Shown: piece by piece, positions 1 to 64,000 of the stretch
Position numbering within the stretch: position 1 is the first letter of the stretch
Layout of the letters: every line of letters begins with the position of its first letter
Source of the DNA: Antedon mediterranea
Taxonomy: Eukaryota > Animalia > Echinodermata
Reading direction: 5' to 3'
Length of the DNA: 64,000 nt
Assembly: GCF_964355755.1 (NCBI RefSeq)
Contig: NC_092670.1
Location: 4,020,201-4,084,200 of the forward strand
Made by a program: the position numbers and the translations under genes
Notes under the pieces: generated by a model
What the model was told of the DNA's origin: nothing
The model's database searches: none
The model's input: the letters and a program-made list of their open reading frames with translations, nothing else

Positions 1-496
1 GTACATTTGTGACAATTAAAAGTAAGTGTTTAAAGTAGTTAAAATACAGGTATATTTACATAAGATGCTTGAATTCAGTATTAACCATATTTGTTTTCAT
101 TTAAAATTTTAGATACGATGGTAATTAAAATGTAAAAATGAAGAATGGCAGTAAAATAAAAGATTAAAATTTTCTTGTTAAACTATCTTATTTGTGATCT
201 TATTTGTGTTCGAGTAGAGAGGCTATAAACTCAGGGGAGGAAAATGTAGTATCCTCCCTTTTCACCAAGATAAAAAGGATGAAATGAAAAAATAGGAATG
301 CAAAAGTTTGAAAGTTAGATGTATAGAATGATAGCATGCAATGATATATTTAATGAAAACCGTAAGGTTAGAGTCCATACACTGTGCAAGTCCAAGATGC
401 GATTTTGGCTCTGTGCGTATGTGAGACGCTTCATACCCTCAAAGATGTTAGTTGAAATTCCATATTATATAGAGGGAGCACTTTTTATACACAAGG

Positions 497-1020
497 CAGA
501 GCCATATATATTATATAAAGAGTTAGGACATTGTATTAAAGTCACGTGATATGCCGATCAATTTGTGTCAAACTTGTCTCCGTTAATGCAGAGTATAGGG
601 TATAGGAGCAACAAAATACAACTTTTTCTTATATTTAAAAAAATGTATTTGGACATTTTACGGTGAAATATCGACGTGCACAGAAGTACTTGCGACAAAT
701 GATAATAGCGCACGCGTGCGCTAGTACATTAAAAAGTTCAATTCAGATTTATTTTGGAACGAAACATCCCATAACTACGTCCTATTAATAACAATTATGT
801 AATATTTTCAATTCATAATGCATGTTTTGATGACTAAATAAAATAATAAAGTGTCGTGGATATATGTGTTAATATATTGAGAAGGGTATGAACAACATTA
901 CAATAATAAATGCAAATTATTACAAATGAAATGATGAACGAGTCTCTGAAATTTAATAACGTTGGTGGCGCAGTTTATGTCAAAAACACACAAAGAGCCA
1001 TATACTGTATAAAAGAGGTG
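497..1020 (+). mobile_element. Truncated CAGAGCC-TIR MITE, same family and orientation as 8330-9097
   Basis: Starts CAGAGCCATATATA..AAGAGTTA right after ACACAAGG (489-496); colinear with 8330-~8852; right end removed by a deletion. Confidence 0.85.
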
Positions 1021-1080
1021 TAAATATAATACAATGCAATAGAATAGTTCAATAGAAAATAAATAGTTTTATTAGTTTAC

Positions 1081-1617
1081 CAATGTTTTGTTGAACCCGA
1101 TTGCCATGACATTGCAATAAGTGCTCTGCTGCTGGACTATGTCTATGAAGGATTCAAATGATTAAAGCTGATAATGAAATGTAATAAAGAAAGTACAAAG
1201 CAATATGATGAAACATGGAAAGAATTCAATTTAAAAATTAACATTATCTCAACTACATACTTACATTACAACTGCAATGGTAATAAGACATTACCCCACT
1301 GCAATCGCAACTACCATATATAAATGTTATGCTAGAAAGTGGCAAGGAAATCAAATTCACATTGTTATCACACAGATAATTCTTCTCACAGCTACAATAG
1401 TCCAACTTGATTGCAATGGGAATTATTCAAATTAACAATAAGGACAATTCAAGATAGTGTATATTATATCTATTATAATAACAAATAGTAAACAGTGCTT
1501 GATAACATCAAGAATGGGCCATAAAAAAGTAAATAAAAACATACCATGTTTGCATCATGGTTGTAACTGATTATATTTTTTATAGGAATCTGGAATGAAA
1601 TAATATTTAATATCTAG
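1081..1617 (-). pseudogene. ECI1: ECI1 pseudogene copy W, middle exons (the rest lies left of the window)
   Basis: Exon ~1265-1320 reads ..IW*LRL..(fs)..CLITIAVV, donor gtaag (cf. ECI1 ELWLRLYxSxLVxxxAIN). Exon 1081-1144 reads RHSPA..ALIAMS..IGFNKT (cf. GHSPAGG..AMSCDYR..IGLNETxL), acceptor mutated to AT. Possible earlier exon 1545-1617. Paralogous to 9731-9799 and 13394-13900. Confidence 0.75.
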
Positions 1618-2199
1618 CTATGCAAAGAATAAACAAATGAATTATTTGTAAGTACGTACCAAAAAAATCACCAGTATTAACTCTAAAACTTTATGTTGGA
1701 ATTTTACTATTTATTCTCTATTTTGCATGAAGAATAGGTCTTAAATGTAGTATTGTATACAGTATATTTATTTATTGTTATTATTCAGTAATCACAACCT
1801 CAACAAGTTGATCGACTCAGTTCACTTTTTCTTGTTCAAACTTTCAAGATATTTTTCTAAGTGATAGTTGGATTGAATTTTTCTGGATAAAGTTTGTAAA
1901 GTATGCACGATCTTCTTCTTGTCTGCTTCGTAATTTATCAATTGTTTTCTTCCTCATCATGCTTATTTCTCTCGCATGGTCTAAAAAAAGATAATTAAGA
2001 ATTAAAGTACCTGTATGTTACATGTTCAAAAAGGCATTGGAGCATAAAATCTACATAATTAATATTCTAGTTCCTGCGCTGGCCTTTGTTATCTAAACAA
2101 TGAAAAGTACAATACTGCATCAAAACATTACATATCCTATAATAAAATAATATAATAATGCAATTGCTTTTATTGAATTTCAGTGTTGTGCATCGCTGA

Positions 2200-2492
2200 A
2201 CATAGTGTGACGTGGCAGTTGACATAGAAACAACTCAATAATGATCTGGTCACACAGCCACAAACAAGCAGGAAAACAGCTTTCATTATGGACACACATC
2301 ATTAACTTCTGAAAACACACAAACATCAAAAGTTCAAGGTATTTACTATAATTTATTAAATAAAATTCTCTAGTCTTTAAAATAGGATTTTTACCCATTT
2401 TTACATAAAGTTTTACTAGACTACAACTAACAAGCAGAGATCACATGACACGAAGTAGTAGATATTGGAAAAACCCATCTGGGCGTGTACAG
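2200..2492 (+). promoter_or_regulatory. Putative TRIM copy 1 promoter, non-coding exon 1 (donor GT at 2339) and intronic kappaB-like + GC/GT-box module
   Basis: Block conserved in all three units (~10235-10490, ~14930-15250): TGACGT-like site, GGAAAAC..TTTCATT Inr-like site, donor gtattt, then GGAAAAACCC (2467-2476) and GGGCGTG (2481-2487). Confidence 0.55.
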
Positions 2493-2574
2493 GAATAAGA
2501 TTTTATTTTTTAAATTTCAATAAAATGCAGACATGTCTATACATTAATTTCAGTGCAATATAATTTGTTCTTTA

Positions 2575-2935
2575 TTACCTCCGCCAAGTTTTCATCCGAA
2601 TCTGACCAAATTTGGCCACAATGATCTATATGCCCCAAAAGCTCGGACGAGGTCGATTTTGAGAGGAAAAGGTCATAGGTCAAGGTCACAACTAACAAAA
2701 AAATATTTCACTGCCTAGAGACCACAGTTTTTTTCCGATTCTCACCAAACTTAGCCACAATGATCAATGACTCATCATATAATTGTATTGACATTTTTAA
2801 GGGTTAGGGTCAAAGATCAAGGTCCACAAAAAAAAGAAATAAAAAAATAATAACAAATAAAAACCGTCAGCGGAATTGAACCAGCAATCTCAACTGCGAG
2901 AGGCTCGATACATAACCATTACACCAAACTCTCAT
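2575..2935. repeat. Interspersed repeat (ATTACCTCCGCCAAG..GGTCAAGGTCA type) plus minus-strand tRNA-derived head in the TRIM copy 1 intron
   Basis: Absent from the paralogous introns; internal duplication; 2864-2931 reverse complement has A-box TGGTGTAATGG and B-box GGTTCAATTCC. Confidence 0.55.
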
Positions 2936-3160
2936 CCACAACTTTGTAGTGTGCCTATTTACACTTTTTAAAAAATATACATATTTTCCAGGGACATTTT
3001 TTCAAGAAACAGTATACTCAATGATGGCCAACAATATTACAGAGCAAGTTACATTACTCTGTATATGTGATATAAATATATCAAATATTGTTTCACCATA
3101 GAGAGGAGGATTATAACTCTTATGGGGTGTTATTATCTTACAGGATCAACTTCTTTCAAA

Positions 3161-5269
3161 ATGGCTACAAGCAAATTAAATCAGTTTATTCAAGTTGTAG
3201 ATGAGGACTTAGTATGTGCCATTTGCCAGGAAAGGTTTCAGGATCCTAAAAGTCTCCCATGCCTACATAGCTTTTGTTTGTCATGTATAGAGAACTGGGT
3301 AAAAACAAACAACGGCAAACTAACATGTCCAATTTGTTGCAAATCATGTCCTATTCCAGATGGCGGGCTTAAGAAGCTTCCACCAAATACATTTCTAAAT
3401 AACATGTTAGAAAACATTGAACAATTTCAGAAGAAGGATAATATAAAGTGCATTTGTGGAACAACAGAACAGGCAATACACTACTGTAAAGAATGCAGAC
3501 ATTACTTGTGTTCCACATGTAGTAAGTATCACAAAATGTTGCCAATGTCAGCAACTCATACGCTACTTGCTGCAGAGGAAGTGCAATCAATGACGCCACA
3601 ACAACTTGCAGCATTAAATCCACCATTGTGTTCTTCTCACAACAAACCACTAGAGCTATACTGTACAAAATGTAAAGAACCAATATGCATGCAATGTGCC
3701 ATAATAACACATCCTGCAGTAGATCACAAACCAATTGAAATTGAGAAAGCATTTACATCTTTTAAAGAATCTGCACAACAATTGAAATCCGCAGCCCATC
3801 ATTACAAAGCTAAACTAGAAAATGGACTCAAGGACCTCACAGAGAATGCTGAAAAACTAAAAGAAAGTAAAGAAACAAGTATCAAAGATATTAAAAATCA
3901 AGTTCAAGAAACAATACAAATAATCCAGAAAAAAGGAGATGAAATGATAAAAAAAGTTGACATAATTTATGAAAATGAAAAGAAAATAAATGACATAGAA
4001 ATGGAGAAAATAAGGTCAATCACCTCTAAACTAAACACAAATGTGAGTTTCCTTAATCAGTCCCTACAGAGTGAACCAGCAACTGCTATGATGTCAAGTG
4101 AGACTGCATTGAATACACTGAAGGATCAGATGAACAATTCTAAAGAAATCAAACAAAATAACAATGGACAAATTAACTTCTTTGGAAACAAACATCAAAT
4201 TGATTTGTTAAACCAACATGATATTGGGATTGTAACTCAAATTAATGTAAAGGTACCGGAATATGTTATCGAAGGTGAAACACTTGTTGCAAAAATAAGA
4301 CAAAAACATCACGTTGGTCCTAATCAACTTACAGCAACATGGACACATTCAACAGGAGAAATCAACATTGATCTTGTTAAAGAAGATAATGAGTATGTTG
4401 TAAGAGGAGTATTTAGTACTACAGGATACTGTACATTAAATGTGTATTTCAATGGAAAAAAAATTAAACAATCACCATTTACTATCAATATAGAGAAGAA
4501 AGGACTGGTAAATGATTTTAAAGTTGACATGGTGCCTACAGGAGTAGTGAAGTGTGATGATGACTGCTTGCTGGTTTCATTTGACACAAATGAAATTTAC
4601 AAGTACAAACAATCAGAATGCATCAGCAAGATTACACTACCAGAAGGTGTGACAGTTTACAGAATGTACAAAATGAAGAATAATCACATAGCATTCAGTG
4701 ATGTAAACTGCATTCAAGTATGTGATATGAATGGCCATGTAATCAAATCAATTGGTAAAGGTGTACTGAAAGATCCACGTGGTTTTTACATAGATGAGGC
4801 AACAGATGTTATGTATGTAGCAGAATGGAACACTGAATGTGTGTTCATGTTTGACAACAATAGTGGTAAAGAACTTTTGCAGATAGGAGCAAAGAAAAAA
4901 GTAGAATATGGATACTATGATGTAACACTTACACAAACTGGGAAAGTGCTTGTAGCGGATTTGGAGAATGATCAAATTGTAATATATGATAATAAAAACA
5001 AGTCATTTAAAGTACTTATCAATAAAGGTGATGAAGATGGTATGGTGATGTGGCCAAAAGGAGTTGTAGTTGATGAGGATGATAACATCATTGTATCAAG
5101 TAAACACAAACTACAACTATTTAGCAGTGATGGAAATTTTATCAAAAGAATAGATCAGGAAAAAGATGGACTTATTAATCCACAGCAGTTATGTATCATT
5201 TCATATCACCCACGTAGAATTGCTGTAGCTAATTACACTGGCAGCAACACCAAAATATTTAATTATTAA
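3161..5269 (+). CDS. TRIM-NHL E3 ubiquitin ligase, copy 1 (RING, two B-boxes, coiled coil, filamin/Ig, NHL beta-propeller; TRIM2/3/56/71-like), single coding exon
   Basis: ORF 3122-5269; likely start MATSKL at 3161 after acceptor ttacag (3143). RING CAIC..CLHSFCLSC..CPIC; B-box1 CKEC..LC..C..H..H; B-box2 CSSH..YCTKC..C..C..H..H; filamin-like VYFNGKKIKQSPFTI; NHL repeats (PRGFYID, PKGVVVD). AATAAA downstream. Confidence 0.95.
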   Translation: MATSKLNQFIQVVDEDLVCAICQERFQDPKSLPCLHSFCLSCIENWVKTNNGKLTCPICCKSCPIPDGGLKKLPPNTFLNNMLENIEQFQKKDNIKCICGTTEQAIHYCKECRHYLCSTCSKYHKMLPMSATHTLLAAEEVQSMTPQQLAALNPPLCSSHNKPLELYCTKCKEPICMQCAIITHPAVDHKPIEIEKAFTSFKESAQQLKSAAHHYKAKLENGLKDLTENAEKLKESKETSIKDIKNQVQETIQIIQKKGDEMIKKVDIIYENEKKINDIEMEKIRSITSKLNTNVSFLNQSLQSEPATAMMSSETALNTLKDQMNNSKEIKQNNNGQINFFGNKHQIDLLNQHDIGIVTQINVKVPEYVIEGETLVAKIRQKHHVGPNQLTATWTHSTGEINIDLVKEDNEYVVRGVFSTTGYCTLNVYFNGKKIKQSPFTINIEKKGLVNDFKVDMVPTGVVKCDDDCLLVSFDTNEIYKYKQSECISKITLPEGVTVYRMYKMKNNHIAFSDVNCIQVCDMNGHVIKSIGKGVLKDPRGFYIDEATDVMYVAEWNTECVFMFDNNSGKELLQIGAKKKVEYGYYDVTLTQTGKVLVADLENDQIVIYDNKNKSFKVLINKGDEDGMVMWPKGVVVDEDDNIIVSSKHKLQLFSSDGNFIKRIDQEKDGLINPQQLCIISYHPRRIAVANYTGSNTKIFNY

Positions 5270-6836
5270 CGTTTTCCTCAAATAAATAACCGTTGTACAA
5301 AGTCAGTCATTGATTGAAAATAAAATATTAATACTTATAAAAGTAATAATAATAATAAATAAATAATTATACAAATAATAATTACAAAGTAAATTGAGTT
5401 AATTCAGTGATGAAATTATAGAGATATTATAGTGAAATATAATATGCTAACATTATATAAACTATTATTCATAATCATTGTAGTATTTTACCTTTAGGAT
5501 TTAGACATACAATGGTATTTACAATGAAAATATATTTAGAATTTAATTGAATTATTTAACTTCAAAGGTAATGACATACAGATGCCCAGCAATAATGAAT
5601 GGTATATGAGAACAAGTTGTTATTGCATTTTAGATCTTTAAGACTGTCTTTCTTTTTAAATGTAAAAACTTAATAACATTAGTTTCTAATTATTTTTATC
5701 ATCTGTGTATTTTGAGCCATTGTTCCATATGCACCTTAGCCACAGCCAACACCGCATTTCCTTCGGCTAATGTATCTACAAAATCTATTTTCAATTCTTC
5801 ATCCGATGAGTGTAACTTGCCTAGAGTAAACAATATTTAGTTTAAAAAATGTATCAATAACAATTTAAAAGAAAACAATTCTATTATATAATTTGGTGTA
5901 GGAAATACAGAAACATTTTAATATTTTTGGGCAGATTGATAGTGCTAAGACAGAGCTGTAACTGCGGCCTCACTGGCCACTTATTTGAGTTGAGATAATA
6001 CGCAAGAAAGAACACGGAAGGCTTGTATCATGCAACAATCGATATATTTTAACTAAGACCTCCAGTCTTATTCGTCGCCTGGTCTGGCATTTATGCAAAT
6101 CAACCCAGATACAACAATTACCTGATTACCTAATTGTTTCCTAGTTTACGCATACTGCCGTTAATACAAGAGCTTTAGATATTAACTAAACAAATCAGCT
6201 TCGGCTGGATGGACCACCGTCGTAAAATATTGTTGAAATAAAATTAAATAAAACTTTTAAATAAATGTGAAAAAAGCAAAGATGTTTTTTTTTGTCTTGT
6301 GTGAGTTCATCTCACGTTTATTTAAATTCTCATTTGTGAATATATTATATACATATAAGTACATTTGTGACAATTAAAAGTAAGTGTTTAAAGTAGTTAA
6401 TTTACATAATAAGATTAAGATGCTTGAATTCAGTATTAACCATATTTGTTTTCATTTAAAATTTTAGATACGATGGTAATTAAAATGTAAAGATGAAAAA
6501 TGGCAGTAAAATTCATGATTAAAATTTTCTTGTTAAACTATCTTATTTGTAGAGTAGAGAAACTATAAACTCAGGGGAGGAAAATGTAGTATCCTCCCTT
6601 TTCACCAAGATAAAAAGGATGAAATGAAAAAAGAGGAATGCAAAAGTTTTAAAGTTAGATATATAGAATGATAGCATGCAATGATATATTTAATGAAAAC
6701 CGTAAGGTTAGAGTCCATACACTGTGCAAGTCCAAGATGCGATTTTGGCTTTTTGCGTATGTGAGACGCTTCATACCCGCAAAGATGTTAGTTGAAATTC
6801 CATATTATATAGAGGGAGCACTTTTTATACACAAGG

Positions 6837-7661
6837 CAGAGCCATATATATAAAGAGTTACGACATTGAAAATTAGAAGCCATTTTTGTGTCAACGAATT
6901 CGCACACTGAGGGCGCGCGCGTCTCTTTTGTATAGCGTTTTCCTATAGTTCATGCACTATTTTTAGATTTTGTTGTCTATGAAATAACGCTTAGATTCCG
7001 TTTTTATTTTAGTAATTAATTTTATTAATGGTATTGATTTGTTAAAATAAATATATATTTTTTATAATAACAAAAAAATAAATGCTAGGGCCTACATGGA
7101 AGTTAGGATACATCAAAGAATGAACCAATACAAAAAACATACACATTCACCCCTCTTTTTATACAGTATATGGCTCTCTGTGTGTTTTTTACACAAACTG
7201 CGCCGCCAACGTTATTACCATTCAGAGACTCGTTCATCATTTCATTTGTAATAATTTGCCTTTATTATTTAAATATTGTTCATACCCTTTTCAGTATATT
7301 AACAAATATATCCACGACACTTTATTATTTTATTTAGTCATCAACGCATGCATTATGAATTGAAAATATTACATAATTGTTATTAATAGGACGTAGTTAT
7401 GGGATGTTTTGTTCCAAAATCAATCAATCGAACGTTATAATGTACTAGCGCACGCGCGCGCAAGTACTTCTGTACGCTGTGCACATCGATATTTCATCGT
7501 AAAATGTGCAATTACATTTTTTTTAATATAAGAAAAAATTGAAAGTATTTTGTTGCTCCTATACTTTACATGCATTAATATGCAGACAAGTTTGACACAT
7601 TTTGATCTGCATATCACGTGACTATAATCCAATGTCGTAACTCCTTATATATATGGCTCTG
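6837..7661 (-). mobile_element. Non-autonomous TIR element (MITE 1 of stack), hAT- or P-like, 8-bp TSD
   Basis: TIR CAGAGCCATATATATAAAGAGTTACGACATTG / CAATGTCGTAACTCCTTATATATATGGCTCTG; flanked by ACACAAGG at 6829-6836 and 7662-7669; reverse-complement relative of 8330-9097. Confidence 0.92.
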
Positions 7662-7669
7662 ACACAAGG

Positions 7670-8321
7670 CAGAGCCATATAGAGAGAGTTACGGCATTGA
7701 ATGGATTAGAAGCCGTGTTTGTGTCCAACTATTCCTATGTAGGGTATAGAGTTGAGTCTTTTGTTTTGAAAATATATAACGTTCAAAAGGCTTTAATTAT
7801 CGAATTTAATATCAAAACAATCAATTTGATTAAAGGTTTTTGTTAAAATAAAAAAAAATTATAAAGTTACTGCGAACATGATCCTTATGTATTTTCGTGT
7901 CCAGATCATGGGGAAAGTGTAAACATTTTTTTTATGAATATTTGAATCATACTGGTTATAAAAACCCATGTTGTCAAATTTCTAAAATTCATCTTTGACC
8001 TCTGACCTCAATTTGAATGTTTTGACCCATTGAAAACAAAATGATCATATCTTTGCAACGCTTAGATTAAATGAAATAATTTTAGTGTCAAATTATTTGG
8101 GAGATGCATGGCTGGAAGTATGATTTCTGGCATTGAAATTGATTGTTTTGATATTAAATTCGATATTTAAAGCCTTGTGAATGTTATACATTTTTTAATC
8201 AAATGACTCGACTCCATAACGCTACATAGGCATAGTTGGACACAAACATGGCCCGCGTGCACCACGTGACTTTCTAAAATCCGTGAACGCAAAGTCGTAA
8301 CTCTCTCTATATATGGCTCTG
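7670..8321. mobile_element. Non-autonomous TIR element (MITE 2 of stack): related TIRs, different interior
   Basis: CAGAGCCATATAGAGAGAGTTACG / CGTAACTCTCTCTATATATGGCTCTG; ACACAAGG on both sides; internal inverted arms ~7710-7830/8135-8252; core ~7915-8108 matches 23066-23246 in reverse complement. Confidence 0.92.
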
Positions 8322-8329
8322 ACACAAGG

Positions 8330-9097
8330 CAGAGCCATATATATATAAAGAGTTACGACATTGGATTAAAGTCACGTGATATGCAAATCAATTTTTGTCA
8401 AACTTGTCTCCGTTAATGCAGAGTATAGGGTATAGGAGCAACAAAATACAACTTTTTCTTATATTAAAAAAAAAACATTTTTTTGAACATTTTATGGTGA
8501 AATATCGACGTGCACAGAAGTACTTGCGGCAAAGAATAATAGCGCGCGCGTGCGCTAGTACATTATAAAGTTCGATTGATTGATTTTGGAACGAAACATC
8601 TCATAACTACGTCCTATTAATAACAATTATGTAATATTTTCAATTCATAATGCATGTTTTGATGACTAAATAAAATAATAAAGTGTCGTGGATATATGTG
8701 TTAATATATTGAGAAGGGTATGAACAACATTACAATAATAAAGGCAAATTATTACAAATGAAATGATGAACGAGTCTCTGAAATTTAATAACGTTGGCGG
8801 CGCAGTTTATGTCAAAAACACACAGAGAGCCATATACTGCATAAAAAGAGGGGTGAATTTGTATGTTTTTTTGCTTTGATGTATCCTGACTTGCATGTAG
8901 GCCCGAGCATTTATTCTTTTAGTCATTATAATATAATGTTATAATATTATTTCATAGACAACAAAATCTAATAATAATGCATGAACTACAGGAAAACGCT
9001 ATACAAACTAAACGCGCGCGCACTCAGTGTACAAATTCTTTGACACAAAAATGGCTTCTAAATTTCAATTACGTAACTCTTTATATATATGGCTCTG
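8330..9097 (+). mobile_element. Non-autonomous TIR element (MITE 3 of stack)
   Basis: CAGAGCC..GGCTCTG termini; ACACAAGG at 8322-8329 and 9098-9105. Confidence 0.92.
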
Positions 9098-9905
9098 ACA
9101 CAAGGAAGTCTTTAAAATGAGACACTTTTGCTTAGTGTTCCAGAAAGTAGAGTATTAGAACTGTAACTGTTTAAGAATTGCTATGTATATCTATGAATAT
9201 GACTATTTGTCGTATGAATATTAATGAATATTGTATATGATATATATTATACATAATAAGAACAGGCACTTGAATATATTCCATTTGTTGAGGGCTAAGT
9301 ATTTGAGCAAAGCGAAAACTTGAACACATAACTGTCATTCAACAAGTATTGTTCTTAAGACGACTTAAAAATACTATGCCATTGTTTTGTAAATAGAACA
9401 ACACTAACCTAACTGTAAAGAAATTTCCATCTGTCTGTGTCCAATCATGGTCATTACATCCATAAACCAGAATGGTGCAGCAATACCCTGCAAGACAAAT
9501 GCATATTATTTATAAAACATTGGTGGCTTATAACAAATTCAAATATGGTCCCAGAAAGTGACGCTTTTTCCGCAAGACAAAAATACAACAAGATGTGCTT
9601 TACAAACAGCTCAGGTCATGATATTGTCAACGCTACAGAACTCCACAATGGCACATTGTAATAATATCATAGTGTGAATATAATACAATGCAATATAATA
9701 GTTCAATAGAAAATAAATGAATTAGTTTACCATTGTAATGTTTTGTTGAATCCAATTGCCATGACATTGCAATAAGTGCTCTGCTGCTGGACTATGTCTC
9801 TGAAAGATTCAAACGATTAAACTGATAATGGAATGTAATGTAATTAAAGAAAGTTCAAGACAATGTGATGAAATATGGAAAGGCTTAGATTTTAAAATTA
9901 ACGTT

Positions 9906-12900
9906 ATCTTCCTCTTGTCTGCTTCGTAATTTATCAATGGGTTTCTTCCTCATCATCTATTTTCTTATTTCTCTAGCATCGTCTGAAAGGGAAAAAAAAA
10001 AATTAATTCAGCGTTAAAAGTATAATTATTACAATTTCAAAAAGCATTGAAGCATAAATTAATAAAATATTTACACACATCTACATAATATTCTGTATTT
10101 TAGTTCCTGCACTGGCTTTTGTTCTCTAAACATTATGAAGTACAATACTGTTTACCAAAACATAAAATATCCAATACTAAAGTAACGAATAGTTTGTATT
10201 GAAGTTTGATGTTCTACATCACTGATTTTGAAATCGTAATGACGTGACGATTTGGAATACAAACAGCTGAATAATGATCACACGTACGTACACACAAACA
10301 ACGAGGAAAACCAGCTTTTGTTTCATTACTGGAAAACATACTAACTTCTAAAAGCTCGCCAACACCAATGGTATTTACATTTTATTTATTAAATGATTGC
10401 TTAAAAATATTCTCTTTAAAATAGGAATGTTACATAAATATTGTATACTCCATGACAAGTGATCGGAAAACCCCATATGGGTGTGTACAGTTATACGTTT
10501 TTTTAAATCAATAAATTTCAATAATGCAGTATATGTCAATATTCATTTTGATGGTAATTAGTTTAAACTAATACCAGCATATAATGTGTCCTCCATATCA
10601 TGTGACACTTTGGCATTTTAATTTGCTTTCATATTCATAAAAACAGTATTCAATGATAGAAAAAAAAACTTAAATTATATGTGACTTCTTAGTCATTGTT
10701 TAATACACCATAAATTTCAATAATGCAATAATGTCTATTATAATGCCAATATTCATTTTGATGGCAAACTACAGTATTGCCAGTATGTGTCCTCCATATC
10801 ATGTGTTGCACTGTTTCCACTTTGTAACTAATTGAAGGACTCTTTGGCATCATAATTTGCTTTCATATTCATAACAGTATTCAATGATAGACAACCATTA
10901 TTACAGAGCAATTCTGTTATATGTGACTTCTTAGTCACTGTTTAATACACCAGAGAAGGATAACATGGAGTTTTAATATCTTGCAGGTTAACTGCTTTAA
11001 AATGGCTACAAGCAAATTAAATCAGTTTTTTCAAGATGTAGATGAGGACTTAGTATGTGCCATTTGCCAGGAAAGATTTCAACATCCTAAAAGTCTTCAA
11101 TGCCTACATAGCTTTTGTTTGTCATGTTTAGAGAACTGGGTAAAAACAAATAATGGCAAACTAACATGTCCAATTTGTTGCCAATCATATCCTATTCCAG
11201 ATGGCGGGCTTAAGAAGCTTCCACCAAATACATTTCTAAATAACATGTTAGAAAACATTGAAAAGTTTCAGAAGAAAGGTAACATAAAATGTGTTTGTGG
11301 AACAAAAGAACAAGCAACACATTACTGTAAAGAATGCAGACATTACTTGTGTTTTGCATGTAGTAAACATCACAAAATGTTTCCAATAACAGCAAGTCAT
11401 ACGCTACTTGCTGCAGAGGAAGTGGAATCAATGACGCCACAACAACTTGCAGCATTAAACCCGCCGTTGTGTTCTTCTCACAACAAATCACTAGAGCTAT
11501 ACTGTACAAAATGTAAAGATCCAATATGCATCCACTGTGCAGTAAAAGAACATCAATCAGTGGACCATCATAAAACAATAGACCTTGAGAAAGCATTTAC
11601 ATCTTTTAAAGAATCTGCACAACAACTGAAATCCGCAGCCCATCACTACAAAGCTAAACTAGAAAATGGACTCAAGGACCTCACAGAGAATGCTGAAAAA
11701 CTAAAAGAAAGTAAAGAAACAAGTATCAAAGATATTAAAAATCAAGTTCAAGAAACAATACAAATAATCCAGAAAAAAGGAGATGAAATGATCAAAAAAG
11801 TTGACACAATTTATGAAAATGAAAAGAAAATTAATGATGTAGAAATGAAGAAATTAAGGTCAATCACCACTGAACTAAATGCAAATGTGAGTTTTCTTAA
11901 TCAGTTAATAAAAAGTGAACCAGCAACTGCTATGATGTCAAGTGAGATTGCATTGAATACATTGAAGGATCAAATGAATAATTCTGAAGAAATCAAACAA
12001 AATGGCAATGGACAAATTAACTTCTTTGGAAACAATCAAATTGATTTGTTAGACCAACATGGCATTGGAATTGTAACTCAAATGAATGTAAAGGTTCCTG
12101 AATGTGTCATCCAAGGTGAAACACTTGTTGCAAAAATAAAACAAAAACATCAAATTGGTCCAAATCAACTTACAGCAACATGGACACATGCAACAGGAGA
12201 AACCAACATTGATCTTGTTAAAGAAGATAATGAGTATCTTGTAAGGGGAGTATGTGAAACTCCAGGGTTTTGTATATTAAATGTGTATTTAAATGGAAGC
12301 CCAATCAAACAATCACCATTTACTATCAAAATGGAAAAGAAAGGACTGGTAAATGATTTCAAATTTGATAAAAAACCTACAGGAGTAGTAAAGTGTGATG
12401 ATTGCTTGCTGGTTTCATTTTGCACAAATGAAATTCACAAGTACAAACAATCAGGAGAACGCATCAGCAAGATTACACTACCAGAAGGTGTGAACGTTTA
12501 CAGAATGTACAAAATGAATAACAACAACATAGCATTCAGTGATGTTAACTGCATTCAAGTATGTGATATGAAAGGTCATGTGATCAAATCCATTGGTAAA
12601 GATGTATTGACAGATCCTTGTGGTATTCACATAGATGAGGCAACAAATGTTATTTATGTAGCACAAATAAACACTGAATGTGTGTTCATGTTTGACATCA
12701 ATAGTGGTAAAGAGCTGATGAAGATAGGATCACAAGAAAAGGTAAAATATGGATACTTTGATGCAACACTTACACAAACTGGAAAAGTGCTTGTGGCAGA
12801 TTGGGGAAATAGTCAAATTGTATTATATGATAATGCAGACAAGTCATTTAAAGTAATTATCAATGAAGGTGATGAAGATGGCATGGTTCTGTATCCACAA

Positions 12901-13900
12901 GGAATTGTAGTTGATGAGGATGACAACATAATTGTAGCAAGTCACCACAAACTACAACTATTCAGTAGTGATGGACATTTCATCAAAAGAATTGATCAGA
13001 AAAAAGATAGAATTAATGGTCCATTTCAGTTGTGTATCATTTCATCAAACCCACGTAGAATTGCTGTAACCAATTATGAAGATAGCAACATTAAAATATT
13101 TAACTACTAAAGTTGCCCACAATTAAATGAATTTTTCATTTAATAATGGGATTTTTACCTAAACATCATTAACATAAAGACAAATATTTTTCTACAAATA
13201 TTTCTTATGCATTTTTAGATATAGAGTATTTTTATGTACACAGAACATGGTATTTACTATGAAAAAAAGTTTAGATTGGTTGAATTCTTTAAACATCAAC
13301 AGACTGAACTTTCCAGAAATGTTATTAAAGATCAGAAAATAATTAATTAGGTCACAGAGAAATAGTATAGTTAGTATGATTTTATAAGCTTACCAATAAT
13401 GTTTGTTGAGCCTGTTGCTACCTATTTGCTATGACTCTATAGTTACACGACATTGCTAAAAGTGCTCCGTCTGCTTGACTATGTCCCTGAAAGATTCAAA
13501 TTATTTAAATAGCTGATAAAGAATGTATTGTAAGAAAGTATCACATACCTGCAATGATAACAAGATGTGACCCTACTGCAATCTCAACCACATATATATA
13601 TGTTATGCTTGAATGCACTTTTGTTATGTGACTTCTTTTATACATCTCAAGAAATTCAAATTCACATTTTCTAATTTCTCTCACAGCTTTAATGAATTAT
13701 TTAAATAAACAATAAGAAAAATCAAGGTACTGTATATTACTGTACATCTTAATATTTAAACGATAAGAAATAGAAAACAGTGCTTGATAATATCAAGAAT
13801 TGGCCATCAGCTAAAGTAAATCAACACATTTCATGTTCACACCAAATGTTGCAATTGATTATAGTTTTATAGGAATCTGGTATGAAATAAGTATCTAGCT
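9906..13900 (-). pseudogene. ECI1: ECI1 pseudogene copy Y (hosts TRIM copy 2)
   Basis: Exons ~13595-13545 (MWLRL/fs/GSHLVIIA); 13486-13394 (GHSQADGALLAMSCNYRVIANR*..TLL, AG/GT intact); truncated last exon 9982-9906 (DDAREIRK*MMRKKPIDKLRSRQEED). The GIAAPFW and GKLHSS exons were not found here. Confidence 0.85.
11002..13110 (+). CDS. TRIM-NHL E3 ubiquitin ligase, copy 2, single coding exon
   Basis: ORF 10981-13110; start MATSKL at 11002 after acceptor ttgcag (10986); same architecture as copy 1, open to ..KIFNY*. Upstream donor at 10371; GGAAAACCCC at 10465-10474. Confidence 0.95.
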   Translation: MATSKLNQFFQDVDEDLVCAICQERFQHPKSLQCLHSFCLSCLENWVKTNNGKLTCPICCQSYPIPDGGLKKLPPNTFLNNMLENIEKFQKKGNIKCVCGTKEQATHYCKECRHYLCFACSKHHKMFPITASHTLLAAEEVESMTPQQLAALNPPLCSSHNKSLELYCTKCKDPICIHCAVKEHQSVDHHKTIDLEKAFTSFKESAQQLKSAAHHYKAKLENGLKDLTENAEKLKESKETSIKDIKNQVQETIQIIQKKGDEMIKKVDTIYENEKKINDVEMKKLRSITTELNANVSFLNQLIKSEPATAMMSSEIALNTLKDQMNNSEEIKQNGNGQINFFGNNQIDLLDQHGIGIVTQMNVKVPECVIQGETLVAKIKQKHQIGPNQLTATWTHATGETNIDLVKEDNEYLVRGVCETPGFCILNVYLNGSPIKQSPFTIKMEKKGLVNDFKFDKKPTGVVKCDDCLLVSFCTNEIHKYKQSGERISKITLPEGVNVYRMYKMNNNNIAFSDVNCIQVCDMKGHVIKSIGKDVLTDPCGIHIDEATNVIYVAQINTECVFMFDINSGKELMKIGSQEKVKYGYFDATLTQTGKVLVADWGNSQIVLYDNADKSFKVIINEGDEDGMVLYPQGIVVDEDDNIIVASHHKLQLFSSDGHFIKRIDQKKDRINGPFQLCIISSNPRRIAVTNYEDSNIKIFNY

Positions 13901-13963
13901 ATGTAACACACTAAACAAAGGAAATTTGTACATCCTATCAACAAAATCAACAGTTATTATCTC

Positions 13964-14016
13964 AACAAGGCCATATATACATTGCTGCAGTCGCGTGCGA
14001 AAAATGCGACTAAAAA
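13964..14016. mobile_element. Minimal Helentron/DINE-like element (both ends only)
   Basis: AACAAGGCCATATA..GCTGCAGTCGCGTGC matches the end of 46652-47328 and is joined to GCGACTAAAAA; absent at the paralogous site ~1683. Confidence 0.6.
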
Positions 14017-14141
14017 CCTTATGTTGGAATTTTACTGTTTATTCTCTATGTTGCATGGAAAATAAGTCTTAAATGTAGTATTGTGCACTGTATTATATAA
14101 TTTGTATGTAACACCACAAGTGACACTGAACAAGGTATTTA

Positions 14142-14470
14142 TATCATATCATATCATATCATTTATTTCGCCAATATACAGAACAGAACAAAAAAACAAT
14201 ACAAAAGTAAGTCAATGAGGCCGGATAACCTAAAAGTTACAAATAAAAATAACCGTCGAGAGGCTCTCCACATCGAAATACTTACATAAAATGAATAATA
14301 CATGGATTCTATTAAAATTTAGATAAAAATATAAAATTCAGCAATGTGTTTTTATAAAAAATTGTAAATTTAAAAAGATAGAATTAAGAAAATATCTTTA
14401 AAATATACATATGTTCAGATTAAAACAGATTTGGTATGTTATACTACAAGAACAACAAAATTAATTATTT
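14142..14470 (-). mobile_element. 3' end of a LINE-like retroelement with (ATGAT)n tail
   Basis: Minus strand ends GAAATAAATGATATGATATGATATGATA; absent from the paralogous unit near 1780-1800. Confidence 0.45.
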
Positions 14471-15738
14471 CTGTCAAAAAATAAGTTGATCAAGTTCCCT
14501 TTTTTCTTTTTTCAAACTGTCAAGATATTTCCCTAGTGATATCTTTCTAGATAAAGTTTGTAAAGTGTCCAATATATTCCTCTTGTCTGCTTCGTAATTT
14601 ATCAATTGGTTTCTTCCTCATCATCTCTTTGCTTATTTCTCTGGCATCGTTTGAAAAAGAAAAAACTCTTTTTAAATTCAGAATTAACAAAGTATGTTAC
14701 AAGTTGAAAAAGGCATTGAAGCATGGATGAAATAGATTATTTACACCTGCCTAAATAACATTCTCATTCCAGTTCCTGCTGGTCTGTATTGATGTAAATA
14801 TTATAAATTATAATACTGTACCTACATAAATACCACAACTACTGTATTAATCAAATGTGTAATAATATATACTTAGTAATAAATAGCTTTTTATTGAAGT
14901 TTAGTGTTCCACATCACTGATTTTGAAATCGTCATGACTTGACAGTTTACTATACAATCAATTAAAAGATGATCTGTTAACACATAGAGTACACCAACCA
15001 CGGAGTGACTTGCACACAAAGAAAATCAGGAAAACTAAGGTTTCATTGCTGACAAATATTAACTTCAGAAACCATACCAACCGTTCAATGTATTTTACAT
15101 TTTATTTATATAACAATAATTGCTTGAAACTGTTAACTACATTAAGATTTGTACACATAGAGTTGTACTATGCAATGCCCAGCAAGCAGAAATCATTTGT
15201 TATAACAGGAAATAGTAGACATTGGAAAAACCAACTTGGGCGTGTACACTAATAGAATACAGTAGGCCTGCATGAAAATAGGATTTTATTTATCGATAAA
15301 CTTTAATAAATGAATTTATGTTTTTTGTTATGTTAAAAAAGAGAGAGAAAAAAAAGATTAGAAAAACCAACTTGGGCGTGTACACAAATAGCATAATATA
15401 GGCCTACGTGAAACTAGGATTTTATTTTAGGAACTGGCTGCCTCTACGCCTAGTCGTAAATCTGCGTTTATTTTATCGGTAAACTTTAACAAATGCATTT
15501 ATGTTTTATGTTAATATGTACACTAGGCCTAATATAATTTATCTCTATTATTATATCCTTTGTACTTATAATAATTGAATTTGTTTTATATTTAAAAACA
15601 CATTCTTCAAAAAAAGAAAATAATTATTACAATATATATGTGCCTTATAAGTCAGATATCTGGTATTGTTTATTACCAGAGGAAGATCACATGACTGTTA
15701 TGAAGTTTTACTATCTTACAGGATCAATTTGTTTTAAA

Positions 15739-17415
15739 ATGGCTACAAGCAAATTAAATCAGTTTCTTCAAGTTGTAGATGAGGACTTAGTATGTGCCAT
15801 TTGCCAGGAAAGGTTTCAGGATCCTAAAAGTCTTCAATGTCTACATAGCTTTTGTTTGTCATGTTTAGAGAACTGGATAAAAACAAACAATGACAAGCTA
15901 ACATGTCCAATGTGTTGCAAATCATATCCTATTCCAGATGGCGGGCTTAAGAAGCTTCCACCAAATACATTTCTAAATAACATGTTAGAAAACATTGACA
16001 AGTTTCAGAAGAAAGATAACATAAAATGTGTTTGTGGAGAAACAGAACAGGTAACAGATTACTGTAAAGAATGTAGACATTACTTGTGTTTTGCATGCAG
16101 TAAACATCACAAAATATTACCATTGTCTTCAGGTCATACGCTACTTGCTGCAGAGGAAGTGAAATCAATGACGCCACAACAACTTGCAGCATTAAATCCA
16201 CCATTGTGTTCTTCTCACAACAAACCACTAGAGCTATACTGTACAAAATGTAAAGAACCAATATGCATACAATGTGCCATAATAACACATCCCTCAATAG
16301 ATCATAAACCAATTGGTATTGGAAAAGCATTTGAATCATTTCAAGGATCTGCACAACATCTGAAATCCGCAGCCCATCACTACAAAGTTAAACTGGAAAA
16401 TGGACTCAAGGAGCTCACAGAGAATGCTGAAAAACTAAAAGAAAGTAAAGAATCGAGTAAAAAAGATATTAATAAACAAGTTCAAGAATCGATAAAAATA
16501 ATCCAGAAAAGGGGAGATGAATTGAAAAAAAAAGTTGACACACTTTATGAAAATGAAAGGAAAACAATTGATGTAGAAATGGAGAACATAAGGTCAATTA
16601 CTGCTGAACTAAATACAAATGTCAGTTTCCTTAAGCAGTTAATAAAGAGTGAGTTAGCAACTGCTATGATGTCAAGTGAGATTGCATTGAATACACTAAA
16701 AAAGCAATTGAATAATTCTGAAGAAATCAAGCAAAATGTCAACGGAAAAATTAGCTTTTTTTGGAAAAGTCACCTTTAGGGTCAAATCTATTATTTTAAC
16801 TGCTCCCTTGTGTTTAAAAGAGAGAAAATATTTGAAACCAGGTCGTTGCAAGGTGAACTTATCTTAAACCCGGAAATTACTTTGACCGGGAAGAATTGAA
16901 ATTGAGAGGAAAATCTAATGTTGAAATCATAAATGTTGTTAAAAAACTCTTTATAATATCTTCCTAAGATATAAATATGGAACAATAGCGTCGGCGTGCA
17001 CACTAATGTTATCAAATCTACGTTTCGCGGTACATCTCGGATAGATAAGGTAGGTATCCAAGGCGGAGATTTGTACCGAAGTTTTTGCATTGTGCTCGCC
17101 TATGTCAGAATTAACCATAATTTATATATAGATGATGATGAAGACAAATCATTCAGAGTACTTATCAATAAAGGTGATGCAGATGGTATGGTGATTTACC
17201 GACGTGGAGTTGTAGTTGATGACGATGACAACATCATTGTATCAAGTAACAGCAAACTACAACTATTCAGCAGTGATGGATGTTTTATCAAAAGAATTGA
17301 TCAGGAAGGAGATGGAATAAACATTCTAGAGCAGTTGTGTATCATTTCATCAAACCCACGTAGAATTGCTGTAACTAATTACCATGACAGCAATATTAAA
17401 ATATTCAATTATTAA
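15739..17415 (+). pseudogene. TRIM-NHL copy 3, interrupted: open RING-B1-B2-CC (15739-16779), foreign insert replacing filamin and most NHL, then terminal NHL remnant (17134-17415)
   Basis: Colinear with copies 1 and 2 up to ISFF; +1 T, then unrelated sequence ~16768-17133; homology resumes at DDEDKSFRVLINKGD..KIFNY*. Confidence 0.9.
16768..17133 (+). mobile_element. 3' portion of a Helentron/Helitron2-like element inside TRIM copy 3
   Basis: Ends AATTTATATATAGAT, the same terminus as the elements ending at 19481 and 31596; interior differs. Confidence 0.5.
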
Positions 17416-17741
17416 GTTTTTCTTGTATAAAAACTGCACATAAATATTTTTGTTAAAATATATTAGGTTATACAATTATAATAACTAGAGTGTGAGCTCT
17501 TAAATGTAGACTATGGATCTTGGAATATTAAACAGTGATTATGGTAACGTCACAGAAAGACGTTCTGGCTAATTGGGGGAGGGGGTTTGTTTTGTTTTAT
17601 TCTTAAAAATAAACCTAATCTGTCTCTCAGTATCTTAGACTGAGATGATGGATATAAAATTTGAAAGTGCCATGTTTATTGTTCAGGGGCGAGGTGAGTT
17701 CATTATAGTAATACAAAGTAAATTTAGTTTGAATTAATATG

Positions 17742-19481
17742 TACTAGATGGTACGCTCGCTTCGCTCGCGTACCATCTAGTTCAAGCCCACAGATGGTTC
17801 TCGAATACATAGTAATTTCAGCGTAAAAAAACTGGCGATTTCAAATGTACGTACGGCAGGACTATAAAACATTGTCGTTTACAGAAACAAATAAATAGAC
17901 ACAATGATTTATGTAGTCAACCAAAATTAGCACCTAGAAACTTGTCACAAAATGAGTCGAAATTTGTTATTTGGACTGATTTAAACAAACCCAATTTTGT
18001 TAAATTATTCTTTATATTTCTTTATTATCCAATCAGTAACGAAATATTTTTTTTATATAGGCCTATAAATAATATACCACTAAATAGAGTAAAACATTAC
18101 CGATTTAATACTTTATTAAAACTGTCACTGTATTATGGTCGATTGAAATAGTAAAGTACATTTAAAGACCACTAATACGTTTATATTTTTGTAATTATTA
18201 ATTAATACAAACGTTGAGAAACAACTGACAGTAATAAAGTATATATTATTATGTGTTTATAATCTAAAAGTAGGGACTACCCACACTCACAGTGATAACG
18301 TTTATTAGTATATTTGTTTATACAGTATTATATCTAACAGTACCAACACACTTTTGATTCAAATGGCGATCAAAAGTGGTTAATACCTATTTGCAGTATT
18401 GTATAGCATTACAATACTATTTCTGTTTATTCTCCAAGGGTCTATAAAGTTACCTACTTGTGTTAAACCATGGAGGTATGCAATAATTTGGAATGTTCCA
18501 TTCATTGCAAATCAATACATTTCTATAAACGTATATTAAATCTATCAAAATAGTATTTTTTAAAGAAAATCGGCCTGTCTTCAACATTATGATGCTGTAC
18601 TCGAGCTGTTCAACCGGTTTTCAGCCATTAAAAACAGTTATTGTAGGAGGAGATAGGATTTTAGAATATTCTAGTACGGCTTGTCTTCCTCAGTTTGTTG
18701 GTGATTCTATTCTCTTAGAAAAAGTTCAGCAAAGAGCCACAAAACTTGCTGTGGAAATTAAAACTCAACCATATAGTGACCGAATGAAATTTATGAAACT
18801 GCCATCATTAGCATTTCGAAGAAAGAGGTCTTGCTGCTTACAGATTTTTAGAATGATACAAAAGTATGATAATGTTAATCCGGGTGTCTTCTTTGAATTA
18901 GCACCATCTACTGTAACTAGAGGCCACAATTTTAAAATTAAAAAAGTTCATAGTAAATCGAAACACAGACAGAAATTCTTTTCAATATCTGCAGTAAATG
19001 ATTGGAATAGTTTGCCATATCATATAGTAAATGCATCCTCTATAAATAATTTTAAAACCCATCTTGAAACACACTGGAAAACCCACAACCTAAAGTTTGA
19101 GCCATATAACCAAGATGTTCAAAGAGGGACTCACGAACCTTAACAGGTTTATAGTCTAAAGGTCAAGGTAAATCAAGGTAAAGGTAAAATGCGAAGCATC
19201 CTCGTATTATTGTATGCGGGTATTTTTCACGATGGACATGTATTAGACAGTGTATAACACGATCGGAAAACACCCCTATTTGGGGCAAATCGTTGAACCT
19301 AAATTCGTTTTAATTGTCAATAACTAATTATCTGACTCAATTTAATTAGTAAACAGGGTTACATCAGGTGGTTAAAATCAGTACCGAAAGTACGAGCCAA
19401 CTTTATATACCATCGAGTAAACATTCTAGAAGTGACGCGCGATTTACCAAATTTTGCCCTTACGTAAATTTATATATAGAT
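17742..19481 (+). mobile_element. Non-autonomous Helentron/Helitron2-like element, copy 1, with nested LINE
   Basis: 5' TACTAG with 13-bp hairpin CTAGATGGTACGC/GCGTACCATCTAG; 3' TTTATATATAGAT; colinear with 30176-31596; no TSD seen. Confidence 0.75.
18658..19185 (+). mobile_element. 5'-truncated CR1/L2-group LINE (ORF2 C-terminus)
   Basis: LEKVQQRATKL..TRGHNFKIKK..FFS..VNDWNSLP..IVNASSINNFK; (AAGGT)n-like tail; absent in the sister element (empty site GATAGGAAAATGCG ~31301). Confidence 0.85.
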
Positions 19482-20310
19482 TCATAAATACGTCAATAAC
19501 TAAAATCATTATCATACAGTAATATCAAATGTTTTTTCTCTCTCAACATTACAGTACATTTTAATATCATTGTACATTCCTAGAGATGATAGTGAATAGT
19601 CATTATAATATCTCTATTACAGTAAAATAATTCATTACTTACTTTGTAAGATTCAATCGATTTACTTAAGTTTAACTATTAATACATGTTTTTTAATTAA
19701 TGCATAGTTTTAGAATTTATAAATTAAATTATAACTTCAAAGTAAGCAGAATGAACTGGCCAGCTATTTTATTTCCTGTTAAAAGTATAAGATATTTTAA
19801 CATAGATTTATTTGTAGCTGTAATGTTTCTTTTGTATGCTGTTCTTTTTGGTGGAATAAATAAACCAACAAAAATGTAGAAGAATGTGTTTGTGTTCACA
19901 CTGTTCTAGGTTTGCATATTTATAATTACAGAAGCTGGAAACAAACGAGTGAAAATAAAGCAAAACATTCCCACAATAATTTAGTTTCAAGTAACCTGGT
20001 ATTTGAGGAAATTTTCCTCAGTACTAATACTTTAGTTAATCTAAATCTGGTATTTGAGCCATTGTATATGCACCCCACCGGTAACAGATGAACCGGTGAC
20101 AGGACAGATGAAATCGGTCGCGCTTGAAATCGGTCGCGTTTTATTTTTGTAGCGAAAAAATCAACGGTGACTACTTCTTCGCATGCAGCTAAAGTGAAAT
20201 GACGTCACGTTAAAGCGGGTCGTCACAGAGTCTCATAATTATTAATGAAGCAAACTTGCCGAGAGTGTTTTCCACCACCACACACGCGACGCGAGATTTA
20301 TCGAAACCGA

Positions 20311-21130
20311 GCCGGCCGGCCAGCGATTTTTGTTTTCGTACATAAGTTGGGGACCCCCTCATGAAACGTCACAAAATAAACATGAATAATTCATCAGTTA
20401 AATTTTCTTGTCGAAATAATCAGCCTTTAGTTTATGGTGTTTTTAATATAATTTATTACTAAAGAATTACGTGTTAAAATTATAGTTTCTATTAATACTA
20501 TAACGCCTAATTATTAGTCTCTAAACCCATGTCTATTCTAGTAGTAGCACATGTGGGTGTGTGTGACGTGTGTGTGTTAGGTATGACCAAAGATAGTTAC
20601 ACTATCTTTGGTATGACACAATCCGAGTAATAAGTCAGCAAAATTAAACAATAAACATTACACAAAAATACATTTTTTATTCTCGTGGGTCAAATCTTCC
20701 CATCTCATGTGTTCATATACGCGCAAGTTCCTTTGAGTACATGCATATTGTTTGATAATAAAATAGCAGAATTAAAAAAATACAGTACACAAATTATACA
20801 CATTCTTTATTCTTGTGGGTCTAAGCTTTCTTTGGTCTATGTCCAATGAATTACTACTTAGTTTAATGTCTTGCCTAGCTGTCGATTAGCCTCGACTCGA
20901 CACATTTTGTGTGAAGAAGAGTGCGCGAAGGCAATCACGTGAATTGACTTAGAATCCTACTAGGCCTACTGTAGAAAGTATCGTATCGCAGTTGTGTAAT
21001 CACTTCTTGTTGCTATACGCTTGGGTGCACACGGAACAACAAATTTAACTGATGAATTATTCATGTTTATTTTGTGACGTTTCATGAGGGGTCCCCAACT
21101 TATGTACGAAAAAAAAATCGCCGGCCGGCC
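20311..21130. mobile_element. Element or segment bounded by ~95-bp inverted repeats (MITE/foldback)
   Basis: GCCGGCC..CGTACATAAGTTGGGGACCCCCTCATGAAACGTCACAAAATAAACATGAATAATTCATCAGTTAAATTT (~20311-20405) is inverted at ~21041-21130. Confidence 0.7.
20581..20617. mobile_element. Probable P-superfamily excision footprint
   Basis: GTATGAC-CAAAGATAGT-tac-ACTATCTTTG-GTATGAC: 7-bp direct repeats around a 10-bp inverted pair with CAAAG..CTTTG termini. Confidence 0.6.
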
Positions 21131-21519
21131 ATCATCGACTGACGATCATGTTGTTGACAATTAAAATCACGGCATATTCAACAACAAAATATAATTTTTT
21201 TCACTGCTGAGGATAATAAATAATATATTTAATTTTAACATAACATGAAAGCCTAGATACTTCCAGTGCGAATAAAAAATAATAATAATGTACAGTATTT
21301 TAGTATGTTATTCCAGATGCTGCAAGACATGAGACCCGAAATAGGCTAGGTCTAGTGGCAGCACAGTGCATACCTAGCTAGTGGGCGGGGAGTGTAGTTA
21401 GCTAGTAAGCTGGGTTAATGTTTCGTACACCTGCGATGAAATAAACATTCAATGTCATTTAAAATTGAGGGCGCCAAACAGAAAATTTACGAGATTGAAT
21501 ACAGGTTGAAAAAAGAAAT

Positions 21520-21773
21520 TAAAAAAGATGGTAAATGTGCTCTCCCTGCCTCAGCACTAAGGCCCTGCCACAGCCTTTTGGGGTCGTTTCCACCACATCA
21601 CCAGATGCATTGATGTTGTCGCCTCATGATGTGTAGTGGAAAGGGGGACGTATGATCTGTGAACCCCAAACACAGTGGCTCACATAGCCTTAACTCTATT
21701 CCACCGACCAGCGTGGGAATCGAACCCACGACATACGTGTGTTAACACGACGCTCAGACGACTGAGCTAACTG
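21520..21773 (-). mobile_element. tRNA-derived SINE
   Basis: Minus-strand head TCAGTTAGCTCAGTCG..GGGTTCGATTCCCACG (A and B boxes), followed by a ~180-bp body ending CATTTACCATCTTTTT. Confidence 0.65.
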
Positions 21774-24700
21774 ATCATTTTGGTTATAGCAAGGTTAATA
21801 GGACATTAATGACGTGATGATGAATTACATAATACACGTATAAATATACTATTATCAGCTGTTTCGTCATGTACTGTGTGGCTTAACGGGTAATGCCCAG
21901 TTTTGAGTGCTATCAGATGGGGTTCGAACCTCTACGGATATTTTTTTAATGAATTGTTTTGTTTTTTTTGGAAGAAAGATATTTGGAGGGTTGAAAATGT
22001 CAGGCCTAGGCAAGTGGACCTCAAATCATAAACAAAAGTGTATGGCATTCATTTTTCCATTAAATAGACACCATAAAACTCCGAAAAGAGGCCATGTGTT
22101 CCTTATTTTTTAGTACTCTTGAGTACGGTGGCTTCTTTTCAACGGATAAGCCTCTTTTCCACATGGGGTTCTTTTCGAGATTACTTTTGTAAACTAAAGG
22201 AGGGGAGTTTCTAGATTCCCGCCAGGAAAATTGTATCTTTACATGATTTGAATTTCTAATAGAGATTAACAAAATCAAAATTTAACTTTTAAATTTAATT
22301 TTGTGGCGTGTTCACCGCAGTAGGACTAAAAATACCATCTTCCTCATTACACCTGCACAAACTCATTTGCATAACAACGCAGGGCTTACTAAACTGTTTA
22401 AAATAGCTGCAAGGTCCCCACAAATGACACCTATAGTATTTTGAAACATGATATATAAGATTCTTCACTACCCCACCATGATTGGGGCTGAGCAAAGACA
22501 ATTTTGAAAAAATATTTATTGAAATATGAAATTAAATATTTTAAGTCTCCAGTTAAGCTCACCATGGTTGGGGCAGAGCTAAGAATGAAAGCTTAGTCCC
22601 CGGAAATTATGAAACGAAATATATAAGTCTTCAGGACCAGCCTTACAATGGTGATTGTTTCCCAAGTGTGTGGTTTTATCAAGGTTTATATGATATTTAT
22701 GACGTAATGATGAATTAAGATTGAGGGCGCTGTTCACATAAGTAAAAATACACTGTTTTCACTGTATCCAATGTTATTTTCACCAGAACAAACTTAAAAT
22801 TAATTTTTGATAGATAATTAAATTTGTTGTATATTAAGTAAAATGTTGTTATTATACAACATATCAATATATATTTTTCGAACAATTTCACATAAAACCC
22901 TTTTTCAATAGTTTTTTAGACATAGGAATGTGTACTCCAATACAGGTCAATAAAAAGATTTTGAATCATTTTCTTAACTTGGACAAGTTCTTATTAGTAA
23001 ATTAATTTGAGCCCGATTTAAAGTTTGTCCAACTGTTAGTTTTCCATTAGAACGAATATTACTATGCATCTCCTAAATAATTTAACCCTAAAATTAATTC
23101 ATTTAATCTAACGCTGCAAAGATATGACCATTTCGTTTTCAATGGGTCAAATATTTAAATTGAGGTCAGAGGTAAAAGATGAATTTTAGAACATGGGTTT
23201 TTATAACCGGCATGCTTCAAATATTTATAAATACAATGTTTACACTGATTTTCAAATTTTTTTTACATAGGAAACTAAATTCGTATAAGGCCCCCCCCCC
23301 CCTATAGCGTGCGCGCTATCAATAAAAAAAAACAACGATCGTACTATAAGTTGATAGGTTGTTTTAGAGAGTCTGGACAGTAGACTTGACATTTCCGGAA
23401 TATTGTAGGTGGTACTAATAACCCCGGTAAAGAGTCAAACCTTCTGAGTACAGATTGGGTGAAACCATAAGCTGTAATTTACACAGACGAGTTGTAACGG
23501 TAAGCGGGAAAACCGCGTAGCTTGTCGCACGTAGAATCTGTATCTAAACCGCCCGTCCGCTCCGCGTTGTGTGTAAATGGTCATAAGGAATAACATAGAC
23601 TATATATTTGTATTAGGCCTACTGTTACCGCTCGTCTGTGTAAATTGGCCTTAATAAGTAGCGGTAATACAAAGCGTTGACTTTATCATGCAAATAAACG
23701 TACAACGCAAGAGACTTGTCCTGTTAAGTAACAAACACACACAATAAGTAAAATACTTGGTATTTTGCCAAGTAAAAATTTTGAGTAACAATAATCTACT
23801 TTTTCCTACTATTACAATCGCTATTATGTGTTTTACAATAGAAGTGATTTGATTTGTGTTTGGACGAATTGTGCATATTGGATTTAACATCGGAACAATA
23901 CTTACATGGCCACTGCTCGAGTGGAACGTTTCTATTCACTAAACACACACCACCACTCATTTGAAATATTTCAGTACAAGGAGCTGTATATCCGTTTCTC
24001 ATACTCTACGTTTTAAGGATTAATGGCATTTGTTCAATTACATGTTCATGGTGGCAAAATGATACAATCAAAAAAGCTATTGGCAATGATATTTTTTCTG
24101 TTGACTTTTAAACAAGGTAAGTTCAGTTATTATGTAGTAAATAAAGTAAACAGTAAAGTAATTGTTTTGCCTATTTGTCGTGTTATTACACTCTGGTAAA
24201 ATAACAATGTATTGGTCCATACACTTAAATAGTGTGTCTATATGTAAGTTTCTATAGTAGAAGTCCAAGTAGGCCTATCATACAACAAACCTACCGTCAA
24301 CACATTACTAAAACTATTTGAAACTCCACTCAACATGAAACCATATTAAACTAATTGTCATTTCATGGATTAATATCTGGTAAACTCAGTTGCTGGCTAT
24401 CGGGTGAAAGCAACAACAGCTACAAATCACGTTTTGCTACGATCTCTGGATTTCAGTAGGCCTATACAATTTAAATGGGTATGAACAAACTGCTTGGGTT
24501 CTAACTTCCCTCTACAGGGCCTTCTAATATAATACATTTAAAACTTCTAAAAATGGTTGTTAATATTTCAAAATATATTACATTGACAGATTATAATTTG
24601 AGAGGATGTAATTGGTGTAGAGTCTATTCACAGTAGGCCTACTTGTTATCCTTGGTGATGTTATATTTTGACCTTATGCTCAGACTAGGCCTACTGTATT

Positions 24701-27700
24701 ACTTGTACACGCAGGCTATAAGTTGTGGTCGTAGGTTTTTCAAATAATAACAAATTAATTCATTTGTTCAGATTTACCTATACAACAATAAGGAGGCGTT
24801 GTGACAATTAGTGCTATTGTGTACACGGTTTTTCACATTTTGTACATATTTTTTTCGTTTACAATTCGTACCCAACTCGCCTATTTTTAGTGACGTCATT
24901 GCGGTTAATAATTTCCTCTATTGGGACCTGTTTGTTATAAACTCCTCCCACTCATACACGATCCCTTTAACAATTATAGTATCAAAATATATGTCACTTG
25001 AATCATTCTCTTTAAGCTTTCTTTCTACAGCAAAAATGTATGTATGTGGTTTTCCTCCAAAATTAAAGTTTGTAAAAGGTCGGATTTACTTGAGACACCG
25101 CCGTCTAAGTTGGTATAGACGCATTTAATGTGATTTTTTGGTTGCTGACTTGCTTTACGTTGACGTTGGTGCGTGAATAATAGTTGAGTTTGTCTGATGT
25201 TGGGATCACAGTATCAGGCTAGAACTGCCCGCTTTATGACCCACGACGGCATGAATATATAATATTAACATTGCAATAACATTACCATTAACATTCTAAG
25301 TTTATAATCTATGTAAACTTCTTAAATGTTTTTGACCTCTTTCTCGCTTTTAAGCAAGTATAATGGTTTAACAAAATTTCGCTTTCTGGTGATATACATT
25401 AGTTTAGTTTGTTAACATTAATTTTCATTTGATTCATATTTGTCCATTATTAGTACGTAACAATATCATCAACAGTTTTTCTTCCTTTTCTTAATTGAGT
25501 ATACCTGTACTCTACTCTTCTTAAAATCATTATTCGTCTATTATCCACATTTCAAATCATGTATATCCTGTTGATCATAACTTTGTTTAGAGTGGATATG
25601 TTTCTGCACCATATTATAGTTTTTTCCCCAATCTTTCGACAATCAGAAACAAAAAACGGGGCTGTCGAGGTAAAGCAAAAGTTTAAAAAACTGTCATCAA
25701 AATAAAAAATAGTAAATAGTCTTGTCGGATTAGAACTATACACCGTAGGCCCAGTGTACACATCTAGCTGCATTCTAAATTTTTAGATACGAGTAGGGGG
25801 TTACCTCGGTATACTATTACATCACATCCATTTGTGATATGGGAGATCAGTCTTTCATTTCATTTATTATTCATGGTCAAACACAGTAAAATATATACAT
25901 CGTTTGAAATTATTTTTGTTTGTTCAAAGTTAAAAATTCACATAAAAATACAAAAATAAGTTACAGAGGTTAACATTTTGTAAAATACAAATAAAATACA
26001 TCATTTAAAATACAGATAAAATACATAGTCAGTCTTTGACTGAAGAGGTCGCCTAGTATAAATAAAATATTTAAATTCAGACAATATAGACCTGACCTAC
26101 ATCTTTTCAATTATAATTGCTATGCTAACGAAAGCTCAAAATTTCGGTCCTTCTTAGTACATCTTTCTCAGATTTACCATCTGTGATGATGCGGACCATC
26201 ATACTTCTCGCTTAATCTGTTTTTCATAGAGACAGAACTGTCTTATGATAGTTATGTAGTTTTGGTGACATTCTTTGTCATTCCGTATAGCAATAATCGT
26301 GGATGGTTTTTACGTTTTTTGGCTCCACACGTTTTTAAATATATTTCGTAAAAAAATATTTTGTGTTGATGATTTTTAACAGATTTTTGTTGTTGATTAC
26401 CAAGTTTTGATTGTTGACAACATTAAATGCGTACCTTAACTGTACGTGTAACATCAGTTATTACAAAGTGCGACAATGTTGTTACTTAGTTCAGTACACA
26501 CATATGTTCACATACATTTATTTTCCGATGTTAAGCTTAAATTACATAAACTGTACAAAAACAGACGTGTGTACACCGTCTGATCAAATTAAATTAATGT
26601 TTATAATAATTGGTCGGCTTACCTACCTACTATATTTATTATTTGGTATCTTTATGTTTGTGTTTTCAGATCAAAGAAATACTGGATTTTTCAGATTATA
26701 AAATTACACAACTATTATTAACTGTACAAAATAAGAGAGATAATTTATTTATAGACCCAATGATTATTAGTTTAGAACATGGAATGTATGTAGCATTATA
26801 TATATTTTTTATTCAATATGATAATTACGTACTATTATAAAAATTAATTAATTTTCACGCCAAACTTCATTATCACCAGGCATTCACATAGCAATCAAAA
26901 GATCCGACAATCACAATCACAGGTAAAGTGACAATGACTAAAATATGAAGATTCCAACAAGTGGTGTTATTTTGATCCTCGGATTATAATATCCGTCATG
27001 TTAGATACTTCAAATCTAAAGCAAGACCAAAAAAAGAACTTGAAATACAATGTATGTTATACGTATTTAAACAAAACGATGGTCTTAACAATAGGTTTTA
27101 ACTTTTAGTATTAAATCGACACGCTATATTATTATTTTGTTCATTTTATAGTGTTTCTCTATGGGACTCTAATTCTTAAAAAGAGGCCTATAAAGATTGA
27201 TTTGATTTGATTTATTTCGGCATCAGTACATAAAATATTACAGACAAACAATTAAAATTGGCAAATATAAAAATACCAAAATAAAACAAGGATGCCAAGG
27301 ATAACTCATAAAAGTCCTCTACGGACTTGTTTCCAATGAGGTCCTTTGAAAGAACAGCAAAAAAGACAAACAATGCAACATATAAAAATTACAAAAAACA
27401 GCAAAAAAGGACAATCGAAAAAAGAAGAAGCGCTTATTAAATAGTTTCTAGAGCTAGTGAACGTTCGTAGATACTTTTTAACTTTACTTTTAAAATAACA
27501 AAATAATAATAACAAGAAAATGTAACTGTTGACATTACCTGCCAATTTTACCTCGGAAAAAATTCCCATGTGCCTCATTTAGAAAAGAAGCCCATCTCAC
27601 AAACACCACTATTTATTTTTATCGAGACAACATCTCTAAAAAAAAAATACTGATCAAAGCTTAAGATGCAACTAAAATATTGTGTTTCATGGTGATATTT

Positions 27701-28222
27701 TTTACGCTACTTTGTATTTGCTGTATTGTAGACTACCTAATTTCACCACTACTACTATTTTAAGTATCCTTTTCTTAATATTTATTTTATTTGTATTTAT
27801 TTCATTTCCCAACCAACAGTGAACTCATGATTCACCACTTACTGGAGGGAACATATAATAATTATAGAGTTTATAGTTCGTTTCCAAAAAGGCTGTCTGC
27901 TTATAACATTTTCCTTGATAGAAGACAAAGATGTTCGTAGCAATCACACATACAATCATGCTAGAAACAGAAAAACGGACATAAAACACATATATACAGA
28001 TTTTACAACACAAAAAAAAATATAAAAATGAAACCTATTTCGTAACGTTTAGGCTGTAAGCATATTGGTTAAGATGAATAGTCCGAAGTTGTATATGCTA
28101 CGTCTTTAAAAATATATATATTTATAGATATTTCTTTTATAGATCCAAAGAATAGTACTAAAGCTTTATAAAACAAACCTTGTGATAATAAATTAAGTAC
28201 GTATATTGTTTTGTTACTACAG

Positions 28223-31200
28223 GAGTAAGTGAGAGTTGTTTAAATAGATGCGGGAAGTATAATCCCGGAAAAATATGTCAATGTGATAATCTATGCGGAT
28301 CAGCAAATGTTCAAGACTGTTGCTCCGACTATACTCTACTGTGTCTAGGTGAGTTCAACACGTTGCAATAAATTAAATTTCAACTTCAAACTGAAAATTC
28401 GATATATGTAATACATTTTATGACACTTTCAACTTTTAAAAATTCAATCCAAAATATTAAGTTTTTTTTAACCTTTCATTATTTATATTATACTGAATAT
28501 TTTGTAGATAGTTACCTACTGTAAATGTGTGTGTACTAATGTGAAATACTATGTTAGTTGTTTTTGAATTATTTTTTTGTATATTGTTAATATTCACGAC
28601 TGAGCCAAATTTGGTGCTTTTGTCCACCGTGTAACGATTAAGTCGCTAAGCCACCTGACTAATAAGGATATTCATTTGTTAATATTATAATAATCACAAA
28701 CTAATTTTATATTACATCTTGAAGTGATTACTTTTAGTAAAATGTTATTTAAAATCTTCTGATCATGCGCAAAATAATATGCATGCATTGCCTATAAATA
28801 TTTAACCATTTTCATTCCAATGAGACTTTTTTTTAAAGGAAGATCACAATAATTGCTTTATTTAGTCTTTTCTGGCTCTAAGCATGTAACTTTACTGTAC
28901 ATTGCAATGTGCATTATATTTAGATTTTGTTTTAGTTCAATTGTATTTTAAAAAGTGTGAAAGAGGATCGGCCTATTTCTGTCAGTTATGTATAATATTA
29001 TATTATAATTAAATATATATATATATAAATATAATAATATTATGTTATTATTAAAGATATTAGCCTATCCTGTCCGGATGATGTAAGAATAACAGTTACA
29101 GCTGATATAAATACCATGGAGGTTGGTTGGGAGAAAGCTATAGCGAAGTATCAGATAGAAACGGAAGACTCTATTCCCTGGCTAAAAACAGCTTCCAGTC
29201 AAATCGCAATAGTATGTACACACAGTCCAGGTGAACATTTTCCGATCGGGTCAACAGTTGTTCAATATACAGCTACTGATGTTGGCGATAGGAGCGTGAA
29301 CTGTTCGTTCACTGTAACGATTGAAGGTAGACTGTTTTCTATGTTAACATTCATATATTCATTATTCATATGAAAATGTTAATATTATGATATTCATAAA
29401 GCTATTTGTGAGTATTGTGTGCTAAATATGTTGGAGGTTACAAACTCCTAAGACTACCACACAAAACCCAGCATTTTGATACATGAGCTGATAAAACGCA
29501 TTCTGCATTATTGTTCAGGTAATTGTAGGTCCAGAATCATTATTAATGATATATAAGTGCAGTGTGATGAATACATTTTATTATTTTTGTTTTATTTCAG
29601 TGGATTATTGTATAGATGTAACTTGCCATCATAATGTATCATGCGTAAATGGTGAGAACACCTTCACATGTGCTTGTACTCCTGGATGGGATGGTCAATA
29701 CTGCAATGAAGGTATGACGTGTACACAATTACAACTATACTAAAACGAAAAAGTCATAGGATAGAGATAGAATGTTTTTTAAATGTTAGTACAATACCAT
29801 CCAGAACAATATACCCTTGCACGCGTATTGTTCATGTGTCAATATTCCGAGAGGGGTCCATTACGTAACAATACGTAACTATTTTATTACTCTATCTGTT
29901 AATAGTCGAAACTCGCGGTACAGCGTGCTGCATCGGTCTATGTACACTCACATTTCATTTAAGTATATTAATTATTTAATATTACGGATTATACTAAAAC
30001 TATAATCTAGTAATATTATATGTAGGGTATTCATCTACACAATCTGAACTGTTATGATTAGTTAACTCACTTGCGTTGCGCCCACGTCATTCGACGTGGG
30101 AGCCAAGCTTTAAAACCGTCGTAGCGTTGTAACTATTTTTTATGCATTTGAACTCTGTAGATTACAAATTTAAGGTACTAGATGGTACGCTCGCTTCGCT
30201 CGCGTACCATCTAGGTCGTGCCCACAGATGGTTCTCGAATACACAGTAATTTCAGCGTAATAAAACTGGCGATTTCAAATGTACGTACCGCAGGACTATA
30301 ATACATTGTCGTTTACAGAAACGATGATTTATGTAGTCAACTAAAATTAGCACCCTGGGAATTACTTCCGAAGGAGAAACTTATCACAAAATGAGTCCAA
30401 ATTTTTGATTTGGACTCATTTAAAGAAACCCAATTTGTGTTTTGTATGTAACATTAGGGTTGAGGGATGGGAAAGCGGATAGGTACAAAGAGGAACAATT
30501 TTCAAATATATTCTTTATCCACTCAGTAACGAAATATTTTTTTCATGTTTTATAGGCCTATAAATAATATACCTCTAAATACAGTAAAACATTTGCGATT
30601 TAATACTTTGTTTATTTTATTTATTTATTTATTTCTTTTAAATATTCATTGTACACTAATTTTCCCCGTGTATGGCAAGAGATTCCTAATTATATTAGAG
30701 AACATTCTTTATTTAGTTTAGTTAAAACTGTCACTGTCATAATCGATTGAAATATTAAAGTACATGTCACGATACACCACTACGACGTTTATTTTTGGTA
30801 ATTATTAATACAAACGTTGAGAAAAAACTGTCAGTATAAAGTTTATTTGTATATAATAATGTGTTTATATATCTAACAGTAGAGCCTATCCACAATCTCA
30901 GTAATAAAGTTTATTTGTATATATTTTTATATTACATCTAACAGTACGAACATTCACAGTAAGAAATGTTCGATTCAAATGAGGACCAAAAATAGTTATT
31001 AGGTATTTACAGTATTGTCAAAGTATTGCAAGTTTATTCTCAAAGGGCCCATATATTTACCTACCGTATGTGTTAAACCAAGGGCTCATAAATTTACCTA
31101 CTTGTGTTAAACCAAACTCTGGCAGACTGAGAGATTGGGATGTTCCATTCATCGCAAATCAATACATTTGTATAATCGTATATTAAATCTATCAAAATAG

Positions 31201-34200
31201 TATTTTTTTTAAAGAAAATCGGCCTGTCTTCAACATTATGATGGTGTACTATAGCTGTTCAACCGGTTTTCAGCTATTAAACACAATTATCGTAGGAAGA
31301 GATAGGAAAATGCGAAGCCTCCTTTTTGTGGCGGGTATTTTTCAAGATGGACATCCATTAGACAGTGTATACCACGATCGGAAAACACCCCTATTTGGGG
31401 CAAATCGTTGAACCTAAATTCGTTTTAATCGTCAATAACTAATTATCTAACTTAATTTAATTAGTAAACAGGGTTACATCAGGTGGTTAAAATCAGTACC
31501 GAAAGTACGAACCAACTTTATATACCATCGAGTAAAAATTCTAGAAGTAAGGCGCGATTTACCGAATTTTGCCCTTACGTAAATTTATATATAGATTGTT
31601 GTGTATACGTAAATTTCTTACAATATTCAATTTTTTACAGATGTACAGGGGCCTATAGCTATGTATTGTCCGACAACAATTATAAGCAAAAATGAACCAG
31701 GGTTGAATTACAGCACGATGGTAAATTGGAAACCACCCTTGTTCTCTGATAATAATGGAGATGAACATATTTCAATTACTTCTACCCATCAACGTGGTAA
31801 TATATTCTATCTGGGAACAACTCAAGTACGTTATGACGCAATTGACCAGTCAGGAAATATTGGATCATGTACATTTGATGTTTTTATTGACGGTATGTCT
31901 ATCTTTTTGGTAATTGAATTTAATATTGAATATTCGAAGTTGTGTTAACCAAAAAATAATTGAACTCTTATCTGATTTTACTACACTTTTATGTTAAGGA
32001 AAAGGCTGTTTTACCCATAATGTGGGTCACAACAAACTAATCAAAGGTTAATGTTACCAGGAAATTCTTCACGTTTAACAATCTTATATTTCCGCCCTAA
32101 ACAACAATTCCATTATCCCGACTGCTGTTCCACTCTAATATGCTACATCATTGCCGGTGACCTTATCATTCATATATTATTATCATAGTCGTCTATAAGT
32201 GTTATAAACGGAACTAGATGATGGGTGGGATGCGATAGTCTGCCGCAGTAGATTTAAATAAATTACTGAATTATATTCAACCATTTTGTGGTGGTAATGT
32301 TTGTGAGGAGGTGTCTGACATGGGGATTTGTTCTTTATGAGTTTCGGTAAACGAGGTCTGATATGAATAGGCCTATATAAGCCTAATAGTAGGAATGAGA
32401 AATAATAATAATATTTCGGTAGAAACATAAGAATATTCTTTACATCACAAACACATGTGTGATCGACCGAGGCTATGGAGTGTTCCTCAAAGCTTCATTA
32501 CATTATTCCAGAATCAACTGCATCCTCTAACAAAAACAGGTTTTTTTTATTTTGTATTTATCTTACTCTGTTTTTTTTCTAAATGTTCACTTCAACGATT
32601 ATATGTGATGGAAAAAATAGATGTTGAGCCACCAAAAGCAACCAATTGCAACAACTCTCAAACTGTAAATGTCAAGAATAATAGAGACAAAGCACGTGTT
32701 TACTGGCCGACTCCAACATTTTCCGATAACTCAGGAAGTGTGAACGTGCAACATACAGCAACTCCTGGTAGTGTATTCAAGATTGGCTTACACTATGTAT
32801 TCTACAATGCTACTGATAATCATGGACATACTACTACGTGTATTATTAATATTGAAGTGAAAGGTAATAACACGTATTATGCTATTCGTTTTGTAACAAT
32901 TAAAGATGTATTGTCCCCCAAAAACATGAAAAATGAAATTAATAAAATCTTTGAATAGGCCATTAATAGTTTTAATCAAGTTAATCACTTCCATAGAAAA
33001 AAAATCCCCTAAAAATAATGTTTTCACTTATAAAAGACAGTGAACAGTTAAATAAAATTAAAAAAACCATTGGCAGGCAGCCAATTTGACTATTTTTGCT
33101 TTAAATTACAGTTTTTTCAGGTAAATAATTTATTTTTCGATCCAATTTTTGGTCAAAGTGTATAACTATTATGTATCATTAAAATAGAATAATCAGCAAC
33201 AAAAATAAGATTTTTTTTCATTGGGAAAATTATACATCTTTAAACGATATAATTCAATTGTGCTTTTAAAATGCTTTCCAAAAAAATAATTTTCTAAAAA
33301 ATTATATTTTAGACCTACTATAATGATTAAAATGAAGAAAATGGAGTAGCACATTTTTGTTAGATATATCTAGAATTATTGAAGTTTTTGTTTTCAGACC
33401 TTACGCCACCTGTATTTACGTCCTGCCCAAATGACATCTATATCCCCACTCCTAGTTCAGAAGATGTTCATCCAGTGACATGGGAAGAACCAAAAGTTAC
33501 TGATAATGATGGAATAGCAGTAAAAACTATTAACTCAACCCACATTTCTGGTGAGGATTTTTTTGTTTGGATAGAACAAGTTTCGTACACTGTTGAAGAT
33601 TACTCTGGCAATAAGGCAGTCTGCTCATTCATGGTTGAAATATACGGTAAGAAGAATTGTGTGTAATTTTACACCTACATAGTAACCTGTTTTATATGAA
33701 TATTTATGTATAAGAAAGCAATTAATTTATGTAAGTATTAAGAATTGAAACGATATAACGTTAATAATCTAGTTGATTAACAATGAAGCTAAGAGTCTGC
33801 AAAATTCAGTTGGTAAGATTATGTTATAGCCTAATGTTAAGTATAAATATACGAAATAAATGGGCGATTTTTTTCAGTTGGTTGCCCCGCCGTAGACGAT
33901 GGCTTTTATCAGTTTCCCAATACAAGAAGTGGAAAATCTGCAAATTCAAAGCAAACATGTCCGGTATACGCAAAACACAGTAAGTATAGTATTCAAGTAA
34001 TCTTCGTGTTCCATCTTTTTATGAATATTTGAGGATTTAAATATTTGTTGATGAATTTAAACATGTACTACAAATGGGGAGAGGCATTATATACCAATAA
34101 ATAAAATGTTTGGTCATCTCTCCTTCATCTTTTTTTGTAATGTATTATACCATATGGACAATTGTCTGATACAAAAGTTGAATTGAATTGGTCTAATATT

Positions 34201-37200
34201 TGTGTTAATATTAATAATTTAAATGATAGAAGCACAATATGCTATATATCTACTGTAAAAAAGTGTAAATTTATTTTAGGTGGTACTGCTATGGCTACTA
34301 AAGTTTGCATTGGAAATGATGAAATTGCGCATTGGTCAAATAAAGTCATTGCAACAGATTGTTTTGGTAATGAAAATGTTGATGATCAACTAAATCGACT
34401 TAGTCAGGTAATGAATGAAATAAATAACATTTTGGTGAAATAGTAAGATAACAATATATTTCTAAAATGTATTGCTTTGGTTGTCAGATTTATTAAAATG
34501 GAGACCTTAATATACGAAATGGAAGACAAAATAAAGAAAGTACACTGTAGACCTACATGATGCAACAGTACTATATTTGGGTTGCCATAACTTGGGGTTG
34601 TTAATTTTCATTTCATTTCACATTTATTCAATTAATGAAAACTTAAAAAATGTAAACATTATAAACATCTTGGGAAAGACAACATACCGAAATAAAGAAT
34701 TATTTCGTATATTTACGTCACACTTTTTGTATATTAGAGTCTCTCTTTTTTAATACTAGGGTTTTCCTTTTAGTAGATACCTCTTTTCATATTGTAGGGT
34801 CTCCTATATACGCAAGGTGTCTGTTTTTCTATAGTGTAAGATCTCCATATTCCTATTGTATCGCGTCTCTTGTGGGTATATCGTTTCGAAACACCCGTAG
34901 GCCTATCATGTATTTATACTATTACTATATTTATGTATATTCTATCACATTTAATAGCGTGTTGTTATATATTGTGTATGAAATAATATATATATAATTT
35001 ACTTACTGATTTGCCTATATTAGAGTGAAACAATATTGTCAGTGTCTGAAACAGAACAATACCCTACTGCATTAAAAACATTTTAAGTAAATATTGAAAA
35101 TACTACAGTAACTTTTATATACAAACCATTTTTGTTTAATATAGATTGTAGTAACTGAGTCTAACGTTCACGAAATATCCAATTTGCTTGAAGACTTAAC
35201 ATCAGGTCTAAATACTATTTCTGGTAATGCTATGGATTCGATTGCTGATGTATTGGAGAATGTAGTTCTTGTTGCTTCAGCATCGTTCGAGGTAATTGTG
35301 TTATTTCTAGCAATAAAATACATTAGGCCAAGGCAATCTAACATGACACTGACCTCCGGTAGATCAAAAGGTGCATCTGTGGTTGCGATACGATCAGGTC
35401 AGAGCTCAGCATCCTGTTGCTTTGACTAGGCTTACTTTATAAAGCATTGGAAATGATATCGAATTCCATTTTCCTAATTATTAACGGCTATTCCAGCATT
35501 ATTTGATTGCATTAATTTACTGAATTTGTAACATTAATAATTTTTTTTGTAACAAAACTGTCATACTTTGTAATACCTGTCGCACTTTGCAATAACTGCT
35601 GTCGTGGTTTAATGTAAATCCAAAGTTATTTCTTCATGATTGTTCAAAGAAAATAAACGTACTTTAGCGTGAAAGCCATTTCGAATTCCTAATGTAGATT
35701 ATCCAAGACAATCATAAGTAATTTACTTTTACCAGAAAGAGGCAAGTTAACAAAGTAATGAAGTTTTGATATTTTTATTTTAAGGTAACTTCGTCTGTAT
35801 CGGGTTCTGTTCGTAATATTCTAAGAGATAAAGTAAAATTTGATTCGACGTCTAATCGTCCAACATCATCTTCAAGGATTGTGCAATCGTTAGAATCACA
35901 ATTATCATCTACGGGTGACGAGTTTACTTATACTAGTGAAGAAATTGATGTATATTCATTTATTGTTGAAAAAGAAGAATTCATAAATGGGTTAACTGTT
36001 CAAGGAGAAAGTCGAGGATTGTTCGGAGAAAACAAAACTCAATCTGCTGATGATGTCACTATCAGGATGCCTGCTGAAGTTGGATCATTATTAGGTGAGT
36101 AATAGCTACATAAGAAAATGTTTGAGTTCACAGTATATGCTTGTATTTTGTTGTAAATTGTTTTAGGTGAGCTTAAAATTGTTATTGTATAATCTTTATT
36201 TTTTTTTGTCGTTTGTGACATTATCCAACTTTTATTTACATCAAGATCAAATGTATCATCATTTTCCTTTATATAAAATAATAATAAAGAATGTTTCTAT
36301 ATAAGTTTAATCATTGGTGTTTTTTTTTCATTAAATAGGTGATGATGTATATTTGAATCACATAGTGTACCAGAATAACAAACTATTTGCTTCAAACTAT
36401 GAGTATCCTCAAAGAAGTCTACATAGCACTGTTGCATCTCTATCAGTTGTTGGAGTTGATGTGAATGGTCTCAATGAACCGGTGGTAATTACCTTTAAAC
36501 AACCAAAGGTAAGTACAAAGTCTAGCAATAAATGTAAAGTTTAAGGCCCGTCTTTTCCGTTTTTTACTACTGTAAAGCGATACAACAAAAAATCTAAATT
36601 TACCCGCTTGTATAATATTATGTATGATTACCCGGTGGTCTTGATAGGGGCGAGGACATACTTCCACATACAATGACATTTGATAAAGAGAGTACCCATC
36701 GGCACCCCTTCCTGATTAGAACATAAATCCGATTTTTCCTATCTTATATAGTAGAATATAATAAATTATTTGTACTACTGTTTTTGTTTGTTACTACGTA
36801 CAGTACATTAATTTTCTTATAAAGATACTTGTTCATTTTTAAATAGTTTTTCTGGGATACTTCTAATATTACAAACTGTGTATACTGGAATTTTGGAATT
36901 GGAGATTGGGCCGATGATGGCTGCGAACTTGTAAATGTGTTTGAAGATGGTAGTGTTGAATGCCACTGTAATCACTTGACAAATTTTGCTGTTCTAATGG
37001 TAAGATTGTTGTTACTTAAAAAGAACCAAATAATAATTAGTTGCCATATTTGTTATCATCTCCATCTCATAAAGAACAAAGTCTAAATATTATCTTAGAT
37101 AGTGGAAACAATCCAGGATGGGATAAACTGTATTTGTGTTTTTGAATTCAAGTTACCTTTCAATTAAATTAACTTTTTTTTGTAATATACTTATTTATTT

Positions 37201-38967
37201 ATTAAAGTATATGGTTTGTTCGACTATTTATAAATCATTTTGCAGTTTAAAATAATATTATTTTATAGAAGTAGTATTAGTATTTACGGTACCTAATTAA
37301 ATATGTTCTACTAGATTACTAATTAATAGTTTAAAAATCTTCTAGTTTATTACAAATTATTAAACGAAATGGGTGGAAGTTTCATTAACTTAAATAAAGT
37401 AATTATATGAAACATGTGGTTTCTATATTTTTTGAGGAAAAATGCAGTAGGTTTGTTTATTTAAAATAAATCGTTTTGTTTCCTGATTGTACAAATAATT
37501 TCAGCGCATTATTGTACTCGTTTTTCTGAAAAGATTTTGTTATAATTTAATTTTGTAGGATGTCCACGTTCAGAGTGTCAACACACAACTAGATACTGCA
37601 TTAGAAATAATCAGTATTATTGGATGTATCGTGTCGATAGTTTGTCTAAGCTTAACTTTAATAACGCTGTTATATTTCAAGTAAGTACAAATCTGAAATA
37701 ATACTATTCTATTATCATTCAGTCATTTAAAAAATAAACATACATATATTATAGTATTTGTGATTGTGATTTCTTTTTTTCAACAGACGTTTGAGAGCAA
37801 AGCGACATCATCAGATTTTGATCAACCTAAGCATTTCGCTAATTTTACTTTATCTGACCTTTATTGTAAGTTTGTATGTTACCAATTATAAGTGGGTATG
37901 CACTTTAATTGCGGCTCTACTTCATTACTTTGTGCTGTCCAGTCTTCTTTGGATGGCAGCCGAAGCTGTAGGGATGTATTATAACTTGATCAAAGTTTTT
38001 AACTCACACGTTTCAAGGTTTATTCTCAAAGCGAGTATGTTATGTTGGGGTGAGTACCGACAGTTAAAAACATCCATTAATATTTTTATTTAATTTTATC
38101 TTCACTATTATATAGGCCTATAAATGTAAGGAAAGTATACCAACATCTCAGAGATGAAAATTACATCGATGATGAAAATGACATCCACCATATTGAATGT
38201 TTACATCATATACATTGGCACAGTATTAATATTACTATTATGAAATTCAATTTTATTACAGGCTTACCAGTATTTGTCATTGCAGTAACAGTGGCCATAG
38301 ACAAAGAGCAATATATGAATGATGTCTAGTAAGTGAAAAAGTTTATTAATATTTATCACAAAATCACATCAGATACATTATGCCTATGGTGTAAAAAGAT
38401 TATTTGAAACAATTGTTCTTTTTTTTAAAATTTAGTTGCTTCATGGTGTCTGGTCCTGGACTATACTTCGGATTACTTTTGATAATTGGAATTATTTTGC
38501 TTTTTAATCTTATCGTTTATGCTCTGGTAATGAAGGAATTATTATTTTCCCGCATTCAGCCAGCTGTACAGAAGACTGAACATTCAAAGACTAACAGAAC
38601 AATTAAACGGCTTCAAAATGCATTTGCAGTCTCCGTACTCTTGGGTTTAACTTGGCTCTTCGGCTTTATATCAATGAATTCCACTGCTTCTGTTGTTTTT
38701 GAAGTTTTATTCTGCATTTTTAATTCTTTCCAGGGCTTAATTATATTTATATTTTTTTGTTTGAGAAATCAAGAAGTTCGTAAAACATGGAAGGCGAAGT
38801 GTCTTTACGGTTCAGATCGATATATAAACTCTTCATTTCTCAACTCTCAGAAAGAAATGATGAGTAGAAAATATAGCACAGTTAATCAAACGAGCATGAC
38901 CACATCCACCGCCAGATGCTCTTCAATTGTAGAGTTAGATAGAGTAAACGAAAGCATTAAACACTAG
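28223..38967 (+). CDS. Adhesion GPCR: somatomedin B, HYR, EGF, 3xHYR, HormR-like, GAIN/GPS, 7TM (N-terminal signal exon not located)
   Basis: Phase-compatible AG/GT exons: 28223-28348 (SMB SCLNRC..CQCDNLC..DCCSDY..C), 29057-29326, 29601-29711 (EGF), 31641-31892, 32621-32863, 33398-33646, 33878-33979, 34280-34407, 35145-35291, 35785-36094, 36339-36508, 36847-36999 (GPS CVYW..W..DGC..CHCNHL/TNFAVLM), 37559-37680, 37787-38049 (LLHYF..WMAAEA), 38262-38328, 38436-38967 (LLGLTWLFG, FNSFQG). AATAAA at 38981. Confidence 0.93.
30176..31596 (+). mobile_element. Non-autonomous Helentron/Helitron2-like element, copy 2 (aGPCR intron)
   Basis: Same 5' hairpin and 3' end as 17742-19481; colinear along its length. 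Confidence 0.75.
32904..33239. mobile_element. TTAA-flanked MITE (Kolobok-like)
   Basis: TTAA|AGATGTATTGTCCC..GGGAAAATTATACATCT|TTAA; related copies at ~56035-56170 (inverted, partial) and ~60160-60426. Confidence 0.65.
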
Positions 38968-40607
38968 AAAGACAATTTCTAATAAAGCTTTATATGCTAT
39001 TTTCAAATTTATACATCTGTAGAGAGTTTTAAAAGCGGGCTAATAAAACATTCTATAAATAAAATTGATTCTATGTTACAGGTAGAAAGAGGTCCATTTA
39101 TGATTAAATTCAATTTATTATATAGTACCAACAAATAAAACATTCCCCTCTATTTTTACGTGAACCATTAATTTAATTAATTATTCTTTAATATCATGAT
39201 CATTACAGATTAATGTTACCGGTATTTGTTAATTCTACATCGTGTTAGCACATTGTTATCCTCATATTCAGAGCGGGTATCCCAAAAGTAGGAAATATTT
39301 GGATAACAAACACACCAGTCAGGGTTCCAGACGGAGTTTGTACTTAATAGTAGTAAAAAGATAAATACTTTGGTACATACGTGTATACTATTTTATTAAT
39401 TTATTTTTTATACTTGATACTTGATACTTGATAAATCTTGAATCTAAAATGGCCTATTCAAATTTTAATATTGTTCATGCCTCGGGGACAAATCATCTTT
39501 AAAATGTATATTTTGCATAAAGTGCTATTCATTATAATTTCAAAACACATGTTTTGCACCATATTATGTTATATTCATTATTCTCTTACACATTCCACTT
39601 ATATAGTTTTTTTTATTAAATATTTTGTAAATAATTTTGTTAATTATATTTATTTATTTATTTATTTGTTGAAATTACACATTTAGATCGGTGGCACACT
39701 TAGCACAAAGGTGCATCCTTCACAATAACAATATAAAATATAACAATTAACAGAAACATAAAAAGGCAAAAGCAACTATCAACCTACATACATACATACA
39801 GTAGATCATTATATCTGATCAATTGTTTTTACAAACATGACATCACAATTTTTAATTTAAGTGTTAAAAGAAATTTTGCCTAAAATATGAGAAGGAGTAA
39901 ATTGTCGTTACTAAAGATAGTGTATGCTCTTTAGTGTATGTGTCAGGAGAATACACTCATATTTAATATTTACAAGTATCTTATTTTTAATATGATTATT
40001 ATATTATGCAATCTTTTGGAGCATATCCCACTGAGCTAGGTTACTTTTCCTACGTGACTTTTCTAGAATTCCAATAGAAGTTTAATAGTAAAGATAAATA
40101 GAAGCAAGTAAAATAACAAGAGGTTGGAAAGAAAAAAAATTAATTTATCTTTACTATTTAACTTCTAATGGAATTCAAGAAAAGCTACGTAGTAAAAGTA
40201 AACTGGAAAACTATAGTCTATTTGTAGATTTTATGCAGGCTTTTGTTGACCGTGTAGATAGATTAATTTTATTTTGTAAATTATATAATTTAAACCTTGG
40301 CTGAACTATTGAAATCTATGTACACGGACACTGAATAAAACAATTAAAACACCGCATGGATGATATAGAATGTCACATTGATTAAAGCAATGATCCTCTC
40401 TCCACTTCTTTTTACTCTTTTTTTATATGATTTTAAAGACATTTTATTGAAAGAAAATAATCATTATTGTTCAATTTGATAACAATTTATTTCACACTTA
40501 TTATTTGCAGACGATTTGGTCTACAAAAGCAAATACATTATTATGAAATATTGCAATGTAAATAAGTTCTAAATAAATAAGTTATAAACTAAAGCCATTG
40601 TGTTCAG

Positions 40608-41006
40608 AAATGGCGGAACTACCGTGGACGATAAATGGTGCATGGTGTAGATATAAATGGCGGAACTACCGGGGACGATAAATGGTGCATACATGGTGTA
40701 GATATAAATGGCGGAACTACCGGGGACGATAAATGGTGCATACATGGTGTAGATATAAATGGCGGAACTACCGTGGACGATAAATGGTGCATGGTGTAGA
40801 TATAAATGGCGGAACTACCGGGGACGATAAATGGTGCATACATGGTGTAGATAAATGGCGGAACTACCGGGGACGATAAATGGTGCATACATGGTGTAGA
40901 TATAAATGGCGGAACTACCGGGGACGATAAATGGTGCATACATGGTGTAGATATAAATGGTGGAACTACCGGGGACGATAAATGGTGCATACATGGTGTA
41001 GATATA
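40608..41006. repeat. Minisatellite, 8 copies of a ~51-bp unit
   Basis: Unit ATGGCGGAACTACCGGGGACGATAAATGGTGCATACATGGTGTAGATATAA, with 47- and 49-bp variants. Confidence 0.95.
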
Positions 41007-41519
41007 GAAATAGTAAAAGAATATAAATATGTGGGTTGTATTGTAAGACTAATTTAAAGTATACACGTTAAAAATATATTTATACAATACAATTAAGTTT
41101 TTTTTTTGTAATTTACTTATGTAAAACTTATGAAAAAAGAAAACCTGTATGTCCGGCCAGTTATATAGATTTTATTATGTGAAATGGACCGGAGGCCATG
41201 TTTATTGAAATAAATGAAAGAAAGAAAGAAATTGAAAGGTCATAGAAACTTTATCAATTTCTAGGTAGTGTACATTTATTTGTTGTATTTATATTTATAA
41301 TAATCAAATATTAATTTTGTCAAACGTTACTGAAATATGCAGGTTTTTCAAATATTAGTCACAACATTGGATAGAGCTTTATAGCATATTTTATGGCGTT
41401 TAATTTGATACCACATGTCATCGAAGGGAGCTTTAGAATTGTATAATATTCCAAACCAAAATAAATTTACTAGCTACTGTATACTCTACAGTATGGTAAA
41501 TATTTGGCGAATGGTGTGT

Positions 41520-41640
41520 ATAGGCCTAGATGAAGAATTGTTTGATTGACGTTTGTCGGCGGCTCTACGACGCAGTTTCTGAGAACTTAATGTTGTTTAC
41601 TGGATTGTAGGGGTATGTCGGTAACTACACGACCTTATAA
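41520..41640 (+). promoter_or_regulatory. Putative promoter and non-coding first exon of the ANKRA2-like gene
   Basis: Locally CpG-rich; donor GTGAGT at 41641; acceptor at 43070 lies just before the ATG. Confidence 0.4.
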
Positions 41641-41958
41641 GTGAGTAACGCCACTACCCGGAATATGCACAGAGTACTTAGTTTAGTTGAGGATTATATT
41701 TTTGTTCTGGGCACGGACTTTGCTCTGAAATAACTCGGAAGGAAAACTGAAACAAATAATAGTATGTCTATACATCCTAAACAGTTGTATTTAATACCCG
41801 CCGATAGGCCCTGCTTTATAATTAAATAGAGCATTTCAGACTACAATTACGTTACAAATCAAAAATTGATAATGAATAAGTATTTCTTTCTAAATTATTA
41901 AATAGAATATCAATAAAAAAAAAGGCATCTTTTAATGAATAAAGAACAATAATTAGAA

Positions 41959-42107
41959 CTGTTACGTCAAAAAGTCAAGCGGCGTATTTATTCAGTAATA
42001 AGATAATATAATATAAAATATATAAGTGGAAAACTGTATTCAGAATAAACAAGAAATATAGAAATATTTCTTACAACAAACGCCGCTCTACTTTTTGACG
42101 TAACAGT
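41959..42107. mobile_element. Short inverted-repeat element
   Basis: CTGTTACGTCAAAAAGT..GCGGCGT / ACGCCGC..ACTTTTTGACGTAACAG. Confidence 0.55.
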
Positions 42108-43101
42108 TTTAATTTAGCGTAATTGTCAACAAAAAAAATGCGTTAAATATAATGGATTCCTCCACAGAGTTTTTAGCCCTCTTTTTTTGCTCTTTTGGCG
42201 TTCCATAGTAAATATTGAACATTTTTATTGAGTAGTCGAGTATGCGAAATTGGCAAACAGTATGACAGAAAAAGCGTCTGTAAAATCAACAATTTAAAAG
42301 TTTTATTTGTTACTTTTTATGTGATTCTTCTTCATAAAAGTACTAATTCTAAGGTGTGGTATTCAGGATAAATTTGAAGTTAAAATTCAGGTGCAAAAGG
42401 AACTAGCCTGCTAGGCCTGGCTAGGCCTAGCTAGCGCTGACCTGAGCTAGGCTAGCAGGAGCCTAGCCTAGCTAACTAAGCTAGGTCTACTATTAAAATA
42501 AAGACTAGGCCTAGGCTAAGACGATTCGGGCCTTGGGACGATTCGCTCCGAGACGATTCGGCCTTGAGACGATTCAGCCCACTATATTTTTTGACTTTGA
42601 TGCATCTTATAATAACTTATAAAAAGAATAAGCAAATTGTTTTCAAACTTTCTTTTCAGAGAGACTATTGGGTAGCCTACCTCCTAGCTAGCTAGGCCTA
42701 GATAGTACTCTAGGGATAATGATACAATAAAATATTTTGAAAATATAAGGCGTAAAACATTGCCGAAAAGGATAAATTTTTAGCCACTCGAACGAGGTAA
42801 ACATTGAGCCCTCTGTTGGCCATTGACTGAATCATCCCTTGCTGAATTGTCTCACCTGAATTGAGAGCTGGGGCCCCCTGATCATCTCAGCGTAATATAA
42901 TAGAAAACGCAATATAATATAGTACTATAATTATTAATAATGTCGCAGTGCCAGAACTATATAACTACAGCCGTAATTTTAAAACCACTGCAGTATAATT
43001 TTAATGTTAATTAAAACTAGATTTATTGTTGATTCATAATGGTAATTGTCTTCTGGTTGATTTGTTAAAGGTGGAGCTTTACAGATTAAGATTTCTTTAA
43101 G

Positions 43102-46100
43102 ATGAGTGAAAATGTCAAAACAGAAGTTTCATTTCCGCAAGTTTCATTTGACGTTGAAGTTGATGGATCAAAACCAGACATGAAATTATGTTCTAGTGTG
43201 GTGAAGTCAATTCAGGAGAAAGACCACTACCACGAACAAGACAACTATGAAGTGCAGTCTATCTTATTTCCAGGTAAATTATCATGTATGTAATTATAAA
43301 TGTTAATGATTATTTTAAATACTGAGAATAAAAAAATAATGAGAGAAGAATTGTATATGTACTGCAGTGATTATTTAGAATTTAATGTCAGTCTTATTCG
43401 AAAAGGATAATGACAAAATTTGATGTGCATGTGATAATGATAGTTATTCGCAATTATAACATGGGTTAAAGGATGTAGCCAATCAGACGCGCTGAAATGA
43501 GTCATGTGTGCGCACTTTATATCATGCACTCGGGTGCAAAAAGTGCGCAGCAAAAAAGGATAACGGCACTCGGGTAAATCGTATTGCAGAATACCGAGCG
43601 CGCTAGTCTCGCTGCACAATTTAAGAGTACGAACCAGGTCGTCGACTGCACAGCGGCCTCATTAAAAAAACAGTTTTGCTAGGCCTAGGCTAGCTAGGCA
43701 GTAATACGATTGCTGAGCAGTTAGTGGTGCTTGCCTTGGTAGGCCTAGCTTCTTTCTAGGTTAGGTCTAGGTGTATTTGTTCAAAAAGGTAGAAGTGAAA
43801 ATTGCTCATCCCCATGTTATAAAACAAGTAATGCACAAGTCTAAATTCGTACGTTTGCACCACAATGTGGTATTGTAAAGAGTGCACCGCATCTCCAATA
43901 ACGCACTCTGACTTGTGCATTATTTGTATAATGTACACCAATCGTCAGGGCCAATACAGAAAGCCTAAAAATTACAAAGCAGAACAAAAATAATAGGCAT
44001 GTACACTATTTGAAATAATGTATAGTTGTTATATATATTTTGTTTGCCATTTAAAATCCAATTAGAAACTCGAGATTCATTGTCACTTGTAAAGCGGCCT
44101 TGTATGAGTCGTTCGTCATCCTCTGGTAAATCTTCAAGTTACTCACCATTGAGGGTAAGTCTGAAAAATGAATTTAATTTAAAATATAATCAATTATTAC
44201 TTTTGCAATTCAATTTATGGATGAACATTTTATTTACTGTAACTAACTGTGGATTAGCTTTACATCAGGGAGTTGAGTAATTGGGATGTTTGCCCTAATC
44301 TGACTTAATTTTTGTACTTTATAGTAAGTATTGAGAACACTTGCATGTAATTCTCAAGTGGGACTCGTACCCACGACCTCCAGATCTCTAGCCTGGCATT
44401 CAAACGTCTAGTTTAGTTTATTATGTTTTGATTCAAACTGTTAGTGGCAGTTTTCATTGCTGTTGAATATCAACTGAATAAAATAAAAAATATGAGACAC
44501 CCAACAGGATGGTAATTAGATTTACTGTGGAGTAGCTTTGTGTTTGGGAATTGAGTAATTTGGTAATTGTTGTACTTTAAGTACATTAACAATCCAATTT
44601 AATACTCCAATGCAAGGATATAAGCCAACTTTAATGTGTTATGATTTCTAATAATAATGAATCTTAAGTATACTGTACATTGACAACGTTTTTTCATAAT
44701 ACATTATACTAACTAGTTTTGTTATCTTTGCATCTTTTTAACAGTCTGTCACATTTACGAATACAAAACGAGGAAACAGACAAACAGAAACACCCTCAAT
44801 ATCAGGTGGTAAGTATATACTGTAAAACTGTATTTTAATATGTCAGAGCTATTCACTATAATGATGTAAATGTAAATACAGTTGTTATGGCTTGTTAAGA
44901 ATCAGCTCAATTATCTACATTCACACACACTAAAGCTTTGTCTACTGTACACTATCAAACTAGTTTGACAAAAAAAGTGTGATGTGCCCAAATATGGTAG
45001 TGATATGATATCATCATGTCCATTATATAGATACATCACACTTTTTTGTCATATAAAGTTTGATAGTGTAGACAGAGCTTAAAACAGAAAAGCATCATGC
45101 ATGAATTAAACTTGTGATCTTCATACAGTACATATTATTATATTTACAACAAAGGAAATACTTCTCATTATATTAGTAGGATCAGCTATTAACCCTGTAA
45201 TTCAATGTACATTTGTTATTCTTAACTGACTACAAATAATGAGAGGCAAGCCATGATTCAAGGAATTCCTGATGATGATCAAATAAAGATCGAAACATTG
45301 AATCATGGCTTGTTTCTCGTTATTTGGATTGATTTTTTTACAATGTAATTTAAATATAATCAGTGCATCTATTGGTTTTTGTTATTCTTGATTATTGTAA
45401 TTTAAATGTTAATATTTTACAGCTGATTTAACAATGCATCAACTAGCAGCCCAAGGTGACTGTGTCTTACTACAGGAGAGGTTAGAGAGTGGTACAGATG
45501 TGGATCAGTTAGATGATCTTAAGTATACTCCTCTCATGTGGGCTTGTGCCAATGATCAAAGAGACATTGTAACCATTCTTATACAAAATGGTGCAAATCC
45601 AAGGCGTTGTGGCCAGGACGGTGAAACAGCTCTCTCATTCGCTGTCAATGCTGGCAGCCTAGATATTATAAACACTTTGTGTAAATTGAGAGTGGATGTT
45701 AACGCATATGATTGGGTAAGTTACTATAGGCACTAACATTTTTGTTTGAATAAGTTGCATTTTTAGAATGAATATATCTCAAAGATAAAATAGCATCTTA
45801 GGATCTTAGTGATGTTGTCAGTATGGGACCCAATTTGGAGTTTAAAGAGGAATATATTGATTGATTTTTGGTTAAATGTGTTTAGAATGGTGGAACTCCT
45901 TTAATGTATGCTGTGCATGGGGATCATGCAGAGTGTGCTGAGTTGTTACTTAAGTATGGTGCAGATATAACGCAAGAGAATGAATCAAGCCTTACACCAT
46001 ACAGCCTAGCAGTAACATTGGGAAGTGTCAAAGGTATAGTACACTGCAATCAATAATGTATAATGTATTTTTGAATAAATTCAATAAAAAAAATATATAT

Positions 46101-47372
46101 ACCGTATATTGTGGGTGATGCGTTTTCACATTTGTGGTTGTTTTCAAATTTGTGGGTAATGCATTTTCACATTTGTGGTTGTTTTTACATTTGTGGGTGA
46201 TGCGTTTTCACATTTCATTTGTGATTTCAACAACTCTCCCTCACAAGGGTATTTTTTGGCAATTTTTTTGTTAAGTTACTGTATATTGTTCACTAAAGTC
46301 CATCTGAAAGTATTACATTTTTTTAGATACAATATTTGTTTTTAAAATTTGAACGATAATTGTTTTATTTAAAGTATTGAAAGTACTGGAAGATCACTTA
46401 CTGTCGTTATTGCAAAAAAGCTGTAAAGGAAAGGTAAGCCTGGATTTTAAAATTAATGTATGTTTTGAACAATTTGATACTAAATGAAAAAACTGTGTCA
46501 TTGGAAATGTATTAAGTGTAATCATAGTGACATCAGATAACTGTTTTAGTATTTCAATTTAATATTTTTCGTGGACAGAGGTTCTATTTTTAATCTCTGG
46601 AACTCCATTTTGACCAATCTTGTTCTGAGATTTAATATTTAACTGATATTAAACAAGGCCATATAGATGGCTGCAGTCGCGTGCTTAGTGTTTACCGACC
46701 GACCAACCTACCAACTGATCGAAATTACTGAACATGTTTAAAAATGTTTAAATGTTTAAAAACAGTTATATTTTTTTAATTTACACGTGCGTAGCCTGTC
46801 ACTTTTGACGTGCTCAAACGTAATTTTGAGTTGAAAAGTAAGTCAAGAAAACAGAAATCGGGCAAAAAGAGTGCGCAATAACATTTAACGCGCAGTGCGC
46901 GCGCAAAAATCTGCGCACTCATGGCAATTTTGTAAACGCTTAAAATTGCCTGAAACGTACTCTTATTTCATCGAAAATAAATTTTGAAATGCGTTACATG
47001 CGCTACGCACGTAATTGTATTGCCATATGATTATATATGCCCTGAAATTTATGAGTACCAAATTTTATTTAATTGTGATTCATGGTTGTGAAGATATGAT
47101 TACAAACGTGATTTCGTTAAATCGTGCGTAGACCGCGTAATTTTTTATTGCGCACCGTGAAAACATAACCACATCGATTCCTGGCCATAAGGAATATACT
47201 GTGAAAAATTGACTTAGCTAGATTAAACTGATATCAAGATAAGGTCAGAAAGCGATAAAACGCATAGTGATACCAGACCGACAGACAGACCGACCGACCG
47301 ACATAGTGAACTATAGAGTCTATAAAAATACAAGATAATTTACACAATTTATCTATCTTATTCCAGTGTTGA
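43102..47372 (+). CDS. ANKRA2: Ankyrin repeat family A protein (ANKRA2/RFXANK family)
   Basis: Exons 43102-43273, 44066-44154, 44745-44808 ([11 protein letters not shown], cf. ANKRA2 STTLTNKHRGN), 45423-45715 ([25 protein letters not shown]), 45886-46033 ([14 protein letters not shown]), 46375-46433 ([11 protein letters not shown]), probable last exon 47367-47372 (C*). All phases compatible. Confidence 0.9.
44934..45079. mobile_element. PIF/Harbinger-like MITE
   Basis: TAA|AGCTTTGTCTAC..ACACTATCAAACT .. AGTTTGATAGTGTAGACAGAGCT|TAA (3-bp TAA TSD). Confidence 0.7.
46110..46225. repeat. Short tandem repeat (~41-bp unit, TGTGGGTGATGCGTTTTCACATT / TGTGGTTGTTTT)
   Basis: About 2.5 copies visible. 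Confidence 0.7.
46652..47328. mobile_element. Helentron/DINE-1-like non-autonomous element
   Basis: AACAAGGCC..GCTGCAGTCGCGTGC at one end; (GACA/GACC)n microsatellite and TATAGAGTC at the other, the DINE/HINE layout. Confidence 0.6.
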
Positions 47373-47694
47373 TACTGAAGAGGATTCTGATTGAACTGAT
47401 CAACTAACAACTTTCAATGGATTATATAACTAAACTGTGAGAAATGCAATCTTGCCGGATTATTTTAAGTGCAATTTTTATTTAATTCCAATTATGTGCA
47501 TAAAATCAGATGATTTTTATACTCACTCATGTTTCCCCAACAAAGTGTCTCTCATTTTCAGTACATGAATGTGGGAAGGGTTTTAAATTAAAGCAATGGT
47601 TTCAATAAAGTGTACGGATTATGAATGGTACTGGTATTGGTGTCTGTTACTAAACATTTGAAGAAACCAATTGGCCAATCAAAAGTCAAAGTTA

Positions 47695-47895
47695 ACTTTG
47701 CACAGACTTGACAAGCAGTTGTTATCTTTCTTACCTCCTCTACTGTGAATGGGAGGTTCTTCGTTTTAACAAAAGTCCACATCCTACAGTAGCAATTCCT
47801 GGATGGCACAACATATTGTGGAGCTCGACAAGGCGGTCAGTTACTTTACTCGCTGAGCAGAACGCTCTAGTCATTGTGTCTGCGGGAGTTTTTTC
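47695..47895 (-). mobile_element. Ty3/Gypsy pol relic (RNase H end and integrase H2C2 zinc finger)
   Basis: ADTMTRAFCSA..LVELHNMLCHPGI/fs/RMWTFVKTKNLPFTVEEVRKITTACQVCAKL. Confidence 0.75.
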
Positions 47896-48349
47896 TGTAC
47901 ATGGGCAAAGGTAGTTGTCACTCTTATGATGCTGTCTTGTAAAACAGACATTTATAGGTAGCTTATCCTATATCCTCGTGATTACTTTTGGAACAGTCAG
48001 GTCATTGAAGTTATTTGGGATCTTATGTTTGTCTAAAATTGTCTTATTTCCAACCTCATTCTGTTAAAGTGTAAAAGATTACATTGACCAACCTTTTATG
48101 CATAAGCAATATTATTCCATTTTTAAATTTAAAAAAAAAGGATTGTAGACAATTTTAAATTAATTCAAACAACACTAAAATGTAACATTTATTGTTCCTC
48201 TTTTTCTACAATACAAATTGCTGTTATAAGCTCTTTTGTTTTTGTAAAATTAATTTTTGCTGGTAAAGGTACGTCACATTTAAATAATAATAAAATTTAA
48301 AAACAGATTATACTCCCACTTTTCAAAAAACTTAATTTTCTCTTTTCCA

Positions 48350-51300
48350 ACCCCCAAAAGAAATTTCCATGAATTATCTGCGCTAACTTCTCTGCAGATG
48401 GTGGGGCTTTCATATTGGAGGCCTCAGCTCATCATCTAACATTACAATATTGCCATTCTCTTTATCAGTGTAATATCTTCTCTAAACAAGAGATATTTCT
48501 TAGCACTTAGAGGTGCCCTGCATTTTGCGATATATAAGTTGAGCATTATTATTATTGTTATTCTAATACAACTCAACATCAATGTTATACAGAACTGTAA
48601 TCAACGATTAGAGTATGTATATACCTACTACACATTTGTATTTAAATGGGATGTATTTGTTTCATTCTTAAAAATCCTGCTCACAACGTTATGCTGGTGG
48701 TATCAGGTGCTGGCTGGTTATCCATGATGTTGTGTAGTCTGTTTTTCCTGTAGTTAGATAACTTCAGGCGTACATTTATAGGTATTAATATTTTAACAGT
48801 AGAAATTTACAGGTGTTTTTCATTGTGCTGGATCCATAGGCTCACAGCTTTTTACTTTCACGGACACAAAATCAAACAGCTTAGAATTGCTCCATTAGGT
48901 ATAACCGTTTATTCAATGATATAGATGTGTGTGGAGTGTTTTTCTGTGACTGTTGTTTTGTTGCTGTTTTTGTACAGTGTGCATAGCTGGTACATGTTTT
49001 GGGCTGTTACACTCCCTGTATTTGACTTCTGCTTTACAATCTCTGGCGAGGTGGTCAGATGATGCGATGCATCGAAAACACAATCTGTTGTCTTTTATTA
49101 CCTTTTTCTTTTCCAGATAGGGTTTGTTTAGAAAGATTCTACATCTTTCAAGAGGATGTGATGAACCAGAATGAAGTGGGCACATTGTAAACTTTTTGCT
49201 GTTTTTGTCTTGGTCTTTAACACTTGTCTTTGTAACTCTCACTGTTTGATTTTGTGAAAGTTAGACAGTTTAGTGAGCAGCTTGACCAGTTTAACTGGGT
49301 ATTCTTGCACAATGTTACCAAAGAGATTGTTCTGTGAAATTAGTTGTCGGGGGTTGGCATTGTTGCAAATTTCTTGGCCATACAGTATTCTAGTACTTAG
49401 ATCTATTTGTACGTCTAGGTTAACATTGACCAGCAATTCATCAAGATATAAGCGTATGGGCTCTGGCCGTGTAGTCTTGAATCTTCTATCCATACATGGC
49501 AGAAACTGCTTACTTGCAATATCGATTGCTCATTTCAAAATGTAAGAATCAAATACTTTCGTTGGGTCGTATAGAGATGATATGCTTTCCTTTTCTATGC
49601 CTTCACCATTTACTTTGTATTTACATCGTTTGAATGTTCTTAAGAAAGCGTGATAGTGATTCTTTCTCAATATTTCCATCCTCATCTTGATCACAGCACA
49701 TACAAAGATCTGTTCAAGAAAGACCAGCATTTTTGTGGGTGTCACGAAACCTCAGACCACGAAAGCTCAGACCCCCTAAGACCTAAGATCACGAAAGCTA
49801 AGACCCAACACCTAAGATTACAAATACTAAGATATACTACAGCTTAAAAACAATACTTGTTTATCCATACATAATTTTAAACACAGTAGGTTTCATTTAT
49901 TACCATAAATATAATTTAATACTACCGCAAAACATAGATAAACTCACATTATTTTCGCCCGTTGAGTAAATGTATATTTTTTCTTTACAACAAACAAACT
50001 TGACGGGTTGTTTGTTGGTATATATTTACTCCATTGTGTTGGTTCAGAGGATGTTTTTCTTACGCACCTGCCTTTCTTGTATTTTGACTCCAAATTTGTT
50101 GACTAACTTTATCCTGAACACCACACTTTAAAATTAGGACTTATAAGTACTTTCAGAAGGAGAAACACATAATAACAAATAAATAAATCCTTTAAATTGA
50201 TGATTTTACAGATGTGTTTCTTTGTACTGTATACTGTAATGACAATGTAACACTCTCCTCGAGCTCCCCATGCTCAATGTTTTTGTTTCTATGGAGCGCC
50301 AAAAGAGCAACAATAATAGTACAAGTATAAAAACAGAAAGAAAACGAAACAAAAAAACTTATCATGATTTTTAAATTAAAATTTATTTGCCAGTATTTAT
50401 TTCTTCGTACTTGCATGATTATACTATTATCATTACAATTTTAATTTTACATTGTTCCATCCACACTGTAGATGGACTCCACAGAGTTTTCAGCCCTCTA
50501 TATAATTTTTGCTCTTTTGACGTTCCATAGAAACAAAAACATTGAACATGGCCCATGGGGTAGGCCTACTGTACTGTAGGCTAGTCATTTTGTGTGCGAG
50601 AAAAACGTCTGTAAAATCATCAATTTAAAAATGTATTTGTTACTTTTTATGTGATTCTTTTTCATGAAAGTGCCAATTCTAAGGTGTGGTATTCAGAATA
50701 AATGTTGGGAGTTAAAATACATGGCAGGTGCGAAAGATAAATATTTGTAATCTTAGGTGTTGGGTCTTAGCTTTCGTGATCTTAGGTCTTAGGGGGTCTG
50801 AGCTTTCGTGGTCTGAGCTTTCGTGACACCCGCATTTTTGTAGCTGCATCTCTTAGTGGAGCACCGCCTCTTTGTGCAAGCACATTTTACCAGATGAAGT
50901 ATGGCTTCTGGAACTGGTTTGTCTGTGTTTGTAACATGTTCCAGTCATATTCTCCTGTGGATGTTGCTGTGTCAGCTCTACATTAGCCACCATGTCATTA
51001 ATCCATACCATCATTTGGTAATGGCTTCTCATAATAGCATGGTGCAATGCGTTTTGTGTTGGTGGCAGACTTTCATAACTAGCTGTAATCGCTTTCTGGG
51101 GCTAGGCCTCCTCCTAGATCAGCATGAGGCTCCTCACTACTCGCGCTCGTTTCGGTTCCATGCGACGTAGTTGCCAATAGGGCTGACGCTGACCTCAGCT
51201 TGGGTTTTGTACCCTGCTTAGCCGGCTTAATTTCGGGTTTATTGGCCATTTTTAATTGAATTTAAAAGCGAGCTTGATGAAAATTGTTAATAAAGCATTA

Positions 51301-51360
51301 ACTTACTAAGTAATATTAAACAGATGGTGGTAAAGTTATGGCATAAAATGCAGACTTTTC
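48350..51360 (-). mobile_element. Degenerate BEL/Pao LTR retrotransposon (gag-pol relic)
   Basis: Gag Cys/His knuckles CPLH..HPLERCRIF..KDNRLCFRCIASSDHLARDC..C.ECNSPKHVPAMH (48913-49242), typical of BEL/Pao; broken flanking frames; a possible LTR extends to ~52620 (weak). Confidence 0.75.
49737..50831. mobile_element. Mutator-like (MULE/foldback) non-autonomous element with 10-bp TSD, nested in the BEL relic
   Basis: ~90-bp TIR GGGTGTCACGAAA..CTAAGATTACAAATA built from sub-repeats; TSD GCATTTTTGT at 49727-49736 and 50832-50841; inner inverted arms ~50105-50310/50505-50703; the inner arm recurs at ~42150-42400. Confidence 0.85.
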
Positions 51361-51784
51361 ATAGCCCAACAAGTAACACGTCACTACTATTCAGCCATTA
51401 CACTCATATTTGGCATATAAAGTTGGCAGATAAACCTTTCGATGTTGTTTCGCTTGGCTGATTGTTGATTTCCATGTTTAGCAATACACTTCATCTGATC
51501 CATTCTGGAATGTCTTCCAGAATGCCTTTCCTTTTCCAGCAAAACTCTCGGTGTTATCCGCTTCTCTGAGAGCGAGTAATGCTGGAAGAGCTGCTGTGTT
51601 TTTTGGACCAAGAGATTCCATGTACAGTACTAACCAGTATAACCACATAAATGTAATGAAGGCTATAATCATTGTATAGCGCCGCTGTAATGTTCTTCTT
51701 AAGCAAACAACAAAATAACATACACGAAGACAAGGTTTATAAGATCAGGACACCCTCTTTGCTATAATTAACCAATAATATATA

Positions 51785-52569
51785 TCGCTGTGGCTAAAGA
51801 TACGGTACCGTATTCTAACTTCTGTTTACTAAAGGTACGGTAAATTGCATTACGTCATAATCAGCCAATATGGTGCTGGTACATGTGTGACGTCATCGTA
51901 TAAGGACTTTTGATTTTTTTTCATATCGCGTCTGTTGTATCCTTTGGTTGGAATTGTATGTAGACAATTCCTGTCGGCGGCGCCAGGCTGCATGGATGTG
52001 TGTGCGCTGATCGGAGGGTTTTATTTTTATTCCAAATGGCCTTTAGGCCTATATTTTTTATTAAACTTTGTTTACAATGGTGACCATAAACAACAAGCAA
52101 ATGCGGACAATAAAGGGGCCCTCAAATACTATGATTTTTAGACAGTAGCCCCAGGTCTGAGTCACAGAAATCAGCGCACACATGCAGCTGGCCCCCAGCC
52201 TGGCATCGCTTTCCCTCTACACAAACAAACTCATATAATGAGGTACGTAGTAAGTAGGCCTAGGCCTCTTTTGAAACGGTTTTCTGTATTCTAGAATTAA
52301 AATCAACATGTTTTGGCTTTTCAATAATAATAACAGACGTAGGCTACATTTAGTTTTTGTCACACACGACGGCGATAATAGCGATAAATGAAACATAAAG
52401 AAAATGCGGTTGATCACTGTTTTCGCGATATGAAAAAAATCCAAAGTCCTTATACGATGACATCACACACGTACCAGCACCCCATTGGCTGGTTATGACG
52501 TAATGCAATTTTACCGTACCTTTAGTAAACAGAAGTTAGAATACGGTACCGTATCTTTAGCCACGGCGA
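51785..52569. mobile_element. MITE with ~145-bp TIRs in (TA)n
   Basis: TCGCTGTGGCTAAAGATACGGTACCGTATTCTAAC..CATATCGCG is inverted at ~52424-52569; flanked by TATA runs. Confidence 0.88.
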
Positions 52570-52995
52570 ATATATATATAACTTGCTCTTTCCTTCTTCG
52601 TGGTTTCCATGGAAGAGACAGTACCGTAATCATTTATTCTGTAACATAAGCCTTTTCTGATTGGTTCAAAGTTTCTCACTTAAATGGCTATGCATTAGCA
52701 AACATTAATATTCATGAGCTTCTTGGCATTTCCTTTCTGTTATATGATTGCTAAACATGCACTGGCATTGGCTTGGCTTAAGGCTTAACTTGGCTAGGCC
52801 ATGGTCCTGGAGGTATAACGCCTGGCTAGAATGAGCATCCTACCTTTGCTCAAATAATATGAATATCTTCTAACTAACCTTTTGTAAACATTCCCTGTTA
52901 TTTCAACATTTGTTATATTGGACAATTATCACAAAAATTGAATAATATCATTGTGTTTTGTCTGGTTGTCCCCTGGTTGTACAATGTTTATTCCA

Positions 52996-53146
52996 TGGAG
53001 GTCTCCCTGATTTTCTCTGGCGATGTATTTTATGAGCTGGTTTAAATTGGATAGAAAACAAACTCCCCTAGCTACTGTATGGAGGTCTCCCTGATTTTCT
53101 CTCGCGATGTATTTTTATATGGAAAACAAACTCCCTAGCTACTGTA
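52996..53146. repeat. Local tandem duplication (~83/68 bp)
   Basis: ATGGAGGTCTCCCTGATTTTCTCT..GAAAACAAACTCCCTAGCTACTGTA occurs twice. Confidence 0.8.
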
Positions 53147-56100
53147 ATTTTTGCTATTTAAAAATTGGGCCAGAACCAATTTTTCTGTAAAAATTTGATG
53201 ATTTCATGAAGTAGTAAATTGTATTAGTTTAAATGTATGTGTATTGTTTCTGGGGTCTTTCTTGAGACAAGAAACTTGATTTCTTCTAGATAAGACCCCA
53301 AATGATGGTTTATTACCTTGTTTCATTTAAATAATGTACACACCTATATATTTACTGTAAAATAATATGCCATTATTGAACAAATAAATGTTTTTTTGAA
53401 CTTGAAATAAAAATAAAATATTGGTTAACATTGTATAAGAATAGCTATTCATTTATATGTTTTATTGTAAAGTTATTTAATGCAAGTCATTTAAATGCCG
53501 TTTTCCCATTCTGTGTAGGCCTAATGGGATTTACTGTAGGCCCTACTCTCTGTTTCTTTGGTGACAATTCGGAATGTTATTCATTCATTAATTTATTTTA
53601 TTTCAGATAGTATATCAATAAAACTATGACATATAGACCTGACATAATACAAAAAAAAAATCAACCAGTAAATTATCCAGATTCACAACTTAAAAAGTTT
53701 GATAGTATATTAACTATCATCCTAATTCTGTTAAAAACTGTCAGTGGAGTTCTTCCTAATTTTAAGAAGAAATTAATAAATTAAGCACATATTATTTACA
53801 ACACAACAATCATTTTATACTATTCAAGTAATAAAAATCATAAAACTTACGTTTTTACTCTAGCTTTCGCTAGTCAAATTTGATCCAGTTGAACCTTTTT
53901 ATTAACATGTTATACTATGTTATATTACAGTATGTAGAAATAATAGAATTTGTATTATTTAATAAAACTATTTCGTTAACGAATAATAAACCGATATTGT
54001 AGTATTGTGTTTATATTTACTATTTCTGCAGTTATGTAAATATTGAGTTTGAACCAGCCATAATGCATGTCATGTAGCTGCCGGTTATATCCCAACATCT
54101 GTTGTTTTATTTAAACTTAAGCTTACCCGCTTCATAGGCCTATGACATTCATATGTCAACATTACAATTTTGTTGTGATTTAAGCCTATATAATATTAGT
54201 TATATTCTGATTATTTGATAATATAATTTTGAAATATGTTTTCTATTTTTGTAACCTTATTGTTTTATCTTGTGTGAGTTCCTCCCACTTTTATTCCATA
54301 TTATACATGTTCGTCATCTCTTTACATATATTTTTTCTCTAAATACAATTTCATTTCAATACACTGTACTTTTATTCTATACAGTAATATATCTTTTTAC
54401 ATACAATTGTTGTTAAAGTTGTATTCATTTTCGTTACATATTATCACATTTTCCATTGTTTTCATTTTTTACCTACATATATTATACTAGAGAGTAGGCC
54501 TACGAATTTCCTTTTGGACCAATAAATTTCTGTATTCTGTATTCATTCCTCTTTTTATAAATATTATCTCTTAATCGTCATCAGCGAAACTTGTAAATGC
54601 GCAACTACACCCCCAAGCAACCCCCTTCTCCTGGGGCTGACCTAATGCCCCATGGAAATGGCACTTTACATGATTTGTTGAAATATGAAACAAAATACAG
54701 TATAAAAAACTCTTAGCATGATTGGGACTAAGCTAGAATAGGAACATTTTGAAAAATATAGCTGATAGGTCCCTGGAAATTGCCGGTTTGGAGTTTAGTA
54801 ACCGGGAGCCCTTTGAACCAAGGCCCTGTTACGCAGATGATGACTATACATTTGTATCTTTCGTAATTTTATATAAAATCTAGTAACTTAGAGATTTAGA
54901 TTTAGAGGTTACGAACTTTCTCAGTTATCATTGGCAATTAACTCCAGCTGCAGTTTGAATTTTTAATTTATGCATTTTCTTTTTATGATTGTTATTCAGG
55001 GGATAAATGGCTAACGTTTATATTTGCTACATGTCAATAATGGATTTAGCTCCAAGGTAAAATAGTTAGGCTGACCCTGAACTTGGATTTAAGGCATCAC
55101 CCTCGTAACGTATGAACCGTGAACTGTAAACTACAGCAGAAAAGAGAAGCTTAAGACAATCAAACTCATCCCAGATCAAATATTCATCAGACTAGTGTTT
55201 CAGTGATTTTAGTTTGAGTTCGGATGAGCGCACCTGTACGTACTGTACCAAACGCTTTAAAAAGACAATAGTCGCACGAGTAACAGCTCGGGGTAAAACA
55301 ATCACAGCGTGTTCTCCATTTGGTGCAATGTTACTATTGACAATACGCTGATTTTTAGTTTGTTGCCAACAGGTATGGATTGATAAATCTCCAAACTCGA
55401 TGCAAAAACAAAGCGAGGTCATATTTCAAACAGTGTTAGCTAACAAATGCAACTTTAATCTACCAAGCTAGGTTTAGATTCCGTGCCACACGTGCGCGAC
55501 TTATGCCAGTGCTTTTCTACGGCTCTATTTTTTGCAAACCACCGACCAAACGCACTTGTCTAGTTTCTACATACTTTTTAATGAGTGCATTCAGTGCACG
55601 TGACGTGTACCTGCAGCTATAACGCTCGCACCTGATTTTTGTAATTTTGTTGTGACTATACTATTACGAATTAGCATACGATTCTTGGTCACAAACAAAA
55701 GTTAGGCCTATACTATGTGTGACATGCAACATGGTGGTTTGAAGCAGAATATATAGAAATCCAGATTTTAATTCATCATTAACGAAAACGCAAAATGCAC
55801 GTACGTTAAAATGGTGTATAGTGCCGAATTTGTGTCATGTTTCAGATAGTTTGAATGTACAGAATAACAATATATAAACATACGTAGCATAATTGAAATT
55901 AAGGGACACATAGTATAGTGGATATGAAGTTTAGTCTACAATTTCAGAAAATATTTTTTGAAAAAAAATATATTTACATTTATTACAATATAGGCCTAAT
56001 ATTAAGATGACCAAGCTGCAAATTGTCTATTTAAAGATGCATTGTCCCTCTTTTTCAATTTTTTTTAGAAATATGGCATAAGTTAATATCACAATAGTTC

Positions 56101-57580
56101 ACTTTGATCAAAAATTAGTTAGAATTATTTACCTGAAAAAACAGTAATTTAAGGCAAAAATAGTCAACTATGTTTTCTTTTTTTGTCTACGGAAGTGATT
56201 ACCTTTATTACAAAATTACCTATTCAAAGTCTGTTTTATTTATCTTCTTTTTTGTACGGAAGTAATTACCTTTATTAAACTACAAAACCAAAGTCTGATT
56301 TAAATGCCGGTCTCCTTTTATATATGCTCATTGTTATTATCGATGTACAAATGTGATTGTGGATTTAATTGAGCAAACTTGACGACATAAAGTGCGCCCT
56401 CTTTTATTAATAAAAGTTGATTGTGCATACTGTATAATCAAAATACAATCAGAAGAATAAGCATCCTCAGTTTTCCCTAAAGTTCGCATAGCGCCACGTT
56501 TCAGCATGTTTTTCCGTCGACCTAACGTTACGGCGAGTTGCGTTGAATTGACCGGATTCAACGATTTTATTTTTTTTTTATTTAAAATAATTACGTGACA
56601 TTTTGAATATTATAACGAGGATATATGAATAGTAATTTAATTTTTTTTTTTTATAAAATTTGTTGAAAATAAAAACTATTATTTATCATCTCGTAACACA
56701 CAGACTCATCATCATTCCGAGGTAAGATTTGAATGCTTACGACTTCCAACCGCTATTATAATAATGTTTACAATTCATATAGATAGTTTTTGTGTTAATG
56801 TGTGTTATCTATCTTTATATTCAGGGATTCAGGTTCACTTTTTCCGTAACGTAATAAGTAACAAACATAGGCCCTATTATATGTTAGGAATGTGAAACTG
56901 AGGTTCACCATTTTTGAAAAACAAAACATTCAACAACAACATCAGTTAGCTCTGTCACATTTAATGTCACCTGCTTGATTCCAACCACAGTGATTTTAAA
57001 CGGTGCTCAACAATGCGGCTAAAGTGGGTAATTAACGGATTTAACGTACTTCATGTCTAGTTGACGACTTACACGCGTGGACAAGACAAAAGCTTAGAGG
57101 ATTAACGCTAACTCGTTGGTTTTGTTCTTATTTGTTTTTAAACAAAAATCTCGACCACTTTGTTATTGTGTATAACCGGTAGTCATTCATATTAAAAGAA
57201 AATTTACCGCGCGTGTGAAGAAGATCTCCCTATTCATAATACTGACATCTGCCCTCTTGGACAATCGGACTAAAACCGACAAAATGATTAACCTTTCTAT
57301 ACAGTAGTTTCACAATTCATAGTTACCATTAATTGATGTAATTACTTAAACTTTAGACAAACAAGACTCGCGACTAACGATACCTTTAAGTATATTATTG
57401 ACATTATAAGACTCATTCAAACGCTTATAATATATTCAATGCTAATGAGTATTAATCTGTTTTAAGCTATCTATTTTGTACCACAGGTACAGATTCCTCT
57501 CCTTTGTACATTTAATAATAGTCATTTTGGGAAGCATTCCTGTTCATTGTTTTATGTTGCTAGAGTAAGTCGCAGCCTAC

Positions 57581-57787
57581 CTTCTTCTTTTCACATCTAT
57601 TTTTTATTCCAAAATCTATTTTAAGTAATGCCTCTCTTTCCTTAAAAGATGGCCAAACTACTGAGCCTCTAACTTCATCTTCAGTGAATATACTAATGCT
57701 CTGCTTTACTATGGCAACTCCTCTGAAACTTCCTTTTCTCAGTTTCGCAATCTTCTGTGATGGTACTAGAATAATGTAATCTTCTAT
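57581..57787 (-). other. Orphan exon-like open frame, BEN-domain-like
   Basis: ttttag|69 open codons IEDYIILVPSQKIAKLRKGSFRGVAIVKQSISIFTEDEVRGSVVWPSFKEREALLKIDFGIKNRCEKKK|gtaggc; the FTEDEVRGS.V..REAL pattern recalls BEN domains. Confidence 0.35.
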
Positions 57788-60700
57788 CTAAAATCAACTG
57801 ATTCATGTGAAAAAAAGCTGATCCAAATATTGTAAATGATAAAACCAAACTTTATTATTAACAAGCGGCTTAAAACCTAAAAACAAACCTGGGATAAATT
57901 TCAAGCCCGAGGTGTTTGCACTGGTCAAACCATTTGTAACAATTGTTACATTGCATCTTGTGGCCCTACTAAACAAAACACAATTGATTATAAATTAAGA
58001 TAGGTATTATACCAAAAGCAATGTACCGTAGACGTATTTTCATAATTAATAAGCAAGGTTTAGATTTGAAAGTAATTTACTTGGGCCTACTGTAAATAAA
58101 TAAAATGCGTCTTCAACAGTGTTTTATTACATATTTTGGGTTTATCTTTTTCTTCAATTTCTAGCTCCAGATCTCTTAAAGGTATACTTATTATTTTTAA
58201 TGATAATTATTGACCCAATGATAACTTAAACATATATCTTTTTATTTTATTTTTATATATAAAAATAGTTTTTATACAAAAAAAAGATCCAATCCCACCC
58301 ATAGGCCTACACTATATTTGTTTATGTTTACAAAATGTCAGATTCTATTTCGCAAGACGTACATCTATACTATTTTTTCAAATATTGCAACAAATTAGGC
58401 CCGACGAATGTTTTTAGATAAATGCAGCAATTCATCAGAATGTGTTCGTTGATAGCATGGAGGTATCCATGTTGATAGTGATCACTTGATGGTGAGGTAG
58501 TCCAATACAGCAACGTCGATGGCGGACGTCCGACACGTGGAGGCGTGCGTTGTCCACTTGTCAAATATATTATGCCTTTAGTCCGTCGTTAGTGTGCAAC
58601 TATCATTTTGATGTAAAAACTGTTTATATAAATCGATTATAAGGAAGTTAAGGGAAATATTATAGTTTAAAAGATTTGAAAAAATGTACCGTCTTTTAAT
58701 TTAACATGTTACTTTTTATCATTTTCATCTTCTCTACCATTGTGTTATTAATTTAATTGTCTATTAATCTTATACTGTAATTGGACAAAAATCAATGTAT
58801 AGGCATATTTTTACAATATCATACATTTTTTTAAACAAATTCCCTTAAACTTAATCTAAGTCGTAAAAAAGAAAATATATTAAATATTTAATGTTTTTTA
58901 GAATGTTTTGAATTTGAGTAGGCCTATTATTATTTATTAATAACACAATTATGTAATTTATTAAAATAACACAAAACAATAATACGTGTTTTTGTATAGA
59001 TGGTATTGAGAAAAACTTAAACATCTTCGTGTGGATGAGATACATTATACTATATAGGTCTTTTTAAAAGCGATTACTGTATTTAATTAATTGAGAAGGT
59101 ATTTTAATAACTAGCGGCGTTATGGATTGAATTTAAATTCAATCGTGTCATTATCGACCAATGTTGTATGAGAGACTAACGCTGTCGCATGTACAATGCT
59201 TATAATTGGCTGTAACGTATTTAGAATTAACTTAGAGATTCACAGGTGAGATATCATTAGTAAATACATGACTGCTAGCATACACGTGTGTGGTGTAATC
59301 AAAGTAGATAGGAACACATCGCGCAGTTCGGTTCTCATCGAAGAGTGCTTTTCTTTACCTCGTTAGGAATTGGCCGCAGGCTGCAGATATTCATCACTGC
59401 TCGGTGCTCTGACTGTGGGAAAACTGAATGTACAGCTGTGTTAGACACAAAGCCATCAAGAATCTGTCCACTAATCGCTTTGTGTTGCGTTACAGACATT
59501 GGTTTCTAAAAGAACTAGCCACGCGTGTTAGCTTCGTTCCCATGGAGAATCAACCAAGTATAAGGCCTTCGTTGCTTTACTCTGGGGTTATATACCCTAA
59601 TCGAAAAGATGATATTGTATTGTAAACATATTTACGACTTTTTCCGCAACACGTGCATCGAATAAGTGGTGAATATGAGGTTTATTCTGTGGTGTATAAT
59701 TTTTATTTTTAATCTTATTTTTTTTAATAGGTCTATTAATCATAATACTGTTCGAAAGTATGCGTTGTTAGCACTAGCAGTTTCATTGGCAGCTCGCTTT
59801 TACAATAAAGCCTTAATAACCAATCGATTATTAATAAAAAAAATTATCACATTACGTACAAATAATACAAATTAATTAATACAACATTTATGTGTGCACA
59901 CAACCCTCTTCGACAATCTCGTAGGAAACATCGAAGTTACCGTAAATTATCAAAATATGAATTTTGTCGTGAAATTATCGAAATACATCGCAATGTGAAT
60001 AAAATTCAGTCAGTAAATAAAAATCAATAATGAAAATGAATCGTGTAATCTAACATGTTTACCAGTCAAAGTAATTCGGAACTGAAATTGTGCAGAAAGA
60101 ACAATGGTCGTCATCGGCGCGAACTTCATTAAGAATTATATACTGCTGGCGGACTTTAAAGATTGTCCCCAAAAACATAAAAATGAAGATTAATAATAAA
60201 AAAGAGACTTTGAATAGGATATTTTGCAGTTTTGATAAAGTTAATCACTTCCGTAGAAAACAAAGATGTTTTCACTTAGGCCTATAAGAAGACAAAATCC
60301 CCTTTTTTCAGGTAAATAATTTTTTTTTCGATCCAATTTTTGATTACTATCTGACATAAAAATGACAAAGGCATATTCAACAAAAAAAGTAAAAAAACTT
60401 TTTTTTTTCAAGGGCAAAATATATCTGTAACAGCGTAAAGCTTGGTTTCCACTAGGACGAACGTAAAGACGACAAGCGACCGTTCGATGGCTACTGATTG
60501 CGTTTACGTTTGCTGGTGTAGTGAGAACCAATCTTTAATTGGCGAATGAGAAATAATAAATACGCAGTCGCATGTTTATAGTGTAAAACAGACGATTGTA
60601 TGAACATTTTTAACTTTGAATGACACGAGTTGTGGAGGACAAAATAAAAATAATTCAAGACAAAATGTTTTTTTTTTCATCCATGATACATTGCACTGTC

Positions 60701-63700
60701 ATAAAAGGTCTATTTATCTTAAAACCCAATTCCCTGTATTCTACGCCTACAAAATATAGGCCTATTAATAGATTTTTACGAACCACAAGTCTTTCACATG
60801 TGTAATTTTGTTTATAGTAGGGCTTAAAGATTTGTTTAAAATATAACCTTGCGATATATTTAGTCATTCCTAAAAGTTTAAAAAAAATACAATTACACAA
60901 ATTATTATAAACTGTGATAATGTTTTTGTTGTGTGACAGGCTATCATTAATACAATAACGCCACAGGTTATGAGTATTATATTACAACTTGTGACGATTA
61001 TTACAAAGTGCTACTAAACTTAGGTCTAACCACACTGTTTGCTAGCTAGCCATATTTTATAACCACATCGGCCCATCTCCGAAGACAAGAGAGGCAGCCA
61101 ACAGAGGATTGGGATTACCTTGCCTGGCTTTAGCCACTGTAGTCTAATTACAGCTGTCTTGGAGGGTAACCCCCTGGCCTCTATCGGTATTTATTGCCGT
61201 GTTATAACTGTCTTTTCAAGTACTTTCCCACACACTGAAGATGTTCCTTGAAATTATATCACCGTGCGACAGGCGCTTGCCAATTATGCAAAGTTCGTAC
61301 ATACCAGTTAATATACTCTCCCGCGAGCAAAATAAAATGATATGATATTAAAAAAGAAAACATAAAGTGATAATTAGGCCTATGAAGTCATTTTGTTTTC
61401 TAAAACACTGCTCGGGCAGATATTCAATAAACATTCTTTTTGTGACGTCAATTAGCTTTAAAACTCCACTGTCAATCAATCATACTAAATAAATAAGTCT
61501 ATAGCCTATATCAGTCTTTATCAAGGGTTCTCATAAACTTTATTATGTAAAATATGTATTATAGTGTTACTATATTCTTACAGTTGAAGTATGTTGTAGG
61601 TTTGAAAAGTCTGTCTGTCTAACCAATTTAAATGAATAAATTAAAACATTCTTAGTTTTGGATAATTACTAGAGTTTTAAAATATTCAGTAGTAGGCCTA
61701 CTTTTAAAGGATTCTACTAATGCTATTGTGTTATTATAAATATTAAAGCATGGATAATCATGTAAATTACAATTATTAAAAAAGAACGTTCCACTCCTTT
61801 TGATCTAATTAAGGTGAGATGAAGGAACACCTTCCCGATATCATGCAAGAATCGAGTCGTATATTTGGGTTTATCCCGGACGCAAATAAATAAAAGATTA
61901 TCATAATGTTGGTTACTGTAGACTTACGGTACCACGTTTGTCAACGAAACTTATAAATACATAAAATCAATATGGTTTGGTGTCGCTCACAAAATGAATT
62001 TCACGTGTTCGAAATTCTAAAGAAATTGGTTAGATGGAGGTCTCGTGGCATGGAGCCGTTCGCCCATCAAGGGCATCATGGAGCACCATGCTTACGTACG
62101 TATCAATGTCATCAGCAACAATCTAATAAAGTGTCCCAAAACACAACACAATCATTTAAAAATGATGTTATTACTTATTAAGTGATTAAAACCAAACAAT
62201 TTAATAATACTGGATAATCTATGCTGTTTTACACCTATCAGGTATTCATTTGATCATTGGATACCTATAAAGTAAAGAGATACTTGATATTCAAGTTCAG
62301 TTATCTGAAGATTTTGGCCAAATGGGTACACGGTAAATGGGTTTAACAAAAAGCCCGGATGTCAGAGTACACAAAACATTTTACATTATGTGTATGTTAT
62401 AACTGGGTTATGTTGTGAACGAAAGTCTCAGCATGATCTTGATTGAAACTATCAGGTTAGCCCACTAAAGACAGGTGCAGTAGAGGCAAGCAGTGGCAAC
62501 AGGTAGTCACACATCGTCACTTTTGTCATGCTGATGAGAATAATATTAATAGGCCTAACTATTCATCGGAATATAAAATTAAGTATTAAAAACCATACTA
62601 TTAAAGAGTATCTAATTAGGTTATAGGCCCAATTCAATTCAATTCAATTCAAACCGACATTTATTTACTTCAAAAAAAGACAGTAAACAAGATGAAGGTA
62701 AAAAAACAGTATAAGAAGGCAGGTCCAAAAAAAACAGGATGCTTGTGGAAGACAAAGATGATATTTAAACAGACAGATAAAAAGAAAAGAAAAAAAAAAT
62801 ATCACATACATAATATAGGTATTGATTCTGTCAGAATATTGGGAAAATAAAAAAGTGTACCGCCGATTTTCCATCCAACTTTTTCTTCTTTTTTTTTAAA
62901 CATTTAAAGTTCACTGGAAAACGTGTATTTTACTTCGGGTTTGTATTAATGGACCTCAATTTTTTTTTACAAATTACGATTTTAAGGTTTTTTTATGCCG
63001 TGCGTATGATAGGTCCGCGATTCGTAACAAAACAAAATGACACTGTGGCTTATCCAATCAGAACACTACGTTCTGTATCTTTACAATTCTTATTTTTTAT
63101 TGCCAAAACATAATAGGCCTAAAACACACACATGCACAACAAGCAACCACAAAAAAGTAACAGGAAACACAAAAGCGAACTAAATCCCTGTGATGAAGAA
63201 CCTGTGCTGTTCCACTTTTACCGAGTAGCACATGAAGATAACATTTATTTCAATAAATATATCTGAAAATACCAACAATAAAAACCTAAAATGTATTTAT
63301 ATAACACAAAAAGTGGCAGCAATGCATAAACACTACTTAGAGAAGAAATACATTTTAAGTTTAAACATGAATTTTGGGAAATAGTTATAGCCTAAATGTG
63401 TCTTTAACTTCAATCATGCATTTCTTCTCACAATCGCAGAAATGTATGAATAACTGACAATACAGGCATTTAGTATATATTATAGTCCGTGCATAGAAAT
63501 TCCTAAAACGTAATATACGAATGTGTTGCGGATAATTTCACAGTCTATCACTCTATCAATATCAATATCAATTCTTCTTCTATGGAACGGCATTGATAAC
63601 TACTTGTGACGAGTGCTTTTATACTTGTTGACATAATCCTGACTGAAATTACTGTACTTTTATTTATCAGTAAACATAAATTGATGTTGAGAATAATTGC

Positions 63701-64000
63701 TAATTATCGTCAAACTTGATAGACATTAAAATAAAATTATTTAAGACTATTAATTCCATATAGTAAAAAACATGTATGATGAGGCCAAGCTGGACAACAA
63801 TTATCTGCTGAACAAAGAACACAATGTTTATTATTGAAAACTGATTGAGCCGCCATAATCATTATAATCCTATAGTAGCAAGATGCACTCCGCCGTCCAA
63901 ACATTAGGCCTAACGTCCATACATATGTTATCCTAATCATTATATTGCTTCCGAGATGTATCTTAATTAAATTTAGAAATAGTGTGGCATTTCAATTACA

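What the first reader, a model, noticed from the sequence alone, without database searches (positions are those of the whole stretch)
1081..20074. TRIM-NHL array amplified as a passenger inside tandem, decaying ECI1 host genes
Seen: the spacers between the TRIM genes are minus-strand exons of enoyl-CoA delta isomerase 1 in correct order, e.g. GHSQADGALLAMSCNYRV (13486-13394), GIAAPFW..IGHRQMEISLQL (9487-9409), GKLHSS..EQWLKI (5820-5703), DHAR..MMRKK (1980-1822, 9982-9906, 14650-14480). Each TRIM lies antisense in what corresponds to the last ECI1 intron (directly bracketed for copies 1 and 3; the penultimate exon is deleted around copy 2). Its predicted promoter is ~300-400 bp from the last-exon acceptor. 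All four ECI1 copies have stops, frameshifts, broken splice sites or lost exons, while two TRIMs are intact. Inference: an intronless TRIM, possibly a retrocopy, landed in the last intron of a housekeeping beta-oxidation gene. The host-plus-guest unit then duplicated, with selection keeping the guest and the extra hosts decaying. The ORF track shows none of this.
Basis: partly seen in the sequence, partly recalled or inferred. Interest (0 to 1): 0.85.

Follow-up and report, generated by a model that had tools for sequence, protein, structure and literature searches.

The report
TRIM array carrying dead ECI1 halves
In a feather star, three ubiquitin-ligase (TRIM) genes each sit backwards inside the last intron of a broken back half of a fat-metabolism gene (ECI1), likely because a piece of ECI1 carrying the guest was copied in tandem again and again while only the guest stayed under selection; this is a clear fossil record of a known duplication process.

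Summary
Nine minus-strand fragments are ECI1 exons in order, and all four host copies are broken or incomplete. Three plus-strand TRIM genes lie in the last intron; two are intact (702 aa), dN/dS about 0.37.

The interpretation needs three corrections. (1) Only the last four ECI1 exons (aa 152-303) occur, and no 5' half lies in the 64 kb. Units share one last-exon-to-upstream-intron junction and some lesions, so the host was likely dead on arrival rather than decaying as whole genes. (2) Retrocopy is unsupported: the crinoid family looks intronless in its coding part, each copy has a predicted 5'-UTR intron, and I found no poly(A) tract. (3) Copies are mosaics (146-bp identical tract), so unequal crossover or conversion likely drives the array.

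Public contigs confirm one internal deletion, show more unit forms, and hold a last exon with the intact C-terminus and a different 3' flank. Whether working ECI1 still holds a TRIM is untested. The arrangement looks Antedon-specific. It works like RCCX or Sdic repeats, but with a nested guest. The scan had not noted it elsewhere.

The parts
1081..1144 (-). ECI1 exon A remnant (aa 152-184), unit a; 26-bp deletion shared with A2; acceptor reads CAT
   Evidence: all 5 X1 contigs and 1 X5 contig at 1145 carry the intact acceptor letter
1146..1821 (-). spacer joining the ECI1 last exon to the intron upstream of exon A (shared unit junction)
   Evidence: colinear with 13490-14480, 17% mismatch over 503 aligned bases
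1822..1980 (-). ECI1 last exon D1; acceptor intact, 6-bp deletion, +1 frameshift; 47 of 52 aligned aa match P0001
2190..2500 (+). predicted TRIM promoter and untranslated first exon; candidate donor at 2339, conserved motif pair at 2467 and 2481; homologous blocks in all three units
   Evidence: prediction only
2580..2960 (.). high-copy repeat in the predicted 5'-UTR intron of T1
   Evidence: depth; absent from the other two units
3161..5269 (+). TRIM T1, intact 702 aa (RING, B-box, filamin-like below cut-off, NHL); predicted acceptor at 3142
5703..5820 (-). ECI1 exon C1 (aa 212-250); +1 insertion, donor reads AT instead of GT
6829..9120 (.). stack of inverted high-copy repeats in the B-C intron
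9409..9487 (-). ECI1 exon B (aa 185-211); splice sites intact, one codon deleted, 22 of 26 aa match
9731..9799 (-). ECI1 exon A2; 26-bp deletion shared with A1
9906..9982 (-). ECI1 last exon D2, 5' part only; stop codon; cut by a deletion that joins it to the intron before A2
   Evidence: the same joint (1245 to 1910 in unit-b coordinates) stands in run X1
11002..13110 (+). TRIM T2, intact 702 aa
13394..13486 (-). ECI1 exon A3; splice sites intact, 93 instead of 99 nt, in-frame stop; exons B and C deleted behind it
14480..14650 (-). ECI1 last exon D3; acceptor reads CAA, stop, frameshifting deletion
15739..16779 (+). TRIM T3 N-terminal part (346 aa, RING to coiled coil); about 780 bp of coding sequence lost behind it
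   Evidence: 312 of 314 aa identical to A. mediterranea P0038, which lacks the same part
17113..17415 (+). TRIM T3 C-terminal remnant
17741..19482 (.). very high-copy repeat inserted in the C-D intron behind T3
20047..20074 (-). 28-bp 3' remnant of ECI1 exon C (C3); donor also reads AT; joined upstream to a repeat
   Evidence: 30 of 35 bases match C1, E=9e-6 in a local pairwise search

Best explanation
Three TRIM ubiquitin-ligase genes lie antisense in the last intron of broken 3' halves of ECI1, likely because a TRIM first settled in that intron of the working gene and a segment holding only the last four exons plus the TRIM was then copied and multiplied in tandem. Shown: the nesting, the exon order, the absence of ECI1's 5' half from the window, one shared junction, lesions shared between units, purifying selection on the TRIMs, mosaic TRIM sequences. 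Inferred step 1: a member of an already expanded crinoid TRIM-NHL family moved into the intron in the Antedon lineage; RNA or DNA route cannot be told. Inferred step 2: the copied segment ran from the intron before exon A to about the ECI1 stop codon, so the host part had no promoter or start and was dead on arrival. Inferred step 3: unequal crossover and conversion, with the 2.1-kb TRIM frames as the longest homology, multiplied and shuffled the units. Inferred step 4: deletions and transposons eroded host exons where they spared the TRIM. The working ECI1 lies outside the window, likely on the same chromosome. An immune role for the TRIMs is a guess from family knowledge, untested.
For: Bracketing C-TRIM-D is direct for T1 and T3; for T2 the 3' flank is homologous to T1's up to a deletion. 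No exon for aa 1-151 by sliding tblastn or by a six-protein ECI1 profile over six frames; the 44 kb upstream hold an adhesion GPCR and an ankyrin-repeat exon instead. D-to-A spacer colinear in two units and, after a deletion, in the third. Shared lesions: A1/A2 26-bp deletion, C1/C3 donor AT, D2/D3 two amino-acid changes. Five of six exon fragments fit neutral decay over a branch of 0.09-0.12, half the TRIM dS of 0.23-0.25, so there is no sign of a dead period before the TRIMs began to diverge. dN/dS 0.37 (CI 0.28-0.51) for T1-T2. A 146-bp identical T1/T2 tract; runs of informative sites p<1e-4 and 3e-4 in two of three tests. T1-T3 group with four A. mediterranea proteins from the 41.38-Mb chromosome that also carries ECI1 (SH-aLRT 100, quick tree). 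A contig in run X5 has the last exon with P0001's exact C-terminus and a 3' flank that leaves the window at 1835.
Against: No contig links an intact last exon to the TRIM-side intron, so a TRIM in working ECI1 is not shown. The 5' 70 bases of exon D differ between units by 7-9% against 20-24% in the adjacent intron (Fisher p=0.001, 0.02, 0.0004; stretch chosen after seeing it, pairs not independent), and D1 is fresher than neutral (P=0.004-0.04, one of six tests). Pure death on arrival does not predict this; it needs later exchange with the working gene or some constraint. A simple tandem partial duplication puts the 5' exons in front of the first unit, and they are not there, so a further move or loss is needed. 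The C1/C3 shared lesion is one base and could be parallel.
Confidence: 0.7

Rival explanations
1. The TRIM never sat in the working ECI1: it inserted into an already dead 3'-half duplicate, which was then amplified.
For: The intact-looking last exon in X5 has a different 3' flank, and no contig ties it to the TRIM-side intron. None of 42 Anneissia family hits lies on that species' ECI1 scaffold of 1,012,292 bp.
Against: Exon decay is no greater than the TRIM copies' own divergence, which leaves little time for a dead host to be hit first. D1 is close to the working protein while attached to the TRIM-side intron.
Confidence: 0.15
2. Whole ECI1+TRIM genes were duplicated, worked for a while as extra enzymes, and lost their 5' halves and function later.
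For: Exon D is more conserved between units than the intron. By hand on the alignment I count about 6 replacement and 4 silent changes in 25 codons, too few to be significant.
Against: One shared D-to-A junction, no 5' exon in any of four units, lesions shared between units, and A and C exons decayed at neutral level. One early whole-gene duplication followed by one deletion is not excluded and would merge with the best explanation.
Confidence: 0.1
3. The whole array lies inside the last intron of one working ECI1 whose 5' part is far upstream and whose true last exon ends the array; the internal exons are skipped.
For: A tandem duplication leaves the original 3' flank on the last unit, as the X5 contig might show. 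Several internal splice sites are dead.
Against: No working A, B, C or 5' exons in the 44 kb upstream, where two unrelated plus-strand genes lie. The D1 and D2 acceptors are intact and would compete.
Confidence: 0.04

Closest known systems
Human RCCX module (STK19-C4-CYP21-TNX); PMC8362596, passages read
   Same: A tandem segment cut inside flanking genes, so extra units carry truncated gene pieces (STK19B is 914 bases of the 3' end; TNXA is a truncated pseudogene on the opposite strand) beside a kept gene; unequal crossover and conversion; chimeras with the working gene.
   Different: In RCCX the debris comes from two flanking genes and overlaps only 3' ends. Here both flanks are exons of one host and the kept gene is nested in its intron. 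The units here are far more diverged (dS about 0.24).
Drosophila Sdic array with AnxB10-like; PMC7475035, passages read
   Same: The repeat unit holds a kept gene, a presumed pseudogene piece of a neighbour and a transposon fragment; NAHR, conversion, copy-number change.
   Different: Sdic is a chimera made from its parents. Here the TRIM takes no coding sequence from ECI1 and lies antisense inside it.
Nested antisense genes in animals; PMC5174743, passages read
   Same: A young duplicate inserted in an intron on the opposite strand; nearly 10% of Drosophila genes are nested, 71% on opposite strands.
   Different: The passages I read do not treat tandem amplification of the nest with host exons ('tandem' occurs 0 times in the text).
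LRRTM genes nested in alpha-catenin genes; PMC3933685, abstract read
   Same: Host-guest pair duplicated together; in frogs lrrtm3 survives without its host ctnna3.
   Different: Ancient dispersed duplicates of whole, mostly working hosts; no tandem array of half-hosts.
NPIP/LCR16a core duplicon; PMC7419210, passages read
   Same: A selected core gene multiplies together with incomplete copies of neighbours (PKD1P6-NPIPP1, incomplete NOMO1).
   Different: Interspersed, flanking rather than nested, with strong positive selection; here pairwise dN/dS is below 1 in every domain.
TRIM subfamily C / class VII (TRIM2, 3, 32, 45, 56, 71); PMC3503706, passages read
   Same: RING, B-box, coiled-coil region, filamin-like and NHL domains; the paper notes rapid tandem expansions of animal TRIMs.
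   Different: These belong to a crinoid-specific expansion: 63 of 87 hits are crinoid at 35-81% identity, the other 24 are 23-31%. They are not orthologs of a named vertebrate TRIM.

Membership tests
ECI1 (mitochondrial enoyl-CoA delta isomerase) exons | sequence matches ECI1 above chance, in protein order | tested here: met
   reversed-window controls
ECI1 gene, whole and working | 5' exons (aa 1-151), open frame, intact splice sites | tested here: not met
   none of four copies
TRIM-NHL (subfamily C) | RING + B-box + NHL repeats | tested here: met
   Pfam cut-offs passed in T1 and T2; filamin hit in T1 below cut-off; T3 has RING and B-box only
Nested gene | guest wholly between two consecutive host exons | tested here: met
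   C1-T1-D1 and C3-T3-D3; T2 lies between A3 and D2 after loss of B and C
Nested gene | host is a working, transcribed gene | not testable with these tools
   no genome held; no linking contig
Retrocopy | introns of a parent gene lost | tested here: inconclusive
   coding part is one exon, but Anneissia relatives of 719 and 657 aa fit on records of 3,099 and 3,169 bp, so this looks family-wide; no parent gene structure was available; a 5'-UTR intron is predicted in all three
Retrocopy | poly(A) tract at the 3' end | tested here: not met
   longest A run 5-7 in the 450 bases after each stop; age could have erased it
Retrocopy | target-site duplication | not tested
   insertion ends cannot be defined without an empty intron
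RCCX-like tandem module with partial genes | one shared junction inside a gene, repeated head to tail | tested here: met
RCCX-like tandem module with partial genes | non-allelic exchange between units | tested here: met
   146-bp identical tract and run tests
RCCX-like tandem module with partial genes | copy-number variation between individuals | tested here: inconclusive
   further junction forms in X1 and X5; T1 and T2 have no 90% match among annotated A. mediterranea proteins while T3 does; contig depth is no copy number
RCCX-like tandem module with partial genes | intact parent gene at the edge of the array | not testable with these tools
   not in the window; the array runs off its left end

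The most novel reading that the evidence does not exclude
The TRIM-proximal 65-110 bases of the dead ECI1 last exon have been co-opted as part of the TRIM's upstream control region, so a housekeeping exon is kept in every unit by selection on its antisense guest. This would explain why that stretch is three times more conserved than the intron beside it and why 5 of 7 deletion joints stop inside it.
Probability: 0.12. Interest if true: 0.7.

Novelty: new variant of a known kind. Interest (0 to 1): 0.45.

Why it matters
It is a readable case of a nested gene escaping single-copy status: the host's exons mark unit borders, shared lesions order the duplications, and the dead exons give a local neutral clock for a young TRIM-NHL radiation. 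It also warns annotators that exon debris of a housekeeping gene can sit unseen in such arrays. It does not need a new mechanism, and the ligases' function is not addressed.

Tried and rejected
Whole genome: none held. Pfam on five short exon pieces: no hit. PDB on exon C: no ECI1 hit; one search was in the wrong frame. Expression: no RNA holder listed; run X8 covers repeats and introns like DNA. Accession adjacency as a sign that P0002 lies in ECI1 (numbers 52 apart): rejected, because T3 and the adhesion GPCR lie 12 kb apart yet their numbers are 2,149 apart. Contig depth as copy number: not used. Run X10 gave one 35-base match in 1030-2575, uninformative. The different 3' flank seen in X5 is not in the window (0 matches with 3 mismatches). 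Assembly artefact: rejected; units differ by 4-30% and the D2 deletion joint stands in run X1. Positive selection on the TRIMs: not seen; dN/dS 0.29-0.58 by domain, with intervals reaching above 1 for the filamin part and the T1-T3 C-terminus. The careful tree did not finish; the quick tree was used. No fold or complex prediction was run, as neither bears on the claim.
Full report
Setting. The window is AT-rich animal DNA. Its genes match named Antedon mediterranea (feather star) proteins closely: T3 is identical to P0038 at 312 of 314 aa, and the neighbouring adhesion GPCR matches P0208 at 100% in most exons. No whole genome is held.

Observation. The plus strand carries three TRIM genes. T1 (3161-5269) and T2 (11002-13110) are open 702-aa frames with RING, B-box and NHL hits above Pfam's cut-offs. 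T3 is open for 346 aa, then lacks about 780 bp of coding sequence, with a repeat in its place and a C-terminal remnant at 17113-17415. The minus strand carries ECI1 exons. Two of three in-frame pieces hit solved ECI1 structures first (one search missed). A. mediterranea ECI1 (P0001) aligns at six places with E from 4e-21 to 2e-6, against 0.35 for the best hit in the reversed window. I call the last four exons A (aa 152-184), B (185-211), C (212-250) and D (251-303). Read 5' to 3' on the minus strand the order is C3 remnant, T3, D3, A3, T2, D2, A2, B, C1, T1, D1, A1, then the window's end. That is four units of A-B-C-[TRIM]-D, each incomplete. Every exon except B has a stop, a frameshift, a truncation or a dead splice site; B has an in-frame codon deletion.

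Nesting. T1 and T3 are bracketed by C and D. The stretch behind the TRIM stop is homologous in all three units: T1-T2 blastn E=7e-8; T1-T3 local score 112 against a shuffle maximum of 99, which is weak but backed by the C3 remnant. The stretch between D and the TRIM start is homologous too. T2 is therefore in the same intron, with B and C deleted.

The hosts are halves. Sliding tblastn of P0001 and a profile of six ECI1 proteins found nothing for aa 1-151 above the reversed controls in 64 kb. The 44 kb upstream of the first unit hold an adhesion GPCR and an ankyrin-repeat exon on the other strand. D is followed by one spacer and then A. This spacer is colinear in two units (17% mismatch) and shortened by a deletion in the third, so the junction arose once. 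Lesions are shared across units: A1 and A2 lack the same 26 bp, C1 and C3 both read AT at the donor, and D2 and D3 share two replacements. Units were thus copied from already broken units. TRIM dS is 0.23-0.25 and the D-side intron differs by 0.24-0.29 after correction. Simulated neutral decay over half of that fits five of six fragments; D1 is fresher (5 changes in 52 aa, P=0.004 at 0.12 and 0.04 at 0.09).

The guest is selected and shuffled. Pairwise dN/dS is 0.37 (0.28-0.51) for T1-T2 and 0.37-0.39 for the T3 N-terminal part; no domain exceeds 0.58. T1 and T2 share an identical 146-bp tract (3803 and 11647), and informative sites run in blocks (p<1e-4 and 3e-4 for two of three patterns, 0.41 for the third). 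T1 is 93-100% identical to P0003 over its first 200 columns, then 100% to T2 over the next 50. This is the pattern of conversion or unequal crossover (inference).

Family context. Of 87 hits to T2, 63 are crinoid (21 A. mediterranea, 42 Anneissia japonica); the rest are 23-31% identical. In a quick tree of the N-terminal 345 columns (68 rows; P0056, P0064 and P0069-P0088 left out by me, P0062 dropped for length; careful search unfinished), T1-T3 group with P0002, P0003, P0005 and P0038 at SH-aLRT 100. All four lie on the 41,379,608-bp record that also carries ECI1. Three of them are 76-85% identical to T1 and T2 and are not in the window, so the clade likely has at least six members. Anneissia ECI1 lies on a 1,012,292-bp scaffold; none of the 42 Anneissia hits does. 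This suggests an Antedon-lineage insertion, but the search saw only cluster representatives of 386-1229 aa.

Public contigs (window 1030-2575, three runs). X1 holds the D2-type deletion joint, so that unit is no assembly artefact. It also holds three further joints into D (1407-1917, 1756-1880, 1772-1880). Listed pieces of X5, coded as another organism, cover A, most of the spacer (gap 1345-1403 among the pieces shown; 66 were not shown) and a joint into D. One 502-bp X5 contig follows D from 1946 to 1835, is one base shorter than D1 there, and then leaves the window. Read by hand, it ends in the same residues as P0001 and a stop. X1 has a contig with the same variant at 1867 and the same distance to its laid end. 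This flank is not in the window. It is likely the working last exon, which puts the unit's right border near the stop codon. No listed contig joins an intact D to the TRIM-side intron.

Retrocopy? The coding part is one exon, but Anneissia relatives of 719 and 657 aa fit on records of about 3.1 kb, so this looks like a family trait. No poly(A) tract remains. The route of entry is open; an earlier scan note on exon transport by rolling-circle elements in this genome (e1-10650439, not tested here) keeps a DNA route plausible.

Unexplained. The first 70 bases of D differ by 7-9% between units, against 20-24% in the adjacent intron and 18-20% for A exons; three-way identity is 33-37 of 40 there and 14-28 of 40 beyond. 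Five of seven joints stop inside D. Exchange with the working gene is the simplest cause; co-option as TRIM control sequence is the bold one. The stretch was chosen after seeing it, and joints are easier to detect where copies are alike.

Comparison and verdict. Nested antisense genes are common (PMC5174743, passages). Repeat units with truncated passengers are known from RCCX (PMC8362596, passages), Sdic (PMC7475035, passages) and NPIP (PMC7419210, passages). A guest outliving its host is known from LRRTM3 (PMC3933685, abstract). Tandem TRIM expansion is noted in PMC3503706 (passages). Seven searches (listings only) showed no paper on this locus or on a nested guest amplified with half-hosts; the library lacks most subscription journals, and no supplements were read. 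The scan's own index showed other TRIM fusions in this genome but not this arrangement. The feature is real and well preserved, and is built from known processes: a new variant of a known kind, interest 0.45.

Noticed in passing
window 1868-1917: 5 of 7 deletion joints in runs X1 and X5 remove the 3' end of exon D and stop inside it. Joints need both sides at least 80% alike, so this may be ascertainment.
   Followed up: partly
window 2467/2481, 10465/10479, 15224/15238 and 15374: A motif pair is kept in all three predicted 5'-UTR introns, with the second motif doubled in unit d. It resembles an NF-kB site plus a KLF/Sp box; these labels are recalled, from no call.
   Followed up: partly
window 15739-16779: T3 keeps an open RING-B-box-coiled-coil frame with dN/dS 0.37-0.39 against T1 and T2; it could be a truncated working protein or a recent loss.
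   Followed up: partly
window 3161-5269 and 11002-13110: T1 and T2 have no match of 90% or more in the protein collection, whereas T3 and the neighbouring GPCR match A. mediterranea records at about 100%. Array content may differ between individuals, or the two are unannotated.
   Followed up: partly
window 1-1080: Unit a is a young copy of unit b (4% mismatch over 469 bases) that lost exon B by a deletion joining about 8858 to 9675; a further exon C and TRIM would be expected just left of the window.
   Followed up: partly
window 29038-38967 +: Adhesion GPCR with HYR, EGF-like, GPS-like and 7TM exons, matching P0208.
   Followed up: partly
window 45413-45733 +: Exon of an ankyrin-repeat gene, recognised by eye from the translation.
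   Followed up: no
P0007 (A. mediterranea, same chromosome): Nearest relative of the clade (support 80); its N-terminus is 42-82% identical to T1 and T2 but NHL windows reach 83-88%, so it may be the donor locus or an exchange partner.
   Followed up: partly
window 40572-41053, 48916-49542: A tandem repeat of about 33 bases, and a decayed frame with a zinc-knuckle-like motif typical of retroelements (label recalled).
   Followed up: no
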